Assembly: GCA_963768175.1 (NCBI GenBank)
Contig: CAVYGQ010000002.1
Span: forward strand, 7,270-71,269
Length of the DNA: 64,000 bases
DNA from: Candidatus Doudnabacteria bacterium
GTDB taxonomy: Bacteria > Patescibacteriota > Doudnabacteria > UBA920
Reading direction: 5' to 3'
Shown here: positions 1 to 64,000 of the stretch, in pieces
Position numbering within the stretch: the first letter of the stretch is position 1
How the letters are laid out: each line of letters starts with the position of its first letter
Translations under genes and position numbers: made by a program
The notes under the pieces: generated by a model
Databases searched by the model: none
What the model was told of the DNA's origin: nothing
What the model saw: only the letters and a program-made list of their open reading frames with translations

Positions 1-206
1 AGCAAAAAGGCATTAAATACATCTTTTTTGAAAGTTTGGTAAGCCCCAAACTCGCCCAAACCGTCGCCAATGAAATCGGCGCCAAGACTTTGGAGTTAAA
101 CCCCATTGAAGGTTTTACCGACGAGGAAATAGCCGCCGGGAAAAATTACATCAGCCAAATGAAAACTAACTTGGCCAATTTAAGAATTGCCCTTTTATGC
201 CAATAG
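1..206 (+). CDS. znuA: C-terminal fragment of metal ABC transporter substrate-binding protein (ZnuA/TroA family); 5' end is outside the window
   Basis: In-frame translation ...IKYIFFESLVSPKLAQTVANEIGAKTLELNPIEGF... is typical of the ZnuA C-terminus. Stop TAG at 204-206 overlaps the ATG of the next gene. Confidence 0.55.
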   Translation, partial: QKGIKYIFFESLVSPKLAQTVANEIGAKTLELNPIEGFTDEEIAAGKNYISQMKTNLANLRIALLCQ

Positions 207-952
207 AAAACCCGCTTATTGAAGTTTCGGACATAAGTTTTGCTTACAACGGCAATACCGTATTAGAGCATGTCAGTTTTAATATTGAGCCGGGGGATTA
301 CGTGGGCATAGTGGGACCCAATGGCGGAGGCAAAACCACCTTGCTTAAACTTTTGGTCGGGCTATTGCCGCCCCAATCCGGGAGCATAAAAATTTCCGGT
401 ATCCCAATAGAAAAATTCCAAGATAAATTTCAAATCGGCTATGTGCCGCAAAGGTCGGGGCAGGAAAACATAACTTTTCCGGCCACAGTTTATGAAGTTG
501 TGGAAAGCGGTTTGACGGCTAAAACTAAATTATTCAACCGGCTTACATCCCAAGACAGGCAGGCTATTGATAAGGCCCTGGCGACAGCGGACATTAAGGG
601 ATTAAAAGATAAACTCATTGGCAAGCTTTCGGGCGGGCAGAGGCAAAGGGTCTTCGTGGCCAGGGCTTTGGCTGCGCAGCCGAAAATTTTGATTCTGGAC
701 GAGCCGTTTGTCGGTATTGATGTGACAGCGCAAAAAGACTTTTATGCATTTTTAAAGGAACTTAATCAAAAAGAAAATTTAACCATCATGTTTGTCTCCC
801 ATGATATAGATATGATTACCGAAGAGGTTAAGTCTATTTTGTGCCTTAACCGCGGCCTTTTTTGTCTGGATAAGCCGGAATTGCTCCACGAGGGTAATAC
901 GATAGAAAGACTTTACGGTAAAAAGATCACCCATATTCACCATTCCCATTAA
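197..952 (+). CDS. znuC: zinc/manganese ABC transporter ATP-binding protein
   Basis: Walker A GPNGGGKTT, ABC signature LSGGQRQRV, Walker B ILDEP. Start overlaps the znuA stop. Confidence 0.85.
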   Translation: MPIENPLIEVSDISFAYNGNTVLEHVSFNIEPGDYVGIVGPNGGGKTTLLKLLVGLLPPQSGSIKISGIPIEKFQDKFQIGYVPQRSGQENITFPATVYEVVESGLTAKTKLFNRLTSQDRQAIDKALATADIKGLKDKLIGKLSGGQRQRVFVARALAAQPKILILDEPFVGIDVTAQKDFYAFLKELNQKENLTIMFVSHDIDMITEEVKSILCLNRGLFCLDKPELLHEGNTIERLYGKKITHIHHSH

Positions 953-956
953 TTTT

Positions 957-1751
957 ATGCTGGAAATATTCCAATACGATTTTATGATTAGAGCTTTCGC
1001 CGCCGGTTTGATTATCGGCGTCCTTGCCCCGATTGTCGGGATTTTTTTGGTGGTGAAGCGCTATTCGCTTTTGGCCGATACCCTTTCCCATGTTTCTTTG
1101 GTTGGCGTGGCGGCGGGGGTTTTGTTAAACTTTAATCCGATTTTTGGGGCCTTAATTGTTTCCATAGTAGCCGCTTTTGGCATGGAAAGACTGCGGGAAA
1201 AAAGACAGTTATTCGGGGAATCGGTTTTGGCTTTATTTCTTTCCGGGAGCCTGGCCATCGCTTTGATACTATTGGGGCTGTCGCATGGTTTGAACGTAAA
1301 CATTTTTTCTTATTTGTTCGGCAGCATTACTACAGTTTCTGCGGGCGATTTGTTTATGATCGGCAGTTTTGGCGCTTTGGTCATATTTGCCGCTTTTATT
1401 TTGTTTAAAAAGTTCTTCCTGGTGTCTTTTGATGAAGAGTTGGCCAAGGCCAACGGCTTGCCGGTAAGCGCCTTAAATATCAGCCTGATGGTTTTAGCGG
1501 CAATTGCCGTGGCTCTAAGCATGCGCGTGGTCGGCGTACTATTAATTGGCGCCTTAATGGTCATTCCGGTTTTAACCGCAGTCCAGCTGGGTAAAAGTTT
1601 TACAAAAACACTGTCATTGGCCCTCGCGGCCTCTTTAATTTCTGTAATCGCGGGCCTGTTCCTGTCTTTTTACCTAAACCTGCCCAGCGGTGCGGCAGTT
1701 GTCGCTTGCGCCCTGATTTTATTCGGTTTGAGCTTATTTAAGAAAAGGTAA
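957..1751 (+). CDS. znuB: metal ABC transporter permease (ABC-3 family)
   Basis: Polytopic hydrophobic protein immediately after znuC; operon context. Confidence 0.8.
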   Translation: MLEIFQYDFMIRAFAAGLIIGVLAPIVGIFLVVKRYSLLADTLSHVSLVGVAAGVLLNFNPIFGALIVSIVAAFGMERLREKRQLFGESVLALFLSGSLAIALILLGLSHGLNVNIFSYLFGSITTVSAGDLFMIGSFGALVIFAAFILFKKFFLVSFDEELAKANGLPVSALNISLMVLAAIAVALSMRVVGVLLIGALMVIPVLTAVQLGKSFTKTLSLALAASLISVIAGLFLSFYLNLPSGAAVVACALILFGLSLFKKR

Positions 1752-1813
1752 AAAGATAAAAGTAACTACCGGTTGACTGTTATAGAAAAATTCTTTTAAA
1801 TAGATATATACGC

Positions 1814-2026
1814 ATTGTATATTTACAATCCGCGGTATGGAAAGAAGGCAGGTTTTTTGTTGCCCAGTGTTTAAACGTGGATGTTTCTAGCTTTGGTAAA
1901 ACAAAAAAAGAAGCCTTAAAAAATTTACAGGAAGCCTTAGAGCTTTATTTTGAAGATACGAAGCTTGGGAAAATAACCCAAGTAAAAAACCCCGAATTTA
2001 CAAAATTGTCCATAGCTTATGCCTAA
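1814..2026 (+). CDS. HicB-like antitoxin family protein (UPF0150/COG1598 fold); start codon unclear, possible frameshift at a T6 run
   Basis: The frame gives ...YLQSAVWKEGRFFVAQCLNVDVSSFGKTKKEALKNLQEALELYFED..., matching the Y..V.KEG..FVA..PEL.GC..G.T.EEAL.N.KEA.ELY.E pattern of HicB-like proteins. There is no canonical start in this frame. ATG 1837 is in another frame and would join via the T6 run at 1853-1858. Confidence 0.4.
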   Translation: MVYLQSAVWKEGRFFVAQCLNVDVSSFGKTKKEALKNLQEALELYFEDTKLGKITQVKNPEFTKLSIAYA

Positions 2027-2062
2027 GCTACATTCCTCGCGTGAAATCATCAAAGTCCTGGA

Positions 2063-2104
2063 AAGCCCTGCCCTGTCGGATGACGGGGCGGGGCTTTGTT
2101 TTTT
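2063..2104 (+). terminator. rho-independent terminator hairpin (stem CCCTGCCCTGTC / GACGGGGCGGGG, loop GGAT) followed by a T-run
   Basis: GC-rich inverted repeat followed by TTTGTTTTTT, seen directly. Confidence 0.6.
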
Positions 2105-2177
2105 ATACTGAATTAATCAGGATTTTTGAAGATGTGTCATAATGGGGGCAAAAGAATTAACCTAAAGAAACAAAAAA

Positions 2178-3197
2178 ATGGAAAATCCAAATAATGAAGT
2201 TTTGCCTCCGTCTCAACCTGAACAGCTGTCGCCACAGTCTGTTCAGTTGGCACCAACCAAAAAATGGTATGCCGATAAAGCCGTAATGGCCATGCTTATT
2301 TTGGTGATTTTAGCCGCTTCATCGCTCGCAGCGTATTTTATTCTCAACCAGCCTCAAAATTTAGGGCCAGTAGTAGTTAGCCACCACAAAGCAAGTGAAC
2401 AAACCTCAAATAATAAAGCAGAGTTAACAGGCACAACGCCACCTGCAAACTCAATAGCCACCGCAAGTCCTGTAGTAGTATCTACTAGTTCTCCGCCAAC
2501 GACAGACGTAAATAATTGCGCAACTTCCGCAAACCAGGCACCTTGTTACGCAAATCAGGCGAAAGCACAAAAAAATCCAGCGATTTGCAAATTAGCCTCA
2601 TCGCAAGCGTTTACGGATATTTGCTATTATTATGTAGCCACGGGTACAAAAAATATACAGTTGTGTTCTCAAATACAGACACAGAATAAGAAAGACGGTT
2701 GCTATCTTTCTTTTGCTGCTACAAATAATGATGCTAAATTATGTTCTATGATTGTGACCCAAGCAGTGCATCAACAGTGCTTAGCTCTATTTCAGCCTAC
2801 AGTCGATACCACTCCCGTTTCAACATGGCTTAGTATGGACTTAGATAGCACAATTCTTACTGGCACGCCTGGTGAATCGGTAGAAATCACGGGTCAGATG
2901 CAGAACACCGCTACCAACACTCTTTATTTAAATGGCATGACCGGCAGTGTCGTGAGTGTGCTTAATGACCCAAGTAATAAAGGCGCCGATTTAACCCTTG
3001 ACCCAACTGATTTTTTTAGTTTAGTGCCCCCAAGTTTTCAACCGGGACAAAGCTATCAAGGTCCAATATTTTCAGTCCAAATTAGCAATAACGCAAAACC
3101 GGGAACTTATATATTTGGCTATACTCTCCAGGGAGGCAAAACGGAAAAAGATAATGAACAATTGCGAAGTGAGGAAATTTCAATTCAGGTTAAATAG
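2178..3197 (+). CDS. membrane-anchored secreted Cys-rich hypothetical protein
   Basis: N-terminal TM helix, then a long Ser/Thr/Cys-rich ectodomain. No recognisable family. Confidence 0.45.
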   Translation: MENPNNEVLPPSQPEQLSPQSVQLAPTKKWYADKAVMAMLILVILAASSLAAYFILNQPQNLGPVVVSHHKASEQTSNNKAELTGTTPPANSIATASPVVVSTSSPPTTDVNNCATSANQAPCYANQAKAQKNPAICKLASSQAFTDICYYYVATGTKNIQLCSQIQTQNKKDGCYLSFAATNNDAKLCSMIVTQAVHQQCLALFQPTVDTTPVSTWLSMDLDSTILTGTPGESVEITGQMQNTATNTLYLNGMTGSVVSVLNDPSNKGADLTLDPTDFFSLVPPSFQPGQSYQGPIFSVQISNNAKPGTYIFGYTLQGGKTEKDNEQLRSEEISIQVK

Positions 3198-3314
3198 TTT
3201 TTTAGAAAACAAGCGATTTGCCCCTCGACAAGCTCGGGACAAATTTTCCAAAATGGGATTTTGGAAGATTTGCTATTTTTTCCGCTTTAGTGTATAATCC
3301 TTTTATCATCTTAA

Positions 3315-3384
3315 GTTCACCCAGTTAAATAATCCAGCCGCAGGCTGGATTCCCGCTTCGCGGGATTTAACAGGGTAAAAGTGT
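3315..3384. repeat. structured palindromic element family A, copy 1 (outer stem ACCCAGTTAAAT/ATTTAACAGGGT enclosing two small hairpins)
   Basis: Outer 12-bp inverted repeat plus inner hairpins CCAGCCGCAGGCTGG and CCCGCTTCGCGGG. Related copies at 3454 and 55196. Confidence 0.7.
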
Positions 3385-3453
3385 TAGGCTTCGTGAAGAG
3401 TTCATCTCAAAGCGGGTTTAATAAGTAGAGCTTTATTTAAATAGTTAGTAAGA

Positions 3454-3523
3454 GTTCACCCTGTTAAATCTTCCCGACAAAGTCGGGAAGGCCGCAAAGC
3501 GGCATTTAACAGGGTAAAGGTGA
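3454..3523. repeat. structured palindromic element family A, copy 2
   Basis: Same outer stem ACCCTGTTAAAT/ATTTAACAGGGT. Different inner hairpins CTTCCCGACAAAGTCGGGAAG and GCCGCAAAGCGGC. Confidence 0.7.
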
Positions 3524-3548
3524 GGCTCTTATAGAAAGCCTATTAAAA

Positions 3549-3899
3549 ATGGCTAAGAAACTTTTTGTCGGCGGTATCCCCTGGGCTACCACTTCCGACG
3601 ACCTTCAGCAATTATTCAGCCAGCACGGCACTGTGGCTTCGGCTACCGTGATTACCGATAAAATGACTGGCCGAAGCAGAGGTTTTGGATTCGTAGAATT
3701 CGAAAATGACGCTGAAGCAGACGCCGCGATAGCGGCTTTAAATAATTCCGACTACAACGGCCGGACCTTGGTGGTCAAGGAAGCAAGACCGTTGGAAGAT
3801 CGCCCCAAGAGAAGCTTTGGCGACCGCGGTGGACGCGGCGGTTATGGTGGCGGTAACAATGGTGGCGGTTACGGCGGCGGCAGAAACGACCGCTACTAA
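3549..3899 (+). CDS. RRM-domain RNA-binding protein with Gly-rich RGG/GGY tail
   Basis: RNP-2 LFVGGI and RNP-1 RGFGFVEF motifs. C-terminal GGRGGYGGGNNGGGYGGG. Confidence 0.85.
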   Translation: MAKKLFVGGIPWATTSDDLQQLFSQHGTVASATVITDKMTGRSRGFGFVEFENDAEADAAIAALNNSDYNGRTLVVKEARPLEDRPKRSFGDRGGRGGYGGGNNGGGYGGGRNDRY

Positions 3900-3929
3900 G
3901 CCCCGATAAAATCTTTTTGTGATTTTGAA

Positions 3930-3970
3930 CTTCCCCCTTTTCCGCCGACTGGCGGAGGGGGAGTTTTTTA
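3930..3970 (+). terminator. rho-independent terminator (CTCCCCC...GGGGGAG hairpin plus T-run)
   Basis: Inverted repeat CTTCCCCCTTTTCCGCC/GGCGGAGGGGGAG followed by TTTTTTATT. Confidence 0.6.
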
Positions 3971-3974
3971 TTAG

Positions 3975-4076
3975 CGAAGAGCGGCGTCATCCTGAACGGA
4001 GTGAAGGATCTTTTATTACTTGACTTGTTTGAGATTCTTCGGTCGGTTGCTACTGCCTCAGAATGACGCCGAGTGA
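3975..4076. repeat. palindromic element family B (GGCGTCATCCTGAACG-AGTGAAGGATC ... CAGAATGACGCC)
   Basis: Long imperfect inverted repeat. Related copies at 53749, 59479 and 59920. Confidence 0.6.
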
Positions 4077-4116
4077 AGTAATTTTCCGATTTCCGATTTT
4101 CTGATATACTGCTTTT

Positions 4117-4527
4117 ATGTACAGAAAACATAAACATGACATAATTGTTATTTTAGCCGTCTTGGGTTTTGGCATTAGTTTGTATTTGGCCTTCGCCCAC
4201 TATTTGGGCTACACGGTTCCCTGCGACGCTACCCATGGCTGTGAGACAGTCCTAAACAGCAAATATTCGATACTTTTTGGTTTGCCTTTGGCGGTATGGG
4301 GGGTGGGTTACTTTATTGCGGTAATTATATCCGCGCTTTTGGCTAATAGTTATTCGTTGTGGAAAAAAATTTTGACCGGCCTTTTGGGCTTGGGAGCTTT
4401 GGCCGCTTTGGTCTTTTTGTCCCTGCAGTTTTTTGTTATCAAGAAAATTTGCCAGTATTGTCTGACCGCAGATCTGCTAAGCGTATTGCTGTTTATTATG
4501 GATATAAATATTGAACATAGGCTTTAG
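4117..4527 (+). CDS. vitamin K epoxide reductase (VKOR) family membrane protein
   Basis: Loop Cys pair CDATHGC, C-terminal CQYC active-site motif, multiple TM helices. Confidence 0.65.
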   Translation: MYRKHKHDIIVILAVLGFGISLYLAFAHYLGYTVPCDATHGCETVLNSKYSILFGLPLAVWGVGYFIAVIISALLANSYSLWKKILTGLLGLGALAALVFLSLQFFVIKKICQYCLTADLLSVLLFIMDINIEHRL

Positions 4528-4823
4528 CGGTTGTTTCGGTCCCTCCCCTTATTTTAAGGGGGGGTTAGGAGGGGATATTACCATCAGGTTTTAATATCAC
4601 CCCCGCCTGCCTACGCCTATTAATGGAGTTTAAGTGGATATTGAAAATTTATATAGTTATCAATATCCATCAGCCTTTCAAAAATAGGCATGGCGGGCAG
4701 GCCTAGCCCCCTCTTATGAATAAGAGGGGGAATATAGTTTTGCGTTTTAGCCTAAACTATGCTATACTTTTATAAATAGGTTTAGTATTCAAAGGACATA
4801 AAAATCAAACTTAATAAAGATAT

Positions 4824-5147
4824 ATGAATTTTGGGGATTTGACGACTTATTTATGGCTGGTGTTAGCCATTTTAGGTATTGGCAGCATCTATTTAATAGT
4901 TGAAGGTTACAGAGTCCACAAACTTTTTGCCGAATCCATAGTCGGCAAACTGATTAAAGCTTTGGTGGTAGTTTTTTTGATAGAACTATATTCCTTAGGA
5001 GTCGTTAGCTACGCTTTCCTTTTCTTTTATCCAAAAGGAGCGGTTGTCCTTTTGCCGATTGTGCTGCTTTGTATAGTGAGTTTAATTTTTGGAGTTTTTG
5101 CCGTTCGTTCAGCTAAAAAAGAAGTAACCAGTTTGGTTAATAAATAA
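4824..5147 (+). CDS. hypothetical membrane protein
   Basis: Three predicted TM helices. No recognisable family. Confidence 0.35.
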   Translation: MNFGDLTTYLWLVLAILGIGSIYLIVEGYRVHKLFAESIVGKLIKALVVVFLIELYSLGVVSYAFLFFYPKGAVVLLPIVLLCIVSLIFGVFAVRSAKKEVTSLVNK

Positions 5148-5467
5148 CAATTTTCGCTAAAGGCAGAGTCGCCTGCGGCGGAAAAGTAATATAGAAAACA
5201 AAATATGCCTACTCCCAACAGCCAACCCCCGGTAAATAACTACGACTCCAGATGGTTTATTTGGACCATTGTTTTTTTGGTCGTAACCGGTATTTCTTTG
5301 GTTAGCTATATTACCTTAAGCGGTACTGGGGATAACGATTCAGTAACTCCAACAGTGGTTACTCACCACGCAGTTCATCTTAAGTAATTTTGGTTTAACC
5401 TAAATTTTTTAAAGCTCGGCCCACGGTTTGTTGGGGCGGAGTTTTAAAAATTTATTGAGATTTTTAC

Positions 5468-5496
5468 TTGCAAAAAAAGCCAAGATGTGCTATAAT
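5468..5496 (+). promoter_or_regulatory. near-consensus sigma70-type promoter TTGCAA-N17-TATAAT
   Basis: TTGCAA at 5468-5473, a 17-nt spacer, TATAAT at 5491-5496. About 170 nt upstream of the CAP-domain gene. Confidence 0.5.
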
Positions 5497-5661
5497 ATAT
5501 AGAGAAATCAAATTTTCCAGTCAAAATAATTGGAAAATTTTCATTTTTTAGAAATCAAAACCAAAAACAACTGTAGATACACAGACAGCAGCAGATAATA
5601 CAAATAAACGCTTAAGCGTAATCTGTTTTTCGTTTGTGTATTGCCGCAAACAAAAATAAAA

Positions 5662-6966
5662 ATGGAGTATGTTTTAAATGCTATCGGCTTGCAGTCGCCC
5701 AGCTTTAGGAGAGCTTTTTCCCCTTTGGCTGATTTTGGGCGGCATTTGTACGACCATTTTATACCGCACGCGCGGAATAACTATCATCCGCATGTTTTAG
5801 GCCACAGAAGTTTGGCTTTAATGTCGGGACTTTTAGTTACCGTTAAAATTTTTACCCTAGCGCTGCTTTCCTTTGGCCCTGTGCTGCCCGCGTTTTCCGA
5901 AGCAATTACCGCGGGCAATATTATAACGCTTACCAACGCATCGCGCCAGGAATTTTCCGTTGCGTCTTTAACCGAAAATCAAATTTTAGATAAAGCGGCC
6001 CAGGCCAAAGCCGACGATATGTTGGCTAAAGGTTATTTTGCCCACAATTCTCCGGACGGGCGCACGCCTTGGGATTTTATTACCTCCGCCGGCTACAGTT
6101 ATTTAGTGGCTGGGGAAAATTTGGCTGTGAATTTTACCGAAGCCGAAAGTGTGGAAACCGCCTGGATGAACAGCCCTGGGCACAAAGCCAATATTTTAAA
6201 TAAAGATTTTCAGGATATCGGTATTGGCGTTTCCCAGGGCACTTATCAAGGGCATGACGCAATTTTTGTAGTCCAGGAATTTGGCAGGCCCGCTGCCCAG
6301 CAGATAACCCTGTCTAACAAGCCGACTCAGGTTCAGACTGCTTCCGTTCCCGCGCCGGCTATGGCGCCTGCGTTAGCTCAAGTAAAAAGCGCAAGTGTAC
6401 CGACCACACAATTGCCGGCAACCAACCCGGCCCAAATACAAACATCGCCGGTTGCCCAGGTACAGCCGCCTGCGCCGGTTGCCATAGAAGACGGCAATAT
6501 CCAGCTGGTGGGGGATAACGTACAAATTAACGCCCAAGTCAGCGGGCCGGCGGTAAAAGTCTTGGCTTTTTTCGGCCAGCAGGCAATTATGCTTTCGCCT
6601 AAGGACCAGACAACCTGGACCGGACAGGCGGAAGCTGCTGACTTGGCTCAAACCGATACCACGGTTAAGCTTCAGGCCACTGGTATGCAGGGGCAGACCA
6701 GCCAGCTGCAACTTGCGGATTTTTCCCTGGACACCCAGGCTAACTATAATTTATCCGCCAGTACGCCCCAGACATATGTGACTTTTATGGGGCAGACTTT
6801 TAACCCAAATGTTTACGAAACCCATTTTTATCTTCTATTTATGGCAGGCTTGCTTACTAGCCTGATTTTGGCCATAGCCGTAAAGCGCCACATCCAGCAT
6901 TTATCTCTAATTGCCAACAGCAGTTTTGTGATAATCTTCGCCGCCCTGCTTTTGTGGGCGGGATGA
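5662..6966 (+). CDS. CAP/SCP (PR-1-like) domain secreted protein with C-terminal membrane anchor; start uncertain (ORF opens at 5641)
   Basis: CAP-domain signature ...GYFAHNSPDGRTPWDFI...ENLAVNF...AWMNSPGHKANIL... Pro/Gln-rich linker and C-terminal TM. Confidence 0.65.
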   Translation: MEYVLNAIGLQSPSFRRAFSPLADFGRHLYDHFIPHARNNYHPHVLGHRSLALMSGLLVTVKIFTLALLSFGPVLPAFSEAITAGNIITLTNASRQEFSVASLTENQILDKAAQAKADDMLAKGYFAHNSPDGRTPWDFITSAGYSYLVAGENLAVNFTEAESVETAWMNSPGHKANILNKDFQDIGIGVSQGTYQGHDAIFVVQEFGRPAAQQITLSNKPTQVQTASVPAPAMAPALAQVKSASVPTTQLPATNPAQIQTSPVAQVQPPAPVAIEDGNIQLVGDNVQINAQVSGPAVKVLAFFGQQAIMLSPKDQTTWTGQAEAADLAQTDTTVKLQATGMQGQTSQLQLADFSLDTQANYNLSASTPQTYVTFMGQTFNPNVYETHFYLLFMAGLLTSLILAIAVKRHIQHLSLIANSSFVIIFAALLLWAG

Positions 6967-7073
6967 GGGGGAAGCGATAACAATAATTTATAACGATAAA
7001 AAACTGCCAGAATTGCTTGGCGGTTTTTTGATGCTTATGGTATATTTAAAGGGTAAAATAATTTTTTTAACAA

Positions 7074-8555
7074 ATGGCAAAACAATCAGCAAAACCATCA
7101 AGAGCCGGTAAGGTACTTAAAAAAGTGTTTGCCCCTTACCGCAATTTGGTCGTGGTCGGCGGCAATTGGGGGGACGAAGGCAAAGGGAAAATTATAGATC
7201 TCGTAATGGCGCATTACGACATTACGGTAAGGTTTTCAGGCGGGGCCAATGCCGGGCATACGGTTTATGCTACTAACGGCAAAAAATTAGTCAGCCACCT
7301 TATTCCTTGCGGCTTGGCGCAAAATAAGGAATGCGTAATGGGCCGGGGAGAGCTGGTAGACATTAGGTTATTTTTGGAAGAATTAGCGGCGGCAAAAAAA
7401 GTTTTGGGGAATCGCTTACCTCCTATTCATTTAGATCAAATGTCGCCTTTGTGGACGCCGTGGCACGGTTTGCTTGAGGCTTGGCTGGAATACGTTCGCG
7501 GCAAAGGCAAAGTCGGTACCACTGGCAAGGGCATCGGCCCTTTGGAGGGCTTGTATAAATTGCGCATAGCGCCCTTGGTTGGGCAGATTTTTTTGGAAAG
7601 AAAAAAGTTTATCGGGATTTTAGAGCTTTTATACCAAACTTTGCGCCCGATATTTAAGGAGATAAAAGCCAAACATATTGTTGGTGGCTCTATCCCAACA
7701 CCGGCAGAGGTGGCTGATCAGCTTCGGGCGTATGCGCCAAAAATTAAGCCTTATGCAGCGGATACTTCTTTTGTGCTTCATCAGGCAGCCGTTAAAAATA
7801 GGCGGATATTATTTGAAGGCGCGCAGGCTTTAGGCTTGGACAGCCGCTTTGGCACGTATCCATTTGTTTCTTCGGGCAACTCGGCGGCCTTTGGCGCGGC
7901 CGAGGGGACGGGGCTGCCTATGCAAAGTTTTGATGCTACGCTCATGGTGGTAAAGACTCTGCCCACGCGCGTGGGCGCCGGGCCTTTTGTTTCGGAAATG
8001 TGGGCCAGGCAGTCGGCTATGGATTTTGTAAAAAAACACCTGAACCTTTTTACCGATGAAGATTCCCGCGCCGATTTTCTAAAAAAAAGGCTTCAAAAAA
8101 TTAGCGCTGGACAAGCCTCCAACGCCGAACTGTCGCAATATTTTCAAGTCTTGGGCGACGAACGGGGAGCCACCACCGGTCGCGGCAGAAGTGTTGGCTT
8201 TATAGATATTCCGTGGCTTTGTTATGCCGTCAGAGTTAACGGCCCCAAGTGGCTTGCTTTAACCCGTTTTGACATGCTGTCTAAAGTTAAAGATATTCCC
8301 GTGGTTGTTGGTTACCGGCTTAACGGAAAGTTGTTGGCCAAAGGCCAACTGCCGCCGCCTTGGGATATGGACAGAGTTGTCCCAATGTTTGAAAACTGGC
8401 CGGGCTGGAGCGAAAATATTTTCGGCACAAGTAGCGAGGCGACCTTGCCTAAAGGCGCTAAAGATTTTTTAAGGCGTCTGGAAAATCATCTAGACACAGC
8501 CATTTTATTGGTCGGTACCGGACCGGGCAGGCAGGATATTGTGGTTAGGACTTGA
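7074..8555 (+). CDS. purA: adenylosuccinate synthetase
   Basis: N-terminal GNWGDEGKGKIIDL P-loop, GTTGKGIGP and GTRVGAGPF-like motifs. About 45-60 aa longer than typical PurA (internal insertion). Confidence 0.8.
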   Translation: MAKQSAKPSRAGKVLKKVFAPYRNLVVVGGNWGDEGKGKIIDLVMAHYDITVRFSGGANAGHTVYATNGKKLVSHLIPCGLAQNKECVMGRGELVDIRLFLEELAAAKKVLGNRLPPIHLDQMSPLWTPWHGLLEAWLEYVRGKGKVGTTGKGIGPLEGLYKLRIAPLVGQIFLERKKFIGILELLYQTLRPIFKEIKAKHIVGGSIPTPAEVADQLRAYAPKIKPYAADTSFVLHQAAVKNRRILFEGAQALGLDSRFGTYPFVSSGNSAAFGAAEGTGLPMQSFDATLMVVKTLPTRVGAGPFVSEMWARQSAMDFVKKHLNLFTDEDSRADFLKKRLQKISAGQASNAELSQYFQVLGDERGATTGRGRSVGFIDIPWLCYAVRVNGPKWLALTRFDMLSKVKDIPVVVGYRLNGKLLAKGQLPPPWDMDRVVPMFENWPGWSENIFGTSSEATLPKGAKDFLRRLENHLDTAILLVGTGPGRQDIVVRT

Positions 8556-8718
8556 CGCGGAGTGCAATAAAGTGTTACACTCCTTTAAATAATAATGATA
8601 CTGATATACAGATTTATTCGGATGATACGGATAATGCTGATGCGTTTTGTTGTTAGTTATCTGTATTATCCGTATCATCAGTATTCTAATCCGTATATCG
8701 GTATCTTAAAATAAATTT

Positions 8719-10176
8719 ATGAAACCCATAATTGAAGCTCTAACTTTTGACGATGTCTTGCTCAAGCCTGGCTACAGCGAAGTCGTGCCAACGGAAACGC
8801 AAACTAGGACCAGGCTGACCAAAAATATTTCGCTCAACATTCCCATAATGAGTAGCGCTATGGATACGGTTACCGAAAGCGCCCTGGCCATTGCTTTGGC
8901 CCAACAGGGCGGTATCGGCGTGCTCCATAAAAATATGAGCATAGAAGAGCAGTCCGCAGAAGTGGCTGTAGTCAAGCGTTTTGAAAGCGGCATGGTGGTT
9001 GACCCAATAACGCTGTCGCCCGAAGACACTATTGCCGACGCCTTAGAGGTTATGGAAAAACGGAAAATTTCTGGTTTTCCGATTGTTGATAAAAAAAATA
9101 AGCTGGTGGGCATTTTAACCCACCGCGATTTGCAGTTTGAATCGCGCCTGAATTTGCGTGTCAAAGATGTAATGACAAAAAAAGTTATTACCGCTCCAGC
9201 AGGCACAACTTTGGAGCAGGCCAGAAAGATTTTTCAGCAGCACCGCGTAGAAAAACTGCCGGTTGTGGATTCAGGCCACATTTTAAGGGGTTTAATTACG
9301 GTAAAAGATATTAAACAAACCATCCAGCACCCAAATGCCTCAAAAGACCGTTTCGGCCGCCTGCTTAGTGGCGCAGCTATTGGCGCCACGGGGGATTTTT
9401 TCCAACGGGCCGAGGCTTTAGTAAAAGCCAAAGTGGACGTTTTGGTTATAGACACGGCTCATGGCCACACCAAGCGGGTAATTGAGGCCACTAAAAAGAT
9501 TAAGAAAGCTTTCCCAAAAACTGATTTGATGGTTGGCAATGTGGCCACGGCTGAAGGCGCTAAGGCGTTAATAGCCGCTGGAGCCGATGCCATAAAAGTT
9601 GGCATGGGGCCGGGCAGTATTTGCACCACGCGCATAGTTTCAGGCGCGGGTGTGCCGCAAATTAGCGCAATAATGGAGTGTGGCTCCGTTGCAGCTGTGG
9701 CCAAAGTTCCTTTGGTCGCGGACGGCGGCATTAAGTTTTCCGGAGACGTTACCAAGGCTTTGGCCGCTGGCGCGGACTCGGTAATGATCGGCAGCCTTTT
9801 TGCCGGAACCGCTGAAAGCCCCGGCGAGCTGATTTTGTATCAGGGCCGGAGCTTTAAAACTTATCGTGGCATGGGAAGTTTGGGCGCAATGAAAAAGGGA
9901 AGCAAAGACCGTTATGGTCAGGAAAGCGAGATGAACATGCAAAAATTAGTGCCCGAAGGCATAGAAGGTCGGGTGGCTTATAGGGGCCCGCTGGCTAATG
10001 TTGTCAGCCAGCTTGTCGGCGGCCTGCGAGCCGGTATGGGTTATTGCGGGGCAAAAAATATTGCCGAGCTGCACAAAAAAGCGCAGTTCATCCGCATTAC
10101 CAATGCCGAACTCAAAGAGTCCCATGTGCATGATGTGGCTATTACCAAAGAAGCACCGAATTATCATCAGGAATAA
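8719..10176 (+). CDS. guaB: IMP dehydrogenase with CBS pair
   Basis: [13 protein letters not shown] region, and catalytic loop [20 protein letters not shown]. Confidence 0.9.
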
Positions 10177-10313
10177 GGTTATTGAGAAGGCAAAGCTTAC
10201 CAGTTTTTTCTTTTTAACCCGCTCGTCCTGACAAGCCGGGACTCGCTCTCATCTTTTTTTGGAGAAGTCATCCCGAGCTGCGAAATAAATTCGGCAGTTC
10301 GGGGCGTAATTAT

Positions 10314-10342
10314 AAAAAATCCGCAACCTTGCGGATTTTTTT
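10314..10342. terminator. bidirectional terminator hairpin AAAAAATCCGCAAGGTTGCGGATTTTTTT-type
   Basis: A-run, then CCGCAACCTTGCGG palindrome, then T-run. Confidence 0.55.
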
Positions 10343-10363
10343 ATTTCTACTTAGATGGTCGTG

Positions 10364-11230
10364 GGGTATTCCTAGTCAAATGGAACAGATTTCAGCGTTT
10401 TAGATAAGTAAACATTAGGCGAACTAAAGATTTCCGGTGAGGAAAACCTGAGGCAAAATTCACTCACATATTCCGGCAGGTATTCTGGGGTAGTATGGTG
10501 GTACATCCGTCGGATAAAAGTCCTGAGGTTGCCAAACATGCCTTCAATTTCAGAGGTTAATCCAAACTCAAATTTTTTGTGTATATCAACTTTATGCTTC
10601 ACCTGCCACCACTGCTCAATCTTTTTGTAGATGCCTGAGCCGTCGGTTTGCAGCTTAGTGTTAGGCTCTATGCTTTGAAAAATGAATTGCGAGGCTTCAG
10701 TCTTGTTAACAGAATTTTTAAAAATAACTTGATGCGCCAGTTTTTTACTCCCGACTTGCTTAGCCAATAGTAATGAAAGTTGTTTAAAGTAAGCTTCATC
10801 CATTTGGACACAGCCTGTTAAAATGGGCTGTAAATCGGGCAAATGCAATCGAAATTGCCTAAACCAGTGGTAAACCGCTTCTTCCCCCACATGGCAGAGT
10901 TTCTGGGACTGAAGTACGGGAATCCTTTGAGTCCAGCACCAGAGTAGAGCGTAGAAAGTTCTGAGGTTTAATTTCATCCCTGAAAGCCAAGTGCCAGTCA
11001 GCAGGCCAAAGGGTTTGCGGCATCTCTGGCAGCGATAACGGTTTTCTGATGAATACACTTTTCTGCTGCGGCACCTGGGACAGGCCAAATTCTTTCCGAA
11101 AACGATTTTCCTTAATTGTTGCTTAATTTTGGCTTCCGACGGTATTTGGTTTAAGAGAGCTATCATAAAACAAGAGTGTTAATTATCATAAACTGTATAT
11201 TACTCTTGTTCCAACTGCCCTAGTATACCC
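10364..11230 (-). mobile_element. complete IS1595-family insertion sequence (about 867 bp) with imperfect terminal inverted repeats GGGTATTCCTAG / CTAGTATACCC and an 8-bp target-site duplication TGGTCGTG
   Basis: Direct repeat TGGTCGTG at 10356-10363 and 11231-11238. Terminal inverted repeats at 10364-10375 and 11220-11230. A single transposase ORF lies inside. An 8-bp target duplication is characteristic of IS1595. Confidence 0.7.
10372..11166 (-). CDS. IS1595-family (ISXO2-like) DDE transposase with N-terminal zinc ribbon
   Basis: CPRCRSRKV...YRCQRCRKPF zinc ribbon. LTGT...LNLRTFYALLWCW helix region. VQMDEAYF matches the IS1595 VEIDETY catalytic region. Confidence 0.75.
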   Translation of the reverse strand: MIALLNQIPSEAKIKQQLRKIVFGKNLACPRCRSRKVYSSENRYRCQRCRKPFGLLTGTWLSGMKLNLRTFYALLWCWTQRIPVLQSQKLCHVGEEAVYHWFRQFRLHLPDLQPILTGCVQMDEAYFKQLSLLLAKQVGSKKLAHQVIFKNSVNKTEASQFIFQSIEPNTKLQTDGSGIYKKIEQWWQVKHKVDIHKKFEFGLTSEIEGMFGNLRTFIRRMYHHTTPEYLPEYVSEFCLRFSSPEIFSSPNVYLSKTLKSVPFD

Positions 11231-11457
11231 TGGTCGTGCCTATTGACTTTTTTCTTTAAACCTGCTATACTAATATTACAAAAGTATCGGATAGCCAATT
11301 AGGGGTCGGCGAGCCAAAATTAGCTCGGTAAGACGACAAAAAAGCTATAGCGAAACAAAAATAAACACAATCTAATTGAAATATACGAATTTGTATCGGA
11401 ATTATCCGGATAACCCGTTTTTGGATATTTGGATATAATTTTCCGATTTGGTCCGGT

Positions 11458-11742
11458 TTGAAACAAAAAACAAAAATAAAATTACATATTGTGTCTCCAC
11501 AAGAGCGACAATTTATGCTTGGCTCGGGTAAGCTGATTCCCATAAATCAGGCGGCCAAAGGAACTCCGTACTCCGCGGAGTATTTGAGCTTGCTTGCAAG
11601 AAAAGGTAGGCTGGATGCCGTTAAAATTTCTCGCGATTGGTTGACTACCGAGAACGCGGTTAAAGAGTACGTGGCCGAACAAATAGAAAAGCACCAGAAG
11701 ATGATGCTTCTTTTGGGCAACTCTGGAAAGGAGGCGCCATGA
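11458..11742 (+). CDS. small HTH protein (excisionase/MerR-like HTH_17 fold), paralog of 18240..18521
   Basis: TPYSAEYLSLLARKGRLDAVKISRDWLTTENAVKEY resembles the excisionase-family HTH (AEYLGVS...G.LPAVKIGRRW). Stop overlaps the start of the giant gene (ATGA). Confidence 0.45.
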   Translation: MKQKTKIKLHIVSPQERQFMLGSGKLIPINQAAKGTPYSAEYLSLLARKGRLDAVKISRDWLTTENAVKEYVAEQIEKHQKMMLLLGNSGKEAP

Positions 11743-14700
11743 AAATTTCCAGGAAAATGGCGCGAGCCTTAGGCCGGAAAATTGTTGTACCACAAACCGC
11801 CCTTGCGGTTGTTGCGGTTGTGGTTTTAGGCAGTTTTGCGTTTTTGTGGCTGCATCCCAATAAAGCATTCAAGCCGGAAAGCTTAGTTGAAAAGCAGCGG
11901 GTATTGTTTGCATATAACCAAACCACAGCCAGCCCAGATTCCGCCATCCCTTCATTTATCCAAGTCTTAACTGGTGAAGATTTTTCATATGTCGCGGGCC
12001 CAAAAACAGAAGTTTTAGCCGCAACTCCGCCCCCCTTTAGGCAACAGGATTCTTTACCGAACGTGCAGTCTTGCAAAGAATTTCTAGCTAGCTTTGGGGT
12101 CCAAAGTAACAGGGCGGTTTCGCAGTTAGGGTTTAACATATTAAATGATTGGGAATCGGTAAGTGATTTGGCGGTAAGGTCAAATGACCAAGTTCATACG
12201 CTGGCAAATAATTTTGTATCCGACATTAAAGCACCTTACTTGGCTGCGGCCAGCGTCTTACGTCCCGCTTTGCGCGAGCAAAAAAATCAGGCCATAGCCT
12301 TAGGCGGTAAAATTAATCAAATTTACAACCAACAGCTTTTGGCGTTTGGAAATGAAGGCATTAAGTTTTTTGACGGGGTAACCTCGCTGGAAGCGTCATC
12401 TGTTTCGCGGGCTGTCGCAGCGGGGAGCCAAGTCAACAACTTCTTTGCCCAGCTGAATAAAAATTACAATGAAATTCTTTTAGCCTGCGGACAGGCAGGG
12501 ATAAAATCTTTGGACCAGCTTTCCATCTCGGAAGCAAGGCAAGCCAGCCACGCAGAGGTCATTACCATAGATGCCCAAGTTGCGTTTGCTGATTTTTACG
12601 CGCATGCCAGCGATGACGCTTTGGCTTTGGCCGAGCCGGTACAGTTGCTCTGCGATAAAGCCAATGATCAATTGTTGGCTTTAGGGCAATTTATAATCGG
12701 GCCCGGCGAGGAGAATATTTTGCCGGAGATGACGCACGAGAAGATGCTAGCGACGAAGCTTGCTAACTATGAGGCCGCCATTAAATTAAGTTCAAAGAAG
12801 GTTTTACGTACAAATGCATCAGCGCTTTTGGCAATGGCGCCAAACGGGAAGGGGCAAGTCCTTGCCGCACATACCGTTGCCCAACAGTCCGCTTCGGCTG
12901 CTTCCTTAAGCCGGCAAGTTAAAGATATCCTTTACGGTTTTATGCAGCAGGGTTTATTTGGGCTTAGTGCTTCCAATTACGCTCCCGATGGCATCTTGCA
13001 TGTGGGAGTTAATAACGGGCAGACTTACAGCGTTTCTAGTGGTCTTGGGCAAAACAGTGGCGGCCAAACTACCTCGGTAATTGGTGGATCGTTCGCGCCG
13101 GTATCTTATGTCTTTGGCGGATCGGCCAGCAACTACACCACCGGCAGCATGGGAAGCTTTACGGATTTGTCGGCCACTAATTTTAGTTCAGGCAATAATA
13201 CCAATTTAAACCTCTTAAATGTATCCGGAGCAGCTACGCTGTCTTCGGCTCTTACTGTCGCTGGCAATACTTCTTTAGCTTCCGCATCAATTACCAGTTT
13301 GGCTTTAAGTCAGCCGCTATCTTTAACTTCGGGCGGCTTGGGTATAGACGCGTCCGCCATTTTAAAGGGCGGCATTCTTGCCGGCACGGGCAGCGGCATG
13401 TTTGGCATCCAAACTGCCGGCTCCGATGGACTCTGCCTAAGCGCTTCTTCTACCGCGGTTTCAGGACTGGCCTGGACTGCTTGTACTTCGTCTTCCACGG
13501 CCGTTACTTTGCTTAACGGTCAAAGCCAGGGCAGCCAAACTTTTGCCACGGGCAGCGATGCCAATATTGTTTTGACCGTTATTTCCCAAAACGGCATACA
13601 TACTTTTACCCCAAGCTGGCAAGGGCAATTGGCTGTCAGCCGTGGCGGCACCGGCACCTCCACCGCCCCTACTGCCAACCAGATACTAATCGGTAATGGC
13701 GCTGGGGGCTACAACCTGGTGGCGACCTCCACCTTAGGTTTGCAGCCTGCGGGCAACTACTTAACTGCCGCCTTAACCTCCCTCTCCGGCATGACCGGCC
13801 CGGCCTTAACCATCGCCACCTCCACCTCGGGCAATACCTTTACCTATGCCACCTCCACCAACCAGCTGACCTTGACCATCCCCCAGAATCTCATTAACAG
13901 CGTTGCCACCTCCTCCAGCTCCGGCAGCTTCTACGTCTCGACCTCCAGCACCGGCTCCACCAACGCCTTAACCATCAACTTCCCCAATAACCTGGTGACC
14001 TCGGTTTCCGGCTCCGGCTCCCTCCTCTCTTCCGGCGGCACTACTCCCACCCTCCAGCTGCAGAACTTAACCAGCGGTGACCTGCTGTTTGGAGCCGGCA
14101 GCAACACCTTGGCCACCTCCACCAATTTGACCTTTACCGGCAATAACCTGCTCAGCGTCAACGGCTCCATTAACGCCAGTTCCTCCAACTTTACCAATGC
14201 TTCCACCAGCAACCTGACCGTCACCAGCTTTTCCAACTCCAACACCTACTGTGTCCACAGTGTTAATGGATTGCTCCAGACCACGGCCTCGGACTGTGGA
14301 GCCGGAGGCGGCGGCGGAGGCGGTTGGTCCACCTCTTCTCCAAACACCATCTATAACTCCTTTGGTACCTTAGTCGGCATTAACTCCACTACCCCCATTG
14401 CCAGCCTTACAGTGCAAGGGAAATCCGGCTCTACTACCCCCATCTTTGTGGTGGCTTCTTCTACCAACGCCCAATACTTAACCGTCCTGGCTAACGGGAA
14501 TGTGGGGATTGGGACGAGTGCTCCAGCCCAGACTTTAACACTGCAGGGCACTTCGGGAACGGATTTATTGAACATCGCTTCCTCAACCGGCACGAGTGTG
14601 CTGTATGTCGCCCAGAACGGCAATATCGGCATTGGCACCACCACGCCGGCCGCCACCTTAAACGTGCTGGGTACGGGAATTATCCAGAGCTCCACCAACA

Positions 14701-17700
14701 CCCCCACGGCTTTCCAGGTGCAAAACGCCAGCGGCACCCCAATCTTGCTGGTAGATACCACCCCGACCTTTGGCGCCACCACCACCAATTACATCGCCAA
14801 TCCGGGCTTTGAAGTCAACACCTCCGGTTGGGCGGCTTCCGGCACCGGCGCCACCATTGCCCGGGTGACTACCAATAAGTATATGGGTCTGGCTTCATTA
14901 AAGATTGACAGCTACGGCTCGGGAGCCGGCCAAGGAGCCAGCACCACTGCCTTTGTCATGAGCCCCGCCGCCGGCACCTATGTCTTAAGCTTCTACGCCC
15001 GCACCGACATCAGTTCCTCCAGCTTTAGCACTTTAATGGCCGGCTATAGCACCAGCACCCAGTTCTCCGCCTGTACCCTAAACTCCAACACGGTCTCCAA
15101 CCTGGGTTGGAGACGCTATAACTGCAGCTTTACCGTAAGCGGCCCCATTACCCAAATCTTCATCGGCCAATCCGATGCCAACCCCAACCGCACCTTCTAT
15201 ATTGATTCCATCCAGCTGCAGTTGGGCAGCGCGCCTACCCCTTATGCCATCGGCAACATCCAGCTCCGCGGCGTCATTACCAGCCCGGTGTCCCTGCAGT
15301 CCCTGTCCAACTCCGTCACCGCTTTCCAAATCCAGGATCAGACCGGAGTGTCCAACCTGTTCATCGCCGATACCTTAAACAACGCCATTGACATCGGCAC
15401 CTCCACCGGCACCTCCGTTTTGAACATCCAGGGAGCAGCCGGTACCTCTAATTCTTTATTAAACATCTCTTCCTCCACCGGCGCTTCCATGTTCTATATT
15501 GCGGCTACCGGCAGAATCGGCATTTCTTCCAGCACCCCTGCGGCAACTCTCTCTCTGCAAGGCACTTCGGGAACCAATGCCCTGTACATCGCCAGCTCCA
15601 CGGGAACCGGCTTAATGGTCATCCAGCAAAACGGTAACGTGGGCATCGGCTCCTCCACCCCCACCGGGTTATTATCCGTGCAGGGAACCAGCGGAGTGTT
15701 TACAGACTTAAGCGATCTGGTCTTTACCGGTACCGGTCCTTTAGCCGCTACCACAGTCAACGGCTTAAAGATCCAAAGCTACCTAACCTACGGGGCAGGC
15801 GGCCAGTTTAACGGCATTTACCTGCCGATAACCGGCTCCGGTACCGCCACCGGCACCATTGTTGGCATCAACATCGGCAGCATTACCGCCGGCAGCGCTA
15901 CGGCCACCGCCATCTCCATCGGCAGCGGCTGGAATTCCTACCTGAACCTTGCCACGACCGCCACCACGACCTTAATCAACATCCAGGGCACGGCCGGCCG
16001 CGACACCCTAAACATCTCTTCCTCCACCGGCGCTTCCATGTTCTATATTGCGGCTACCGGCAGAATCGGCATTTCTTCCAGCACCCCTGCGGCAACTCTC
16101 TCTCTGCAAGGCACTTCGGGAACCAATGCCCTGTACATCGCCAGCTCCACGGGAACCGGCTTAATGGTCATCCAGCAAAACGGTAACGTGGGCATCGGCT
16201 CCTCCACCCCCACCGGGTTATTATCCGTGCAGGGAACCAGCGGAGTGTTTACAGACTTAAGCGATCTGGTCTTTACCGGTACCGGTCCTTTAGCCGCTAC
16301 CACAGTCAACGGCTTAAAGATCCAAAGCTACCTAACCTACGGGGCAGGCGGCCAGTTTAACGGCATTTACCTGCCGATAACCGGCTCCGGTACCGCCACC
16401 GGCACCATTGTTGGCATCAACATCGGCAGCATTACCGCCGGCAGCGCTACGGCCACCGCCATCTCCATCGGCAGCGGCTGGAACTCCTACTTAAACCTTG
16501 CCACGACCGCCACCACGACCTTAATCAACATCCAGGGCACGGCCGGCCGCGATACTTTGAACATCTCTTCCTCCACCGGCGCTTCCATGTTCTATATTAC
16601 AAATGGCGGCAACGTCGGCATCGGCTCATCCAGCCCCATCGCTACTTTAGCCCTAACCGGCACTGTCGGGACCAACCCCTTAGTGGTTGCCTCTTCCACC
16701 GGTACCCAGCTTTTGACAATCCTGCAAAACGGCAACGTGGGCATCAATACCAGTACGCCCGGGGCGACTTTAGCCATCCAGACCCAGGCCGGAGTTAACG
16801 CTTTCACCGTGGCTTCCAGCACTGGCTCCACCACTACCTACTTTACCATTACCAGCATTGGCAACGTCGGCGTCGGCACGGCCACTCCGGCAAGCAGGTT
16901 TGTGGTGGCCGCTAACTGTTCCGGCTTCAACGCCAACCCCGGCGCCTGTTCCGATTATGCCGAATTATATCCTGCCAGCGAGGATATTACTGCTGGTGAT
17001 GTGGTGGTTATAGATACCTCGGCCTCTGCGGCCGCGGTCAGGTTAAGCACTTCTTCCTACGATTCCAACCTTTTGGGAGTGGTCTCCACTAATCCGGCTA
17101 TGGTTATAGAAGGCGACAGCGTGCAGTTTATGAACGGCAATTACCATAATGATCCGCGCCGTCCGGCCGTGGCGCTGGCCGGGCGCGTGCCAGTCAAAGT
17201 TACCAACGAGAACGGCAATATTTATCCTGGTGACTATTTAACTTCCTCGGCTTCGCGACCGGGCTTTGCCATGAAAGCCACAGGCGCAGGCATGGTTTTA
17301 GGCCAGGCGCTTGAAAGTTTTAATCCGTCTTTTGACAACGCCACAGGCACAGTTATGGTATTTATCAAACCCATGCACTATGTGCCAAAAGTGGCTGATT
17401 TGCTTCAAATTGGGGCAAATATTGACAATCAGGCATGGCTTTTGTCGCTGGCGAATTTGAATATGACCAACGCTTCGGTCTTTGGCGATATCGCCGTTAC
17501 TGGCTCTTTGGCTGTGCAAAATGATCTTCATGTGGGTGGCATAATTTACGTTGCGACTTTGAATGTGGACACCATTAACGCCAAGAAATTATGTTTGGGG
17601 CAAACTTGCGTGACCGAAGACCAGCTTAAAGCAATATTACAGTTCGTAAACAGCCAAAACCAAAATTCCTCGAACCAGCCCGTCACCTCCGGTTCGGGGC

Positions 17701-17780
17701 AAGCCGCCCCTTCTACCGGCGGTTCTTCCGATTTCTCAACAGGCTTGCGCCTGCGACGGGACAAGTTGCCCCTCAATTAG
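11739..17780 (+). CDS. giant (2013 aa) cell-surface protein: N-terminal signal anchor, Ser/Thr/Gly-rich beta-repeat region, CBM4/9-like carbohydrate-binding module, tandem duplicated repeat domain, globular C-terminal domain
   Basis: N-terminal TM. CBM4_9-like segment NPGFEVNTSGW...GTYVLSFYART...WRRYNCSFT...FYIDSIQL. Recurring T.T..L.V.QNGNVGIG..TP.A.L.V.G repeats. Exact 183-aa duplication. Confidence 0.7.
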   Translation: MKISRKMARALGRKIVVPQTALAVVAVVVLGSFAFLWLHPNKAFKPESLVEKQRVLFAYNQTTASPDSAIPSFIQVLTGEDFSYVAGPKTEVLAATPPPFRQQDSLPNVQSCKEFLASFGVQSNRAVSQLGFNILNDWESVSDLAVRSNDQVHTLANNFVSDIKAPYLAAASVLRPALREQKNQAIALGGKINQIYNQQLLAFGNEGIKFFDGVTSLEASSVSRAVAAGSQVNNFFAQLNKNYNEILLACGQAGIKSLDQLSISEARQASHAEVITIDAQVAFADFYAHASDDALALAEPVQLLCDKANDQLLALGQFIIGPGEENILPEMTHEKMLATKLANYEAAIKLSSKKVLRTNASALLAMAPNGKGQVLAAHTVAQQSASAASLSRQVKDILYGFMQQGLFGLSASNYAPDGILHVGVNNGQTYSVSSGLGQNSGGQTTSVIGGSFAPVSYVFGGSASNYTTGSMGSFTDLSATNFSSGNNTNLNLLNVSGAATLSSALTVAGNTSLASASITSLALSQPLSLTSGGLGIDASAILKGGILAGTGSGMFGIQTAGSDGLCLSASSTAVSGLAWTACTSSSTAVTLLNGQSQGSQTFATGSDANIVLTVISQNGIHTFTPSWQGQLAVSRGGTGTSTAPTANQILIGNGAGGYNLVATSTLGLQPAGNYLTAALTSLSGMTGPALTIATSTSGNTFTYATSTNQLTLTIPQNLINSVATSSSSGSFYVSTSSTGSTNALTINFPNNLVTSVSGSGSLLSSGGTTPTLQLQNLTSGDLLFGAGSNTLATSTNLTFTGNNLLSVNGSINASSSNFTNASTSNLTVTSFSNSNTYCVHSVNGLLQTTASDCGAGGGGGGGWSTSSPNTIYNSFGTLVGINSTTPIASLTVQGKSGSTTPIFVVASSTNAQYLTVLANGNVGIGTSAPAQTLTLQGTSGTDLLNIASSTGTSVLYVAQNGNIGIGTTTPAATLNVLGTGIIQSSTNTPTAFQVQNASGTPILLVDTTPTFGATTTNYIANPGFEVNTSGWAASGTGATIARVTTNKYMGLASLKIDSYGSGAGQGASTTAFVMSPAAGTYVLSFYARTDISSSSFSTLMAGYSTSTQFSACTLNSNTVSNLGWRRYNCSFTVSGPITQIFIGQSDANPNRTFYIDSIQLQLGSAPTPYAIGNIQLRGVITSPVSLQSLSNSVTAFQIQDQTGVSNLFIADTLNNAIDIGTSTGTSVLNIQGAAGTSNSLLNISSSTGASMFYIAATGRIGISSSTPAATLSLQGTSGTNALYIASSTGTGLMVIQQNGNVGIGSSTPTGLLSVQGTSGVFTDLSDLVFTGTGPLAATTVNGLKIQSYLTYGAGGQFNGIYLPITGSGTATGTIVGINIGSITAGSATATAISIGSGWNSYLNLATTATTTLINIQGTAGRDTLNISSSTGASMFYIAATGRIGISSSTPAATLSLQGTSGTNALYIASSTGTGLMVIQQNGNVGIGSSTPTGLLSVQGTSGVFTDLSDLVFTGTGPLAATTVNGLKIQSYLTYGAGGQFNGIYLPITGSGTATGTIVGINIGSITAGSATATAISIGSGWNSYLNLATTATTTLINIQGTAGRDTLNISSSTGASMFYITNGGNVGIGSSSPIATLALTGTVGTNPLVVASSTGTQLLTILQNGNVGINTSTPGATLAIQTQAGVNAFTVASSTGSTTTYFTITSIGNVGVGTATPASRFVVAANCSGFNANPGACSDYAELYPASEDITAGDVVVIDTSASAAAVRLSTSSYDSNLLGVVSTNPAMVIEGDSVQFMNGNYHNDPRRPAVALAGRVPVKVTNENGNIYPGDYLTSSASRPGFAMKATGAGMVLGQALESFNPSFDNATGTVMVFIKPMHYVPKVADLLQIGANIDNQAWLLSLANLNMTNASVFGDIAVTGSLAVQNDLHVGGIIYVATLNVDTINAKKLCLGQTCVTEDQLKAILQFVNSQNQNSSNQPVTSGSGQAAPSTGGSSDFSTGLRLRRDKLPLN
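15462..16559 (+). repeat. near-identical tandem duplication, 2 x 549 bp, inside the giant gene
   Basis: Minus-strand ORFs 15494..15760 and 16043..16309 are identical (offset 549). Sequence starting 15462 repeats at 16011. A third, diverged partial unit begins near 16558. Confidence 0.85.
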
Positions 17781-18114
17781 ATTCGGGGCAAGTTGCCGGC
17801 ACTTCCACACCGGCCGCTGTTGATACTAATTTGCCGCCAGAAACCTCACCGGATACGGGCAATACGGTAGATACGATAAATGTTGCCCCGTCTGACACCG
17901 CGTCGCCTTCTTCCACTACCGAGTCATCACCGTCACAGGATCCCGCGCCAGCCGCGGTGCCTGCTCCCCAAGCTGACCTGGCACCATTGGATGCGCAACC
18001 GGCATCCGATTCTTCCGCTCCAGCCACCCCTTAAAAAATTGTTTGTAAATAAAGAGGCCTTTTACGCTACGCAAAAAGTCTCTTTATTGTGGTCTAATTC
18101 TTGCTGATAAGCCA

Positions 18115-18232
18115 AAAAAAGTATCGGTTAAACTATTAAGTATCGTTTTAACAAATAAATATCGTTTAAATTAATTTATATCGGTTAGACAAACAAATAT
18201 TGTTTAAACTATAATATATCGGTTAAGCTATA
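18115..18232 (+). promoter_or_regulatory. iteron-like array: six (A)TATCG(G)TTWAAC direct repeats at about 20-21-nt spacing upstream of the second HTH gene
   Basis: GTATCGGTTAAAC, GTATCGTTTTAAC, ATATCGTTTAAAT, TATATCGGTTAGAC, AATATTGTTTAAAC, TATATCGGTTAAGC. Confidence 0.55.
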
Positions 18233-18239
18233 TAATGTC

Positions 18240-18521
18240 ATGCTTACCCCAGATCAGCAAAAAATTTCAAATTCCAGCAGGCTTGTGTCCTTAAGCCAAG
18301 CCGCGTCACAGACGCCGTATTCGGCGGAGTACTTAGGTTTGTTGGCGCGGAAGGGGAAACTGAAAGCGGTAAAAATCGGCCGCGACTGGTTGACAACCGA
18401 GCAAGCGGTTAAAGAATATACGACAAAGCAAATACAAAAGCACGAGAGAATGCTAAAAAAACTGAGTTCGTCAGGCGAGGGGGGAACGGCCACAAAAACG
18501 CTGAATTATCATCACGAATAA
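18240..18521 (+). CDS. small HTH protein (excisionase-like), paralog of 11458..11742
   Basis: TPYSAEYLGLLARKGKLKAVKIGRDWLTTEQAVKEY shares about 55 percent identity with the upstream paralog. Confidence 0.45.
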   Translation: MLTPDQQKISNSSRLVSLSQAASQTPYSAEYLGLLARKGKLKAVKIGRDWLTTEQAVKEYTTKQIQKHERMLKKLSSSGEGGTATKTLNYHHE

Positions 18522-18631
18522 GCCGCTGATTTGTCGCTGATTACTACGCTGAACGGACGCTGGAATAGAAATTAAAATGCTAACCGAAAGGTTAGCATTT
18601 TCGTATTTCCATCTTTCGTGATTAGTAGAAG

Positions 18632-20230
18632 TTATCCCCACTCAATCGTAACCGGCGGCTTGTCGGATATCCTGTAAACCACGGCGCCGACTTCGCGGAT
18701 TTCATTGGTCATGCGCTGGGAGACGTGTTTGAGAAAATCGTAGGGGAGTTCCGTGGCTCTGGCGGTAAACCCGTTAACAGACCAAACCGCCCAGAGGGCA
18801 ATTACGTGGCCTTGGGCCGCGTCGTCGCCTTTAGTGCAGGTTGTCGTGGAGTTTGTGACCACAGCGCCAGCTTGCCAGATGTTGTTATATAAATTCCATT
18901 TGCGCATTTCTTCTATGTAAATTCCGTCTACCAACCTGGCCGTGTGCAGTTTTTCCGCCGTGACTTCGCCTTCTATCCTGACCACTAAGCCGGGTCCGGG
19001 GAAAGGCTGGCGGACCAAAAGCTCTTCCGGCACTCCCATAAAGCGGCCAATGTTCCGCCCCGTGTCTTTAACGCAATCGCTAAGTGGCTGGATTTCCGGC
19101 AGGCCAAAATTTAAATTGACGTTATGATGGATTTTTATTTGCGCTTTTTTGGAGCCGCTGTCATATCCGCCCCCGCTTTCAGAAATGTCCGTGTATAGCG
19201 TGCCCTGCGCGATAAAGTCCGCGTCAAAGCTTTTGGCTTCTTCTTCCAAAACCTGTTTATAGATGTCGCGCATGGCAAGCCTTTTGTCGTGCATGGACAT
19301 TTTACCTTTCAACGCGGCCAAAAAATTTTTGGTGGCGTCGACAATTTTTATTTTTATCCACTTTTGGCCGCCAAAATACTTTAACACATTGGCTTCGTCG
19401 TCAGGCCGGTCTATGCCTTTAATGTAGACGCCTAAAATTTGGCCAGATTTTCCACTAACGGCATTTTTTAACAGGTAAGCCACGGTTGAGGAATCGCTAC
19501 CGCCGGACAGCGCCAGCAGAACTTTTTTGTTACCGATTTTTTTCTTAAGTTCGGCAATTTTTTTGTGTGCCACTTCGGAGGCCGGGAACCTGTCTTTGGC
19601 GCCGCAAATATTAAAGCAAAAATTTTCGTAGATTTTAGTTCCATATTTGGTCTCCGTAACCTCGGGATGGAATTGCACGCCCCAAAGGTGTTTGAAACTG
19701 CCGGCGGCTGCGGGAGCGTTATCGGTCGTGCCAAAAATATCCAGTTTGGGATCGGCGAATATTTTGTCGCCATGGCTTTCCAAAACTTCGGATTTTTTTG
19801 GCAGACCTTCCAGAAGCTTTGACGGTTTAACAATATTGAATATATGCGTGCCGAATTCGCGCTTATCGGAAGCCGTTACCGGTATCCCGACATGATGCGC
19901 CCACATTTGATAGCCCAAGCAAATGCCCAGAACCGGAAGGCCTAAATCAAAAATTGCTTCGTCAAACGGGGGGTTTTCATACGCGGAAGCCGGCCCGCCG
20001 GAAAGAATTATGCCAATTGGGTTTACTTTTTTGACATCAGCCGCTGTCACGGACGCGGGATCGGCCACTAGACAAAAAACGCCCAAGGCGTCCAATTTTT
20101 GTTTAATTAAATGGTCAAACTGGCTGCCCATGGAAAATAACAAAAAAAGTTCATCTGTCTTGCGAACCTTTTTTTCTTCGGCAATTTTCACCAAAGCTTC
20201 AGCGGTAGCTTTTTTGAAAGTTTGGAGCAT
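18632..20230 (-). CDS. guaA: GMP synthase (glutamine-hydrolysing)
   Basis: Class I GATase (GICLGYQ, HPE) plus ATP-PPase P-loop LLALSGGSDSS. Confidence 0.85.
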   Translation of the reverse strand: MLQTFKKATAEALVKIAEEKKVRKTDELFLLFSMGSQFDHLIKQKLDALGVFCLVADPASVTAADVKKVNPIGIILSGGPASAYENPPFDEAIFDLGLPVLGICLGYQMWAHHVGIPVTASDKREFGTHIFNIVKPSKLLEGLPKKSEVLESHGDKIFADPKLDIFGTTDNAPAAAGSFKHLWGVQFHPEVTETKYGTKIYENFCFNICGAKDRFPASEVAHKKIAELKKKIGNKKVLLALSGGSDSSTVAYLLKNAVSGKSGQILGVYIKGIDRPDDEANVLKYFGGQKWIKIKIVDATKNFLAALKGKMSMHDKRLAMRDIYKQVLEEEAKSFDADFIAQGTLYTDISESGGGYDSGSKKAQIKIHHNVNLNFGLPEIQPLSDCVKDTGRNIGRFMGVPEELLVRQPFPGPGLVVRIEGEVTAEKLHTARLVDGIYIEEMRKWNLYNNIWQAGAVVTNSTTTCTKGDDAAQGHVIALWAVWSVNGFTARATELPYDFLKHVSQRMTNEIREVGAVVYRISDKPPVTIEWG

Positions 20231-20414
20231 AGCTTATTCATTATTTTTCTCTCCCTCTGGGAGAGAGTGCCGCCCTGACCTCGCGTCGGGGCGGGAGAGA
20301 GGGTTTTTTACGACGATTTTTATCATTATATCTAAAATTAGAAAGATAATCAAAAAAGCCGTTCAAAGAGCTTGTGGTTCGTTCTGGCGTTTTTATGGAC
20401 GGCCTAGGAGGAGG

Positions 20415-21638
20415 TTATTTCGTCAATTGGCTTAGTTGCGCGCCGTACAAAAAAAATTGGAAAATTTGCAGCCCCAAAAATACTGCGGCCAGGTACCAGC
20501 CGACCAAGTGCCAGCCGTTTTTAAACAGGCTATAAAACGCCCAGCCGTAAAAGAAATATAATATGGGAGTAAGAATAAAGAAATAAAAAATTAATAATGA
20601 GGTAATCGGGCCGATAGGCAGCAATAAAATAATAGTCGGTACAATCAGCCAGTACAAAAGGGTGGTTTTAACCGATGGCGCTAGCCGGACTTCCGGCAAC
20701 CGGGCGGGATGCAGCCGTTTTTGGTTAAAATGGAAAATAATGTATCCCAGCAACAACAGGCCGGCCAGAATGTAGAGTAGGACGGGGCCTACAATATAAA
20801 TAACGTTAAAGTCCAGATGAACAATAATCCACGGCCCAAACCAGAAACCGAAATATTGTATCATTCTGGAGCCCAAGCCTTCAGCGGCAGTTCCTCCGGC
20901 AAGGTGCAGGAGGCCGGTGACATCGGCCAGTCGGTGGGTAAGTTCAAAATACAAATAGGGGGCGTAGATAACCAAATTGCCGGCTAAAAATATAAGCCAT
21001 TGGTTTAGGGAAAAACGGATATCCTTGCGCAGGAGGGCGATAACTAAAATCAGCGGCAGGCTTAACAGCGCTACCGCGTGCAGTTGCGTGGCCACGGCAA
21101 AGCTAGTGGTCAGCCAGAGCGTATTGCGGTAAATATTTTTTTTGATGGACAGTTGTTGGAAAGCAAAAAAGAAAACCAGAACGAAAAACGGTAAAAAATT
21201 TGGGTTGGAGGCGTATTGTGCAAAAGAAACATCAAATTCACATACCGCCATGATAATTATTACCATGTAGGCTAATTGTGTGCTGTGCCAGGATCTTACC
21301 ACAAAAAAACTTAATAGCAGGGTGGTTAGGGAGAAGAAAAGGCTAGCCACGGCGGGTGCGTACAAGGCAAAGTGAAAGGCTGCCACAAAGGGAAATAGGA
21401 GGTAGTAGTAAATCGGCCCAAAATTAAAGCCGCCTAAATGGGAAGGTGGCCCTAAAAAAATCCAGTGGCCTGTGGCGAGGCGTTTTTCCACGGCAAGGTC
21501 GCGTAGCAATTCCGAATACCAGTATAAAGATCGTCCGCGACGATCAGGCAGCCGAACTAAAAAAGCGACTGTCAGAGTCAGCCACAGCAGCCAATATTTG
21601 CGGGCTGCGTTGCCAAAGTAATTAATTAGCGCAGTCAT
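20415..21638 (-). CDS. polytopic membrane protein, GT-C-like glycosyltransferase/DUF family; paralog of 48497..50113
   Basis: Shared motifs YYYLL.PFV...YASNPNFLPFF with the 48497 ORF. 10+ TM helices. Confidence 0.45.
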   Translation of the reverse strand: MTALINYFGNAARKYWLLWLTLTVAFLVRLPDRRGRSLYWYSELLRDLAVEKRLATGHWIFLGPPSHLGGFNFGPIYYYLLFPFVAAFHFALYAPAVASLFFSLTTLLLSFFVVRSWHSTQLAYMVIIIMAVCEFDVSFAQYASNPNFLPFFVLVFFFAFQQLSIKKNIYRNTLWLTTSFAVATQLHAVALLSLPLILVIALLRKDIRFSLNQWLIFLAGNLVIYAPYLYFELTHRLADVTGLLHLAGGTAAEGLGSRMIQYFGFWFGPWIIVHLDFNVIYIVGPVLLYILAGLLLLGYIIFHFNQKRLHPARLPEVRLAPSVKTTLLYWLIVPTIILLLPIGPITSLLIFYFFILTPILYFFYGWAFYSLFKNGWHLVGWYLAAVFLGLQIFQFFLYGAQLSQLTK

Positions 21639-21669
21639 TATTGTTTGACCTACGGAGTTTAAGGACTTT

Positions 21670-22005
21670 AAGTCGCGGATTTATTCGAATAGGCTGGAGG
21701 GAAAATCGGCGGGGCATCAGCAAAGAAATGTGAGTGCAATGCTATTATAGAATAACCATTGGAGATAATCAAAAAACCGCCTAAGCAAGGCGGCCTAAGA
21801 GAGACTTTCCAGCGCCTTGGACCATTTATTACCCTTCGGGTGTCAGGGCATGAACCAGTGGTCCAAGTTATACCTACAGTGTAGGCTTATTAGTTCGTGG
21901 CCGCGCCATGAACCGGAGCAAACGCAGTGAGCGATCGGTTTTTGGTGGACCGTGCGAGAATCGGACTCGCGTCTCCCGGGCTTGCCCACCCACCTTTTTT
22001 GGATA
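21670..22005 (+). ncRNA. rnpB: candidate RNase P RNA (reduced bacterial type) in a 450-nt gene-free gap
   Basis: Ordered matches to M1 RNA conserved blocks: GGAGGGAAAATCGGCGGGGC near the 5' end (cf GGAGGAAAGUCCGGGCUCC), CCUAAGAGAGAC (cf GGUAAGAGCGCAC), GAACCGGAGCAAACG (cf CCACCCGGAGCAAGG), CAGTGAGCGAT (exact match to M1), and TCTCCCGGGCTTGCC (cf ACAGAACCCGGCUUA, the P4 3' strand). No ORF in the region. Confidence 0.4.
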
Positions 22006-22084
22006 GTTGGTGGGCACTGTTTGACAAAGTTGGAATGGAAATAGCCCAAAGTATTGAGCCTTGTTTTATAGCTTAGGGCTGGTT

Positions 22085-23509
22085 TTAGGGTATTGTTACA
22101 AGATACAAACCTGTTGTTAACCCTTGCGCTAATTTGGCAACGTGTTGATAATCCGGGGCGGTTTGGGAAAAGAGAATAAATGAACCCGGGCTAATTTTTG
22201 TATTTTTTGACCAACCATAGATTCTTTCGTTCAAATAAAAAATTATGGAGGGCTCATCTCTTTGATTCAAAAGCACGGGCAAATTAGGAAAATTTGCTAC
22301 GACAAATTGGGACATCATTTTATTTTCGTAATAGTAATGAGCATAATATCCGTTGTTATTAATTTTACTTTGGTTATAAATTATCCCAGTTGTAATACAA
22401 AAAATCGCTAAAAGTATCGGCGCTATAAACTTAAAATATTTATTTTCAAACCTTTGAAACAAATCACTTAAAGATTTAGCTGTTATAACAATTAAAAATG
22501 GGTAAACGACTAAAATGTAACTTGCCAATTTGGTAACCGATGTGCTAAAAAGCAAAAAAATAAAAAAAGCGCTTATCAGCAAAAAAATGTAGGGTTTCTT
22601 TTCGGAATTTTTCTTAAAAATTTTGTAAACAAAATATAATATTGATAAAATTGACAAGCCGAGAAAAAGCCAATTTTCTCGCATATTATTAAAATAATAG
22701 AAAAAAGAAGCATTGTTATTGTCAATTGGCTGGACAAATCTTTCAAGCACTTGAAGTCCAAGGTATACGCTCCAAAACGCTTTTCCATACCTTAAGCTCT
22801 CAACAATATGCCAAGGTAAAATAACGGCAAAAAAGATTAAAAGGCCATAATAAAAAAACCTTTCTTTCAAGTAAGAAAAATTTTTTATTACTAAACTTTG
22901 AATAAAAATAATCGGCAACGGCATTAGGCCGATGATACTTTTGGTTAAAACCCCCAATCCCAAACATGCCCAAAATAGTAAGTAGTATTTTTTATTTTCT
23001 GTAGCTTTATTAAAAGCCAAAAAAGAAGCTAAGATAAAAAAAGTTACCGGAATGTCAAACTTTAAATACCAAGCTTGGGTAATAAAATAATGGACTAAAT
23101 AATAAACTACTACCGAAAAAATTCCCACTATTTCCGATTTAAATAATTGTTTTGCCAATAGATAGGTTAAAATTACAACGCCTAAAGCAAAAAGCGTGCT
23201 CCAAAAACGAGCCGCAAATTCAGTTATTCCGAATACGGCAAATGATGATTCTGTGAGCCAAAACATTAACGGCGGTTTTTCAAACCATAAACCAGTGGGA
23301 TTTTGCGGGCTTATACTTCCGTCCCAATGTAAATCTATAAAACTATGCTGGTCTATGGCTTGTCTGGCAATTTGCGCATATATGCCCTCATCCCAATCAA
23401 TCATTGGGTGGTTGCCAATTTTATAAAATAAAAGAAACCCGTAGACGGCAATCAGCAGTATTGCTAAACTGGGAAGCAAAAATTTTTTCTGCAACAATTT
23501 TTCCGACAT
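22085..23509 (-). CDS. ArnT/PMT-like glycosyltransferase (GT83/GT39 family) membrane protein
   Basis: DEGIYAQIARQAI...WFEKPPLMFWL...EFAARF matches the ArnT N-terminal signature. Many TM helices. Confidence 0.7.
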   Translation of the reverse strand: MSEKLLQKKFLLPSLAILLIAVYGFLLFYKIGNHPMIDWDEGIYAQIARQAIDQHSFIDLHWDGSISPQNPTGLWFEKPPLMFWLTESSFAVFGITEFAARFWSTLFALGVVILTYLLAKQLFKSEIVGIFSVVVYYLVHYFITQAWYLKFDIPVTFFILASFLAFNKATENKKYYLLFWACLGLGVLTKSIIGLMPLPIIFIQSLVIKNFSYLKERFFYYGLLIFFAVILPWHIVESLRYGKAFWSVYLGLQVLERFVQPIDNNNASFFYYFNNMRENWLFLGLSILSILYFVYKIFKKNSEKKPYIFLLISAFFIFLLFSTSVTKLASYILVVYPFLIVITAKSLSDLFQRFENKYFKFIAPILLAIFCITTGIIYNQSKINNNGYYAHYYYENKMMSQFVVANFPNLPVLLNQRDEPSIIFYLNERIYGWSKNTKISPGSFILFSQTAPDYQHVAKLAQGLTTGLYLVTIP

Positions 23510-23784
23510 TTATTTGTTTCGTTTAGTTGTTAAAGAGCAAGCCGTATCAGCCTATCAAAAAAGGCCACCCGCTTGCCACATCTACCCTTTCGGATAGAGA
23601 CCTTAGGAAAGGCTAAGACAAGACGGATGACCATCTTCGCTTTCCTAAGGATTTTGCCATGCCGATGATTTCTTATCGGTTTAGGCAACAATTAAATTGT
23701 ATTTAAACTATAGCAAATTTTGCCTTTTAAATAAAGTGTGTTTTTTGTCTTGGCTTTTCCTCGTATTTGGAGCATAATTTAAGA

Positions 23785-24702
23785 ATGCAGCCGGATATTG
23801 AACGGATAAAAAACGAATTAAACGAGCTTTATCAAGCCGCTTTGGGCAAGCCGGCCGGTTTTGAGTTTCTAGCTCGGACTTCAGAGTATATTGAGTTTAT
23901 TGAAACTACCCCGATACTGTTTGAGATTATGCAAAATGAAAAAAAGAAAAACGATGAATTCCTTGCCCCGTTTATGGATAAAAAAGGCAACGTCCCCAAA
24001 GCAACAAGGGATAAAATTTGGAGTGTGGTAATGCAGCAAAGCATTTGGCAACAATATTTTGTTTTTCATCTTGAAATTTACCGTGCACTTTCCCAAAAAG
24101 TGAACAAAGACCCAAAAAAAGTTTTGGAACGCATTAAAAAACGCTTTTCGTCTTTTTTAACTTTTAAAAGAGCATTTTGGCCGTTTACAAAAGATTCTCG
24201 GGTAGCCTTGGGGACAACTTTTGTTTACAAGCTTATAATGAAAGATTTTCACAAAAGGTTGTTACGTCTTTTGGAAGAATGGGCTATCCGACAAGCTTCC
24301 GGCGGTTTAGAAACAGAAATGAACATATCGGGATTGACTTTATCCTCTAGCTTTGAAGAATTAAACAGCATTTTGCATATTGGCCATTGGAAAATTAAAA
24401 TTGCAAGGCAAAAGAAACTGTCTAAAGCCCATGATATTTTAAAATATATTTTTATTGATAATGCCGACAATTTAACAGGCGATTTTTATTATTCCGAAAT
24501 AGCGCAGGATGTTTTTGGCGACAGCGAATATGCCAAACGAGAAAATGCTTGGACGCCCTACACTACGGCCTTTAATGATATTCAAAATAAAGTTATAAAA
24601 GAAACCAAAGGTAAAATTATAAACTATTTAGACATCAGTGGCGGCATAACTGGCAGAGTAAAAATAAACCCAAAATATCTAATGAAACCAAAGGAAAAAT
24701 GA
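23785..24702 (+). CDS. hypothetical protein (cargo of putative integrative element)
   Basis: ORF only. ATG at 23785 preferred over the TTG at 23767. No recognisable domain. Confidence 0.4.
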   Translation: MQPDIERIKNELNELYQAALGKPAGFEFLARTSEYIEFIETTPILFEIMQNEKKKNDEFLAPFMDKKGNVPKATRDKIWSVVMQQSIWQQYFVFHLEIYRALSQKVNKDPKKVLERIKKRFSSFLTFKRAFWPFTKDSRVALGTTFVYKLIMKDFHKRLLRLLEEWAIRQASGGLETEMNISGLTLSSSFEELNSILHIGHWKIKIARQKKLSKAHDILKYIFIDNADNLTGDFYYSEIAQDVFGDSEYAKRENAWTPYTTAFNDIQNKVIKETKGKIINYLDISGGITGRVKINPKYLMKPKEK

Positions 24703-24781
24703 TTAAGAGTAAAATTTTTATCTAAACTTTCATAAACGGCTGAATTATAAAATAGCTTCAAGAAAACTTGAGGCTTTTTTT

Positions 24782-24976
24782 ATGACCAAATTCAGCCCAC
24801 AACTGGTTCAGCGAATGCAAAAGCACTTTGCTGACAAATACGGAGCCTTGCTTACTGACGAGCAGGCCGAGGAGTATTTAGACTCTTGGGCGGATTTGTA
24901 TTTGCTGGTCGTGGGTGGCGGACGAGCTGCTCCGGCTTTGCCCGGCACGGGCAAACCGGACAGCCGTCCGCCCTGA
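24782..24976 (+). CDS. small hypothetical protein
   Basis: ORF only. Confidence 0.25.
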   Translation: MTKFSPQLVQRMQKHFADKYGALLTDEQAEEYLDSWADLYLLVVGGGRAAPALPGTGKPDSRPP

Positions 24977-25029
24977 CTTGATACTTAGCACATAGTAATC
25001 AGAATCATTAAACATTCTTAAAAATCTTT

Positions 25030-25413
25030 ATGACCGATAAACCATTAAAACTTACAATGGAAGATATTGAAAAAATGCTTTCTGAAAAATTGGACTTCGT
25101 TTTGCTTAAAGACCCTCATAACCACAACAAGACCGGCGAACCCTGTGTGAGTTGGATACTTTCCAAGGAAAAGCCGCTTAAACTGCTTAAGAATTACTGC
25201 GACCAAAAACTAAGGGAGCTTTATGAGATTAAAACCGAACTCAAAAGACAAACCAAACAGGGAGTAGGAGAATTATTTTATGACCACCAACGCAATAGAA
25301 TTTACAAACGGACGATTGAAAATTACGGGGGATATCCTGACTTACGAAGTTTTCGCAAAGCCTTTTCGGATAGGGCCGAGACCTCGTCGGGAAAAGAAAA
25401 CATCCCTTTCTAA
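25030..25413 (+). CDS. hypothetical protein; 3' end overlaps the Rep gene
   Basis: ORF only. Confidence 0.3.
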   Translation: MTDKPLKLTMEDIEKMLSEKLDFVLLKDPHNHNKTGEPCVSWILSKEKPLKLLKNYCDQKLRELYEIKTELKRQTKQGVGELFYDHQRNRIYKRTIENYGGYPDLRSFRKAFSDRAETSSGKENIPF

Positions 25414-26161
25414 GTCTGACAAACCAATGACCAGAACCCGGAACCTTTACGCCGCCAAAAAACGGCTAATGGATTGGATTAACTGTAATGTAAATGTTTA
25501 CACCGGAAAGCTTGGCCAAATCCTGCCCCCAATATTTATGACCCTGACTTTTTCCGATGATGTTACAGACCTTAATGACGCTCACCTTGAATTTAAAAAG
25601 TTTGTGGGTAAGGTTAACTATCAGGTTTTCCATACCAAAAAAGCTTGCCTGAAATACGCCGCCACCTTTGAAATCCAGCCGGGGCGGTTTAAAAAATACG
25701 GCGTGGCCGTCTGGCACTACCACGTTATCCTGTTTAACTGGGAAATGATTGATACCAAGACCGGCGTTACTGCCACAAGGAGATTTTGGGATAACATTGA
25801 TAAAAAATTGTTACAAGATATTTGGGGTAACGGTTGGGTAGACATTCGGGATATTACCCAAGTCAAAAATGTGGGCTGGTATATGACCAAGTATATGGTT
25901 AAGGACGCTAACGACCCCAAGCTTAACGGCCGGATTAGTTACTTGTTAGCCAAAGGTTTGAAACAACCCATAAATATTTATAACAGCACTTTTGTTGATA
26001 TGCTGATACACGATTTCCCCGGAGATACCTTAAGGCATTTTAAAACCGGCATTAAGCTTAATCACCTTGAATCCAAAGACCGCCTAATTTTTAACCTCTC
26101 GGAATATCCCGAACTGCGGCAAAGAAACGATGAATTGATTAAAAAATATTTTGGAGAATAG
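25280..26161 (+). CDS. rolling-circle replication initiator, HUH superfamily I (phiX174 gpA / Gokushovirus VP4-like)
   Basis: Motif 1 FMTLTF, motif 2 WHYHVILFN (HUH), motif 3 YMTKYMVK (Y-x3-Y with Lys). Confidence 0.65.
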   Translation: MTTNAIEFTNGRLKITGDILTYEVFAKPFRIGPRPRREKKTSLSKSDKPMTRTRNLYAAKKRLMDWINCNVNVYTGKLGQILPPIFMTLTFSDDVTDLNDAHLEFKKFVGKVNYQVFHTKKACLKYAATFEIQPGRFKKYGVAVWHYHVILFNWEMIDTKTGVTATRRFWDNIDKKLLQDIWGNGWVDIRDITQVKNVGWYMTKYMVKDANDPKLNGRISYLLAKGLKQPINIYNSTFVDMLIHDFPGDTLRHFKTGIKLNHLESKDRLIFNLSEYPELRQRNDELIKKYFGE

Positions 26162-26223
26162 GATTAAACATTTTGCCAATTTTGTTTTTAGAGCTATAAT
26201 GGGAAAAATTAACTTTTGTGTTT

Positions 26224-27762
26224 ATGAAAAATATCATCTACTGCCGCCGCTCGTCCGAGGATTCCTATCATCAGGTGCTTTCCATTGAGAGCCAAGAAAA
26301 GGAATTATCGGCTTTTGCGGAAAAACAAAATATTGCCGTTGATAAGATTTTTACTGAAAGTATGTCGGCAAGGCGGCCGGGCAGACCTGAATTTGAAAAG
26401 TTGGTAAAGCTAATTGAGCATAACCCCGGCTCTGTGGTTTTGGTTTGGAAGCTTGACCGGCTCGCCCGTAACCCTATTGACGAGGGCAAAATTAAATGGC
26501 TATTGCAAACCGGAGTAATTGCCAAAATTGTTACTCCCGAAAAAACTTACTTTCCCGAAGACAATGTTTTAGTGTCCGGCGTAGAGTTCAGTATGGCCGC
26601 CCAATACAGCATTGACCTGTCCAAAAATGTTAAGCGCGGCAACAGAACCAAACTGGAAAGGGGCGAATGGCCAAACCGCTCACCGCTCGGCTACATTGAT
26701 AATAAAATCACCAAGCTAAAAGAAATTGACCCGATTAGAGCGCCGATGATACGGCAAGCTTTTGAACTTTACGCTACCGGCGGTTATTCGCTCAAGTATG
26801 TCAATCAGATTTTGGAAGATAAAGGCCTACGAACCAGAGAGGGGCTTAAGTTGAGCAAGGCACTTTTACATAAAACATTAATAAATCCATTTTACTACGG
26901 CACAATGAGAAGCAACGGCAAGCTTTATTCGGGTAATCATCCGCCCTTAATCAGCAAAACCCTGTTTGATAATGTCCAAGATGTCTTAAACGGCAAACAT
27001 CATTCTAAAATTCAAAAGCATTTTTTCCCATTAAGGGGATATATGAATTGTTATTCTTGCGGCTGTGCTTTAACTGCAACGACCAAAAAAGGCCACGTGT
27101 ATTATTACTGCACCAATGGCAAGGGAAACTGCGAACAGCACAAAAAATATTTAAGGGATAAGACTACCGATGAGTTAGTTGCTAAAGTTTTTGGTAATAT
27201 CCAGTTTGACAGCAACGAAATAGAAATTGCTTATGAGGCTGCCAAGCATAAAATCCTAAAACAGGGCGGCTCAACCGATGATAAAAAATCAGAACTGGCC
27301 AAACAGCTTAAAATGGCTCAAGGCAAACTCGCAAACCTGATTGAGCTGATTTCCTCTGACCCGGAGATGAAAGAAACCCTCAAGCCTAAAATTTTATCTC
27401 TGGAGCAGGATATAAAAACAATCACAAAGCAGATTTTTGATTTAGGCAAGGTAACGCCGGAGCAACAGTTGTCAACTTTGGAACAAACAAAAAAGGCCTT
27501 CTTACAGGCCAATTCTGCTAGTTTTGATTATCTTTCCGGCGATGACGCTAAAAAGTTTGAATTGCTTAAAAAGTTACTTTGGAACCTTAAGCTCCAAGAT
27601 AACAACGTTCAATGTTTTCAGCTCAAACAACCTTATCAGCTAATGGCGGAATCGCCAAAAAAGCTGGAAATTTTTCAGTGGTGGACCGTACCGGATTCGA
27701 ACCGGTTGCCTCCACATTGCAAATGTGGCGCTCTACCAAGTGAGCTAACGGCCCGTGATTAA
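26224..27762 (+). CDS. large serine recombinase (resolvase catalytic domain plus recombinase domain plus zinc ribbon); the last 25 codons are read across tRNA-Ala on the opposite strand
   Basis: N-terminal IIYCRRSSEDS...SIESQ...VLVWKLDRLARN catalytic domain. C-X2-C...C zinc ribbon CYSCGCAL...YYYCTNGKGNC. Coiled-coil tail. Confidence 0.75.
   Translation: MKNIIYCRRSSEDSYHQVLSIESQEKELSAFAEKQNIAVDKIFTESMSARRPGRPEFEKLVKLIEHNPGSVVLVWKLDRLARNPIDEGKIKWLLQTGVIAKIVTPEKTYFPEDNVLVSGVEFSMAAQYSIDLSKNVKRGNRTKLERGEWPNRSPLGYIDNKITKLKEIDPIRAPMIRQAFELYATGGYSLKYVNQILEDKGLRTREGLKLSKALLHKTLINPFYYGTMRSNGKLYSGNHPPLISKTLFDNVQDVLNGKHHSKIQKHFFPLRGYMNCYSCGCALTATTKKGHVYYYCTNGKGNCEQHKKYLRDKTTDELVAKVFGNIQFDSNEIEIAYEAAKHKILKQGGSTDDKKSELAKQLKMAQGKLANLIELISSDPEMKETLKPKILSLEQDIKTITKQIFDLGKVTPEQQLSTLEQTKKAFLQANSASFDYLSGDDAKKFELLKKLLWNLKLQDNNVQCFQLKQPYQLMAESPKKLEIFQWWTVPDSNRLPPHCKCGALPSELTARD
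27685..27760 (-). tRNA. tRNA-Ala(UGC), CCA encoded
   Basis: Reverse complement is GGGCCGTTAGCTCACTTGGTAGAGCGCCACATTTGCAATGTGGAGGCAACCGGTTCGAATCCGGTACGGTCCACCA. G3:U70 Ala identity pair, anticodon loop TTTGCAA, T-arm GGTTCGAATCC. Confidence 0.85.
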
Positions 27763-27777
27763 TCTGGAAAGGTGGGC

Positions 27778-27826
27778 GGGTGAACAAACCGGGTGCTCTG
27801 CCACTAAGCTAACGGCCCCTGCTTCG
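27778..27826 (-). pseudogene. tRNA 5'-half remnant (GGGCCGTTAGCTTAGTGGCAGAGCACCCGG...)
   Basis: Acceptor and D-arm resemble the adjacent tRNA-Ala, but no intact anticodon or T arms. Confidence 0.4.
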
Positions 27827-27897
27827 CTAAAGCTACGCAGGGCAAGCCTGCGAGATTAGTGTTTTTTTAAAATTCCCGAGGGTTGACCTCGGGATTA

Positions 27898-28167
27898 TCA
27901 TACCAGCATTTGGATTAACATCGAGGTCGGAGCAATGCTCGGGGCGTTATTGCCGCCGGGCAGTTTGTTAAACAGCCACAGTACGGACAAAATGCACAAA
28001 ATCAGGCCGAACAGTTTCCACCAGGTATAAGTGCCGGCGCCAACGCCCGTGCCCAAATATTTTTCCGCCAAATCAATTTTGCCGGAAAATTGGTCGGTAA
28101 TGGCTACCGAATATTTCATAATTAGGACACCGGCAACAAAAACTAGGGGAGAGAAAATGAAACGCAT
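27898..28167 (-). CDS. small hypothetical membrane protein
   Basis: ORF with two TM helices, between the tRNAs. Confidence 0.3.
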   Translation of the reverse strand: MRFIFSPLVFVAGVLIMKYSVAITDQFSGKIDLAEKYLGTGVGAGTYTWWKLFGLILCILSVLWLFNKLPGGNNAPSIAPTSMLIQMLV

Positions 28168-28248
28168 AAATTTAGTTATCAGGTTAAAAGTTTCAAGTTA
28201 TCAAGTAGGGACACTTTTAACTTTCAACTTGATAACTTTTAACTTAAC

Positions 28249-28323
28249 TGGTGCGTGTGGCAGGGATCGAACCTGCGACCCCGTCATTATCAGTGACGTG
28301 CTCTACCACTGAGCTACACACGC
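28249..28323 (-). tRNA. tRNA-Ile(GAU), CCA encoded
   Basis: Reverse complement is GCGTGTGTAGCTCAGTGGTAGAGCACGTCACTGATAATGACGGGGTCGCAGGTTCGATCCCTGCCACACGCACCA. Anticodon loop CTGATAA. Confidence 0.85.
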
Positions 28324-28334
28324 AAATTTTAGTA

Positions 28335-28480
28335 CGGGGCGCAGCGCGCTCTAACTTCACCCAGCACCAATTCCCGTAAGCGGTCTATTCCTATCAATTA
28401 TTCTTTGGAGCAAAGGCAGCGTAGCTTGGTAGCAATGTGTTAGGGGAATTGGTGCTGGGCAAGGCTGAGCTATACGCCCA
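28335..28480. repeat. tRNA debris plus long hairpin (16-bp inverted repeat CCCAGCACCAATTCCC / GGGAATTGGTGCTGGG)
   Basis: Minus strand begins GGGCGTATAGCTCAGCC (tRNA-like acceptor and D-stem) and ends GTTAGAGCGCGCTGCGCCC. Plus strand holds a deleted tRNA-Ala-like GTAGCTTGGTAG...CAATGTG. Confidence 0.45.
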
Positions 28481-28621
28481 TGTTGATAAATTACAGGAAA
28501 CTTTGATAATTTTACCAAATTTTTTGAATTTTGACAACAGCGGTAAAATGTATTATTATAATTAAGCTTAAAGTCGCCATATAGGCTAAGTTTGAGACGA
28601 GAAACCAAAATTTTAAACTAA

Positions 28622-29638
28622 ATGTTTTTTTCCAAAAAAAAATCCATTTTGGGGGTAGATATAGGCACGGCGAATATAAAAATCGCTCAGGTTTCGCATG
28701 GGGAAAAAACAATATTAGATACTTACGGTATAGTCAATATTGCCTATCAGCTGGGGGGGAAAAATGACGCGGTGGCCATTGAACAAATGGCAAAGACTTT
28801 AAAGATTTTAATCCAAAAAGCCGGAGTCACCGCCAAACGCTGCGTAATTAGTTTTCCTAACAGTGCCGTATTTACCTCGGTTATCCAGTTGCCTAAGATG
28901 GATAAAGGCGAACTGGCTTCGGCGGTGGAGTTTGAGGCTAAAAAGTATGTGCCCTTGGCGCTTTCAGAAGTAGATTTGTCATGGACGGTTACGAAAGATA
29001 GCGATGCATCCAAAGATTTGTTGCAAATTTTGCTTACCGCCGTGCCAAAACAGATTACCCAGAATTATATGCGGATGTTCGATTTGGCCGGACTAGAGCC
29101 GGAAGTCGGTGAAATTGAAGCCTTGGCCCTAATTCGTTCTTTAATTGGTAACGTGCCTATGAATTGTGTTATAATAGATATAGGGGCAAGAAGCACCGGT
29201 TTAAACATAATAGAGGGTGGGTTTTTGCGGCTTAGCCGGAATCTCAATATAGGAGGCGACACCATTACCGATAAAATCGCCCAAGCTTTAAATGTCAGTG
29301 TGTTCCGTGCCGAGCAATTTAAGAAAGATTTCGGTATTAGCAATTCTACTTTTATTCCCGATACGGTAAAGCCGGTTTTAAACCTTATAAAAACTGAAGT
29401 TAAACAGTTATTAACCATATATCAGTCTCAAAACGTCCAGGTTGAAAGAATTTTATTGGTTGGAGGAGGCAGCAATCTGCCCGGCATCGTAGGTTTTTTT
29501 GAAGATTTAAAAATAAAAGTTGAACTTGGAAACCCGCTGGGGGCGGTAGGCTATGCCCGGGATTTAGAGCCAGTACTTAAGCGTTATTCTTTAAGTTTGC
29601 CCATAGCCATTGGTCTTGCTTTGAGAAACGAAACATAA
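28622..29638 (+). CDS. pilM: type IV pilus assembly protein PilM (actin-like ATPase fold)
   Basis: N-terminal ILGVDIGTANIKIAQV. Positioned first in the pilMNO block. Confidence 0.8.
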   Translation: MFFSKKKSILGVDIGTANIKIAQVSHGEKTILDTYGIVNIAYQLGGKNDAVAIEQMAKTLKILIQKAGVTAKRCVISFPNSAVFTSVIQLPKMDKGELASAVEFEAKKYVPLALSEVDLSWTVTKDSDASKDLLQILLTAVPKQITQNYMRMFDLAGLEPEVGEIEALALIRSLIGNVPMNCVIIDIGARSTGLNIIEGGFLRLSRNLNIGGDTITDKIAQALNVSVFRAEQFKKDFGISNSTFIPDTVKPVLNLIKTEVKQLLTIYQSQNVQVERILLVGGGSNLPGIVGFFEDLKIKVELGNPLGAVGYARDLEPVLKRYSLSLPIAIGLALRNET

Positions 29639-29708
29639 ATTAATATACAATTATCCTGCATCTTTAACTCCTGGAGATGCCCAAAGATTAAAGATTAGAG
29701 ATAAAACC

Positions 29709-30293
29709 TTGGCCCAAATAAATTTATTAAAACAAAACACAACTGGCGGCGATATAGGCAAAAATGTCCCCAAAATTTTAGTTTGGGTTCTTTTAATTGT
29801 CTTGGTATTGCTGTTGGGTTTTTATGGCTGGTTGTTTTTTAGCTCCAAGAGCATTGATAGCAAAATAGCGGCCGCGCAAATCCAGATTAACAACGATAAC
29901 CAGGCCGCTTTGGCTCCCAAAGGCAGGGATGAACTTTTAACCAGACAACAACAGCTGCAAAGCCTAAGCGCTTTAATTGCTTCCCATGTTTACTGGTCCC
30001 AGTTATTTAAGCCTCTAGCGGCCGCAACTTTAAAAAATGCTAGCTATAGCTCTTTAACCGTGGGTACAGGTAAAGATTTAACTTTAAACGTTACAGTCCC
30101 GACTTTAGAAGATATGGACAAGTATATGCAAATTTTTAACCTGCCTGAATTTAATCAAAATTTCAGTAATGTGCGCATAGGCGGGTTTTCCAAAGTTCAA
30201 GGGAAAAACTCTACTAGTATCGGGTTTCAGGTTAAAATGCAATACGACCCCAAAATAATTCAGTATCAGCCTCCAAGCAACAATGCCAATTAA
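29709..30293 (+). CDS. pilN: PilN-like bitopic pilus assembly protein
   Basis: Single N-terminal TM and coiled coil. Position after pilM. Confidence 0.5.
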   Translation: MAQINLLKQNTTGGDIGKNVPKILVWVLLIVLVLLLGFYGWLFFSSKSIDSKIAAAQIQINNDNQAALAPKGRDELLTRQQQLQSLSALIASHVYWSQLFKPLAAATLKNASYSSLTVGTGKDLTLNVTVPTLEDMDKYMQIFNLPEFNQNFSNVRIGGFSKVQGKNSTSIGFQVKMQYDPKIIQYQPPSNNAN

Positions 30294-30903
30294 TTTCCCC
30301 AAAAACATCAGCATGAGCACACAGCCGCATGGCAGATTTTCCCGCAACTCTTTATTTGAGGTCGGCCTTTTGGTTATTATTTGTATCTTATTTGTTTGGT
30401 TTATTCTTTTGCCCAAGAAAGCGGAAGTTGATCAGAAAAATGCTGATTTGGCTAAAGTTCAAGATCAGGAAAACAAGATTGCCAGCCAGCTGACAACGTT
30501 ACAAAGCTTAATTAACAGTTTGCCGTCAAATAGCCAGAATATCGTCACTTTGGACCAAGTTATGCCGCTGGATGGTAATGCCATAAGGCTCCAGCTTTTA
30601 ATTCAAAGTCTTGCGGGGTCCGTGGGTGTGACCGTTGGTAGCCTCAATGTTTCGCCTGCTCCGGGGGGAATGATCACTGGCAATGCCGCCCTTTTGGCCA
30701 ACCCTTACGGGGTTACAAGAAGTCTTCAAACAATGAACGGCTCGCTTTATGTTATCGGAAGTTTTGGCCAGCTTCAGGCATTATTAAAAAAGTTGGAAAA
30801 TAGCGGCAGGCTGATAGACGTAGACACCATGGAAATTGGACAGGGAATAATAGGCAACCTGACTATGACTCTTACTTTTAAGGCTTATTATTTGGCCCCT
30901 TAA
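30283..30903 (+). CDS. pilO: PilO-like pilus assembly protein
   Basis: N-terminal TM and coiled coil. Position after pilN. Confidence 0.45.
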   Translation: MPINFPKNISMSTQPHGRFSRNSLFEVGLLVIICILFVWFILLPKKAEVDQKNADLAKVQDQENKIASQLTTLQSLINSLPSNSQNIVTLDQVMPLDGNAIRLQLLIQSLAGSVGVTVGSLNVSPAPGGMITGNAALLANPYGVTRSLQTMNGSLYVIGSFGQLQALLKKLENSGRLIDVDTMEIGQGIIGNLTMTLTFKAYYLAP

Positions 30904-30905
30904 AG

Positions 30906-31016
30906 TTTATCCAGCACCATTTTCCCTAACCTTTTGTACTTTTATGATTAATATTTAAATAGGCTTTAAATTTGACTGCGAGTGATTATTATTAAAAAGT
31001 GGCGCTGGATTTATGA
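30906..31016. repeat. inverted-repeat element family D (arms TTTATCCAGCACC ... GGTGCTGGATTTAT)
   Basis: Related copies at 46283-46380 (upstream of ligA), 49466-49565 (inside the GT-C CDS), and a variant at 28363-28458. Confidence 0.6.
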
Positions 31017-31111
31017 ATCTCGGAAGGATTGAGGGGCGAGGGAGAATTTGGGCTCATAAAGTAATTTTATTCGCTAATTTTTAATGGAATCATTATTTAA
31101 TTTTTAACGAG

Positions 31112-31420
31112 ATGAACAAGAAAACAATAATCCAGCTGGTAATTATTGTCGTGGCTTTTGGGGCCGCGGGCTTGGTTTTATATAATGGGTTTTTTAACAA
31201 TAATAATGCCGCGTTGGTATCCAGCACACCCTCCCAGCCAGAAGCCGTCCAAGACATTTTGCCTTATGGCGACACGCCTTTGGATATACAGTTTAAGGAG
31301 GTTTTGATTCCGAACCGTTTCCAATATAACCAGATTAGCTATCCGCAGCTAGACCCTCAAAACGAAGTCGGCATCCCTCCAGATAGCTTAATTATTCCTG
31401 CTCCGGCCACTCCTCAATAG
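31112..31420 (+). CDS. hypothetical membrane-anchored Pro-rich protein (possible PilP-like)
   Basis: TM plus Pro-rich tail. Synteny only. Confidence 0.3.
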   Translation: MNKKTIIQLVIIVVAFGAAGLVLYNGFFNNNNAALVSSTPSQPEAVQDILPYGDTPLDIQFKEVLIPNRFQYNQISYPQLDPQNEVGIPPDSLIIPAPATPQ

Positions 31421-31491
31421 GCGTAGTAGCTGGTTTAAGCAATTGAGAAGGCCTATAAAGTGCAATAAAACAATAGGTCTATAAAAATGAT

Positions 31492-33252
31492 ATGGATACG
31501 CCAATAAAAACCAGCCCTGCTCCAGTCTCTTCTTTGGGTTTTGAGAAATTTTTGGTTGATAACGGATTTATCAAAGCCCAAATTGCCGCCCAGATTCAGG
31601 CGCTGCGGCAGAAAACCGGCCGAGATTTTGGGCAACTGTTAATAAGCCAAAAAGCTTTGGACGAAGAAGATTTAACCAAAGCCAAAGCGGCTTTTTTTAA
31701 TTTACCATACATTGATTTGCGGCAAGTACCGGTGCTGCCTCAGGTTTTGGCTTTAATCCCCATTGAATCCGTAAATTTTTATAACTTTGTGCCGTTTGAG
31801 CTTACCGGCAGGAGTTTGAAAGTAGCGATTACCGACCCGTCTAATTTATCCGCTTTGGAAGCCTTGGAATTTTTAGGCCAAAAGCAAAATTTGCAGGTTC
31901 AGTTGTATTTGGCTTCGGAAACCTCTGTAGGAGTAGTCATGGGGAAAAAGCAGAACTTAAAAAAAGTCGTGGGTGAAGCCTTAAAGGATATTCAAACCAA
32001 AGAGACCGCCTCACAAAAACCTGCCGAAGCCAGAAAGGAACAAAAGCCCAAGGTTATTGAAGAGGCGCCTATAATTAAGATCGTGGAGGTAATTTTAACC
32101 AATGCCATCGAGGCAAACGCCTCCGATATTCATATTGAGCCCTCGGAAAAAGATGTACGGGTACGCTATCGGATTGACGGTATCCTTCATACTTCGTTGA
32201 TGCTGCCCAAGAGCGTGCAGCCATCCATTGCCTCCAGAATCAAAATTTTGTCCAATTTAAAAATTGACGAATCCCGTCTGCCCCAAGACGGGCGGTTTCA
32301 TATGGAAGCCGGGAAAAAATCCGTGGATTTGCGCGTTTCCATTTTGCCTCTTATTTACGGCGAAAAAATTGTCATGCGTATTTTGGATAAAACCACCAAG
32401 GCCCCGACCTTAGACCAGCTTGGTGTGCGCGGCAGGGCTTTGTCCTGGATCAATGAAAATCTTAAAAAGAACCACGGCATTTTTTTAATCACCGGACCCA
32501 CCGGCTCAGGTAAGTCCACCACGCTGTATTCAGTTTTATCCATTCTTAATACCACCTCGGTTAATATTGTTACTCTGGAAGACCCGGTGGAATATTTTAT
32601 CGAAGGAGTCAACCAAAGCCAAATTAATCCGGACATTGGCCTGACTTTTGCTTCCGGCCTTAGGAGTGTTTTGCGCCAAGATCCTAATATAATTATGGTT
32701 GGTGAAATTCGTGACAAAGAAACGGCGGAATTGGCCGTGCAGGCGGCTTTAACAGGCCATCTGGTCTTTTCCACTCTGCATACTAACAACGCCATCGGTG
32801 CCATTCCCCGTTTAATAGATATGGGCATGGAACCTTTCCTGCTGGTGGCTTCAATAAATGTGGTTGCCGCCCAGCGCCTGATCAGGAAAATTTGCCCGGA
32901 TTGCCGCAAGGAGGTGGTTTTAACTAAAGCCGTGGAAGAAGAAATCAGGAAAGAAATTACCGGAGTCCCAGACGATTATTTTGAAGGTTTGGATAAAAGA
33001 AACTTGAAAATTTATAAGGGGGACGGTTGTGAGAAGTGCGGGCATACTGGCTACGTCGGTCGTATGGGGATATTTGAAGTTCTGCCTACCACCACGGAAA
33101 TTCAAGATTTAATTTTGGGGAGAAATACCGCCCACAGAATTTATGAAGAGGCGCAAAAAATCGGCATGGTTAGTTTAAAACAGGATGGCATTATTAAAGC
33201 TTTACGCGGCGATACCACCATGGAAGAGGTTATTAGGGTAACAACGGAGTAA
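31492..33252 (+). CDS. pilB: type IV pilus assembly ATPase PilB (GspE family)
   Basis: N-terminal GSPII_E_N, Walker A GPTGSGKSTTLYS, Asp and His boxes, C-terminal tetracysteine CPDC...CEKC. Confidence 0.9.
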   Translation: MDTPIKTSPAPVSSLGFEKFLVDNGFIKAQIAAQIQALRQKTGRDFGQLLISQKALDEEDLTKAKAAFFNLPYIDLRQVPVLPQVLALIPIESVNFYNFVPFELTGRSLKVAITDPSNLSALEALEFLGQKQNLQVQLYLASETSVGVVMGKKQNLKKVVGEALKDIQTKETASQKPAEARKEQKPKVIEEAPIIKIVEVILTNAIEANASDIHIEPSEKDVRVRYRIDGILHTSLMLPKSVQPSIASRIKILSNLKIDESRLPQDGRFHMEAGKKSVDLRVSILPLIYGEKIVMRILDKTTKAPTLDQLGVRGRALSWINENLKKNHGIFLITGPTGSGKSTTLYSVLSILNTTSVNIVTLEDPVEYFIEGVNQSQINPDIGLTFASGLRSVLRQDPNIIMVGEIRDKETAELAVQAALTGHLVFSTLHTNNAIGAIPRLIDMGMEPFLLVASINVVAAQRLIRKICPDCRKEVVLTKAVEEEIRKEITGVPDDYFEGLDKRNLKIYKGDGCEKCGHTGYVGRMGIFEVLPTTTEIQDLILGRNTAHRIYEEAQKIGMVSLKQDGIIKALRGDTTMEEVIRVTTE

Positions 33253-33345
33253 TGACAAAAATGACAAAAACGACGGAAATTAAAAAAATTACTGCATCAA
33301 TATTTTTGTCATTTTTATTATTTTTTTAATTTTTGTCATTTGCTT
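33251..33345. repeat. pil-cluster inverted-repeat element family C (arms ATGACAAAAATGACAAAAA / TTTTTGTCATTTTTATTAT), copy 1 of at least 5
   Basis: Related copies at 33790-33885, 36263-36360, 37485-37580 and 40525-40595 (partial). Each ends a few nt upstream of, or overlapping, the next start codon. Confidence 0.7.
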
Positions 33346-33347
33346 TT

Positions 33348-33773
33348 ATGGCTTATATTTTTAAACAAAAACTTAATTTAACCGATTTGGCTGGTTTAAC
33401 TATCCTTCCAAAAAGAATTTTAATTTATGAACCGGAAATCTACCTGGCCGCACTCTATGCCCATTATTTGCGCCAGCATAATTTTGACATAAGGAATTGT
33501 TTTAACTTGGATAAAGTCAATGGAATGATAATAAGTTTTCAGCCCCATCTTTTAATTTTTTGTACCGATGGGTTAAAGGCTCCTTTTAAAGCTCCTGGCT
33601 TAATTTTAGCCTTAAGCCGTAAATTTCCGAACCTGAGTTTTTTGACCATTGCGCGCGAATTGAGCCACCAAGGCACAAAGGACTTAATGGATGCCGGGGT
33701 TTTAGGCCATTTAAACCGCAGTTTAAGCCGGCCCCAGGATGTTGTGGAGGTAGTGAAGACGTTGTTGCAATAA
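33348..33773 (+). CDS. receiver (REC)-like single-domain protein, probably a degenerate response regulator
   Basis: KRILIYEPE...LLIFCTDG...FLTIARE pattern resembles the CheY-like fold without clear acid-pocket residues. ORF opens at 33333, inside a repeat element. Confidence 0.35.
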   Translation: MAYIFKQKLNLTDLAGLTILPKRILIYEPEIYLAALYAHYLRQHNFDIRNCFNLDKVNGMIISFQPHLLIFCTDGLKAPFKAPGLILALSRKFPNLSFLTIARELSHQGTKDLMDAGVLGHLNRSLSRPQDVVEVVKTLLQ

Positions 33774-33893
33774 TAAAATTTTTCGTTTTAGCATTAATTT
33801 TTTAATGACAAAAATTAAAAAAATAATAAAAATGACAGAAATATTACTGCAGTCAATTTTTGCTCAATTTTGTCATTTTTGTCAATAACCCTT

Positions 33894-34964
33894 ATGTATA
33901 AAGCAAGCGAACTTGAATTAAATAAATTACTATCCATAGTTTTGGAGCGAGACTCCTCCGATTTACATTTAATGGTCGGAGAGCCACCGATTATTCGTGT
34001 GGATACCCAACTTATAAGGTTAGATAATTATCAGGTTTTAAGCAACGACAATATTAGCGACCTGCTTAGTGTGCTGCTTACCCCGCAGCAGAAGGAAATG
34101 TTTGAGAAGGAGTTACAGATAGATTTTTCCTATTCTTTTAAAGACAACATCCGCTTTCGTGTTAACGCCTATAAACAAAAAGGGGTTTTAGGTATTGCCT
34201 TAAGAGTTATTCCTAACCACATAAAAACTATTGAAGAACTAAATCTGCCTTCGACTTTAAGAAAATTTATAGAAAGAAAACAGGGCTTGGTGTTAATGGT
34301 TGGCCCCACGGGGCATGGTAAATCCACCGCATTAGCGGCACTGATTAATGAAATAAATACTACCAGAGCCGAACATATTTTAACTATTGAAGATCCGATA
34401 GAATTTGTGTTTACGCCGAATAAGTCCATTATATCCCAAAGAGAATTATATTTGGATACCATAACCTTTGCCGGAGCCCTGCGCTCCGCGCTTCGGGAGG
34501 ACATCAATGTTGTGCTTCTTGGCGAGATGCGCGATTTGGATTCCATTTCAGCCACTTTGACGGTTGCCGAAACCGGGCACCTTGTGTTTGGGACTTTGCA
34601 CACTAACGACGCAGGCCAGAGCATTGACCGTATTGTTGACGTTTTTCCGGCCGCCCAGCAGCCACAAATCCGCAGCCAGCTTGCCTCGGTGCTCGTAGGG
34701 GTAGTGAGTTTGCGCCTGCTTCCCAAAGTCGGCGGCGGCCGAGTGCCGGCTTATGAAATTTTGATGGCCAACCACGCTGTCAGAAACGTCATTAGGGACA
34801 ACAAAATTTATGAGATTTCAAATATTATTCACACCAGCTTGGAAGAGGGAATGGTGCCACTCGATAAAACCTTGGCACTTTTAGTTAAGCAAGGGCAGGT
34901 GGAATTTGAAGTAGCACAGAATTTTGTTACAGATAATGAGTATTTCCTCTCGTTAATATCATAA
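33894..34964 (+). CDS. pilT: twitching-motility ATPase PilT
   Basis: SDLHL, Walker A GPTGHGKST, HTNDA motif. ORF opens at 33870 inside the repeat, so ATG 33894 (MYKASEL) is preferred. Confidence 0.85.
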   Translation: MYKASELELNKLLSIVLERDSSDLHLMVGEPPIIRVDTQLIRLDNYQVLSNDNISDLLSVLLTPQQKEMFEKELQIDFSYSFKDNIRFRVNAYKQKGVLGIALRVIPNHIKTIEELNLPSTLRKFIERKQGLVLMVGPTGHGKSTALAALINEINTTRAEHILTIEDPIEFVFTPNKSIISQRELYLDTITFAGALRSALREDINVVLLGEMRDLDSISATLTVAETGHLVFGTLHTNDAGQSIDRIVDVFPAAQQPQIRSQLASVLVGVVSLRLLPKVGGGRVPAYEILMANHAVRNVIRDNKIYEISNIIHTSLEEGMVPLDKTLALLVKQGQVEFEVAQNFVTDNEYFLSLIS

Positions 34965-35052
34965 CTGACCTGAATCTACGGATGGTACCCGAATGACCCG
35001 AAAGGGGCGCAATTCGGAACATTCGGATGCATTCGGGTATTAGGGTCGCGAC

Positions 35053-36258
35053 ATGAAATTCAATTACAAAGCCAAAAACAAAGAGGGCAGTATTCAAAGC
35101 GGGGTAGTGGTCGCGGTAGACCAAAACAAGGCGGAGACCTTGCTTGGTGAAAACGGTTTGGTAATTATTTCTTTGCAAAAAGAACAAAGCGACATTTTTG
35201 CCAGAGTCAATCCGTTTGGCAAATCAGTTAAGAACAAAGAGCTGGTCTTGTTTTCCCGTCAGTTGGCTACCCTTATCTCCGCGCGCGTCCCGATTATCCA
35301 GGCTTTAAGAATACTGCAGGAGCAAATTAACGGGAAATATTTGCTTAGCATTATTGCTGATTTAATTTCCTCGGTAGAAAACGGCGATAGTTTGAGCAAT
35401 GCTATGGCCAAATATCAAAACGTCTTTGGAAACGTTTATATAAGTTTGGTAATGTCCGGAGAGGTTTCCGGTTCCCTGGATAAATCTTTAGTCTATTTGG
35501 CCGATCAGTTGGAAAAAGACTACGAGCTTAAAGGTAAGGTCAAAAGTGCAATGACTTATCCGCTATTTGTCCTTTCGGCCTTGGTTCTTATTGGAATGCT
35601 AATGTTCAAGTTAGTCTTGCCTAATTTAACTACCGTGCTGGTGGAACAAGGCGGCAGTTTGCCGACGGTTTCCGTTTGGCTAATTGCCGCTACCAACTTT
35701 TTTAACAGATTTTGGTGGTTGGTTTTAATGGTTTTGGCCGGATTAATTTTAGGCTTCAGATATTATATTTCCACTTTAGGCGGCAGGAGAAACTGGGATA
35801 TCGTAAAAATTAAGTTTCCCATAATCGGCGGCATTTTTCAGAAAATTTATCTGGCGCGATTTGCCCGGAACCTGTCGACATTAGTAATCGGCGGTATCCC
35901 GATTATGAAAGCCCTGCAGATTGTGGCCGAAGTTATTAATAATACAATTTATCGCGAGATTATTTTGGAGACAGTAACTAAAATCCAGGGCGGTAAAAGC
36001 ATCAGCGAGGGGCTGGCCGGCCATCCCGAGTTTCCGACTATTGTGACCCAAATGGTCAGTGTGGGAGAGCAGACCGCCCAGCTAGACGACATTATGGCCA
36101 AATTGGCGAATTTTTACGAAAAAGAAGTTGACAGTAACGTTTCCACCTTGACCACTCTACTGGAGCCTATAGTTATGATAATCTTAGGTATTGGTGTGGG
36201 CATACTGGTTGCGGGTATCTTATTGCCTATTTATAATATGGCCAGCACCGCAGGGTAA
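35053..36258 (+). CDS. pilC: type IV pilus platform protein PilC (two T2SS-F domains)
   Basis: Duplicated GspF-like domains, three TM segments. Confidence 0.85.
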   Translation: MKFNYKAKNKEGSIQSGVVVAVDQNKAETLLGENGLVIISLQKEQSDIFARVNPFGKSVKNKELVLFSRQLATLISARVPIIQALRILQEQINGKYLLSIIADLISSVENGDSLSNAMAKYQNVFGNVYISLVMSGEVSGSLDKSLVYLADQLEKDYELKGKVKSAMTYPLFVLSALVLIGMLMFKLVLPNLTTVLVEQGGSLPTVSVWLIAATNFFNRFWWLVLMVLAGLILGFRYYISTLGGRRNWDIVKIKFPIIGGIFQKIYLARFARNLSTLVIGGIPIMKALQIVAEVINNTIYREIILETVTKIQGGKSISEGLAGHPEFPTIVTQMVSVGEQTAQLDDIMAKLANFYEKEVDSNVSTLTTLLEPIVMIILGIGVGILVAGILLPIYNMASTAG

Positions 36259-36539
36259 GTAGCAATGACAAAATTGACAAAAATTAAATAAATGACAAAA
36301 ATAATGTACCCAATAATTTTTTAATTTTTGTTCATTCTTGTCATTCTTGTCATTATCCCTTATGTGTATAACTCTCCTTGCCTATTAATAAAAAAATGGT
36401 ATAATATAATTAACTTAAATATTATCCTTTAGTTTCTAAAAAACGCCGTGACTTAAGTTGGAGGGGACAAAGAGCTTAAGCTGGTTTTTTCCTAGCTTAA
36501 AGTTCGGCGGGGAATTAAAGGGTTATTTTTAGAATAAGA

Positions 36540-37013
36540 TTGGGGGTGAAAACATTGAGAAACAAAAACAAAGCAGGGTTTACTTTAATTGAATTATTGG
36601 TCGTTATTGCCATTATCGGTCTTTTAGCTTCTGTGGTCTTATTGGCCTTAAATGGGGCTCGAGCCAAGGCCAGGGACGCCAAGAGGTTGGCCGATATGAG
36701 GCAAATGGCGTCAGCTATGGAGCTGTACTTTAATGATATTAGCGGTTACCCGACACAAGCAGCAGGAACTTTGGGAGTTACCCAGCTTGGATGGCCACCT
36801 ATTAATCCTAATTACATAGGGCAAATTCCTACTGCCCCCAGTCCGGCAGATGGTAATTGCGTTGTCGCAGGGCAGGGTTCCAACGCGTATTTCTGGGTTT
36901 CTACTCAGAGTGTTTCCTTGACGAATACCTACCTTATTACTTTCTGTTTGGGCGCGGCAACCGGTGGTTACTCTGGCGGCCCTCATACACTTAGTCCGTC
37001 CGGTATTCAATAG
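36540..37013 (+). CDS. pilA: major type IV pilin (prepilin with class III signal); likely start TTG 36555 (MRNKNKAG|FTLIELLVV)
   Basis: Leader ending in G, followed by FTLIELLVVIAIIGLLA with the conserved Glu at mature position +5. Confidence 0.8.
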   Translation: MGVKTLRNKNKAGFTLIELLVVIAIIGLLASVVLLALNGARAKARDAKRLADMRQMASAMELYFNDISGYPTQAAGTLGVTQLGWPPINPNYIGQIPTAPSPADGNCVVAGQGSNAYFWVSTQSVSLTNTYLITFCLGAATGGYSGGPHTLSPSGIQ

Positions 37014-37086
37014 TTTAGGTTTTTTACCTTGTCCCATCCCGCCACCCTTTGGGTGGCGGGATGGGATGGTATAGATTTAAGAAAAA

Positions 37087-37485
37087 GTGAATTTTCATTT
37101 TTCAAACAAAATTAAAATTTTATTAAGCAGCCTCATAGCGGCTGTTGTTTTATTATTGGCGGTTGTTGGAGGAGTAAATAACGGCAAAAAAATCGCTCAA
37201 GCAAAAATTCTTATCCAAACTTCCAAGAGCGCGGCCTCGGCCCTACAATATTTTTATCAGGATCAAAACCGCTACCCCACGGCCACGGAGTTTGAAAATC
37301 AAAACCTTATGTTAAGCTATTTCAGTAATTTCCCTTTACCCAATTATCCATCCTCGGCCTGCAGCCAGAGCTTTGTTTATAAAAGAGCGGATCCGGCGGC
37401 TTTTAGCTTAAGTTTTTGTTTGCCGGTTGCTTCCAGTGGTTATCAGGCGGGATGGAACAATATTAATGGCTCGATGGGGAAATGA
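37087..37485 (+). CDS. hypothetical membrane-anchored protein with C-terminal Cys pair (pilin-like fold possible)
   Basis: N-terminal TM without a GFTLIE motif. Cys pair ACSQ...FCLP. Confidence 0.3.
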   Translation: MNFHFSNKIKILLSSLIAAVVLLLAVVGGVNNGKKIAQAKILIQTSKSAASALQYFYQDQNRYPTATEFENQNLMLSYFSNFPLPNYPSSACSQSFVYKRADPAAFSLSFCLPVASSGYQAGWNNINGSMGK

Positions 37486-37563
37486 CAAAAAGGACAAAAA
37501 CGACGTAAATGACTAAAATGTGACTGCGGTTTATTTTTGTCATTTTTATTATTTATTTAATTT

Positions 37564-39561
37564 TTGTCATTACTTTTTATGTTCAACCTAGAAAAATTCC
37601 GCCTCCCTTACCGCGAAGACTTAACATTCAGTTGCTTGAGTTTTTTAGTTTTTATTGTTCCTTTGGCTTTTTTTTTGCTGACTAACGAGAATTACGAAAC
37701 CGCAAAGTTTGTCCTGTTTTTAATTTTAGCCGGCTCTAGCTTAGTGGCATTTTTAAAACGGCGGGAATTGAATGAAATTTCGGTAAAATTCCAGCAGCCG
37801 TTTTTTTATTTGCTCGCCGCGATGCTTTTTTGGGCTGTTTTGTCGGCCGTTTTCTCCAGTGATGTTTTATACAGCATCTTTGGTTTTTACTACCGTTTTA
37901 CCGACGGTTTGGTTTTTTATTTTTGCCTGGCGACATTTTTAATTTTATTGGTCAATGTTTTGGACAAAGGCCGGTTGGTGTTTTTGCTGCAAATTTTAGT
38001 TTTTGATGCTTTAATTGTGGCTATTTTAGGATGCCTGCAAAGCGTCGGCATCACCTATTATGGGGGGATAACTTCCAGCGGCTTAATGCTCGGGCCCAGT
38101 TTGTTGGGCAACCCGGATTTTAGCGCCATGTTTTTGGCGGCAGTATTGCCTTTTGCCCTGGTTTTTTTTAGCAGCGCCGGGAAATTTTCCGCCAAAGTTT
38201 ATTATGGTTTGTGCGTTTTTATTATTATTTTGGCAAGCCTGGCATTCGCCAGCAGGGGGGCGCTTTTGGCCATAGCCGTAAGTCTAACTTTGGCCTTGGC
38301 CGGATTTTTGATTTTTCATCTGCAAAAAAAATTTTTTTTCGGTTTGTTGGCGATTTTGCTAGTCGGGTTGGTATTGGGCGGGGGTTTTTTAAAAGCTGTC
38401 AGGCCCGGAGCAGTAAGCACCATTTACCAATCCGTAGACGCCAACACCGTTGCCAGATTAGCGGCGTGGCAGATTTCCCTGCAGGGAATTGGCCAGCATC
38501 CGTTGTTGGGAAGCGGACTGGGAACTTATGTTTTATTTTTTGAGCACAATCGTCCGCAAAGCATGGCTACGCTAGTGGGGGTTTTTGACGATCCCCACAA
38601 TTTATTTCTACGCATGGCGGTAACCGAAGGCATCCCTTTTGTTTTAATTTTTTTCGGATTGCTCGTAGCGGCCGGCACCAGCGCGGCTAAACAACTAAAG
38701 CAGGAAAAGGACCTGTTAACTTTAGGATTTTTGGTAAGCCTGGTTGCTTGGTGCGTCGGAGTAAGCTTTAACCCGGTTCCTATCCCTATGTTTATGCTTT
38801 TGGCGGTAATACTTTCCGGACTGCTTGTGGGGCATACCGAAAGCAAAAATTTAAAGTTAAACGCAAAAATAAAATGGGCGGTTTATATTTTTGCCGGAAT
38901 TTTTATAGTTTTCGGCATTAGTTTGGCGACTTCGGAATATGTTTTTGGCTTTGCCAAAAGAGATTATCTTAATCAGGATTACGGCCAGGCTTACAACTTA
39001 AGCGTTTTGGCGGAAAAAATTAATCCAACCAACCGTTTGTATGAAATTTATCGGATAGGCGCTGAAATCGGCTTGAATAAAGACCCCCAGGGAATTGTCA
39101 AAGACATCAACCGTTTTACTCTTACCCATTCAAGCTATACGGGCACCTTTGTTGAGGCCAGTAATATGTATAATTTGCTTTATTCTTCTACTGGCGAGAA
39201 AATTTATTTATGGTCCGCCATAACCGAAATGGATATGGCTTTAAAAATAGATAAATTTTACGCCGAAAGATACGGCCAGGAAGCCTTATATTATTATGAG
39301 CTTAATGATTTAAACGCATCCAAATCCGCGGTGGTAAAAAATTTAAGTTTGGAGGACGATAATTTTGCCCCTTGGATTTTGCTGGCAAAAATTTATCAGT
39401 TGGAAGGCAATAAAGCCGCGACTGTGCAGGCGCTGTCCCGAGCCTTTAAGCTTAGGCCGGACATCCCCCAGATTGGCTATTACCTCTATTTGGCCAAAAC
39501 CCAAGCCGATATAAAAACTGTGCCGCTTCGGATTGCGCCCATGCCTCCGCATTTGGAATAG
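37564..39561 (+). CDS. O-antigen ligase (Wzy_C)-like polytopic membrane protein with C-terminal TPR repeats; candidate pilin O-glycosylation enzyme (PglL/PilO-type)
   Basis: About 12 TM helices, a large periplasmic loop, and TPR-like C-terminus (...LAKIYQLEGNKAATVQALSRAFKL...). Located directly after the pilin gene. Confidence 0.55.
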   Translation: MSLLFMFNLEKFRLPYREDLTFSCLSFLVFIVPLAFFLLTNENYETAKFVLFLILAGSSLVAFLKRRELNEISVKFQQPFFYLLAAMLFWAVLSAVFSSDVLYSIFGFYYRFTDGLVFYFCLATFLILLVNVLDKGRLVFLLQILVFDALIVAILGCLQSVGITYYGGITSSGLMLGPSLLGNPDFSAMFLAAVLPFALVFFSSAGKFSAKVYYGLCVFIIILASLAFASRGALLAIAVSLTLALAGFLIFHLQKKFFFGLLAILLVGLVLGGGFLKAVRPGAVSTIYQSVDANTVARLAAWQISLQGIGQHPLLGSGLGTYVLFFEHNRPQSMATLVGVFDDPHNLFLRMAVTEGIPFVLIFFGLLVAAGTSAAKQLKQEKDLLTLGFLVSLVAWCVGVSFNPVPIPMFMLLAVILSGLLVGHTESKNLKLNAKIKWAVYIFAGIFIVFGISLATSEYVFGFAKRDYLNQDYGQAYNLSVLAEKINPTNRLYEIYRIGAEIGLNKDPQGIVKDINRFTLTHSSYTGTFVEASNMYNLLYSSTGEKIYLWSAITEMDMALKIDKFYAERYGQEALYYYELNDLNASKSAVVKNLSLEDDNFAPWILLAKIYQLEGNKAATVQALSRAFKLRPDIPQIGYYLYLAKTQADIKTVPLRIAPMPPHLE

Positions 39562-39716
39562 GTTAAGATCTGCGTCCTTGAGGACAGTCCTCTGGCGGAA
39601 GTTAGTAATTTTGAAAACAATTGATAAATATCGGATTATTATTTATTAAACAACATCAAATTAGGCCAGAGGACTGTCCTCAACGATTAACCGCTCAAGT
39701 CCTATAAATAAAATTT

Positions 39717-40520
39717 ATGGAATTATTTTTTATCATCTTGACATTTTGTTTCGGCGCCGTAATCGGCAGCTTTCTTAATGTGGTAATTTTACGTTTGCCC
39801 GAGAACCAGACTATAACCGGCCGTTCCCATTGCCCCAAATGTCGGCACACGCTGGGAGCCTTGGATTTAGTTCCTCTTTTTAGCTTTATTTTTTTAAAAG
39901 GCCGCTGCCGGTTCTGTAAAACAAAGATTTCTCCCCGTTATTTTATTTTGGAATCAGTTACCGGTTTGCTGTTCGCCGCGGCTTTTTACTATTTAAACCC
40001 CGTGACTATTGCCTCCGCCGTCCTGCTGTTAAAATATTGGCTGATTTTGGCGGCCTTGGTGGCGGTATTTGTGATTGATTTGGAGCACTTCTTAATTTTG
40101 GACGCGGTTTTGGTTCCGGCCTCCGGCGCAATAGTTTTTTTAAGCATTATTTTGGATGTTTGCTTAAAAGTAAACATATTTTCCCCGCATAGTAATTTTA
40201 TTTCCGGTCTGTTGGCAGCCGCCGTTTTATGGTTATTGTTTTTTTTGGTCTGGTTCTTTTCCAAAGGCCTGTGGCTGGGTTTTGGCGATGTCAAACTGGC
40301 CATTTTGCTGGGCTTAGCTTTGGGTTGGCCATTGATTTTAGTCGGTTTTATGCTGGCGGTAATTTTGGGCGGGGCAGTTTCGGCTTTTTTGCTGGGCTTT
40401 AAACGCAAGACTTTAAAAACTCAAATTCCTTTTGGAACTTTTTTGGCTTTGGGTACGGTTTTTGCTTTGTTTTATGGGGATAAATTGCTTAGTTGGTATT
40501 TGGCAATTTTAGGCTTTTAA
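39717..40520 (+). CDS. pilD: prepilin peptidase (A24 family)
   Basis: N-terminal zinc-binding CPKC...CRFC, the two catalytic Asp regions, and a polytopic membrane domain. Confidence 0.85.
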   Translation: MELFFIILTFCFGAVIGSFLNVVILRLPENQTITGRSHCPKCRHTLGALDLVPLFSFIFLKGRCRFCKTKISPRYFILESVTGLLFAAAFYYLNPVTIASAVLLLKYWLILAALVAVFVIDLEHFLILDAVLVPASGAIVFLSIILDVCLKVNIFSPHSNFISGLLAAAVLWLLFFLVWFFSKGLWLGFGDVKLAILLGLALGWPLILVGFMLAVILGGAVSAFLLGFKRKTLKTQIPFGTFLALGTVFALFYGDKLLSWYLAILGF

Positions 40521-40648
40521 AGGTATAATAAATAGGTAATGAACAAAAATGACAAAAATTAAAAAAATGAGCAAAAATTAAAAAATCCGGTATTTTCGCC
40601 GTTTTTGTGATTAAAACATCCCTTTTGAAATAAAATTTATCTCCAATA

Positions 40649-41389
40649 ATGCTAAAAGTTAAAAACAGAAAATTATCCTATAATAATCTTGGCTTTACCC
40701 TTATCGAGCTGATGACCGTTATCACAATCATGGTCATTTTGGCTGCGGTTATGATTATTAATTTGGCCGGCCAGCGGACCAGCCGTGACCTGAACATTGC
40801 GGAAAACCAGCTGGTCAGCTATATTAGGCAGGCGCAGAGTTATACTTTATCTGCCAGAATTTTGCCTAACGGCCAGGCGGTCCAGTTTTATGTACTTAAG
40901 TTTGATTTGTCAAACCCCACCCAGTATACCCTTGAGGCCATATACAACGTCAGCTCAAGCCCGCAGTTAACAGACATCCAGACCATAAATTTGCCAGCGA
41001 ATATTCAAATTGCGGCCATCACTCCCGGCGCTTACCCCATAGTTATTGACCGTACTGCTGCCGGCGACACTTTTTACACTTCCGCCGGAATCTCAACACC
41101 ATTGCAAACGATTGCCGCTGGTGGCTGCGCGCTTCTAGCTTTTGCTGCGCCTTTTGCAAAGGTAATTTTTAACGGCGAATGCAACCAGCAGAACTGGGAT
41201 CCAAACAACGATGACTATGAAAAAATCGTCAACTTCCAGACTAACGTTATTTGTAACAGTTTTAACGTTCCGCAAACCTGCAGCGCCAGCACCGATTCGC
41301 TTATGAGTATTACCCTTAGCGATTCGGGGGGAACCATTTCTAAAACCGTGACCGTTAACGCCATTACCGGAGCGGTATCATTTAATTAA
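40649..41389 (+). CDS. pseudopilin / minor pilin
   Basis: N-terminal GFTLIELMTVITIMVILA prepilin-type methylation motif. Confidence 0.6.
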   Translation: MLKVKNRKLSYNNLGFTLIELMTVITIMVILAAVMIINLAGQRTSRDLNIAENQLVSYIRQAQSYTLSARILPNGQAVQFYVLKFDLSNPTQYTLEAIYNVSSSPQLTDIQTINLPANIQIAAITPGAYPIVIDRTAAGDTFYTSAGISTPLQTIAAGGCALLAFAAPFAKVIFNGECNQQNWDPNNDDYEKIVNFQTNVICNSFNVPQTCSASTDSLMSITLSDSGGTISKTVTVNAITGAVSFN

Positions 41390-41391
41390 AA

Positions 41392-42141
41392 ATGAAGCTA
41401 AAAGGACAGAAAAAAATATATTCAGCAGGACAGACCTTAATTGAAACTCTGGCCGCGGTTTTTATTTTGGCAATGGGCATAACCGCCGCTGTTGGCCTGG
41501 CTATTTACGCTTATAATACTTCCGGCGGCGTTGTTAAACAAATTATTGCTACCGGCCTGGCCCGGGAAGGCCTGGAGGCGGTCAGGAACATGAGAGACTT
41601 AAATTGGCTGCAGGATACTTTAGTGACAAACGGCTGTTATGATTTTGTCAGCGGCCTGGAAGAAGCAAGTTGTTATAAGAATTGGCTCGGCACAAGTTCC
41701 AGCGGCGGCAGCAGTTTGCCTTACTGTATTAATCCGAGTTCCGGAACCAGCGGTTGTGACGGAGCTGTAGCCACGGCAAACTATTCCTTGGGCTACAATG
41801 CCTTTTCAAGTGCTAGTACGCTATGGTCTTTACAAAGGCAAACCACGCCGAATTATGGGATGACTTTTGACCCAAGCAACAGCACCAATGGCTTTTATAC
41901 TTCAAACGGCGCCACTAGCTGTGCCAACGGCGCCGGTATGTCCGATTATTGCCGAAAAATTGTAATTACCAAAATTAGCAATCAGGCGCCTTATAACCAA
42001 GACGACGGCCCGCTTTTGGAAGTCCAGTCACAAGTCTGGTGGGTGGACAGAAATTGCCCCAGAGCTTCCGATTTTTCCGGCGCTCCGGTGACCTGCAGGG
42101 TGGAGCTTGATACCTACCTTACGAACTGGAAAAATTTCTAA
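41392..42141 (+). CDS. minor pilin (PilV-like)
   Basis: N-terminal AGQTLIETLAAVFILAMGI hydrophobic helix. Confidence 0.5.
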   Translation: MKLKGQKKIYSAGQTLIETLAAVFILAMGITAAVGLAIYAYNTSGGVVKQIIATGLAREGLEAVRNMRDLNWLQDTLVTNGCYDFVSGLEEASCYKNWLGTSSSGGSSLPYCINPSSGTSGCDGAVATANYSLGYNAFSSASTLWSLQRQTTPNYGMTFDPSNSTNGFYTSNGATSCANGAGMSDYCRKIVITKISNQAPYNQDDGPLLEVQSQVWWVDRNCPRASDFSGAPVTCRVELDTYLTNWKNF

Positions 42142-42224
42142 GCGCTGCAAGAATTGTTAAATTGATTCATTGTTATATTGTTGTTTTCTTACAATGTAAC
42201 AATAAAGCTGTCATCAGGTAGTTT

Positions 42225-42602
42225 ATGGAAAAGAAGTATCTGCAACTTAACGATATTGACTGTTATAAAATCGCATTTAATTTATCTAATTATGTTTGGA
42301 ATCTAGTTATTACTTGGGATTATTTTCCAAAAGATACTGTTGGCAAGCAATTTGTTAAAGCTGTTGATTCCATATCCGCAAATATTGCCGAAGGATTCGG
42401 GAGATTTGGGAAAAAAGATAAAATACATTTTTATTATTATAGTTTTGGATCATTAAAAGAATCATTGGATTGGAATGAGAAAGCGAAAATTAGGAAGTTA
42501 CTTATTCAAGAACAGTACCTTTATATTTTTACTGAGCTTAATAAACTTCCTAAATCTATACACCAGTTAATCCAGTATACCAATCTTAAACTGAAACAAT
42601 GA
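42225..42602 (+). CDS. four-helix-bundle protein (TIGR02436, formerly named 23S rRNA intervening-sequence protein)
   Basis: Sequence pattern ...AFNLSNYVWNL...KAVDSISANIAEGFGRF.... Confidence 0.65.
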   Translation: MEKKYLQLNDIDCYKIAFNLSNYVWNLVITWDYFPKDTVGKQFVKAVDSISANIAEGFGRFGKKDKIHFYYYSFGSLKESLDWNEKAKIRKLLIQEQYLYIFTELNKLPKSIHQLIQYTNLKLKQ

Positions 42603-43339
42603 AGCAATATAACAATAAAACAATTTTATCAGAGCAAAATGGCTTTACCCTGATGGAAATAATGGTTGCCACCGTAATTTTTGCCATGGTAACGGTGTCT
42701 TTGCTGTCTTTGTTCAATTATGTTTTAAAAATTAACCGCCGCGGCGAAGCCCTAAGGCAGGCTTCCCAGGATTCCCGCGATTTTGTGGAATTTTTGGTCA
42801 AGGAAATCCGCAACGGGCAGATTGACTATTATGTATACAATGGTTTTTATGGGTCCTTTATTAATGGCGACAACAGTAAGCCTTGCGGTCCGCCCACTAC
42901 CCCCGGAAATCCTGTCGTCTCCACAGACAACCCCACCTATTGGCCAAAAAGCAATTGGCTCGGAATTATTAATACGGACAATGTTCAAGAGTGTTTTTAT
43001 TATGCTAAGGCCGACGGGATTACCTACGTAGATACTGTCGGAAGTAATCCCAGTACTTTTAACTCCGCAGGCGGGGGCAACGCTTTAGTTTTGGAAAAGC
43101 AGGGCATTACATCGGTACAAAAGCTAAATCCGCCCAACTCGCGCATAGATAATCTAATGTTTTTAATTCGTCCGCTAACAGACCCTTATACCACCACTAC
43201 GCCCGGAGGCTTGGCTAAAATCCAGCCCAGTGTCGTGATTATAATTAAGTTTGTTGTCCAATTGCCAACCGGCGAGCAGGTGCCGATATATTATCAAACA
43301 GCGGTGTCCGAAAACAAGTATGATATCCCGAATCACTAA
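42599..43339 (+). CDS. pseudopilin
   Basis: N-terminal NGFTLMEIMVATVIFAMV. Confidence 0.55.
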   Translation: MKQYNNKTILSEQNGFTLMEIMVATVIFAMVTVSLLSLFNYVLKINRRGEALRQASQDSRDFVEFLVKEIRNGQIDYYVYNGFYGSFINGDNSKPCGPPTTPGNPVVSTDNPTYWPKSNWLGIINTDNVQECFYYAKADGITYVDTVGSNPSTFNSAGGGNALVLEKQGITSVQKLNPPNSRIDNLMFLIRPLTDPYTTTTPGGLAKIQPSVVIIIKFVVQLPTGEQVPIYYQTAVSENKYDIPNH

Positions 43340-43359
43340 ACCCCGCGCCACTTTTTAAT

Positions 43360-44658
43360 ATGTATGCTAAAATTATGTTTTTATTAAACAATAAAAGTAA
43401 AAAGCTATTTTTACCTAAACTACAAAAAGTGGCGCGGGGTAAAATCACAAATCACACCCCAGCCATCCGGCGGGGTGGCACGTCGAATGACCGTGCCAAA
43501 TCACTAATCACAAACCCCCAAGCCGGGGTTACCTTGCTTTTGGCGATATTGATTTTAGCTTCTGTCTTGGCTATTAGTTTTAGCCTGGCGACGATTATGT
43601 TTATAGAAGTAAGGGATTCCGGAGATTTGCTAAAAACCGAACCGGCGCTTTATGCCGCTACCGGGGTAGGCGAGCAGGCTTTTTTTAACTTGGAAAGGCA
43701 TATTTGCACAAACGGCTGTTCTTACACTACAAGTTTTCCCAATAACGTAGCTATAAACGGCCCCCCTACCGTACTTTCTACTTCAACGCCTATATTTGTC
43801 GCCAAGGTTAAGGCCGGGGCAACTTTTGGCAATACGTTAAATAAGTATGATTTTTGTAATGCCGCTGCCGGAGCGTCGGGGTGTTATTATGGAAAAGTAA
43901 TCGTCAATTATATTACGACCAATAGTAATCCGACTGGTACCCTCCATGTTTATTTATGTCAATTTAATCCGTATTTAACAGGCTCATCAGGTTATACAAC
44001 CACTCCGTGCACAGTAGCAAGCAGTACCCAGCCTTATTGGGACGACCCAGACGGCGGTATTACAGATTCCGACGGTGGCGTTTCCATGTATTCGGGGGGT
44101 AACAATAGCTCCGATTCCTGGACTTTAACTCCCAGTTGGCAGCAGCAATTAATTTTAACCAATCCCGGCACTCAAGGCGATATTTATGTACAAATACAGA
44201 CTTACGCCGATCAGCTTGGCACTATTGGCAAGGGCTTGCCTTATGTGGGGCAAACTGTCGTGGATATTAATACCTTAAACGCGGCGGTAGGCAGGAAGAT
44301 TCAAGTAATAGTTCCTAACTCATCCTCCTCTTTTGTGGCCACGAGCTCCGTTGCTACCCAATTTTTAGTTGCGGCTCCGGGTATAGCAACCGCCGGAAGC
44401 CCATTTAGTAATCTTTTGGTTGAGGCCACGGATAGCAACAATAACGTTATTACCAATTATTCTGGAACGGTGCATTTTACCAGCACGGATGGTACGGCAA
44501 CTTTGCCGGCTAACTCAACTTTAACCAACGGAACCGGCACCTTTTCGGCAACCCTTAATACTGCCGGCACCCAAACCATTACAGTAACCGATACCGCAAC
44601 TTCTTCAATTAGAGGAACCTCAAATTCAATTACAGTTAACCTAGCTAGTAAGCATTAA
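43360..44658 (+). CDS. PilX-like minor pilin N-terminus plus Ig-like (Big_2-type) domain; probably the 5' part of a longer gene continued in 44645..45679; true start likely downstream of 43360
   Basis: PilX_N-like QAGVTLLLAILILASVLAISFSLA. C-terminal ...TQTITVTDTATSSIRGTSNSITV is an Ig-like strand pattern. Confidence 0.45.
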   Translation: MYAKIMFLLNNKSKKLFLPKLQKVARGKITNHTPAIRRGGTSNDRAKSLITNPQAGVTLLLAILILASVLAISFSLATIMFIEVRDSGDLLKTEPALYAATGVGEQAFFNLERHICTNGCSYTTSFPNNVAINGPPTVLSTSTPIFVAKVKAGATFGNTLNKYDFCNAAAGASGCYYGKVIVNYITTNSNPTGTLHVYLCQFNPYLTGSSGYTTTPCTVASSTQPYWDDPDGGITDSDGGVSMYSGGNNSSDSWTLTPSWQQQLILTNPGTQGDIYVQIQTYADQLGTIGKGLPYVGQTVVDINTLNAAVGRKIQVIVPNSSSSFVATSSVATQFLVAAPGIATAGSPFSNLLVEATDSNNNVITNYSGTVHFTSTDGTATLPANSTLTNGTGTFSATLNTAGTQTITVTDTATSSIRGTSNSITVNLASKH

Positions 44659-45679
44659 CGGTTTTGCCCATCGCCGGTCAATTGCCATAAATGGCGCTAA
44701 GGTCAGCCAGATTAGCGGTACTACGCTAGGCAATTTTCCGGTGCTGGTCAGCACAACCAGCGACGCCAGTTTAGAAACTGTGGCCAATGGCGGGCATGTG
44801 CAAAACAGCAACGGCTACGACATTGTTTTTACCAGCGATTCCGGATGCTCTAACAACCTGGCTTGGGAAGTGGAGAATTATAATCCATCTACCGGCGAGT
44901 TGGAAGCTTGGGTAAAAGTAACCTCGTTGTCTACTAGCGGTTTAACTTTTTATATGTGTTACGGCAAGTCAAGCATATCCACCTTCCAGTCCACGGCTTC
45001 AGCGGTTTGGGACAGCAATTATGTGGGCATTTACCATTTGGGACAAAATAAGGCCCTGTCTTTAAGCGATTCAACTTCCAACGGTTATACCCTTACTAAC
45101 CACAATAGCGCAGTGGCGACAACTAGCCCGTTTGGGACAGGGGCGTATTTCAACCATACAGGTTCGCAATATCTTGAAAGCACGAGTTTTGCTATGTCAG
45201 GAACTCCTGACTATACATTTTCTTATTGGGAGGACACCCCCACCTCTACCGTTCAGCAGAGCGCTTTTGGGTTTGTAAATTGCGCCGGTTATTCGGGGTG
45301 CCGTTTCCAGGCTCATTCGCCTTATTCTGACAACTATATCTATTTTGATGCCGGTTTTTATGATACTCCAGGCAGAATTAGCATAAGTTATCCTGCCCAA
45401 AATGTCTGGGATTATATTACCCTTGTTAAAAAGGGGGACAACACCTATAAGGCAATTTATAAAAATGGCACTGTTGCCACTTCACAAACCACAGGCGCGA
45501 CCTCAACATCCGTATCCGACCTGACTATAGGTGAATGGGGCAACAATTATTATATGTTAGCGAGCCTCGCGGAGTTCAGAGTGTCCAAAACTGTCCGCAG
45601 TGCCGACTGGATTAATACCGAATATAATAACCAAAGCTCGCCTTCTACTTTTGATCCGGTTGGGGCTGAAAATCCGTAG
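44645..45679 (+). CDS. DUF2341 / LamG-like domain protein; no canonical start for its conserved N-terminal part (possible frameshifted continuation of the upstream ORF)
   Basis: FAHRRSIAINGAKVSQISGTTLGNFPVLVS...GYDIVFT...LAWEVENY...EAWVKV...FYMCYGK matches the start of a DUF2341 domain. The only in-frame start is GTG 44741, which would truncate the domain. Confidence 0.45.
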   Translation, partial: LVSINGFAHRRSIAINGAKVSQISGTTLGNFPVLVSTTSDASLETVANGGHVQNSNGYDIVFTSDSGCSNNLAWEVENYNPSTGELEAWVKVTSLSTSGLTFYMCYGKSSISTFQSTASAVWDSNYVGIYHLGQNKALSLSDSTSNGYTLTNHNSAVATTSPFGTGAYFNHTGSQYLESTSFAMSGTPDYTFSYWEDTPTSTVQQSAFGFVNCAGYSGCRFQAHSPYSDNYIYFDAGFYDTPGRISISYPAQNVWDYITLVKKGDNTYKAIYKNGTVATSQTTGATSTSVSDLTIGEWGNNYYMLASLAEFRVSKTVRSADWINTEYNNQSSPSTFDPVGAENP

Positions 45680-45705
45680 CCTTGTTATAGCAAAAGCCAA
45701 ACGTT

Positions 45706-45745
45706 AAAAAACCCCGCCCCGTCGGATGACGGGGCGGGGTAAAAT
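45706..45745. terminator. bidirectional terminator hairpin CCCCGCCCCGTC-GGAT-GACGGGGCGGGG between convergent genes
   Basis: Perfect 12-bp stem with A-run and T-run flanks. Same stem and loop as the terminator at 2063. Confidence 0.65.
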
Positions 45746-45750
45746 TTATT

Positions 45751-46143
45751 TTATTTGGGGATATTTATTGTCTGGCCGGGTTTAAGGATAAACGGGCTTT
45801 TTATATTGTTTAAGGTTGCCAGCGTAGTCCAGTCAATATTAAATTTTTGGCTGATGTTAAACAGGGTATCGCCTTTTTGCACCGTGTAGGCCGTAAACTG
45901 CACGCCGCTTTGGCTGCCGGGCTGTTTAATGTCGCTAGCCCCCAAAACCTGGGGGTTTTGTGAATTCCCGCCCGCCTGATTTTTGTCTTTAAGCACCAAT
46001 CTAAAAGCGTTAACCGTCAGCGCCAGGGCTAAAATTAGACAAATTATAGCGGAATATTTAAGAATTTGGTTTTGGGAATAGCCCCTGCCAACGCCGAGTT
46101 TAAGCCGTGGAGAAAGTTCAAATTTTTTGTTTCTTAAGGCCAT
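45751..46143 (-). CDS. LysM-domain membrane-anchored protein
   Basis: C-terminal YTVQKGDTLFNISQKFNIDWTTLATLNNI...PGQTINIP LysM motif. N-terminal TM. Confidence 0.7.
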   Translation of the reverse strand: MALRNKKFELSPRLKLGVGRGYSQNQILKYSAIICLILALALTVNAFRLVLKDKNQAGGNSQNPQVLGASDIKQPGSQSGVQFTAYTVQKGDTLFNISQKFNIDWTTLATLNNIKSPFILKPGQTINIPK

Positions 46144-46437
46144 TGAACTGGGAGATTTTGAAAGAATTTTAGTTTATTTCTAAACGTTCAAGTTTATCAA
46201 GCACCAGTTTTTGATGTAAAGTAAAAAATCTGTTTGTCATGGTGGAAACTACTTTTTTAGAAAAGTCATAAAACTTTTCAAAAGGTGGTGCTGGATTTAT
46301 TTTACCATAATTTGCGCGATTTGGCGCTGTGGATAAACCCAGCACCACTTTTCGGCTTTGAAAAGTGGTGCTGGGTAAACCTCTTGTTATCAAAAGCATT
46401 CAAAAATGCTATAATAATAAGGTATTTAAGCAAATTT

Positions 46438-48486
46438 ATGGTCAAAAATGAAGCAAAAAACCGAATAGAAAAATTGCGGGAACAAATAGAAGATTTGCGT
46501 TATCGTTACCATGTTTTAGACGACCCTAAGGTTACCGACGACATTTACGAATCCCTCCAAAGGGAGCTAAAAGCATTGGAAGAACAATACCCGGAATTTA
46601 AAGATGAATTTTCCCCGACCAACCGTGTAGCCGGCAAGCCGCTGGATAAATTTGTAAAAGTTAAGCATGACGTGCGCATGCTGTCTTTGAACGACGTATT
46701 TTCCAAAGAGGAATTTAGGGATTGGTCAAAAAGGATGGAAAAGATTTTAGATGGCATTAAGACCAGAGAAAAAACTTCTTATTTTGCCGAAATAAAATTT
46801 GATGGTTTGGCTGTATCATTAATTTATGAAAATGGTAACTTTATAAGTGGAGCTACAAGGGGTGACGGATTCATTGGAGAGGATATTACTCAAAATTTAA
46901 GAACTATCCAATCAGTTCCTTTAAAATTGCGGCAGCCATTTCCTGAATTTATAGAAATTCGTGGCGAGGCTATTATGAGTAAAAAAGTTTTAAAGTATTT
47001 GAATACAAAATACGAAAAAGAAGGGAAGCCGCTTTTAGCTAACACCCGGAATGCGGCAGCGGGCAGCCTGCGGCAACTTGATTCAAGCTTAACGGCAGAG
47101 AGAAGATTAGAATTTTACGCTTATGATATACCCAACAATCCAAAAGTCCCGGGATTGATTAACGACCACAGGTTTAATCCTTCGAATACGCATTCGGGAT
47201 TACATAAGAAACTTATAGATTTAGGTTTTAAAACACTGCCAACCTATGAGTATAAGTCTGAAAGCTTGGAAGAGATTGAAAAATTTATAGATAAAATTGA
47301 AAAGTTGAGACCAGGATTTCCTTTTGGTACTGATGGGGTGGTTGTCTCTATCGACCAATTAGCTTTTCAAATTATTTTAGGCGTAGTAGGCAAGGCGCCG
47401 CGATACATGGTGGCGTATAAATATCCTGCTGAAAAGGCCACAACCGTTATTAAAGAAATAAAATTTAACGTCGGCCGGACCGGCGTACTTACTCCGTTGG
47501 CAATTTTTGAGCCGACTTTGGTAGCCGGCTCCACTATTGGCAAAGCAACTTTGCACAACATCGACCAGATCAACAGGCTTGATGTCAGAGTGGGAGATAC
47601 CGTGGTTATCCAAAAGGCGGGCGATGTTATTCCGGAGGTGGTGGAGGTTTTACCGAAAATGCGTACGGGAAAAGAGAAAAAAGTGTCGGTGCCCAAGAGT
47701 TGTCCAGTCTGCGGCAGCGAGGTGCAGCAGAGGTCAACCGGAGCCAAAGAATCGCCCTCTGTTGCCTATTACTGTGCCAACCCCAAATGCCCGGCCAAAA
47801 ACCGCCGGTTTATGCAGCATTTTGTCAGCGTGCTGGAAATTTACGAAATCGGCCCAAAAATTTTGGACCGTTTCCAGCAGGAAGGTTTAATTTCCGATGC
47901 GGCGGACATTTTTAGTTTGAAAGCTGAAGATATAAAGGATCTGGAACGGTTTGGCGAAAAATCCGCCGAGAATATTATAGCATCCATCAGCCAGCATAAA
48001 CATGTCAGCCTGTCGCGCTTTATTTATTCTTTGGGCATTTTGCACGTGGGGGAGCAGACCGCGGAAGATCTGGCTGAGCATTTTGGCAGTTTAAAAAAGT
48101 TGATGGACGCGCCGCTGGATGAAATCAACTTCATCGAAAATATTGGCGATGTTGTGGCTCAAAGCGTATATGGCTATTTTCGCCGTAAGGAAAATTTAAA
48201 ATTTATCGGTAAACTGATAAAGAACGGGGTCAAGATCCGCCACGAGCGCAAAAAATCGGGTAAGCTTACCGGAAAGACCTTTGCGATTACCGGTACACTG
48301 GAAAATCTTTCGCGGGATGAGGCCAAGAAGAAAATTAAAGAGCTGGGGGGCAAAACATCGGAGAGTGTTTCTAAACAGACGTCTTGCGTAGTGGTTGGCC
48401 GGGATCCTGGATCCAAATATGACAAAGCCATAAAGTTGGGCGTGGAAATTTTAGACGAGAAAAAGTTTTTAGAGTTGGTCGGATAA
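46438..48486 (+). CDS. ligA: NAD-dependent DNA ligase
   Basis: Adenylation motif EIKFDGLA, OB fold, Zn finger CPVCGS...C..C, HhH and BRCT domains. ORF opens at 46285; ATG 46438 preferred. Confidence 0.9.
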   Translation: MVKNEAKNRIEKLREQIEDLRYRYHVLDDPKVTDDIYESLQRELKALEEQYPEFKDEFSPTNRVAGKPLDKFVKVKHDVRMLSLNDVFSKEEFRDWSKRMEKILDGIKTREKTSYFAEIKFDGLAVSLIYENGNFISGATRGDGFIGEDITQNLRTIQSVPLKLRQPFPEFIEIRGEAIMSKKVLKYLNTKYEKEGKPLLANTRNAAAGSLRQLDSSLTAERRLEFYAYDIPNNPKVPGLINDHRFNPSNTHSGLHKKLIDLGFKTLPTYEYKSESLEEIEKFIDKIEKLRPGFPFGTDGVVVSIDQLAFQIILGVVGKAPRYMVAYKYPAEKATTVIKEIKFNVGRTGVLTPLAIFEPTLVAGSTIGKATLHNIDQINRLDVRVGDTVVIQKAGDVIPEVVEVLPKMRTGKEKKVSVPKSCPVCGSEVQQRSTGAKESPSVAYYCANPKCPAKNRRFMQHFVSVLEIYEIGPKILDRFQQEGLISDAADIFSLKAEDIKDLERFGEKSAENIIASISQHKHVSLSRFIYSLGILHVGEQTAEDLAEHFGSLKKLMDAPLDEINFIENIGDVVAQSVYGYFRRKENLKFIGKLIKNGVKIRHERKKSGKLTGKTFAITGTLENLSRDEAKKKIKELGGKTSESVSKQTSCVVVGRDPGSKYDKAIKLGVEILDEKKFLELVG

Positions 48487-48496
48487 TACTTGTATA

Positions 48497-50113
48497 ATGA
48501 GATCGGAATCGGAAAATTTTTACCGTAATTTTAAAAGCGGGTTAAAGCGGTTTCTGTCCCGATTTGACATTGCTCTTATAGCCCTTTTGGCTTTTGGGCT
48601 GCGGATGGTGCATTTTTTAACCGCCAGTTACGGCGTGACCGGCGAGGTTTTCCGGGATATGACGATAATCTATAATTTTGTGTTTTTGCACCAATGGCCG
48701 CTGCTTGGACCCTCCTCTTCCCTGGGAGGTTTTTATTTTGGGGCGGCGTATTACTATCTTCTCACTCCTTTCGTGGTTATGTTTAACTTTGCCCCTTACG
48801 GGGCGACTTTTGCCAGCGTATTTTTTTCGACTTTGCAGGTAGTGGTTTTGTACTATTTGATAAGGTTATGGTTTAATAACCGCGCTTGGGCCGCTTTAGC
48901 CGCTTTGGCTTCGGCCATTTGCCTGTTTGACATCCAATTTGCCTATTATGCCTCCAACCCGAATTTTCTGCCTTTTTTTATTGTTTGCTTTTTTTATTTG
49001 CTCACCTTGGCCAAGCAGAAAAAATTCGCCTGGCCGTACGCTTTGCTTTTGGGTTTAGATATTGGCATTGTTACCCAACTGCACGCTACCGCCCTGCTTG
49101 CCGTACCGGCGATTTTAATTTTATTTTTATTAATCAGAAAAGCAAGAATCCCCCTAAAAAGCTTTTTTACTGGCTTTATGGCGATTGTTTTTACCTATTT
49201 GCCTTACTTGATTTACGAATTCCACCACCGCCTGCAAAATGCCAAGGGGATTGCGCATTTGGGCGAGGCAAGTTTTGGCTTAAGCATAAATTTTTTTTCG
49301 CTTCAGCGTCTTATAGAATTTTGGAGCAATCTGTTTTTAGTCCGCGTTGATTTTTTTAATGTCTACGATATTTATGGCTCGGCAGCCATAGTCTTGTTAG
49401 GTTTAACCATCCTATTGCTATTTGCTTCGTACTTTGGCTATAAACCGGCTTTTAAAATTTATCCAGCACCTTCCAAAATACCCCGCAACTCTACAACTGG
49501 GATGAGTAATTTAAAAGAGTCTTCTTGTGGAGCTGAATACTCCGTAGGAAGGTGCTGGATTTATTGGCAAGAGGTTGCAAACAGCGACGGCGCTTTGCTG
49601 ATAGTTCTTTGGTTAAGCGTGGCCTCGTTTATGTTTTTTTTCTTCCAAAAGCGGGCCCAGTTTTTTTATTTTTTAGTGCTATGGCCGCTGCCGGCTATTG
49701 TGTTTTCCTGGTTTTTGGTCCGGCTTTTGGCCGTTTCCAAAAAAGCGTTTATCCTGGTTTTGGTTTGGTTTATACTGCTTCAGGCCATGCAGTTAAGTTA
49801 TTTTTACGGGCATATAAGCAACAAAACTTTAAGCCATCGCAACGTTCAAAATTTACTGCAAAGCATTGCCACTCGGGCACAGGGCGAAGAGTTTTCTATT
49901 ATTAATAATTTTTTTGACCCGACGACCTTTCATTATTATTTGTTGTTAAACCATTTGGAGCAAACCCAGCAGCGGTATAACCCGGGTTATATTTTTTTGA
50001 TTTCCCCGAGCGACGGCTCCGGCAATGTTACGGTCAATATTCAAGAATATAATAAAATAAACCAAGAGCAGCTAAACGATTTAATGCTTACGGAATACCA
50101 AAAGAATAAATAA
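48497..50113 (+). CDS. polytopic membrane GT-C-like protein (paralog of 20415..21638) carrying an in-frame palindromic insertion
   Basis: Shares YYYLLTPFV...YYASNPNFLPFF with the paralog. About 14 TM helices. Confidence 0.45.
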   Translation: MRSESENFYRNFKSGLKRFLSRFDIALIALLAFGLRMVHFLTASYGVTGEVFRDMTIIYNFVFLHQWPLLGPSSSLGGFYFGAAYYYLLTPFVVMFNFAPYGATFASVFFSTLQVVVLYYLIRLWFNNRAWAALAALASAICLFDIQFAYYASNPNFLPFFIVCFFYLLTLAKQKKFAWPYALLLGLDIGIVTQLHATALLAVPAILILFLLIRKARIPLKSFFTGFMAIVFTYLPYLIYEFHHRLQNAKGIAHLGEASFGLSINFFSLQRLIEFWSNLFLVRVDFFNVYDIYGSAAIVLLGLTILLLFASYFGYKPAFKIYPAPSKIPRNSTTGMSNLKESSCGAEYSVGRCWIYWQEVANSDGALLIVLWLSVASFMFFFFQKRAQFFYFLVLWPLPAIVFSWFLVRLLAVSKKAFILVLVWFILLQAMQLSYFYGHISNKTLSHRNVQNLLQSIATRAQGEEFSIINNFFDPTTFHYYLLLNHLEQTQQRYNPGYIFLISPSDGSGNVTVNIQEYNKINQEQLNDLMLTEYQKNK

Positions 50114-51694
50114 AGAAAAAATTAAAGCGGGCCGGCGGCGACATCGTAAGGCGATGCGCGCGCGGGTCCGCTAACTTTTAATATTTAACCTTCAACTTCC
50201 AATACCTGTGGTTATCTTTGGGGAATACATTTTTTGAAAAACTAAAAGGCCGCTTATTTAAGGTTGAAATTTTTTATTAACCCTAAACCAGCCACTTCTT
50301 GACAAAGATATTAAAATCATCTAAAATAGTTAAGCAATAAGTTAATAAGAAACGACTATTATGAAAAAAGCTTTATTATTAAGGAAAACGCGGTTTATGT
50401 AAAACGGCCAATTTAAATTGTGCCTGACATAGCCGCGAAAGCGGTTTTTTTGTTGAAAAGCGACACCAACACACGAATACACGCGAATGACACGAATCAA
50501 AGACCTTTAAAATTATCGCCGTATACTTACTGCTCTGCGGATCTCAGCGTTCCAATTTTTTTGGGAACACAGGCTCGTAGAACCGATTTAGAGCAGTAGC
50601 TATATGATGGTAATTGTATTCCTCTGAACAGGCCAAGGGCCTGTGCCACAGCGACGATTATCGTCAGGTTCTTTAACAACTAAATAAAATAAGCCACCAC
50701 GTATAGAATCAGGCGTGGATGGCTTATGGGTAGAAACATTGTAAGAACTAACACACCAATTAACACAGATTGAAAACAAATGAACACGGATTCGTGTTAA
50801 TCCGTAATTATCGGTGTCAATTAGTGTGCAGAAAAGAACATTGTATCCTTACGCAGTTTGCATCAAACAGTTGTAAGATTTAGGATTAAAGATTTAAGTG
50901 GCTGCAGATTGCAGTTACTTACAATTTTAATCTTTCAACTCTCAACTAATTTGGTGGTCACAAATTGCTAGTTAATACTTGTCCCCGCGAAAGCGGGGAT
51001 CAATAGAATATAAAATATATAAGGGTATACGGTGGATGCCTAGGTAATATGAGCCGATGAAGGACGTGATAGCCTGCGAAAAGCCTCGGGGAGCTGGCAA
51101 TAAGCTTTGATCCGGGGATGTCCGAATGGGGAAACCCATGCACTGGAAGAGTGCATGCCTATATGCCGTGGGGTATGTAGTGCGGGAACCGTGCGAAGTG
51201 AAACATCTCAGTAGCACGTGGAAAATAAATCAATTTACGTCGCAAGACGTAAGAGAGATTCCGTCAGTAGTGGCGAGCGAAAGCGGAAGCATATATCAGA
51301 TAAATCGGAGAATCGGATGAATCGGAAAATCAGATCAAACATTATTGAAAAATGGTGTTTTGATCCGACTTCCGACTTCCGACATTCCGATTATTCTGGT
51401 ATTAGCCCAAACCTAATTAGTGTTTTCTAGATCCCCGCTTTCGCGGGGACAGGATTAAAGATTACAGTCGTTGCTAGTTAGGCGTAATAAGTTAGAGTTA
51501 TTGTCCCGCTGTAACGGGACAGGGAATTATGTTTGTTGTTTAGCAGAACACGCCTGGAACGGCGGACCAAAGAGGGTGATAGTCCCGTATCGCGAAAAAC
51601 CATGCAATTTCCTAACTTTTTCTTGAGTACAACCAGACACGAGAAATCTGGTTGGAAATCAGGTCGACTAAGATCTAAGGCTAAATACTCATAT

Positions 51695-51735
<41 letters not shown>

Positions 51736-52376
51736 CACCCCGGAAGGGGGATGAAATAGTATCTGAAACCGTATACTTACAAGGAGTGGAAGACCTTATT
51801 CTTTTTTCCGCAAGGTTAAGGGAATGGTTAACCGCGTGCCTATTGAAGAATGATCCAACGAGTTAATCTTTAGCAGCTTGATTAAGTCTTACCAAAGACG
51901 AAATCGCAGTGAAAGCGAGGATGAATAGTCCGTATTAGGATTTTGATCGGTCGATGACTTAGGTTATCGACCGCGACAATTTCCTAAATGTTGCTAGAGT
52001 TAGACCCGAAACCCGGTGAGCTACGCATGGCCAGGATGAACGTTATGTAAAAGTAACGGGAGGTCCGGACGCACTATTGCTGCAAAAATAGGCGATGAGC
52101 TGTGCGTAGGGGAGAAATTCCAATCGAACCGGGTGATAGCTGGTTCTCCTCGAAATAGCTTTAGGGCTAGCGTCGAGAGTTCCCTTGAGAGGTAGAGCAC
52201 TGAATGGAAACCTGCTGCGCAAGCGGTAGGCTCCAACCAAACTCCGAATTCTCAAGGTCAAGATCTCGGCAGTCAGTCCGTGAGGTCTAAGCTTCACGCG
52301 ACAAATGGAGAAGAATCCACACCACCGTCTAAGGCCCCCAAATCCTAGCTATAGTGCAAAGGATGTGGGGTTGCTC

Positions 52377-52413
<37 letters not shown>

Positions 52414-52511
52414 TAAAGAAAGCGTAACAGCTCACTGGTCAAGCGATCCCGCGCCGACAATATATAGGGGCTAAGCTAGGTGCCGAAGACGTGGATCAGC
52501 GCGTAGCGCTG

Positions 52512-52649
52512 GAAATCCGAAGCACGAAATCCGAAATACGAAACAATATTTAAATTCAAAAAAATAAATCCGAAATGTCGGGTTTAGATATTTGAATTTA
52601 TGATTTAGAATTTGTTTCGAATTTCGATATTCGAATTTCGAATTTGCAG
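52512..52649 (+). other. intervening sequence (IVS) in 23S helix 45: AT-rich hairpin built from TCCGAAAT/ATTTCGAA repeats
   Basis: Inserted between ...GATCAGCGCGTAGCGCTG and TGCTATGCGCTGG (E. coli position about 1170). Long imperfect inverted repeat GGAAATCCGAAGCACGAAATCCGAAATACGAAAC ... GTTTCGAATTTCGATATTCGAATTTCGAATTTGC. Confidence 0.5.
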
Positions 52650-53729
52650 TGCTATGCGCTGGTGGTAGAGGAGTGTTGTTTGCAGGTTGAAGCGGTATGC
52701 GTAAGCGGCCGTGGACAGCAAACAAGCAAGAATGTTGGAATAAGTAATATATATAGAGGTGAGAATCCTCTTCGCCGAATATCCAAGGGTTCCAGGGCAA
52801 CGATCGTCGTCCCTGGGTTAGTCGATCCTAAGAGCGGGCCCCAAGGGGTCCGTCCGATGGAAAATATGGTTGATATTCCATAACCGCCGTAACATTATCC
52901 AAGACGGGACACATCATGGTAGCGTTAGCGTTATCTGACTATTAGCGTTGTTGTACTTGTAGGATGGTTTTTGAGGCAAATCCCAAAGACCTATGCAATT
53001 ATTTCTTACCTCGCAAGAGATGGAAGTAAACGTTGTAATTTCGAGAGTACAAAGAAACCTGGCAACGGGAATTAGCGCAAACCAAGGTGTCAAGAAAAGC
53101 GTCGTGGTTAGGTGCTAGGGTGATCGTACCGTAAACCGACACAGGTGGATGGGGAGAGAATCCCAAGGCGTCCGGAACAATGTTCGTTAAGGAACTCGGC
53201 AAAAAAGCAGGTGTACCTTAGGTATATACCTTGACCTTTTATATGCTGGGTAATGAGAAATTGGAGAAGATAATTCTCCATCAGGAAAGTGGATACCAAA
53301 CAGCCGCACTTATCATGCAGCTGGGAAGGGCTTGACCGATAATCAAGTTTCGGCCTCTGGCCGAGTCCACCTAACAAAGGAGGGAATTCCAGTGTGTGCA
53401 TCCATGGCACAGCTCCGTGCCGCTACTTCATCCTAAAGAGGGTGAAAGCAACTCCGGTCATCGGGGCTGCCTCTTTCCATAGTAGCTGTACACACTGCCC
53501 TCCTTTGGATAATCATCTAATTTTGATTATCCTCATTACCCAGCATATTAAAAGGCCCGCAGCAAAAGACCTCTCCCGACTGTTTACCAAAAACTTAGGT
53601 CCGTGCTAAAGCGCAAGCTGATGTATACGGGCTGATGCCTGGCCAGTGTCAGAAGGTTAAATCCCTTGGCGCAAGCCGAGGGGCCAAGCCCTGATGAACG
53701 CCGGCAGTAACTATAACTGTCCTATGGTA

Positions 53730-54137
53730 ACTGGAATTTATTCTTTTTGGGCGTCATTCTGAGGAGCGAAGCGACGAAGAATCTCAAAATGAGATCCTTC
53801 ACTTCGTTCAGGATGACGCCGATAAGAAGTTTGGCTGCCATAGTAAAATGTAACTATATCGGAAAAAACCTCTCTGAGAAAATTCCGAGGGAAGACTTTT
53901 GTGTCATCGCGAGTGCAGCCGAAGCGATCTTTAAAAGATTGCTTCGTCGGATGCACTCCTCGCAATGACACAGAGGAACCCGTAGAGACTACACGTTGCA
54001 CATCATTTTGGTGATGAAGATATAGTCCGGACTGCATAGCGATATGCAGAATGTGACAGAAATGATCACATTTGTCATTCTGAATTTATTTCAGAATCTA
54101 GATTCCCGCTTTCGCGGGAATGACAATAACAAATCAA
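53730..54137 (+). other. ORF-less group I intron in 23S at the E. coli 1923-equivalent site (between GGTCCTATGGTA and GCGAAATTCC)
   Basis: Exon junction matches CGGTCCTAAGGTA^GCGAAATTCCTTGTCGGG. Conserved R-like GTAGAGACTACACG and S-like GAAGATATAGTCCGG core elements. Peripheral stems carry family B palindromic repeats. Confidence 0.6.
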
Positions 54138-54692
54138 GCGAAATTCCTTGTCGCGTAAGTTGCGACCCGCACGAATGGCATAACGAGTAGAGGACTGTCT
54201 TAACGAACATTCCGATGAACTTACAGTGGCGGTAAAGATGCCGTCTACCCGCAGCAAGACGGAAAGACCCTATGAAGCTTTACTATAGCGTGTCATTGAA
54301 TTAATGCTTTTATTGTTTAGCCTAGGTGGGAGCCTTTGAAGCTTGGGCGCCAGCTCAAGTGGAGGCGACAGGTGAAATACCACTCTGTAAAAATATTAAT
54401 TCTAACCAATGTTTAACCTGCATTGGGACAGTGGCTCGTGGGTAGTTTAACTGGGGCGGTTGCCTCCTAAATGGTAACGGAGGCGTTTATTAAGGTAGGC
54501 TAGGTATGGATGGAAATCATACCGGTAGTGCAAACGCATAAGCCTGCTTGACTGCAAGGGCGGCGACCCGCGCAGGCACGAAAGTGGAAGTTAGTGATCC
54601 GATGCGTTCGAGTGGAAGACGCAAAGCCCAACGGATAAAAGTTACTCTAGGGATAACAGGCTGATCCTCTCCAAGAGTCCACATCGACGAGA

Positions 54693-54731
<39 letters not shown>

Positions 54732-54735
54732 GTGA

Positions 54736-54772
<37 letters not shown>

Positions 54773-55195
54773 TGGTACGCGAGCTGGGTTCAAAACGTCG
54801 TGAGACAGTTTGGTCCTTATCTGCTGTGGGTGTACGAAACTTGAGTAGTCGCTTCGCTAGTACGAGAGGACCGCGAAGCATAGACCTCTGGTGTACCCGT
54901 TGTCCTGTCAAGGGCATGGCGGGGTAGCTAGGTCTAGTTAAGATAAACGCTGAATGCATATAAGCGTGAAGCTGTCTACAAAACTAGGTTTCGTTTTTAG
55001 TCGCAAGACTAAAGAAAGGTTCGGGGAAGACTACCCCGTACAACTATTAGGTTTTAGATTAAAGTTGAAAGACTTAAGTAGCAATACTTAGATCCGTAAT
55101 CTTAAATCTTTAATCTGATATATAGGTTGCAGGTGTAAGCACAGTAATGTGTTCAGCCGAGCAATACTAATCAACCGAAAATTTTAAATTCTATT

Positions 55196-55257
55196 TTAAC
55201 CCTGTTAAATGCCGCTTTGCGGCAATTTGCTTTCGGCAAATTATTTAACAGGGTGAA
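55196..55257. repeat. structured palindromic element family A, copy 3 (in 23S-5S spacer)
   Basis: Outer stem ACCCTGTTAAAT/ATTTAACAGGGT. Inner hairpins GCCGCTTTGCGGC (the inverse of copy 2's GCCGCAAAGCGGC) and ATTTGCTTTCGGCAAAT. Confidence 0.7.
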
Positions 55258-55647
55258 TTAACTAGCAATTTGTGCATAGAGCGAAGCACCTTATTTTTCT
55301 CCCCCTTTGGGGGAGATGTCTCGAGCTAAGCGAGAGACAGAGAGGGTGTAATTAATTTATAATGTTCAAACAATATCTCAAGATTCTAGGTTTAGCGCTA
55401 ATTATTTTAGCAATCACCGCGGTTTTTTACTGTCTTAGCCTGGCAAGCGTAAATGCGTTAAAGCCTTAAATCTTTGAAAGCCTTCCACGTCGAATTTTAT
55501 TCCTGTCCCTTGGAAGGGGGACCCCAAAAATTAGGAGCGCAGTCACCCCCGAAGGAAGGGTGACGAGCACGGATTTTTGGGGAAGAGGAGTACTTTATGG
55601 AGTGTGTGAAATTTTGATTCTATCAAAATTGAACGTACGGAATAAAG

Positions 55648-55766
55648 TGCGACGTGGGTGGCATTTCCAGCCGGGCTCGACCTGATCCCATCCCGAACTC
55701 AGAAGTCAAAACGGCTTGGGCCAATGATAGTCATACGCATGTATGTGCAAAAGTAGGTGGCTGCCC
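55648..55766 (+). rRNA. rrf: probable 5S rRNA
   Basis: CCTGATCCCATCCCGAACTCAGAAGTCAAAAC (cf CCUGACCCCAUGCCGAACUCAGAAGUGAAAC) and 3' AAAGTAGGTGGCTGCC (cf GAGAGUAGGGAACUGCC). Helix I pairing not resolved by eye. Confidence 0.5.
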
Positions 55767-55850
55767 TTTATATGATTAGCCCCGATGTAAAAATCGGGGC
55801 TTTTCTTTTTGCCGGTAAATGTTATAATTTAACGGATAAAAGGTATTTAA

Positions 55851-56453
55851 ATGATTGCTACGATAGTTCTGATAATTTTTTTGGTTTTTGCCCTCGCTAT
55901 ATTGTTTGTTATAACTAGTGCTTTTTTGGGTTTTTTAATGACCCGTGTGCCGTTTGTCACTACTTACGCATCGGATGTGGAATTTTTTGTAAAAAAGCTC
56001 GGTCTTTCATCAAGCGACGTTTTTTATGACCTCGGCAGCGGGGACGGTAAAGTATGTTTTTTGGTCAATCAGTTAACAGGAGCAAAGTGTATTGGGTTTG
56101 AGTTGACTTGGTGGACATATCTTCTCGCAAAAATCAGATCAAAATTTAAAAATCAAAAATCAAAATTACAATTTAAAAACCACCCCGTCATTCGACGGGG
56201 TGCCCGGTCGAATGACGGGGCAGAGGTAAAGTTCGTTAACGGTAATTTTTTTAAATATTCCTGGAGCGAAGCCAACATTATTTATGGTTATCTTTTTCCG
56301 CCGCTTATGGGCAGAGTGGAAGAAAAATTTTTGACCGACTGCAAGCCCGGCAGCATTGCCGTTATTCGCGATTTCCCTTTTCCGCGCATGGCTTATACGG
56401 ATAAATTTTATTTGCCCAAAAAGCACGAGATTTATATTTACAAAAAAGTGTAG
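55851..56453 (+). CDS. class I SAM-dependent methyltransferase-like protein with N-terminal TM and an in-frame palindromic insertion
   Basis: Motif I DLGSGDGKV. Insertion KNHPVIRRGARSNDGAEV is encoded by the hairpin pair at 56180-56225. Confidence 0.55.
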   Translation: MIATIVLIIFLVFALAILFVITSAFLGFLMTRVPFVTTYASDVEFFVKKLGLSSSDVFYDLGSGDGKVCFLVNQLTGAKCIGFELTWWTYLLAKIRSKFKNQKSKLQFKNHPVIRRGARSNDGAEVKFVNGNFFKYSWSEANIIYGYLFPPLMGRVEEKFLTDCKPGSIAVIRDFPFPRMAYTDKFYLPKKHEIYIYKKV

Positions 56454-56670
56454 ATAATATAGTATTATTTTATTTATTAAATAGCCTTTATTTAAAGGAT
56501 ATTTTTTATTTATCCACAATTTTGCAGAAAAATAGTTGACAAACAATTGTCAAAGATATATCATTTGTAAGTCATCTAATTTGAGCTTTCTGGATAAAAA
56601 ATTTGTTGCCTGAGCGAAGTCGAAGGCACAAATTTTGACCCTTCGACAAGCTCAGGGATCATAATTTGTT

Positions 56671-57423
56671 ATGGAAATTCAGGTAATACTTAAAAATTTT
56701 GGTCTTTCGGAAAAGGAAATTGCGGTATATTTAGCTTTAATTGAGCTTGGCCCTTCTTCGGTCAGGGAAATATCGAGCAAATCCAAGGTCAACCGCGGAA
56801 CCACGTATGATATTTTAAAGTCCCTAATTGCTTTAGGCGTGGTTTCCTATTACAATAAAGAATCCAAGCAGTATTTTATGGCTGAAGAGCCGGAAAAGCT
56901 GCTTTCGGCAATCGATCAGAAACAGGAAAACTTGCTCGAAGTCAGGAAGAACATCCAAGAAAGCTTGCCGTTGATAAAAACTTTGTTTGAAAAGCAGGGT
57001 GGCAAACCCGTAGTAAAATTTTATGAGGGCAGCAAAGGAGTTAGGCAGATTTTTGAAGACGTGCTTGCTGAAGTTTTGACTACAGCTGATAAAACTTATT
57101 ACCTTTATTCCTCCGCAACCGCTGAGCACCGCAAAAATGTTTACGGGGCCATGCCCGATTTTAGCCAAAAAAGGGTGGCCAAAAAAATCCGCGTTAAAAT
57201 TATTTCCCTGGGGGAAGATGGGCAATTAGCGGGTCTTGATGAACGCAGGCAGATGCCCGTAGGCGATACAAATCTGAAAGCGACCCATGAAATCATTTAT
57301 GCTGGCAAAGTTGCCCACATTAGCATTGATAGCAATGGGGAACCAGTCGGCGTAGTTATCCAAAACGAAGAAATTTACCAGACGCAGAAGTTAATATTTG
57401 AATTTAATTGGAGTAAACTTTAA
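56671..57423 (+). CDS. TrmB-family transcriptional regulator
   Basis: N-terminal wHTH LSEKEIAVYLALIELGPSSVREISSKSKVNRGTTYDILKSL. TrmB-like C-terminal domain. Confidence 0.65.
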   Translation: MEIQVILKNFGLSEKEIAVYLALIELGPSSVREISSKSKVNRGTTYDILKSLIALGVVSYYNKESKQYFMAEEPEKLLSAIDQKQENLLEVRKNIQESLPLIKTLFEKQGGKPVVKFYEGSKGVRQIFEDVLAEVLTTADKTYYLYSSATAEHRKNVYGAMPDFSQKRVAKKIRVKIISLGEDGQLAGLDERRQMPVGDTNLKATHEIIYAGKVAHISIDSNGEPVGVVIQNEEIYQTQKLIFEFNWSKL

Positions 57424-57514
57424 CCGACCCGAATGACCCGAATTAGAATCCGAATAACCCGAAATGGGCCAATTCGGATAATTCGGGTGGAATTCGGGTA
57501 TTAGGGTCGCTACT

Positions 57515-59356
57515 ATGTGTGGCATCGTTGGTTACATCGGTAAAAAACAAGCATTACCGATCCTGTTACAGGGATTGCGCGATTTAGAGTATCGCGGCTA
57601 TGACAGTGCGGGCATAGCCGTTTTGGACCCCTCGACTACGCTCGGGGCAGGCGGGAAAATTGACCGCATCCGTGAAGTCGGCAAAGTAGACATGCTGGCA
57701 AAAAAAATCGGGCAGGAAAAATTCGTCGGTACGCTCGGCATCGCCCATACCCGCTGGGCCACGCATGGCGGAGTAACCGAGCAAAACGCACATCCCCATG
57801 TGGTCGGCAAGGGCAAACTGGCTTTGGTGCATAATGGGATTATTGAAAATTACCGTGAAATTAAAAAACAGTTAAAAAACCAAAACCAGGAATCAGAAAC
57901 CGATTCGGAAATATTAGCCGAACTTATTTTTGAAAGCTATCAAGGCGATTTGGCTAAAGCCGTAAAGCAGGCACTGTTAAAGGTCCGTGGCACCTATGGC
58001 ATTGTAGTTATGCACGCGGACCATCCCAACCAACTTGTGGCCGCCCGTCTGGGCAGCCCTTTGGCTATTGGGATATCGGATGGTGAGTATTATATTGCTT
58101 CCGATGTTACCCCAATGCTGCCTTTTACCAAGCAGGTAACGTTTTTAGATGATGGTGAAATTGCTTCTATCAACGGAGAAGGCTTGAAGATTGTAAATCT
58201 ACGCGATGAAATTATCTACAAAACTATTACCCAAATAGATTGGGACCAGGCTAAGGCGCAAAAGGGCGGATTTGAAAATTTTATGCTTAAGGAAATTTTT
58301 GACCAGCCTACGGTGTTTGAAGACGCCATCCGCGGCCGGTTTAATGTTGATGAAGGTACAGCGGTTTTAGGCGGGCTTAATATGACACAGGAGCAGATGC
58401 GTGAAGTAAAGAGAGTTATGATCATTGCAGAGGGCACGGCACGACACGCCGGCCTTATTGCCAAGTATGCTTTTGAACGTTTAGCCAATTTGCCGACAGA
58501 GGTTGATTTTTCTTCGGAGTTTCGCTATCGCGACCCGATTGTCAACAAAAATACTTTGGTTTTTGTAATTTCTCAATCCGGCGAAACCGCGGATACGCTT
58601 ATGGCCGCGCGCGAAGCCAAACGAAAGGGCGCTTTTATCCGCGGGATAGTCAACGTGGTCGGCTCCACCATTGCGCGCGAGACTAAGGCCGGCACTTACA
58701 TCCACGCGGGTCCGGAGCTGGCCGTGGCATCCACCAAAGCCTTTACCAATATGGTGGCGGTTTTACTTTTATACGCGTTGCAGTTCGGGCGGATTAAGCA
58801 TACGTCTTTGGCTACCGGCCAAAGGCTTCTAGCTGCGCTTTTGGAAATTCCGGAAAAAATGAATGCGGTTTTAAAGCAGGCGGACCAAATTAAAAAAATT
58901 GCCGGCAAATATCAATCCTACGAAAACATTTTGTTTATGGGCCGCGGGATAAACTACCCGGTGGCGTTGGAAGGCGCGTTAAAATTAAAAGAGATCTCCT
59001 ATATCCATGCCGAAGGCTTTGCCGGCGGCGAGATGAAGCACGGGCCGCTGGCTTTGGTAAGCAAAGATGTGCCGATAGTTGCAGTTTTAAGCCGCGACCA
59101 GTTGTACGAAAAAATGAAGAGCAGCATCCAGGAAGTCCGCGCCCGGGGCGCCCGCACATTGATTATTGCCACGCAAGGAGACGAGGAAGCCAAAGAAGTA
59201 GCCGACGAGATTATTTTCGTGCCGGACACTATGGAATTATTGGAGCCGTTATTAAACACTATCCCGCTTCAATTATTTGCTTATTACATTGCCGTAGCTC
59301 TAGGCCGCGACGTTGACCGTCCCCGCAATTTGGCTAAGAGTGTGACGGTGGAATAG
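57515..59356 (+). CDS. glmS: glutamine--fructose-6-phosphate aminotransferase
   Basis: N-terminal MCGIVGY nucleophile, two SIS domains, C-terminal ...KSVTVE. Confidence 0.9.
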   Translation: MCGIVGYIGKKQALPILLQGLRDLEYRGYDSAGIAVLDPSTTLGAGGKIDRIREVGKVDMLAKKIGQEKFVGTLGIAHTRWATHGGVTEQNAHPHVVGKGKLALVHNGIIENYREIKKQLKNQNQESETDSEILAELIFESYQGDLAKAVKQALLKVRGTYGIVVMHADHPNQLVAARLGSPLAIGISDGEYYIASDVTPMLPFTKQVTFLDDGEIASINGEGLKIVNLRDEIIYKTITQIDWDQAKAQKGGFENFMLKEIFDQPTVFEDAIRGRFNVDEGTAVLGGLNMTQEQMREVKRVMIIAEGTARHAGLIAKYAFERLANLPTEVDFSSEFRYRDPIVNKNTLVFVISQSGETADTLMAAREAKRKGAFIRGIVNVVGSTIARETKAGTYIHAGPELAVASTKAFTNMVAVLLLYALQFGRIKHTSLATGQRLLAALLEIPEKMNAVLKQADQIKKIAGKYQSYENILFMGRGINYPVALEGALKLKEISYIHAEGFAGGEMKHGPLALVSKDVPIVAVLSRDQLYEKMKSSIQEVRARGARTLIIATQGDEEAKEVADEIIFVPDTMELLEPLLNTIPLQLFAYYIAVALGRDVDRPRNLAKSVTVE

Positions 59357-60013
59357 GATTGTCATTGCGAGCCCCGAAGGGGCGTGGCAATCTGTCAAGA
59401 AGAAAGATTGCTTCGTCGCTACGCTCCTCGCAATGACAATTTGTAGCGAGTCGATTTATCGGTTTTTGCCAGAAAAAAAGAACGGCGTCATCCTGAACGA
59501 AGTGAAGGATCTAGGTATGAGATTCCTCGCTCCGCTCGGAATGACGCCGGGCAGCCGTCAGACTTGAACCGACAAACTGCCCTAAATCAGGGTGAACCGT
59601 GTTATCTTGGTGGAGCGGATTCCGGGATGTTGGTTTCGTACTTGCACGTGACTTCACGTGTCTCGAAATTGCATTTGATTCTGAATGCCATCCCGGGGCG
59701 TAATTCAACGCCGCGAAATAGGGCATTAGTCGGGATTAAGGTAGACCCGTCAGAAAACGCAATGATGAGCTCCTCGTCTACCTTTTTTTCCTTTCTTCGG
59801 CTTTGACCGCCAGAGAAGACGTTTGCTTCCACCTTCTTCCCTCCTTTCGTGCGCCGGTTGCGCTTTGGGAATAGAACAGCTTATTTTAGCAGAGAGAGAG
59901 AGTTTTGTAAAGGCCATTTTATGTCGGCGTCATCCCAAGGAGTGCAGCCGACGAAGGATCTCAGCCAAGAGATTCTTCGTCCCTCAGATGCATTCGGGAC
60001 TCAGAATGACGCC
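59346..60013. repeat. cluster of palindromic elements (family B and the GTCATTGCGAG...CTCGCAATGAC subfamily) filling the glmS-acs spacer
   Basis: Inverted repeats at 59346-59435 (GTCATTGCGAGCCCCGAAGGGGCG...CTCGCAATGACAAT), 59479-59553 (GGCGTCATCCTGAACGAAGTGAAGGATC...GGAATGACGCCGG) and 59920-60013. Confidence 0.6.
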
Positions 60014-60026
60014 ATAAGAGAACAAT

Positions 60027-61931
60027 ATGCAACTATCAGAATTTAAAAAGATATATCAAGAATCCATCAAAGATCCCGAAAAGTTCTGGGAGAAAGTTGC
60101 ACGTGAGGAAATCGTCTGGTTTAAAAAGTGGGACAAGGTTTTTGAGTGGGATTATCCTAACTATAAATGGTTTGCGGGAGGGAAGCTGAACATTACCCAT
60201 AACTGTTTGGACAGGCATATTGCTTCCGGATTGGGCGATAAAATTGCGCTGATTTATTTAAACGAAAAATATGAGAGGATTGCGATAACTTATCAGGAAC
60301 TGCTTAATCAGGTCAGTAAGTTTGCCAATGGGTTAAAAAGTTTGGGTGTAAAAAAAGGTGACAAGGTGGTTTTGTATATGCCGCTGGTAATAGAGCAGGC
60401 GGTTGCGATGCTGGCTTGCGCCCGCATCGGCGCGGTGCATAGCGTGGTATTTGCGGGCTTTAGCGCCAACGCCTTGCGCGAAAGGGTGGAAGATTTACGG
60501 GCAAAAATTATTGTCACGGCAACCTGGACCCAGCGCCGCGGGGAAAAGAAATTATTGAAGCCCGCGGCTGAAGAGGCTATTAAAGGTTTGGATTTTGTAG
60601 AGCATCTGGTAGTTTTACAGAGATGGGCACCATCTCGCGGCGAGATGGTGCCCATCTCCGGCATTGAGAGGGATTTTTACCAACTGACAGAAAAGCAAAA
60701 CGATATTTGCGAGCCGGAAATAATGGATGCGGAAGACCCTTTGTTCGTGCTGTATACTTCCGGTTCCACCGGCAAACCTAAAGGCATCGTCCACAGTTGC
60801 GGCGGTTTTTTGGTTTACGCGCACCATACTTTAAAAACAGTTTTTGATATTCGGGAAAACGATATCTACCCCGTTAGAAGTCAGACGCCGAAGGCGTCTG
60901 CTGGCCTGCCAAAGGCAGGCCAGACTTCTAACGGGGTGTATTGGTGCACCGCGGACTTTGGCTGGATAACCGGCCACAGTTACGTGTTGTATGGGCCGCT
61001 GTCTAACGGTCTGACATCGCTTATGGTGGAAGGCGCGCCGGATTTTCCCGCTCCCGACCATTGGTATAAAATTATTGAACAGGAAAAAGTAAATATTTTT
61101 TATACCTCGCCAACGGCTTTAAGGATGCTTAGGAAATACGGCGAAGAATATTGCAAACTTCACGACTTATCCTCGTTAAAAATTTTGGGCACGGTCGGCG
61201 AGCCCATTAATCCCGAAGTCTGGCGATGGTATTTTAAATTTATCGGTAACGAACGCTGCCCGATTGTAGATACCTGGTGGCAAACGGAGACCGGCGGGCA
61301 TATGGTGGTGACTTTGCCGGGATTGCCGCAAAAACCCGGCAAAGCGGGGTTCCCCTTTTACGGCATAGATGCCGGCGTTGTCAACCAAAGCGGGCAAGAG
61401 TTGCCGATTAACGAAAAAGGCTTTTTAGTCGTCAAAAAACCCTGGCCCGGGGCTTTGCGCGGCTGCTGGAATAATCCCGAGAGGTTTAATCAATATTGGA
61501 GTGAGTTTCCAGGCGTTTTTTTTACCGGAGACTTTGCCATAAAAGATGAAGACGGTTATATCCAAATTTTGGGGCGCAGCGACGACGTCATTAACGTATC
61601 AGGGCATCGCATTGGCACCGCGGAAGTGGAAAATGTTTTGGTGGCACACGTTGCGGTTGCCGAGGCCGCGGTTATTGCCAAACCCGATGAAATTAAAGGC
61701 GAGCGGCTTAAAGCTTTTGTGGTGTTAAAGACAGAGATTGTCGGCGATGAAGTTTTGAAGTCAAATATCCAAAAGTTTATTAAAGCGGAAATTGCCTCGT
61801 TCGCCGTTCCGGAGGAAATAGAATTTGTTTCTAGCCTTCCTAAAACCCGCAGCGGCAAAATTATGCGCCGCGTGCTTAAAGCCAAAGAACTGGGGCAGAG
61901 CGAAGGCGACCTGACAACTTTGGAAGACTAA
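60027..61931 (+). CDS. acs: acetyl-CoA synthetase (AMP-forming) carrying a 69-nt in-frame palindromic insertion
   Basis: YTSGSTGKPKG, ...YWCTAD(F/V)GWITGHSY..., C-terminal SGKIMRR. The insertion PVRSQTPKASAGLPKAGQTSNGV interrupts the conserved DIY-WCTADVGW block. Confidence 0.9.
   Translation: MQLSEFKKIYQESIKDPEKFWEKVAREEIVWFKKWDKVFEWDYPNYKWFAGGKLNITHNCLDRHIASGLGDKIALIYLNEKYERIAITYQELLNQVSKFANGLKSLGVKKGDKVVLYMPLVIEQAVAMLACARIGAVHSVVFAGFSANALRERVEDLRAKIIVTATWTQRRGEKKLLKPAAEEAIKGLDFVEHLVVLQRWAPSRGEMVPISGIERDFYQLTEKQNDICEPEIMDAEDPLFVLYTSGSTGKPKGIVHSCGGFLVYAHHTLKTVFDIRENDIYPVRSQTPKASAGLPKAGQTSNGVYWCTADFGWITGHSYVLYGPLSNGLTSLMVEGAPDFPAPDHWYKIIEQEKVNIFYTSPTALRMLRKYGEEYCKLHDLSSLKILGTVGEPINPEVWRWYFKFIGNERCPIVDTWWQTETGGHMVVTLPGLPQKPGKAGFPFYGIDAGVVNQSGQELPINEKGFLVVKKPWPGALRGCWNNPERFNQYWSEFPGVFFTGDFAIKDEDGYIQILGRSDDVINVSGHRIGTAEVENVLVAHVAVAEAAVIAKPDEIKGERLKAFVVLKTEIVGDEVLKSNIQKFIKAEIASFAVPEEIEFVSSLPKTRSGKIMRRVLKAKELGQSEGDLTTLED
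60869..60936 (+). repeat. perfect nested palindrome (14-bp outer stem CCCCGTTAGAAGTC/GACTTCTAACGGGG enclosing two hairpins) inserted in-frame in acs
   Basis: Inner hairpins AGACGCC-GAA-GGCGTCT and CTGGCCTGCC-AAA-GGCAGGCCAG. Total 69 nt, which is 23 codons. Confidence 0.8.
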
Positions 61932-61941
61932 AATATATTTT

Positions 61942-63201
61942 ATGAAGGCATTAATTTTTGACAAAAGCAAAACTGATTGGGAAACATCACGGGGGTTTGA
62001 GTTGGCGGATATTCCCGAGCCGGTTTTGGACGAAAAGAAAAATCCCGCCGATGCCGATTATGTGGTTATGAAAGTACATTACGCCGGAGTGTGCGGCACT
62101 GACAAGGGCATTTGGAACCGGCAGGCTTTTAAGGATGCGATTTTGGATAGCATCGATGCGGAATCATTTCAACCTCTCTCGTCCCGACTTTCGTCGGGAC
62201 ACTCTCCCCATGTCTTGGGGAGAGAAATAAGGAAAGACTATCGAATTATCGGCCATGAATTTTTCGGTGAAGTAACCCAAGTCGGATCGGCCGTGAAGAA
62301 TATTAAGTCGGGGGATTTTGTGGCTTGCGAATCCCATGTAGTTTGCAATAAGTGTTATCAATGCTTGCATGGACAAAAAAATGTCTGTACCAACGAAAAG
62401 ATTTTGGGGATTTCCGTTGACGGCGGTTTTGCCGAGTATGCCAAGGTACCGGCGCAGGTAGTCTGGAAAACTGACACCGGGAAAATTCGTCCGGAAGTTG
62501 CCGCCATGCAGGAGCCATTTGGCAACGCGGTACATGCCGCCTCTAAAGTTGATTTAAAAGGTAAAACCGTGGCGATATTCGGGCTTGGCCCAATTGGCAT
62601 GTTTTTAACCATTATCGCGCGCGGTTTGAACGCCGCCTCCATTATCGGCGTTGAGCCAAATCCTATAGCTGGGGATATGGCAAAAAAGCTGGGGATTGAT
62701 TATGTTATTCCACTGAAAAATATCATCCCCCAGCCCCCTCTTAAAATAAGAGGGGGTGCCGAAGGCGGGGGTGATATAAAATCATACGCCCATAATACGG
62801 TAGTTGTTGATGAAATAAGAAAGATAACCAGCGGTCTGGGCGTTGACGTGGCGTTTGAGATGGCCGGGTTCAATAATTCAGTCAACAACGCCATTGCCTC
62901 GGTCAGGCGCGGCGGAGAAGTGATTTTGTTCGGCCTCAAAAACGGCGATTTTGTATTGGAAGATTACAATCGTCTGGTTATGAAGGGTGTAACCATGCAC
63001 TGCGTGGCTGGCCGGCAAATTTGGGAGACCTGGGAAACCACCCGCCGTTTGATGGAAGATGTCGCCAACGGTGTGCAGGAAAAACTATTCAACGTAATTT
63101 TAGACCGCGGCCACGGGACAATTTTGCCTATTTTAGAGTATAATAAAGAAAAGTTTGAAGAAATGATGGTTAAACATCCGAAATTTTTAATACAGTTTTA
63201 A
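61942..63201 (+). CDS. tdh: L-threonine 3-dehydrogenase (Zn-dependent MDR family) with two in-frame palindromic insertions
   Basis: CGTDxxIW...GHEFFGEV, catalytic and structural Zn Cys ligands (C..C..C...C), GLGPIG Rossmann motif. Insertions at about 62160-62232 and 62722-62790. Confidence 0.8.
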   Translation: MKALIFDKSKTDWETSRGFELADIPEPVLDEKKNPADADYVVMKVHYAGVCGTDKGIWNRQAFKDAILDSIDAESFQPLSSRLSSGHSPHVLGREIRKDYRIIGHEFFGEVTQVGSAVKNIKSGDFVACESHVVCNKCYQCLHGQKNVCTNEKILGISVDGGFAEYAKVPAQVVWKTDTGKIRPEVAAMQEPFGNAVHAASKVDLKGKTVAIFGLGPIGMFLTIIARGLNAASIIGVEPNPIAGDMAKKLGIDYVIPLKNIIPQPPLKIRGGAEGGGDIKSYAHNTVVVDEIRKITSGLGVDVAFEMAGFNNSVNNAIASVRRGGEVILFGLKNGDFVLEDYNRLVMKGVTMHCVAGRQIWETWETTRRLMEDVANGVQEKLFNVILDRGHGTILPILEYNKEKFEEMMVKHPKFLIQF

Positions 63202-63321
63202 ATTATTAACACGGATCTACTGATAGAGCACGGATCAACGGATATCTACGGATGCCATTGGCCAAGTCTATCGGTAGACATCAGTAGATCCGAATTTAAT
63301 CCGTATATCCGTGTTAATTAT

Positions 63322-64000
63322 ATGTATCAAAACTATCAGCAACAATTCGCAGACGAACTTAAGGAAATCAAAGATGCCGGGATGTGGAAAGATGTCGGGG
63401 TCTTGGAAGGCAAGCAGGGGACAGAAGTAATGATCAAAAATGACAAAGACGACGGAAATGGCAAAAATAAGGGAACAAAACTTCTCAATTTCTGCGCGAA
63501 TAACTATCTGGGTTTGGCATCATCGGAAGAACTTGCGCAAGCAGCCATTGACGGTGTAAAAAAATACGGCTTTGGAGAGGCATCGGTTAGGTTTATTGTC
63601 GGTACATCCACTATCCATAAAGACTTGGAAAAAGAAATCAGCAAATTTTTTGGCACCGAGGACGCCATTACTTATACTTCCTGTTTTGACGCCAACACCG
63701 GTTTGTTTGAAACGATTTTAAAAGAGGGGGATGCGGTATTTTCGGACGAGTTGAATCACGCGTCAATCATTGACGGCATCAGGCTATGCAAGGCGGAACG
63801 GTTTAGGTATAAAAATTCCGATATTGCGGATTTGGAAAATCAACTCAAGGCCGCCGGAGACCGCAGACGTAAGTTGATAGCGACTGATGGGGTGTTTTCT
63901 ATGGATGGTATTACCGCCAAAGTTAAAAAGATTTGCGATTTGGCGGAGAAGTATGGGGCGTTGGTTATGGTGGACGACAGCCATGCCAGCGGGGTATTGG
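63322..64000 (+). CDS. kbl: 2-amino-3-ketobutyrate CoA ligase (glycine C-acetyltransferase), 3'-truncated by window end
   Basis: LNFCANNYLGLA, ...SCFDANTGLFE..., DELNHASIIDG, ATDGVFSMDG, MVDDSHA. An extra NDKDDGNGKN segment corresponds to a partial copy of the pil-cluster repeat. Confidence 0.8.
   Translation, partial: MYQNYQQQFADELKEIKDAGMWKDVGVLEGKQGTEVMIKNDKDDGNGKNKGTKLLNFCANNYLGLASSEELAQAAIDGVKKYGFGEASVRFIVGTSTIHKDLEKEISKFFGTEDAITYTSCFDANTGLFETILKEGDAVFSDELNHASIIDGIRLCKAERFRYKNSDIADLENQLKAAGDRRRKLIATDGVFSMDGITAKVKKICDLAEKYGALVMVDDSHASGVL

Follow-up and report, generated by a model that had tools for sequence, protein, structure and literature searches.

Palindromic elements that recur in a Doudnabacteria contig are probably members of a large family of miniature, non-coding mobile DNA elements spanning several phyla. 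The stretch analysed, hereafter the window, comprises 64,000 nucleotides of contig CAVYGQ010000002.1 from a Candidatus Doudnabacteria bacterium (assembly GCA_963768175.1). In the best explanation, a unit consists of a variable interior enclosed by an inverted repeat of 11 invariant bp (CCCYGTTAAAT ... ATTTAACRGGG), and four further nucleotides (TGAA; in variants TGTA or TAAA) belong to it on just one of its sides. Insertion produces no target-site duplication and mostly takes place immediately behind a T-rich tetranucleotide (TTTA). The landing sites of the unit include any intergenic spacer, rRNA spacers, positions beside or inside other units, and in-frame loops of housekeeping proteins. The pairing of arms and interior is maintained while the interior sequence varies, and the interior can flip between the arms. 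The best reading is a non-autonomous, structure-dependent mobile element, akin to the RPE, REP and mitochondrial double-hairpin elements. The family is new to Rfam and to the searched literature, and is best called a new family of an already known kind of element.

Four copies in the window

An earlier note on this DNA described three look-alike copies with a conserved 12-bp outer stem, one of them in the 23S-5S spacer. All three were re-found at these places (Table 1). Copies 1-3 have in common the arms CCC[T/A]GTTAAAT / ATTTAACAGGG, which enclose two abutting perfect hairpins. Exact matches of ACCCTGTTAAAT occur at 3458-3469(+), 3504-3515(-), 3365-3376(-), 55199-55210(+) and 55243-55254(-), and the left arm of copy 1 (3319-3330, ACCCAGTTAAAT) exhibits one mismatch to it. 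The outer stem is interrupted by an A-A mismatch in copy 1 (CCCAG vs CAGGG), and the outer pairing of the copies reaches about 3-4 bp further than had been proposed (TTTA..TGAA, with a T-G pair on one strand). Together with their paired flanks, the three canonical copies extend over 3316-3379, 3455-3518 and 55196-55257. The pattern GTTAAAT-N15-45-ATTTAAC is found three times in the window, against 0.06 occurrences expected by chance.

Copies 1-3 fold on either strand into the outer stem and the two abutting hairpins, with zero unpaired bases at the junction. Folding z-scores range from -5.5 to -10 with RNA parameters and from -6 to -10.5 with DNA parameters, and none of the shuffled sequences folded as well. 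The inner hairpins had been described as perfectly paired and fully different. Their perfect pairing is confirmed, as is the lack of relationship between the long hairpins of the three copies; the short hairpin GCCGC-NNN-GCGGC, however, is the same on the minus strand of copy 2 as on the plus strand of copy 3, and that of copy 1 (CCCGC..GCGGG) is one compensated pair away from it. Copy 3 is inverted with respect to copies 1 and 2.

A covariance model (R1), built from fifteen copies with the geometry of copies 1 and 2, recovers copies 1-3 at 71-83 bits. It also adds to the three copies of the earlier note a fourth, diverged one, in frame within the acetyl-CoA synthetase (ACS) gene. The R1 match of copy 4 spans 60865-60940, and both of its hairpins are perfect.

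Table 1. Palindromic elements of the window, their predicted inserted units and the neighbouring features
Feature	Position	Strand	Sequence or order	Support or remark
339-aa ORF	2178-3197			upstream of copies 1 and 2
Terminator-like hairpin	3240-3272			upstream of copies 1 and 2
Promoter-like site	3270-3298			upstream of copies 1 and 2
Copy 1, putative inserted unit (core + own 4 nt)	3316..3375	-	+ strand order: TTCA, CCCAGTTAAAT, long hairpin, short hairpin, ATTTAACAGGG	covariance model 82.3 bits on minus strand; folding
Copy 1, long hairpin	3331-3351		AATCCAGCC-GCA-GGCTGGATT	
Copy 1, short hairpin	3352-3364		CCCGC-TTC-GCGGG	
Copy 1, flank	3376-3379		TAAA	pairs with TTCA
Copy 2, inserted unit	3455..3514	-	TTCA, CCCTGTTAAAT (3459-3469), long hairpin, short hairpin, ATTTAACAGGG (3504-3514)	covariance model 82.9 bits; folding
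Copy 2, long hairpin	3470-3490		CTTCCCGAC-AAA-GTCGGGAAG	
Copy 2, short hairpin	3491-3503		GCCGC-AAA-GCGGC	
Copy 2, flank	3515-3518		TAAA	
RRM-protein gene	3549-3899			downstream of copies 1 and 2
LSU (23S) rRNA	51009-55190			
Copy 3, left flank	55196-55199		TTAA	
Copy 3, inserted unit	55200..55257	+	CCCTGTTAAAT (55200-55210), short hairpin, long hairpin, ATTTAACAGGG (55243-55253), own TGAA (55254-55257)	covariance model 70.8 bits; folding
Copy 3, short hairpin	55211-55223		GCCGC-TTT-GCGGC	
Copy 3, long hairpin	55224-55242			
5S rRNA gene	55654-55769			downstream of copy 3
ACS gene	60027-61931			carries copy 4 in frame
Copy 4, diverged relative, 72 nt	60869..60940	+	CCCCGTTAGAAGT, hairpin (60882-60900), hairpin (60901-60923), ACTTCTAACGGGG, own TGTA	covariance model 33.6 bits, E about 2e-6; fold z = -12

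Copies 1 and 2 lie between the 339-aa ORF and the RRM-protein gene, and would ride in the 5' leader of the RRM-protein mRNA. Copy 3 begins about 9-10 nt past the 3' end of the LSU rRNA and would be carried in the pre-rRNA spacer. There is no demonstrable host function for the window copies. No presence/absence polymorphism was obtained for the canonical copies 1-3, the organism's only other contig (L207) being 99.98% identical. At copies 1 and 2, the two contigs available for a synteny comparison are L207, from the same strain, and L206, which exhibits no synteny.

Size and host range of the family

We scanned one genome per species for exact CCCTGTTAAAT-N15-45-ATTTAACAGGG and obtained matches at at least 118 genome loci. 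The hosts among the matches listed are Patescibacteria sensu lato (Nealson-, Parcu-, Sacchari-, Niyogi-, Nomura- and Moranii-bacteria), Desulfobacterales and other Desulfobacterota (with one contig of 4.1 Mb), WOR-3/Stahlbacteria, Omnitrophota and Cloacimonadota. Single metagenome-assembled genomes (MAGs) of Armatimonadota, Acidobacteriota, Bacteroidales and Proteobacteria also appear among these listed matches. Since the scans demanded exact arms, the conservation of the arms is partly a selection effect.

Across all DNA analysed there are 233 distinct copies, 100 of which contain exactly two perfect abutting hairpins. The arms measure 11-15 bp and the units about 45-75 bp (with a 34-nt period in the L257 array), and no ORF is present. 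Almost every interior is made up of a single perfect hairpin or of two, with loops of 3-4 nt, and the sequences differ; the conservation of architecture over sequence claimed in the earlier note thus holds on a large scale. Interiors are shared within phyla and thereby define subfamilies. Patescibacteria and Omnitrophota exhibit AATT-based long hairpins together with a GC-rich short hairpin, Desulfobacterales exhibit TCTCGC/GCGAGA and CGGC/GCCG, and WOR-3 copies have a 40-nt unpaired interior inside a larger repeat of ~125 bp. Copies L115, L120 and L140, at different loci in one genome, have near-identical interiors, which we count as a sign of recent spread within that genome, judging from their sequences.

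Rfam 15 yielded zero matches at the elements with gathering thresholds. With E-values up to 10, it returned only chance microRNA-like matches (13-21 bits, against thresholds of 43-86). A literature search with the arm sequence found only unrelated matches such as PCR primers (PMC3177234, primer table), and a search for palindromic or MITE elements in CPR, Parcubacteria or Patescibacteria found no description of the family. Among viral contigs, a loose arm pattern gave 87 matches with a single family member (L069) and a permuted arm pattern gave zero matches; the element is therefore not phage-associated.

DNA palindromes, probably not RNA folds

In the alignment of the 15 same-geometry copies, changes on both sides of a pair are seen in 8 of 9 long-hairpin pairs and 3 of 5 short-hairpin pairs, and 94% of the cells are paired, a percentage inflated by the choice of this set for perfect hairpins, which leaves the sequence diversity unaffected. 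None of 500 shuffles reaches the observed values. The earlier note left the choice between a functional RNA fold and a mobile element; the empty and occupied sites, the in-frame insertions, the dispersal and the nested and tandem copies described below favour the latter, and the following observations tell against the former.

A structured RNA would be a cis-regulatory leader, an RNA-stability or processing element or a small RNA, with a functional three-way junction. The strong fold and the abundant covariation are what such an RNA would exhibit, and the setting in the window is suggestive: copies 1 and 2 stand between a promoter-like site and the start of the RRM protein, copy 3 is co-transcribed with the rRNA, and one strand preferentially has a T-G (G-U) pair at the base of the stem. 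Yet copies 1 and 2 oppose copy 3 in orientation although transcription of all three is from the + strand, and among loci with co-directional flanking genes the orientation is opposite in 20 and the same in 12. Taken as a proxy for the replication strand, orientation relative to flanking genes does not depart significantly from parity either (25 vs 14 overall). The inner stems comprise 643 CG, 511 AT and 35 GT pairs (3% G-T), with identical counts on the complementary strand. Being almost purely Watson-Crick and equally good on both strands, they are true DNA palindromes, which points away from an RNA. Moreover, copies are found in divergent, convergent and tandem spacers as well as in frame inside ORFs, conserved unpaired nucleotides are absent from the junction and the loops, and Rfam has no match. 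We consider a structured RNA very improbable. DNA palindromes can evidently yield strong covariation without any RNA function, which is a warning for RNA-motif discovery.

Two observations on the interior likewise tell against an RNA. The order of long and short hairpin is unlinked to the asymmetry of the flanks (16 vs 12), and at an apparent single locus (flanks AACCTTTA ... TGCTCA) the interior of L184 is flipped relative to those of L097, L136 and L159.

Conserved structure with variable sequence is also a property of integron attC sites, of which the consensus is GTTRRRY for the core and RYYYAAC for the inverse core. The arms do hold GTTAAAT and ATTTAAC, agreeing with these two boxes. The boxes are nevertheless in reversed order (GTTRRRY ... 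RYYYAAC on both strands here, against RYYYAAC ... GTTRRRY). The stems are perfect, without extrahelical bases; cassette arrays with ORFs are absent, and so is an integrase in the vicinity; and the copies are dispersed among housekeeping genes and even occur inside genes. The chance that these are attC recombination sites or their relics is practically nil.

Dispersal and copies inside genes

All-against-all clustering of 1115 neighbouring ORFs revealed no recurrent neighbouring gene family. Genes bracketed by two copies, as assigned by Pfam (PGK, Era, YbeY, TyrRS, DnaJ, L5 and others), are housekeeping genes only. Intergenic copies occupy tandem (69), convergent (13) and divergent (9) spacers, and about one tenth of all copies reside inside long ORFs. 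No frame-breaking copy splitting a gene, which would imply removal at the RNA level, was found among them; the tight intergenic cases are ordinary spacers, in some of which the element donates a stop codon. Copies nested in other copies are seen in L132 and L184.

At least seven copies are in frame in conserved genes. Six are confirmed by Pfam, in conserved domains or linkers of amidase/GatA, DsbD_2, FtsZ, class-V aminotransferase (Aminotran_5), GT4 glycosyltransferase and KsgA/RsmA (RrnaAD), and the seventh is the ACS copy of the window. Such copies always lie in an open frame, reading [H/Y]PVK...FNRV or TLLN...LTG.

KsgA offers the richest comparison of occupied and empty sites. Of 118 full-length homologues of the L105 protein, about 106 are empty, mostly reading ELAKRVKKVIAVEKD, and 12 have the element inserted at one identical codon; in a neighbour-joining tree these 12 fall into five or more separate clades. 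Two further homologues carry a different GC-rich palindromic insert (KPAR...AGG) at nearly the same site. The KsgA elements of L105 and L209 exhibit about 93% nucleotide identity in host proteins that are 64% identical. This favours repeated insertion, or strong constraint, over simple descent. Alternatively, the presence of the element at one codon in distant lineages could result from one old insertion followed by many precise losses. In ACS, copy 4 adds a 24-residue peptide, (Y)PVRSQTPKASAGLPKAGQTSNGV(Y), between DI and YWCTAD. This site is occupied in only one of 120 homologues, the 119 others, including a 78%-identical orthologue, being empty.

Boundaries, target and tandem arrays

Three junctions define the inserted unit. 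In the first KsgA lineage the empty site is GCT AAA AGA GTA AAA AAA and the occupied site AGA GT[T CAC CCT GTT AAA T...A TTT AAC AGG GT]A AAA. The second KsgA lineage reads AAA G[TT CAC CCC GTT...AAC GGG G]CA GGA and matches empty relatives with KKAGKV, the empty-site DNA being here deduced from the protein. In ACS, the occupied site GAT ATC TA[C CCC GTT...GGG GTG TA]T TGG TGC corresponds to the empty sites GAT ATA TAT TGG TGC and GAT ATT TAC TGG TGT (DNA in L297 and L298). At all three junctions the length of the insert equals the core (CCCYG...CRGGG) plus 4 nt, with an ambiguity of 1-2 nt at most, and no target-site duplication is common to the three. A single register fits them all: left flank, CCCYG...CRGGG-TGAA (or TGTA), right flank, on the strand with T-G at the stem base. 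As the 4 nt are one-sided in the sole fitting register, the element is asymmetric. Applied to the nest in L132, this register gives back a plausible hairpin of 4 bp whose loop is CCTG.

The flanks point to the same asymmetry. Across loci, TTTA..TGAA or its reverse complement is found 33 times, against five perfectly complementary flank pairs. In 60 oriented copies the left flank reads T (41), T (49), T (54), A (38); other left flanks, such as CCTG and TCTA, also occur.

These junctions bear on whether the family consists of ordinary MITEs, that is, deletion derivatives of an insertion sequence (IS) moved in a cut-and-paste manner by a DDE transposase that binds 11-15-bp terminal inverted repeats. 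Small size, terminal inverted repeats, lack of an ORF and dispersal in many copies, some nested and some within genes, all agree with such an origin, and the ACS copy is flanked by TA..TA. Both types of KsgA junction, however, lack a duplication, and none fits all three resolved junctions; models with a TA or a 4-bp duplication are ruled out by KsgA. The ends are asymmetric by 4 nt. A full-length element with these ends was not seen, nor was a parent IS in about 1.3 Mb of flanking DNA, where solo arms at IS-like distances occur at chance level. One arm pair (L190), considered as an autonomous parent, brackets thiolase and TetR genes and was discarded. Besides, DDE-mobilised MITEs are not marked by selection for interior hairpins. 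An ordinary MITE therefore seems unlikely to us.

The inserted unit agrees with the unit of tandem arrays. A metagenome scan for permuted arms, ATTTAACAGGG-N0-12-CCCTGTTAAAT, gave 85 loci, and about 80 of the 91 junctions among them have a spacer of exactly 4 nt (TAAA 26, TTCA 19, TTTA 16, TGAA 12, TTGA 4). The 4-nt-spaced junctions are mostly between head-to-tail neighbours, many of which are different elements. The periods of the arrays equal the unit length, 34 nt six times in L257 and 60 nt in L263. It is this exact spacing, together with the unit-length periods, that makes the insertion unit and the tandem unit coincide. No single tetranucleotide rule emerged for the arrays: TAAA, TTTA and TTGA do not all agree with an "own TGAA".

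Tandem clusters at a fixed 4-nt spacing could also be taken as repeats that serve the host, as REP/BIME do. They would then be bound by a conserved host protein (a nucleoid protein, gyrase or a Xer-type recombinase) or act as hairpins at transcript ends or as insulators, and their mobility would be secondary or ancient. Such a role would suit the invariance of the arm sequence across phyla and the apparent single locus of L097, L136, L159 and L184, which stays occupied across species with compensatory interior changes. The arm also holds TGTTAAAT, which seems to match the outer 8 nt that E. coli dif has in its XerD arm. Against it, the copies follow no positional rule relative to genes, and the lack of a T-run after the stem makes the element unlike a terminator. 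In-frame copies in essential genes are hard to square with a site function, and most orthologues of the host genes (KsgA, ACS) have no copy. We regard repeats kept primarily for the host as improbable, and retain the structure-dependent mobile element as the preferred reading.

Possible mechanism and implications

For such a mobile element, the substrate is probably a single DNA strand folded into a three-way junction or a dumbbell, with its 11-bp arm duplex also read by sequence. The enzyme, acting in trans, would make one precise cut at the left arm's 5' edge and another 4 nt past the right arm. The 8-kb neighbourhoods showed neither a transposase nor an autonomous parent nor any other candidate; as no mobilising enzyme was found, the mechanism of transposition is drawn from the anatomy alone. 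One option would be single-strand peel-and-paste by an HUH/Y1-like transposase. Insertion at a T-rich target without duplication and the asymmetry of the ends fit this option; the mutual pairing of the ends does not, as such elements are without paired inverted ends. The other would be a site-specific recombinase whose substrate is the 26-bp palindrome formed when the ends join, ATTTAACAGGG-TGAA-CCCTGTTAAAT. Template switching or mismatch correction within the hairpins would produce hairpins that are perfect yet variable, and also the flips of interiors and loops.

A more specific scheme, tentative and on balance rather doubtful, is that the 34-75-nt units move as single-stranded dumbbell circles, cut at ATTTAACRGGG-NNNN|CCCYG by an enzyme conserved across phyla. 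In such a circle the 11-bp arm duplex would be closed by a TGAA loop at one end and by the free-sequence hairpins at the other, and the 4-nt tail would pair with T-N-N-A targets and so help in their choice. Correction templated by the hairpins would preserve pairing in the interiors during sequence drift and flips. Since the arm seems to copy the outer XerD half of dif, a host Xer-type recombinase might be the enzyme, the alternative being an unrecognised HUH enzyme. If this is true, few of the known mobile DNAs with site-specific processing would be as small as these units.

In itself the element is probably selfish. Invariant 11-bp arms across phyla nevertheless exceed what is usual for decaying selfish DNA, and may reflect a host-level function or a host-encoded partner. 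What sets the family apart is its spread across phyla, the invariant arm, the asymmetric insertion without duplication and the occurrence of copies within essential proteins of reduced genomes. A single very small DNA module has spread among Patescibacteria with small genomes and in several further uncultivated phyla, adding loops of 16-24 residues to essential enzymes (KsgA, GatA-type amidase, FtsZ, ACS) and punctuating operons and rRNA spacers. It is thus a hidden source of protein and genome variation, and a source of annotation and assembly artefacts in MAGs. Its clean anatomy (invariant arm, free interior, 4-nt tail, no duplication) makes it directly testable which enzyme moves minimal palindromes, a question likewise open for RPEs and mitochondrial hairpin elements. 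For co-occurrence searches and biochemistry, the arm can serve directly as bait.

Comparison with known systems

The resemblance to dif concerns the arm. E. coli dif is GGTGCGCATAA-TGTATA-TTATGTTAAAT, and the arm CCCTGTTAAAT seems to share the outer 8 nt of the XerD arm of dif. The joined ends of the unit also have the layout of a recombinase site. In contrast to dif, where 11-bp arms flank 6-8 nt, the spacer here is 4 nt (6 nt with 10-bp arms), and both halves would be XerD-like. The insertion targets of the present family appear to carry no such site.

Classical bacterial MITEs, too, combine terminal inverted repeats with a high copy number and the lack of an ORF, and are occasionally intragenic (PMC10969869). 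Those such as Correia/NEMIS, RUP and ERIC differ in having target-site duplications and a recognisable parent IS; in the present family no duplication was seen at the resolved junctions and no parent IS in the flanking DNA scanned.

The IS200/IS605 elements and their miniature derivatives (PATEs) likewise exhibit no target-site duplication, asymmetric ends and hairpins near both ends, and precise excision is plausible for both groups. They have a T-rich target 5' of the insertion, TTAC for IS608 as against TTTA(C) for the present family. Their ends are not inverted repeats, and each end has a conserved subterminal hairpin to which TnpA binds. In the present family the two ends form perfect inverted repeats and pair with one another, and the hairpins vary from copy to copy. 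No TnpA/TnpB or Y1 HUH transposase gene was seen in the 8-kb neighbourhoods.

The REP/BIME/REPIN repeats moved by RAYT, a Y1 HUH enzyme, are short palindromes with a tetranucleotide by the stem, occur in fixed-spacer arrays and are recognised as folded single strands. Similarly, the TGAA tetranucleotide adjoins the stem of our elements, which cluster at exact 4-nt spacing. By their anatomy, REP/BIME and the IS200/IS605 derivatives come nearest to the present family. REPs are, however, extragenic and species- or genus-specific and have a flanking RAYT gene, whereas the present family has in-gene copies, arms common to several phyla and no RAYT seen in the 8-kb neighbourhoods.

In mitochondria, the Allomyces double-hairpin elements (DHE), which also come close in behaviour, are reported to be two-hairpin mobile repeats without flanking duplications, and such hairpin elements (Allomyces DHE, yeast GC clusters and others) to differ in frequency between close relatives (PMC2800124, citing Paquin et al. 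2000). DHE and GC clusters are organellar and lineage-specific and lack an enclosing invariant stem, in contrast to the bacterial, cross-phylum family.

Rickettsia palindromic elements (RPEs, families 1-10) are small palindromic repeats of intergenic and RNA-gene regions that are also found in frame in housekeeping genes, where they add a short peptide (PMC10969869). By their description they are set apart from the present family, being about 100-150 bp long, limited to Rickettsia and apparently unrelated in sequence. Nor are they built of an invariant stem with free-sequence hairpins, whereas our family is multi-phylum, with asymmetric ends and no duplication. They are nonetheless the closest in behaviour, both being small non-coding palindromes that reside in frame in unrelated housekeeping genes.

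An insert in KsgA and a possible palindromic insert in acetyl-CoA synthetase

The KsgA homologues P0021 and P0081 exhibit a different, GC-rich insert (KPARQSAGASRRLAG / KPARNAFGIADAG) at almost the same codon as the family-A element. The occurrence of two different inserts at nearly one KsgA codon suggests that both target a common hot spot or that the loop here is permissive.

In the acetyl-CoA synthetase (ACS) gene of the window, a perfect 18/19-bp palindrome (GAGATGGGCACCATCTCGC / GCGAGATGGTGCCCATCTC; position 60620 to 60658) was identified, which is translated in frame (QRWAPSRGEMVPIS). Since the protein loop holding this palindrome is hypervariable in length across ACS homologues, it may represent another kind of in-frame palindromic insert. 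The spacer between glmS and ACS is 670 bp long in the window, compared with 191 bp in L298, a relative with an empty ACS site. The window spacer contains two hairpins ('GTCATTGCGAG...CTCGCAATGAC' type), both long and imperfect, and that of L298 has one similar motif. These hairpins look like a separate repeat family.

Ribosomal RNA genes and intergenic repeats

The 23S rRNA gene (position 51009 to 55190) spans 4182 nt against a model of 2925 positions, and therefore contains about 1.25 kb of insertions, among them an A/T-rich inverted-repeat region (52497-52661). No intron family was detected at or above threshold in this gene. In the 23S-5S spacer, two more small hairpins (TCTCCCCC-TTT-GGGGGAGA and TGTCTC..GAGACA; 55298-55340) closely follow the family-A copy, their sole match being a weak whalefall-1-like one (14.5 bits, E-value = 0.67). 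A pair of tRNA-Ile(GAT) and tRNA-Ala(TGC) genes, the typical content of a 16S-23S spacer, lies on the opposite strand, with roughly 23 kb separating it from the 23S gene. As the 64-kb window lacks a 16S gene, the rRNA genes appear to be unlinked. A/T-rich inverted repeats of AATGACAAAA-like units recur in the intergenic DNA of one gene cluster.

Positions of the tRNA pair, RNA motif and repeats identified in the window
Feature	Position	Strand	Location or score
LOOT RNA motif (RF03000)	23561-23687	(-)	56.6 bits
tRNA-Ile(GAT) + tRNA-Ala(TGC) pair	27679-28323	(-)	
AATGACAAAA-like inverted repeat	33251-33341		intergenic
AATGACAAAA-like inverted repeat	33802-33888		intergenic
AATGACAAAA-like inverted repeat	36264-36354		intergenic
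AATGACAAAA-like inverted repeat	37481-37571		intergenic
Long imperfect hairpin, 'GTCATTGCGAG...CTCGCAATGAC' type	59358-59440		glmS-ACS spacer
Long imperfect hairpin, 'GTCATTGCGAG...CTCGCAATGAC' type	59483-59549		glmS-ACS spacer

Family-A arms in larger and composite units

The 6.9-kb contig L092 (JAHJJO010000063.1) encodes an identical 1252-aa ORF on both strands, at 155-3913 (+) and 3022-6780 (-). This contig is probably a palindromic assembly artefact, and its two inverted family-A copies were accordingly not treated as independent in the counts.

In WOR-3/Stahlbacteria (loci L099, L102, L106, L113, L138, L152, L154, L171, L176, L203 and L143), the interior between the family-A arms is unpaired, 40 nt long and conserved. 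The repeat that holds these copies is larger, at about 125 bp, and features TCTGTGG direct repeats as well as a downstream TTGACA box ahead of genes. In Desulfobacterales (L100, L103, L111, L122, L123, L142, L160, L162, L164, L178 and L180), the core, i.e. arms plus interior, is surrounded by further conserved sequence (...CGCAGTGAYTTG [core] CGGGGGATGAGG...) that different species have in common. Thus, the mobile or conserved unit is there larger than the family-A core.

A second three-way-junction family, with TTCAAATCTT / AAGATTTGAA as its outer stem, was found at loci L231, L233, L241, L245, L255, L262, L264, L276, L278, L282, L283 and L291. Here, the family-A arm pair itself, capped with a loop of 4 nt (ATTTAACAGGG-TNNA-CCCTGTTAAAT), serves as one of the inner hairpins. 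Hence, palindromic modules are reused in a combinatorial manner.

Follow-up and report, generated by a model that had tools for sequence, protein, structure and literature searches.

Patescibacteria are believed to spend their lives attached to other cells, and for the recognition of a host the first candidates to consider are their giant surface proteins. Among regulators with a winged helix, the excisionases Xis, AlpA and RdfS bind tandem direct repeats. BldC of Streptomyces, a small MerR-like winged-helix protein, binds head to tail to direct repeats whose number varies (PMC5859096). The autochaperone domain of the phi29 gp12 tailspike is required for folding and is then cleaved off (PMC3357383). 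Very large surface-targeted Patescibacteria proteins with adhesion-type domains have been described in the Absconditicoccaceae (PMC13059738).

In the locus described here, which lies in a window of 64,000 nucleotides (the whole stretch of DNA that was analysed), two small proteins, HTH1 and HTH2, accompany a giant surface protein. The HTH proteins resemble BldC in that they are small and consist of the domain alone, without the MerR coiled coil and effector domain, and in that their candidate sites are 1, 2, 4, 6 or about 12 direct-repeat boxes at promoters, depending on the locus. They differ from BldC in the period of the array, which is 19 nt as against 22 bp for a two-protomer BldC site, and in the usual coupling or fusion of the HTH domain to a giant membrane protein; no significant sequence similarity between the HTH proteins and BldC was found. 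With Xis, AlpA and RdfS they have the winged-helix fold and weak profile matches in common but, unlike these, they occur without a partner integrase or att site and have a giant surface-protein gene as their conserved partner. Like phi29 gp12, the giant protein has a long, repetitive fibre or spike region that is followed at the C-terminal end by an intramolecular-chaperone (IMC) domain. Unlike gp12 it is a cellular protein of about 2,100 aa with an N-terminal membrane helix and no virion part, its IMC sequence lies under the Pfam threshold, and a Ser/Pro-rich tail of about 90 aa follows the IMC domain. Relatives in which the two proteins are fused are ordered as ToxR and CadC are, with an N-terminal winged helix, a single TM helix and an extracytoplasmic part. 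However, their HTH fold is Xis/MerR-like and not OmpR-like, their outer part, in place of a small sensor domain, is a fibre 1,000 to >6,000 aa long, and in the window the winged helix and the fibre are separate proteins. The Absconditicoccaceae proteins are similar in their giant size, their membrane or signal segment, their lectin- or adhesin-like domains and the episymbiotic lineage in which they occur. No description of the HTH coupling, of the box and leader reported below or of a gp12-type C-terminus was found in PMC13059738 or the other literature searched.

The region is one copy of a two-gene cassette found throughout the Patescibacteria (CPR bacteria), with an extra regulator gene. 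The cassette couples a small protein of DNA-binding type with a giant surface protein that has a membrane anchor and the build of a phage tail fibre. The three genes are:
11491..11742, + strand: HTH1, with a probable GTG start, 83 aa; weak HTH_17 and excise matches.
11739..17780, + strand: giant surface-protein gene, an ORF of 2013 aa as read in the window; restoring one G extends it to 18034 (2098 aa).
18240..18521, + strand: HTH2, a stand-alone paralogue of 93 aa, from the ORF, the comparison with HTH1 and the AF2 model.
An earlier, sequence-only reading of this DNA had the two HTH genes flank a module. They do not delimit one: HTH1 is the first gene of the widespread two-gene operon, and HTH2 is an extra stand-alone copy, seen elsewhere among the fetched loci only in L004. 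That a fibre-like, carbohydrate-binding-type surface protein is tied to HTH genes, as the same reading held, is supported by the pairing of HTH and giant genes and by the box that they share with the array.

The HTH domain defines a Patescibacteria family of considerable size (7,660 cluster representatives at E<=1e-3), and many of these carry 2-3 tandem copies of the domain at the N-terminus of proteins of up to 6,890 aa. Its pairing with a giant gene is kept in dozens of Patescibacteria loci, either by gene fusion or as an overlapping upstream gene. The gene after the HTH domain, or containing it, is most often a giant ORF (79 genome loci); in about 10 of the 79 the domain is located instead at the C-terminus of a 300-350-aa protein. 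Fusion to the N-terminus of the giant protein is found in P0002 of locus L002, in L083 and in about 30 other loci, and the fused proteins that were checked all contain just one TM-like segment, located 130-350 aa from the N-terminus. An unfused HTH gene (about 80-90 aa) is followed by a giant or open-ended ORF in all stand-alone cases except the HTH2-type copy of L004, mostly with a 4-nt overlap between the two genes, and all split giants except two possess an N-terminal hydrophobic segment. The HTH paralogs might have been widespread beside unrelated genes, an outcome that had been considered; what was found is that their conserved partner is the giant ORF. Since the HTH domain is fused to the cytoplasmic N-terminus of the giants in many relatives, regulator and fibre are regarded as two parts of one system.

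The longest ORF of HTH1 starts from a TTG at 11458 and encodes the 94 aa assigned to the upstream HTH protein in the sequence-only reading. The ORF is present but the start is most likely GTG 11491, which yields 83 aa beginning MSPQERQF, in line with homologues, which begin MSPxERQ and have about 80-90 aa; the TTG falls within a conserved GAAACAAAAA leader box. The ATGA overlap of the HTH1 stop with the giant-gene ATG is real and comprises 4 nt, and a strong AAGGAGG lies upstream of this ATG. The second paralog, HTH2, which follows the giant gene, is 57% identical to HTH1 over 81 aa. Scores for PF12728 (HTH_17; HTH1 15.5, HTH2 19.8 bits vs a cut-off of 27) and for TIGR01764 (HTH1 12.8, HTH2 22.1 bits vs a cut-off of 28.8) are below the curated thresholds, and some members of the family are annotated as PF12728. 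The AF2 model of HTH2 (pLDDT 81) has the order beta-alpha-alpha-beta-beta-long alpha characteristic of the Xis/MerR-type winged helix. A structure search of the kind previously suggested found a fold of the Xis/MerR/BldC kind, with Xis, AlpA and RdfS among the matches; the HTH proteins model as winged helices of this type.

Upstream of HTH1 the following elements were located:
11243..11271, + strand: promoter P1, TTGACT, 17 nt, TGCTATACT (extended -10), from a consensus scan.
11280..11296, + strand: leader box AAAAGTATCGGATAGCC, starting 9 nt past the -10 in the presumptive transcription-start region.
11309..11328, + strand: leader hairpin GCGAGC-CAAAATTA-GCTCGG, a covarying hairpin in the aligned leaders.
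11393..11414, + strand: second, degenerate box GTATCGGAATTATCCGGATAAC, between the GAAACAAAAA boxes 11352-11361 and 11460-11469, from sequence inspection.
The arrangement TTGACAAAA...TGCTATAAT is also present upstream of HTH genes in about 25 other loci. The box, with the consensus GTATCGG(A/T)TAGMC, directly follows a consensus promoter in most loci and is near-invariant, at the same position, in 27 aligned leaders. The density of the hexamer TATCGG/CCGATA is 5.8 per kb within 250 nt upstream of HTH ORFs and 0.45 per kb elsewhere, a 13-fold enrichment (Poisson p about 1e-87). In distant fused loci the box assumes the form of a palindrome, ATCCGATA-N-TATCGGAT, at the same position, and distant loci have more copies upstream of the promoter and on the other strand, where transcription is not expected. 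The hairpin, with the loop CAAAAYYA, was observed in most of the 27 leaders, the stem sequence varying among loci; the stem has a mean of 8.0 pairs vs 5.0 in chimeric controls (maximum 5.8 in 200). RNAfold applied to the leaders gave a mean z of -3.1, with 23/27 below -1.64. No Rfam family matches the region.

The same box recurs in front of HTH2:
18122..18228, + strand: box TATCGKTTWRAC in six direct repeats, period 19 nt; unit 1, AAAAAGTATCGGTTAAAC, is like the leader box.
18186..18215, + strand: promoter-like site within the array, TAGACA, 18 nt, TATAAT; 11/12 matches.
The sequence-only reading counted the six repeats correctly and spaced them at about 20 nt; the period is exactly 19 nt, which is not a whole number of helical turns. 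The array is the only such cluster in the 64 kb, and its 11 matches were reached in 0/100 shuffles. The last box directly follows the -10 of the internal promoter-like site. In L004 a longer run of related units (about 12 by eye) precedes the HTH2-like gene, and in L005 a shorter array (about 4 units) lies after the giant gene with no HTH gene following it. As the array unit is the box found at HTH-gene promoters in other genomes, the HTH proteins are natural candidates to bind it.

In the giant gene and the sequence directly downstream, the following features were distinguished:
11781..11852, + strand: N-terminal signal anchor, about aa 15-38, from a hydropathy scan.
11994..13301, + strand: N-proximal region, aa 86-521, 41.6% identical to the P0002 gene of locus L002 (tblastn).
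14781..15320, + strand: CBM_4_9 / GTA head-spike-fibre-like beta-sandwich domain, aa 1015-1194, from Pfam, NCBIfam and PHROG.
15460..16598, + strand: tandem duplication of a 549-nt (183-aa) unit, about 2.07 copies, with a 475-nt identical tract and seven synonymous transitions.
16950..17408, + strand: C-terminal IMC domain of the phi29 gp12 / Peptidase_G2 type, beginning SDYAE at aa 1738.
17747, + strand: one-base difference, G in the window and GG in contig L001, which truncates the window ORF.
17748..18034, + strand: tail rich in Ser, Pro, Thr and Ala; it shares the giant-gene frame in L001, and in the window the frame of the listed ORF 17831-18034.
As a whole, the giant protein has no match in Pfam and only three homologues by word-index search. 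The signal anchor proposed earlier was confirmed as a single N-terminal hydrophobic segment after K/R-rich residues. The protein carries a run of 41-aa beta repeats of the NGNVGIGT type. The CBM4/9-like domain, also proposed earlier, is above the curated cut-off but solely with the segment scanned alone, as were both of the following scores: for CBM_4_9 (PF02018) E 2e-7 and 31.9 bits vs a cut-off of 25.9, and for GTA_spike_fiber of NCBIfam (NF048003) 41 vs a cut-off of 36. The segment also matches PHROG tail and minor-head-protein families.

For the C-terminus, which had been recommended for a search, AF2 returned a gp12-type IMC domain with the autochaperone fold and a core pLDDT >90, and a profile search with the IMC family matched the phi29 pre-neck appendage 6qz9_A at E 1.4e-5. 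In the profile alignment the SDFAE of gp12 stands opposite the profile consensus DlAE, where the window residues are SDYAE; the S-D-x-A-E cleavage-site motif is therefore present at the start of the domain, and GVIS further on in gp12 reads GVVS in the window at the same place. PF11962 did not match the window IMC segment and is matched by 6/52 aligned homologues of the domain (best E 1.7e-7). Relatives of the domain in viral contigs number 279. The cut in phi29 gp12 is reportedly at Ser691|Asp692, a position attributed to Xiang et al. in 2009. By analogy, C-terminal processing at SDYAE, trimer formation and sugar binding may be expected of the giant protein. The fibre appears to be assembled from phage parts, the head-spike-fibre/CBM domain and the gp12-type autochaperone, which predicts a trimeric protein processed at the C-terminus.

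Logan contig L001 (ERR10755942, 1936 nt) is identical to window positions 16691-18625 save GG for G at 17747, and its protein is uninterrupted, ending at 18034. The second open frame past the stop to 18034 and the out-of-frame SGQxA-coding repeat are as the sequence-only reading described them. The C-terminus, which was thought to be variable by frameshift, shows a one-base deletion, and the independent contig L001 reads through. The frame switch, GG vs G, lies inside GGCTTGGCGCC, where there is no homopolymer or short tandem repeat; a tandem-repeat scan of 17700-17800 found no repeat. In contigs whose names are of long-read style, related giant genes are broken up into successive ORFs, and the homologue P0003 ends in a similar P/T/S-rich tail. 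The frameshift is a one-base deletion that most likely represents a consensus error or a rare variant; the deletion of the single G may be a real variant. In annotation terms, a probable frameshift error in the giant gene is thereby corrected. The tandem duplication, which had been called very recent and exact over 549 bp, reaches 16598, and only 475 nt are identical (15460-15934 and 16009-16483). The copies differ at 15935, 15942, 15944, 16004, 16007, 16008 and 16010. Because they carry these seven transitions, all synonymous, the event cannot be called brand new. We regard the 183-aa duplication as a domain expansion of the ordinary kind that was partly homogenised later.

The reading that we favour and regard as probable is an autoregulated operon of an HTH gene and a giant fibre gene in which the box would be the HTH operator, a pairing suggested by the co-occurrence of the two. 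A strong sigma-70-type promoter would drive a structured leader (box, hairpin and A-rich tract) ahead of HTH1, and the start of the giant gene would be coupled to the HTH1 stop through the overlap seen in the sequence. Judged from its domains, the giant protein would be held by one N-terminal membrane helix and form a long projection like a phage tail fibre, consisting of a helical stalk region, the 41-aa beta repeats and the CBM/head-spike-fibre beta-sandwich. The gp12-type IMC domain would assist trimer folding and then be cut off at S|DYAE along with the Ser/Pro tail, as in gp12. The DNA site bound by the HTH proteins would be GTATCGG(A/T)TAGMC. A very costly gene would be put under negative autoregulation by the single box at the operon's transcription start, and at the HTH2 promoter, which six head-to-tail boxes cover, binding would be cooperative, after the fashion of BldC or Xis. 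Points that speak against this operator role are the L005 array, which no HTH gene follows, the 19-nt period and the HTH_17 and TIGR01764 scores of the window proteins, which fall short of the curated cut-offs. Since the box lies within the transcribed leader beside a covarying hairpin, it could also act as RNA. Box and hairpin would then control stability or translation, the HTH-like domain would bind RNA or be the cytoplasmic handle by which the giant protein is targeted, secreted or anchored, and the array would have another role. This proposal is a serious contender, if an unlikely one. A box a few bases past the presumptive start would form the 5' end of the mRNA, ahead of the hairpin with its conserved loop and covarying stems; at several loci the MFE fold has the 3' half of the box paired with sequence downstream of it, the palindrome of distant loci could form a 5' hairpin of 9-10 bp, and most often the HTH domain is either coupled to a membrane protein or contained in one. 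Arguing against RNA are the further box copies of distant loci, which lie ahead of the promoter and on the other strand, the arrays of 4 to about 12 direct repeats that overlap or precede promoters, as is typical of DNA sites, the fold, which is that of the DNA-binding Xis/MerR/BldC proteins, and the lack of a matching Rfam family.

None of phase variation, excisionase function and iterons found support in the analysis. The phase-variable adhesin module of the sequence-only reading, bounded by two excisionase-like regulators, with a frameshift switch at the C-terminus and an actively expanding repeat number, is improbable. The one-base difference at the frame switch does separate two near-identical assemblies, and the 475-nt identical tandem tract could recombine. 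However, the change from GG to G, which is absent from L001, occurs in a dinucleotide without a slippery tract and affects only the tail beyond the IMC domain, which by the gp12 analogy is probably cleaved off; the repeat copies have diverged by seven synonymous transitions, and HTH2-type copies are rare whereas the HTH1-giant operon is general. Very little chance is given to the HTH proteins being recombination directionality factors (RDFs) of an integrated element that carries the giant gene, with the array as an arm-type binding site. In its favour are the PHROG excisionase families as best, though weak, phage-library matches, the fold matches to Xis, AlpA and RdfS, an adjoining IS1595 transposase, a tyrosine recombinase gene upstream of P0002 in L002 and a GC content of the giant gene above that of its flanks. 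Yet the conserved neighbour across the 79 genome loci is the giant ORF and not an integrase, the domain is fused to membrane proteins, and only 3 weak relatives were found in 2.9 million viral contigs. The sole adjoining mobile gene is that of the IS1595 element, and such elements rely on a DDE transposase and are not known to use an RDF. The simplest explanation of the high GC content is the Gly/Ala/Thr/Ser-rich protein sequence, as judged from the translation, and no long direct repeats framing the region came out of the repeat search. We see hardly any likelihood that the array consists of iterons with a replication or partition function, a reading favoured by its six evenly spaced direct repeats in an AT-rich intergenic region. 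Among the adjoining ORFs, namely the giant gene, HTH2 and guaA, no replication-initiator or partition gene was recognised. On either side lie guaB and guaA, chromosomal housekeeping genes identified from ORF translations, rRNA genes are found further along the window, and the box occurs singly at HTH-gene promoters in many genomes.

The favoured autoregulated operon can be extended to a scheme that we consider quite unlikely to hold as a whole. In this scheme the HTH domain, the TATCGGAT operator, the hairpin leader and the giant fibre gene would constitute an undescribed phylum-wide control system. The ancestral, fused form would be a membrane-tethered transcription factor whose part outside the cell is an attachment fibre like a phage tail fibre, thousands of residues long. 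As with ToxR, host contact or its loss would be signalled directly to the promoter of the fibre itself; the split form and the array-controlled HTH2 would be derived.

The analysis provides a candidate regulator, a winged-helix family with thousands of members that are physically or translationally coupled to giant fibre genes, and a candidate operator of defined sequence that can be tested by EMSA in an afternoon. The conserved structured leader is a third handle on the control of the giant gene. For annotation, labels such as "excisionase family" on these HTH genes are misleading. Two inverted repeats lie at the downstream end of the region, where guaA is convergent with HTH2:
18048..18088, + strand: candidate operon terminator, an inverted repeat with 19-nt arms that are 84% complementary, 14 nt past the restored stop.
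18574..18601, no strand assigned: perfect 12-bp hairpin between HTH2 and guaA, likely a bidirectional terminator.

The open reading frames of the window are arranged as the sequence-only reading had described them. A small gene encoding a winged-helix protein, HTH1, runs into the ATG of a giant gene, which is preceded at a distance of 7 nt by AAGGAGG. A second winged-helix gene, HTH2, stands alone further downstream, behind an array of short repeats. The region and its flanks comprise the following features:

8719-10176, guaB, flank of the region
10372-11166, minus strand, IS1595-family transposase with a zinc ribbon; its DDE domain covers profile positions 59-152 of 153, the C-terminal two-thirds
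11243-11271, plus strand, operon promoter
11280-11296, plus strand, leader box
11309-11328, plus strand, leader hairpin
11352 and 11460, plus strand, GAAACAAAAACAAAAA
11458-11742, plus strand, HTH1 in its longest form, overlapping the giant ATG through ATGA
11739-17780, plus strand, giant ORF, 2013 aa as read in the window
18122-18228, array of six TATCGKTTWRAC units with a period of exactly 19 nt, the sole such cluster in the window
18240-18521, plus strand, HTH2, 57% identical to HTH1 over 81 aa
18632-20230, minus strand, guaA, flank of the region

Alignment makes the GTG at 11491 the most likely start of HTH1, which then comprises 83 aa. The domain it encodes has the motif TPYSAEYLxLLARKGKLxAxKIGRDW, and a profile search yielded 7,660 cluster representatives (E<=1e-3), many of them with two or three tandem copies of the domain at the N-terminus, in proteins of up to 6,890 aa; strong members of the family number 2,122. 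Most of the 79 genome loci examined belong to MAGs that carry the label Patescibacteria or Saccharibacteria; the labels of a few name other phyla or archaea. In these loci the domain occurs in three arrangements: as an N-terminal fusion to a giant protein; as a stand-alone gene of approximately 80-90 aa, in most cases with a stop that overlaps the start of a giant or open-ended ORF; or, more rarely, at the C-terminal end of a protein of approximately 300-350 aa. Every fused protein checked contains a single TM-like segment 130-350 aa past the N-terminus, and all split giants but two have an N-terminal hydrophobic segment. The fusions show that the HTH and giant parts belong together. Since the domain recurs across loci either fused to giant proteins or overlapping their genes, HTH1 and the giant gene are, as judged from this comparison, one instance of a conserved operon. 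The sequence-only reading had counted HTH paralogues widespread next to unrelated genes as evidence against itself; the domain is indeed very widespread, but its neighbours are consistently giant membrane-anchored proteins. Viral contigs contain only three weak relatives of the HTH domain. The proteins with a C-terminal HTH domain are found in L029, L058, L059, L063, L070, L071, L075, L077 and L080-L082, several of them in MAGs whose labels are archaeal or name other non-patescibacterial groups, and several TATCGG boxes lie upstream of the genes in L029, L058, L059 and L075.

Upstream of the HTH genes, the same elements follow one another in most loci: TTGACAAAA, a spacer and TGCTATAAT, then, after 7-11 bases, the box AAAAGTATCGG(A/T)TAGMC, a hairpin with the loop CAAAAYYA, GAAACAAAAACAAAAA and the start codon. 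Within 250 nt upstream of the HTH ORFs, the hexamer TATCGG/CCGATA is 13-fold enriched and occurs in 62 of 83 upstream stretches (p ~1e-87). At the position of the leader box, distantly related fused loci have the box in palindromic form, ATCCGATA-N-TATCGGAT; additional copies lie farther upstream and also on the opposite strand. Variants of the box include TATCGGAT and TATCGCTTATCCGAGA, the latter in locus L083. The hairpin stems differ among loci yet remain paired, with a mean of 8.0 pairs vs 5.0 in chimeric controls, and the RNAfold z-score averages -3.1. This loop-anchored stem count was used in place of RNAalifold, which, applied to a MAFFT alignment of the leaders, gave no consensus structure, the variability of the stems being too great for an alignment. 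A search of positions 11000-18700 against Rfam returned nothing at E<=1, which indicates that the leader does not belong to a described RNA family. A second conserved upstream motif, TT(A/G)TCCACAG(A/G)AA, which is similar to a DnaA box (TTATCCACA), accompanies the palindrome approximately 50-100 nt ahead of HTH-fused giant ORFs in L031, L042, L044-L046, L049-L052, L054, L055, L057, L060, L061, L064, L065, L067, L072, L073 and L079; the leader in the window lacks it.

The array ahead of HTH2 is the leader box repeated, with AAAAAGTATCGGTTAAAC as its first unit. A promoter-like site is located within it, and the last box directly follows the -10 element of this site. In the related locus L004 a longer run of such units, approximately 12 by eye, precedes an HTH2-like gene, and in L005 a shorter run of approximately 4 units lies downstream of the giant gene. 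The arrangement typical of HTH2, with an array ahead and no giant gene behind, was found in the window and L004 only. These two copies share only KIGRDW, the HTH1-type copies having KISRDW, and an identity matrix gives no clean separation by which to establish the orthology of the two. A metagenome scan for arrays (3 x TATYGKTT at 19-nt spacing) retrieved 120 loci, none with an HTH gene; all 40 of these that were listed are other 19-nt tandem repeats. In L004, runs of short ATAGGAC/ATAAGAC-type repeats (8720-8790 and 9430-9640) border on both sides a 208-aa gene, which separates the giant gene from the array with its HTH2-like gene. In L005 (17960-18320) the four-unit array is followed by a strong TTGACT-17-TATAAT promoter without an HTH gene, from which a short, terminator-ended transcript of ~90 nt is predicted, and then by a tRNA-like sequence.

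A hydropathy scan of the giant protein revealed a single hydrophobic segment at about aa 15-38 behind a K/R-rich start; on this pattern the protein is predicted to be of the N-in signal anchor type. Pfam and NCBIfam scans of the whole protein were empty and became informative only by segment, the exact protein has no record in the gene-position index, and the whole-protein search, limited by a word index that the repeats saturate, returned three homologues only. By tblastn, aa 86-521 share 41.6% identity with the gene of homologue P0002 in locus L002. Behind them come repeated units of 41 aa that conform to ...ASSTG...NGNVGIGT..P...L.V.G. Scanned alone, aa 1015-1194 exceed the curated thresholds for CBM_4_9 and for the NCBIfam GTA head-spike-fibre domain, and their PHROG matches are phage tail and minor-head families. 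For the last 293 aa the word-index-limited search gave 110 homologues, with Peptidase_G2 matches in 6 of the 52 aligned, and viral contigs hold 279 relatives of this C-terminal domain. A family profile compared with the PDB matched gp12 (E 1.4e-5), whose residues SDFAE lie opposite the profile consensus DlAE and correspond to SDYAE in the window. Phage decoration and cement proteins are among the further matches of the AlphaFold model of the C-terminal region, the core of which has pLDDT > 90. Based on the domain matches, the anchor and the gp12-type C-terminus, it was concluded that the giant protein is a membrane-anchored fibre built from phage fibre modules. The C-terminal domain of phi29 gp12 is required for trimer folding and is afterwards cleaved off (PMC3357383). 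By analogy, the giant protein may be trimeric and its C-terminus processed, in which case the Ser/Pro tail hit by a frame break in the window would depart together with the chaperone domain.

This frame break had led to the proposal of a C-terminus variable by frameshift. A second open frame and an out-of-frame repeat are present at the 3' end, as had been noticed, but the site of the supposed switch is neither a homopolymer nor a short repeat, and a Logan contig (L001, 1936 nt, run ERR10755942) that equals window positions 16691-18625 apart from one base is in frame throughout. In place of the window's GGCTTGCGCC the contig reads GGCTTGGCGCC, and its gene stays open via ...STGLAPATGQVAPQLDSGQVAG... 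up to a stop at window position 18034, 14 nt past which an inverted repeat begins. Putting the G back lengthens the window protein to 2098 aa. A P/T/S-rich tail similar to that of the window also ends the homologue P0003. Related giant genes are divided into three consecutive ORFs in L002 (6001-16542, where the ORFs overlap) and L083 (687-11356), both on contigs named contig_NNNNN; these splits resemble the indel errors of long-read assemblies and are probably frameshift errors, so that the database lengths of 1513, 1760, 1210 and 451 aa for these proteins are probably those of fragments. The read-through in L001, the tail of P0003, the lack of a repeat at the site and the split relatives make a consensus error or a rare variant, rather than a switch, the probable cause of the frame break in the window.

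The 549-nt tandem duplication within the giant gene is real but, contrary to the sequence-only reading, not exact: 475 identical nucleotides are followed by seven differences, which are spread over five codons and are all synonymous transitions (7/7). The duplication event therefore has some history, and the silent nature of all changes argues against assembly noise. Either the duplication would be older, with a later homogenised 475-nt tract, or the junction region would derive from a diverged copy. Repeat-number variants were sought in a metagenome scan with a 32-mer from the duplicated unit, which matched nothing. A DGR target was rejected, the differences being C/T and G/A transitions rather than adenine-specific, with no reverse transcriptase noticed nearby.

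Around the observed gene order, overlap, fusions and folds, and the conservation and placement of box and hairpin, the following mechanism is proposed. The HTH proteins would recognise the box as a DNA site; the operon would be repressed through the one box at its start site, and the six head-to-tail boxes of the array may be bound cooperatively, in the manner of BldC and Xis-type proteins. Xis-type proteins are cooperative binders on direct repeats. The same mode of binding to direct repeats has been described for BldC (PMC5859096). We hold this operator model to be somewhat better than an even bet. In its main rival, considered rather improbable, the box works within the RNA leader, jointly with the hairpin. 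A function in RNA agrees with the box lying at the message's 5' end and with the structured RNA that adjoins it; box copies outside the transcribed region and arrays that overlap promoters argue for DNA instead. The earlier labels of the HTH proteins as excisionase-like and of the array as iteron-like, and the suggestion of phase variation, correspond to further alternatives, each of small probability.

Each of the parts has a known relative: BldC/Xis-type winged helices for the HTH part, CBM/spike-fibre domains for aa 1015-1194, gp12-type autochaperones for the C-terminal domain, and the giant surface proteins of episymbiotic Patescibacteria for the giant protein (PMC13059738). A literature search on the HTH/giant pairing and the box sequence retrieved only unrelated papers and primers. 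We could not find a description of the combination of a family-specific candidate operator box and a structured leader with a winged-helix domain that, phylum-wide, is either coupled to giant fibre proteins of the single-pass type or fused to them.

The transposase gene is situated between guaB and the operon promoter. In the giant gene (13000-17000) the GC content is 54-57% vs 42-48% in the flanks, and the GC skew is strongly negative (-0.17 to -0.26); both are probably effects of the codon composition of the Gly/Ala/Thr/Ser-rich repeats (ACC, GCC, GGC, TCC) and not proof of foreign origin. The 64-kb window lacks a 16S rRNA gene and contains a 23S rRNA gene (51009-55190, plus strand) of 4182 nt vs a model of 2925 nt, hence with insertions of ~1.2 kb, as are common among CPR bacteria, followed by a 5S rRNA gene (55654-55769, plus strand). 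The extended 23S rRNA gene, together with the relatives, points to a patescibacterium as the source. A match to the LOOT RNA family (RF03000, Rfam) is located at 23561-23687 on the minus strand and scores 56.6 bits, the gathering score being 46.4.

Follow-up and report, generated by a model that had tools for sequence, protein, structure and literature searches.

The window, i.e. the whole stretch of 64,000 nucleotides that was analysed, holds a compact run of genes on the forward strand in the order that the initial annotation had reported: a 311-aa gene, two small ORFs, a rolling-circle Rep and a large serine recombinase. This order is reproduced in our ORF calls, and the Pfam and PHROGs matches sustain the proposed integrative element, in which an HUH Rep is combined with a large serine recombinase. 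In the HMM search suggested earlier, the Rep (25280-26161, forward strand, 293 aa) matches Pfam PF23343 REP_ORF2-G2P (E = 1e-13) and the rolling-circle initiators of PHROGs (3419, 3584 and 942). It carries FMTLTF as motif I, HYH as motif II and YMTKYMVK, with two tyrosines, as motif III; residues F86/T88/T90/F91, H146-Y147-H148 and Y201-K204-Y205-K208 vary little or not at all among 22 sequences (alignment A5). Upstream of the Rep and the preceding 127-aa ORF lies a putative double-strand origin (24940-25005, forward strand), consisting of a GC hairpin (24940-24952), which shows compensatory changes, followed by a 37-nt block (24969-25005) that is invariant in four elements otherwise approximately 70% identical. 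A 30-mer of this origin occurs only once in the window. Within the block, at 24977-24983, stands CTTG/ATA (the slash marks the probable nick position), which presumably resembles the nick site of phiX174 and pC194. In the free circle the Rep would nick this motif and so drive rolling-circle replication. The Rep, described earlier as Microviridae-like, does have the phiX174-like two-tyrosine motif, and a putative CTTGATA origin is present as well. The Rep thus resembles initiators of the phiX174 gpA/pC194 type in its HUH motif, its two tyrosines (Y-x-x-K-Y-x-x-K) and presumably the CTTGATA of the origin block, but unlike phiX174 gpA it falls in PF23343 rather than in the phiX174 A-protein family, and the element is without capsid genes.

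The recombinase (26218-27762, forward strand, likely start ATG at 26224) measures 514 aa in its integrated-state reading. Only the part up to 27684 is native, whereas the codons past this position are antisense tRNA. The protein matches the Pfam families Resolvase (4.1e-21), Recombinase (5.1e-15) and Zn_ribbon_recom (2.1e-06) as well as PHROGs integrase family phrog_95 (2.9e-80). Residues Y8, R10 and S12 of the catalytic region are invariant (alignment A1), and profile matches include the SPbeta integrase (9dxh, 3.7e-25) and the A118/LI integrase (4kis, A118 CTD, 1.3e-11). Wholly within this ORF, on the reverse strand, an intact tRNA-Ala(UGC) is found at 27679-27754 (ARAGORN; Rfam 68.7 bits), and the B' arm of attB is made up of its 3' acceptor strand and T arm. 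That the recombinase gene runs across this tRNA had been noted before; the overlap up to the stop codon is 84 nt.

Comparison with an empty tRNA-Ala site, as proposed in the initial annotation, delimits the element to positions 22008-27684, with a unit of 5,671 bp. Both ends carry the same core TGGTGG, as attL at 22008-22013 and as attR at 27679-27684 (both forward strand), the latter corresponding to positions 76-71 of the tRNA on the opposite strand. The empty site is present in the related metagenome contig L099, which has the same tRNA-Ala without an insert; after removal of 22008-27678 the window is colinear with it, at 86% identity over 226 nt spanning the junction. Moreover, the left end is conserved between this element and the L005 element, to which the 36 bp after the attL core are 97% identical. 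The left edge is therefore at 22008 and not at 23540, as the limits given before (23540-27826) would have it. Contig L002 from ENA, belonging to another assembly, is 100% identical to 22010-27680 and has a length of exactly one 5,671-nt unit, which suggests that it represents a circle. Its att arms agree exactly with those in the window. A Logan contig (L001) comprises the element plus approximately 30 nt per side, but as a sign of an assembly bubble this is only suggestive because further breaks between Logan contigs, at 21949/50 and 27709/10, lack an explanation. Free circles occur among relatives: L011 (terminal overlap of 121 nt) and L013 (30 nt) each encode Rep and integrase, the latter with an attP-type tail, and carry no tRNA. 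Such circles can be as small as 4.25 kb.

Two further tRNA pieces flank the element and are host sequence. They are the 5' part of an outer, interrupted tRNA-Ala at 27785-27818 and its 3' part at 21943-21984, just left of attL (both reverse strand); the latter is 91-96% identical to the 3' part of the L010 tRNA-Ala. A 5'-half remnant had been correctly recognised here, but it is not element debris since its 3' partner lies on the other side. The fragments reported at 28335-28480 contain no recognisable tRNA pieces, and an intact tRNA-Ile at 28249-28323 had been overlooked. The supposed debris is in fact an older, nested tRNA-Ala arrangement that predates the element, because the same arrangement is found at the empty site of L099. 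As such it does not mark a recurrent integration hotspot.

[quoted passage not shown] Here the large serine recombinase would join an attP lying across its own stop region with an attB at the 3' end of the tRNA gene; our mapping of the att sites agrees with the earlier placement of attP within the 3' end of the recombinase gene. The predicted attP junction reads ..TTTTTCAG TGGTGG GCACTGTTT.., with the core between both arms. For 17 attL/attR pairs that were delimited, the identity blocks measure 6-20 bp and intersect at tRNA positions 71-74, within which strand exchange probably takes place, although the exact dinucleotide can only be surmised from this intersection. Since attP brings its own copy, 6-14 bp long, of the end of the tRNA, the tRNA remains intact after integration, as had been claimed. 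The related statement that its 3' end is rebuilt holds to the extent that the tRNA is whole; the element itself supplies only 3-6 nt, and attL and attR are identical over a block of 6 bp (TGGTGG). The attP core of the window (TGGTGGGCA) fits a tRNA-Tyr end better than the occupied tRNA-Ala (6/9 bases), so that insertion at a secondary site could be considered.

As to target recognition, the zinc-ribbon domain of the integrase most likely reads the TTCGAAC that encodes the T-loop of the tRNA gene. A T-loop-like motif is located 5 bp further out in attP than the T-loop in attB in 16 of the 17 delimited pairs, and in L010 the motif covaries (TCGGAC in both attP and attB). An inverted copy of the motif is not evident in the P and B arms. 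The mimic in attP (TTGGAAT against TTCGAAC) is set 5 bp further from the centre, as in characterised serine integrases. Judged from the sites, this displacement matches the known attP/attB rule for large serine recombinases, in which the zinc-ribbon-domain motif occupies bp 16-24 of the attP half-site and bp 11-19 of the attB half-site (PMC3783163).

The P' arm of attP is found at 22008-22076 (forward strand), with its T-loop-like motif TTGGAAT at 22030-22036, and it contains the final 22 integrase codons, which have been separated from the rest of the ORF. This tail reads ..WW followed by ALFDKVGMEIAQSIEPCFIA and the stop codon. Four elements share it in the ORFs of their circular forms, a conservation for which the DNA site would be a sufficient explanation. 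Because the ORF crosses attP, integration swaps these 22 codons for antisense-tRNA codons, so that the integrase of the free form differs in its C-terminus from that of the integrated form. After integration, transcription of the integrase gene would also converge on the tRNA gene. We infer that the swap may have a regulatory role.

The remaining backbone genes are less easily assigned. The 311-aa gene (23767-24702, forward strand), formerly taken as cargo, belongs to the backbone: it is conserved across the family, with homologs at the same position in L003, L005, L010, L079 and L095. Its product combines a variable, helical N-terminus with a conserved C-terminal domain of approximately 115 aa (alignment A3). 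The structure prediction suggested earlier (AlphaFold2) has a pLDDT of 80-92 for residues 192-305. The domain may be a winged-helix DNA binder; Foldseek returned no significant match for the model. The 64-aa ORF (24782-24976, forward strand) is conserved, with 36-86% identity, in each of the four close relatives that were delimited, and is one candidate for a regulator or RDF. The 127-aa ORF (25030-25413, forward strand) overlaps the Rep start, implying dual coding. It has exactly 127 aa in four elements, at 63-82% identity, and the codon-phase pattern of substitutions supports the view that it is coding. No RDF was recognised among the element ORFs; the 311-, 64- or 127-aa backbone protein may fulfil this role.

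The actual cargo is a PMT/ArnT-like GT-C glycosyltransferase gene with a probable LOOT leader, both of which lie within the revised limits of the element. The gene (22085-23509, reverse strand, 474 aa) matches Pfam PMT_2 (1.2e-20) and PMT (5e-20), along with an NCBIfam ArnT-like model at 1e-25, under its cutoff. It is contained in the unit-length contig L002. GC content is 0.32 at 22001-23000, while most of the window has values of roughly 0.40-0.48. On the same strand, 52 nt upstream of the gene, a LOOT RNA (Rfam RF03000) is located at 23561-23687, scoring 56.6 bits (gathering threshold 46.4) over its full length (model positions 1-121). Thirteen other loci of the family also carry LOOT, at 70-89 bits. 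Rfam classifies it as an sRNA gene, and our literature search found no function for it. In contrast to the Rfam listing, LOOT is found here within Rep and integrase elements and directly upstream of same-strand cargo genes, a placement which suggests a 5' leader of the cargo rather than a free-standing sRNA.

Similar arrangements are seen in other CPR bacteria. Of the 80 best loci in GTDB, 67 have a tRNA in antisense orientation across the 3' end of the integrase gene, covering about 20 anticodon types, and 61 have a Rep directly upstream on the same strand. The pairing of Rep and serine recombinase had been called uncommon. This is true for the searchable literature, but in this CPR integrase clade it is the rule. 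Antisense T-loop codons (e.g. ..DSNP..) also form the end of most integrases among the 120 best homologs, and the variable positions of relatives hold restriction, methylase and nuclease cargo. We found no description of this element family, widespread as it is in CPR bacteria, in the literature searched.

Taken together, we consider it very probable that 22008-27684 represents the integrated form of a small integrative rolling-circle plasmid whose CPR/Patescibacteria host is probably related to Doudnabacteria. It might be argued instead that the locus is an immobile, fixed remnant, a domesticated island beside tRNA-Ala in which the overlap of recombinase and tRNA has no present function. The window indeed holds the integrated state only, the attP core fits the occupied tRNA at just 6/9 bases, the integrated integrase tail is altered and an RDF is not recognised. 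However, all backbone ORFs are intact, the identical one-unit contig of another assembly has the same att arms, the Logan contig stops about 30 nt beyond both junctions, the site is empty in a closely related genome, and sister elements at 80% nucleotide identity occupy a different tRNA. A remnant is thus highly unlikely. Somewhat less remote, but still improbable, is an ssDNA prophage of a Microviridae- or Inoviridae-like kind, with a viral Rep and one of the orphan proteins serving in the capsid or in morphogenesis. The best family matches of the Rep are phage-type (REP_ORF2-G2P and the three PHROGs families), its two-tyrosine motif and CTTGATA origin are phiX174-like, distant Rep relatives (at most 31% identity) are on IMG/VR viral contigs of 3.5-9 kb, and the 311-, 127- and 64-aa proteins are functionally unassigned. 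Yet searches of the five backbone ORFs against PHROGs gave no capsid, pI/Zot or other morphogenesis family, nor did those of six element ORFs (including PMT) against Pfam and NCBIfam give any capsid or morphogenesis family. The 311-aa protein is conserved only in its small, DNA-binder-like C-terminal domain, the cargo of relatives is typical of plasmids, none of the 43 IMG/VR Rep relatives has the integrase, and a free circle of 4.3 kb (L011) is too small for a virion module.

The position of an intact tRNA-Ala inside the recombinase ORF, next to a disrupted older tRNA-Ala, might also indicate that the tRNA is cargo or a duplicate made by the element instead of its chromosomal target, the more so as some family members have an internal tRNA (L062). 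We regard this as hardly credible. In L099, L097 and L098 the syntenic locus has an identical tRNA-Ala but no element, the homology between this element and that of L005 ends at the CCA end of the tRNA, and neither the unit contig L002 nor the free circles L011-L013 contain a tRNA.

A broader proposal can be put forward, though tentatively and with rather more doubt than confidence. These serine integrases would form a large clade, apparently confined to CPR, that is specialised on tRNA 3' ends with the universally conserved T-loop sequence as zinc-ribbon motif, and LOOT would be the leader of nuclease/defence-type cassettes. Small rolling-circle plasmids could then hop between tRNA species by changing just the approximately 9-bp mimic of the acceptor end in attP. 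As the integrase ORF spans attP, integration rewrites the integrase C-terminus; combined with transcription pointing into the tRNA gene, this would provide a switch, or built-in sensor, of the integration state.

Comparable principles are known from tyrosine integrases. In SSV1 and in mycobacteriophages with integration-dependent immunity, attP lies in a gene that is altered by integration: the integrase gene of SSV1 is split in two, whereas mycobacteriophages have their repressor gene altered. Likewise, integration here alters the 3' end of the element's own gene and the free and integrated proteins differ, but the integrase is of the serine type and only the last 17-22 codons are exchanged. 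With the large serine integrases of phages (A118/LI, SPbeta, phiC31, Bxb1) the element shares the Resolvase and Recombinase domains, a zinc ribbon with coiled-coil region, short att sites and the same 5-bp motif shift between attP and attB. Characterised members are known to target protein-coding or intergenic sites, usually disrupting them, whereas the clade loci examined are at tRNA 3' ends of about 20 anticodon types, with the tRNA kept and attP within the integrase ORF.

A further close parallel is found in the actinomycete integrative (and conjugative) elements (AICEs, pSAM2/SLP1-type) of Actinobacteria. These are small and plasmid-like, free or integrated, replicate as rolling circles with an HUH Rep and integrate at a tRNA 3' end, which is restored; they use a tyrosine integrase with Xis, have long att identity (tens of bp) and carry an FtsK-like transfer gene. 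The element agrees with them in its free or integrated state, its HUH Rep and its tRNA 3'-end integration, and differs in its large serine recombinase, its identity of 6-14 bp and its CPR hosts. No FtsK/Tra-like ORF is present among the element ORFs (ORF list and Pfam). The element is a variant on pSAM2-like integrative rolling-circle plasmids with a large serine integrase, both of which are already known kinds. Several Reps of the family also show a faint or precomputed match to RepSA (Pfam PF20199).

Comparison with relatives places the element, whose unit is 5,671 bp long, at window positions 22008-27684. A generic repeat search found no flanking repeats around it because the shared core is just 6 bp, and the ends were set by comparison with a sister element in a Doudnabacteria MAG (L005/L016). 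This element is 80.6% identical to window 24775-27703 and adjoins a tRNA-Tyr, not a tRNA-Ala. Homology between the two extends as far as the CCA end of the tRNA, and a 36-bp block (97%) is shared between window 22008-22043 and a site 4.9 kb upstream of the L005 tRNA-Tyr; in both loci this block opens with tRNA 3'-end bases (TGGTGG in the window, TGGTGGGCA in L005). The element proposed in the initial annotation (23540-27826) is real, but its true left end lies at 22008, so that a glycosyltransferase gene and a LOOT RNA (Rfam RF03000) are included.

Three independent observations at the sequence level confirm these ends: a contig of unit length, a contig with short flanks and an empty site. The ENA contig L002 equals window 22010-27680 at 100%, exactly one unit, and joining its end to its own start yields the attP sequence. 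The Logan contig L001 holds the element plus approximately 30 nt of flank per side, which fits a k=31 branch at both junctions. The element-side ends of the Logan contigs match k=31 exactly, but neighbouring contigs also break at 21949 and 27710, and given these extra breaks we use the de Bruijn 'bubble' reading as supporting evidence only. The empty site is found on metagenome contig L099, which is syntenic with the right flank and carries the identical tRNA-Ala without insert, directly followed by the left-flank sequence of the window; the window minus 22008-27678 is colinear with it at 86% over 226 nt. This supplies the comparison with an unoccupied tRNA-Ala in a relative that had been proposed as a check. 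The attP junction pattern gave no match in IMG/VR. Overall, confidence in the anatomy and mobility of the element is high. As for the extra breaks (run ERR10755942), L015 ends at 21949, the CCA-proximal end of an outer tRNA remnant, and L014 at 27710, in the variable loop of the inner tRNA-Ala; coming in addition to the breaks at the element junctions, they hint at more strain-level variation at the locus.

All ORFs listed initially (311, 64, 127, 293 and 514 aa) are present. The 293-aa ORF (25280-26161) is the Rep: the rolling-circle assignment held up in the HMM search, with Pfam REP_ORF2-G2P (PF23343) at E=1e-13 and matches to PHROGs rolling-circle initiators. Its motifs FxTLTF, HYH and YxxKYxxK are invariant in 22 sequences, and a Rep profile gave no significant match in the PDB. 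The 514-aa ORF (26218-27762) is the large serine recombinase (LSR), with Resolvase, Recombinase and Zn_ribbon_recom domains and a match to phrog_95 'integrase' at 2.9e-80. As noted from the sequence at the outset, its 3' end covers an intact tRNA-Ala(UGC); ARAGORN and Rfam place this tRNA at 27679-27754(-), wholly within the ORF, and also find a tRNA-Ile(GAU) at 28249-28323.

We circularised four close elements in silico (window, L005, L003 and L010; 4.9-7.6 kb). All four share the gene order of a 260-324-aa protein, a 64-69-aa ORF, a 127-aa ORF, Rep and integrase, and the variable cargo segment sits between the left end and the 260-324-aa gene. The 311-aa ORF (23767-24702), described initially as cargo, is the window version of this first backbone gene. 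Its conservation is confined to a C-terminal region of about 115 aa, and structure prediction, also suggested initially, modelled the C-terminal part well (AlphaFold pLDDT 80-92) without producing a significant PDB match: Foldseek returned nothing below E=0.7, and the top non-significant matches were winged-helix domains of the OmpR/KdpE type. We tentatively regard the predicted structure as that of a DNA-binding protein; a cargo or capsid role was rejected given the backbone position and these winged-helix matches, none below E=0.7. Next in the backbone are the 64-aa ORF (24782-24976) and the 127-aa ORF (25030-25413), which extends into the start of Rep in a different frame. We considered whether it might be spurious or a frameshifted extension of Rep. 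Both are ruled out by the codon-phase pattern, with substitutions concentrating at third codon positions in the non-overlapping part and variability halving where the two frames overlap, and by the Rep N-terminus, which is independently conserved across the wider family. By these substitution patterns the 127-aa ORF is a genuine coding gene. Its single-sequence fold is poor (pLDDT 60).

Upstream of the 127-aa ORF, a 37-nt block (24969-25005) is invariant among elements that are otherwise about 70% identical. It is preceded by a GC hairpin with compensatory changes and contains CTTGATA at 24977-24983. Replicons of the phiX174 and pC194 type are nicked at CTTG|ATA, and by that analogy we infer that the block is a putative double-strand origin, nicked on the + strand.

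Joining the right end to the left end gives the window attP junction ..GGAAATTTTTCAGTGGTGGGCACTGTTTGAC.., and the attB junction would read ..GGATAGTTGGTGGACCGTACCGG... In the circular form of all four elements the integrase ORF continues 54-69 nt beyond the core; for the window this gives a protein of 509 aa with the tail ..WWALFDKVGMEIAQSIEPCFIA. The tails (WW-ALFDKVGMEI.., WW-ALFDKVGTEI.., WS-GLWNEVRTEI.. and WW-TLWCDVRTEI..) are conserved between subfamilies of just 45% identity. This passage of the ORFs across the core into a conserved tail indicates that attP lies within the integrase gene, in agreement with the initial proposal of an attP in the recombinase 3' end. On integration the tail is swapped for antisense-tRNA codons (26 residues in the window, 2 in L005), and integrase transcription then converges on the tRNA gene; the tail swap or the converging transcription might have a regulatory role. 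The conservation of the tail can be explained by a DNA motif alone, because its residues VRT and VGT are encoded by GTTCGAACG and GTTGGAACG.

For 17 delimited attL/attR pairs the identity blocks measure 6-20 bp. Anchored on the T-loop, these blocks intersect at tRNA positions 71-74, which therefore would be where strand exchange takes place. In 16 of the 17 pairs the attB T-loop TTCGAAC has a counterpart TT[C/G]GAA[C/T] in the P' arm (consensus TGGGAyGAnGTTGGAAC) exactly 5 bp further from the core, and L010 carries an unusual TCGGAC in both attP and attB. This shift corresponds, in the aligned sites, to the published signature of large serine integrases, in which the motif of the zinc-ribbon domain lies at bp 16-24 of the attP half-site and at bp 11-19 of the attB half-site (PMC3783163). 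Applying the published spacing puts the site centre at about tRNA positions 70-73, in agreement with the identity blocks. No convincing inverted copy of the T-loop motif turned up in either the P or the B arm. The integrase profile has a full-length match to the SPbeta integrase and a match to the C-terminal domain of the A118/LI integrase.

The most economical reading of these sites is that the integrase would recognise the acceptor/T-arm half of a tRNA gene, the universal T-loop supplying the motif for the zinc-ribbon domain and a short acceptor-end mimic in attP preserving the tRNA. We hold this recognition mechanism with moderate confidence. It would account for the 85%-identical integrases of the window and L005 being found in different tRNAs. 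The window attP core TGGTGGGCA fits the end of tRNA-Tyr, whereas it agrees with the occupied tRNA-Ala at 6 of 9 bases; the window copy may therefore be a recent target switch or a secondary-site insertion.

The tRNA debris reported initially has a different history. The 5' piece at 27785-27818(-) is real, and the matching 3' part of an outer tRNA-Ala lies at 21943-21984(-), on the far side of the element, with 91-96% identity to the single tRNA-Ala of L010. An element-free locus would read outer 5' part, 34-nt spacer, intact inner tRNA-Ala, 24-nt spacer and outer 3' part. The outer tRNA-Ala is thus interrupted in its anticodon loop by approximately 137 nt that contain the intact inner copy, and the ends of the spacers are imperfect inverted repeats of each other. 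At the empty site of L099 (about 12275-12485) the nesting is the same, with compensatory changes in the outer stems, which indicates that the remnants are older than the element and are not its scars. Only the inner type is present at the locus in L097 and L098, and only the outer type in L010. RNAfold predicts one cloverleaf nested in another; the outer halves, once joined, have a 9-nt loop, and for this reason the outer copy is probably non-functional. The further tRNA fragments claimed at 28335-28480 did not survive inspection: similarity to tRNA is limited there to 8-9-mers.

The window cargo is a PMT/ArnT-like GT-C glycosyltransferase (22085-23509(-)) in a 1-kb stretch of about 0.32 GC. 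Relatives carry an HNH nuclease, Mrr/McrB-like proteins, a PycTM protein, a CfrBI-type restriction enzyme or DNA methylases. Beside the glycosyltransferase gene, the LOOT RNA lies at 23561-23687(-) with 56.6 bits. A simple pattern search followed by cmscan found LOOT in 13 further integrase loci at 70-89 bits: L079 (2457-2577), L092 (7888-8004), L057 (9315-9425), L069 (2300-2409), L077 (1703-1828), L062 (8536-8648), L076 (8533-8645), L093 (1090-1201), L059 (7848-7967), L095 (6808-6924), L045 (3472-3588), L028 (7908-8030) and L036, with three copies in one genome (766-886, 8742-8854 and 18400-18513). The copies lie inside Rep plus serine-integrase modules or at most a few kb upstream of them. 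A same-strand ORF follows within 64 nt in 12 of 14 cases; the downstream genes, most often nuclease-like, encode DUF2726 (6 cases, 1e-29), DUF559-like proteins (2), another PD-(D/E)xK protein and, in the window, the glycosyltransferase. LOOT was also weighed as a candidate single-strand origin for rolling-circle replication. Its orientation always follows the downstream gene and not Rep, with 3 of 14 copies on the Rep strand, and the window copy occupies the strand complementary to the one that is putatively nicked. The single-strand origin was rejected on this orientation, and a 5' leader of the downstream gene is the favoured reading. No published function of LOOT was found in the searchable literature, and the motif is absent from the main text of PMC5737381.

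Just upstream of LOOT, several elements have a second conserved family of about 310-330 aa (L059 7974-8939, L092 8034-8963, L069 2454-3440 and L045 5999-6928, all (-)). The N-terminal part of these proteins (..SGHxLT..YYxCSxKQKGxC..) is similar to the integrase zinc-ribbon segment, and the family could supply an accessory or directionality factor.

A word-indexed search gave 18 Rep homologs, and every examined context has an LSR downstream of Rep with its 3' end over an antisense tRNA (tRNA-Gly in L003, tRNA-Tyr in L005-L009, tRNA-Ala in L010). The closest relatives are in Doudnabacteria MAGs. The integrase has more than 1,600 homologs at E<=1e-40, the named ones being from MAGs of the candidate phyla radiation (CPR). 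Among the best 120 of these, most end in antisense T-loop codons (such as ..DSNP.. or ..ESNP..) and about nine in an 'attP-type' tail ..(L/W)(F/W)D.V(G/R)T... The three of these nine or so that were looked up are all on small contigs with Rep directly upstream and without tRNA, and terminal overlaps show two of them to be circles: L011 (overlap of 121 nt, circle of about 4.25 kb) and L013 (overlap of 30 nt, circle of about 5.7 kb). Scanning GTDB, one genome per species, with the integrase alignment as query yielded at least 560 loci. Among the best 80, 67 have an antisense tRNA over the integrase 3' end, of about 20 anticodon types with tRNA-Gln commonest, and in 61 a custom HMM finds a Rep immediately upstream in the same orientation. 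None of 43 IMG/VR Rep relatives (at most 31% identity) came with the integrase. The repeated LOOT of L036, two Rep genes within 20 kb in L043 (7072-7893 and 12645-13445) and a 103-bp attL/attR identity in L041 suggest tandem or neighbouring insertions of family members.

In function the element is like an integrative rolling-circle plasmid of the pSAM2 type; it differs in using an LSR, in having no transfer gene and in its CPR hosts. The att-site logic is that of phage LSRs, but the targets are tRNA 3' ends and the tRNA is left intact. Targeting of tRNA genes with an intact 3' end is normally attributed to tyrosine integrases. By gene content the element matches neither a Microviridae nor an inovirus prophage. 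The searchable literature yielded no description of the element family, of the LOOT context or of serine integrases at tRNA genes in CPR; large island-mapping databases may hold uncommented cases of the family.

To our knowledge almost no plasmids or genetic tools have been described for CPR/Patescibacteria. A compact, well-delimited replicon and integrase with defined attP, attB and putative origin, present in many CPR lineages, could seed vectors. A clade of tRNA-targeting serine integrases with a readable rule is informative about the evolution of LSR specificity and about ways to redirect it, and a rule of T-loop motif plus short acceptor-end mimic is of practical interest for LSR-based genome engineering. 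The orphan LOOT RNA gains a genomic home and a testable role. Given their restriction, methylase, nuclease and glycosyltransferase cargo, the elements are likely vehicles of defence and cell-surface variation in CPR.

The genome that the window comes from is of CPR type. Elsewhere in the window, the 23S rRNA (51009-55190(+)) measures 4,182 nt against a model of 2,925 positions, which implies large insertions or introns, as is frequent in rRNA genes of CPR. Next comes a 5S rRNA (55654-55769); neither a 16S nor spacer tRNAs are adjacent to the 23S, and tRNA-Ile and tRNA-Ala lie 23 kb off. Finally, a 2,013-aa ORF (11739-17780(+)) that matches no Pfam family is probably a giant surface protein, and explains why GC rises to 0.54-0.57 at 13-17 kb, most of the window being at roughly 0.40-0.48.
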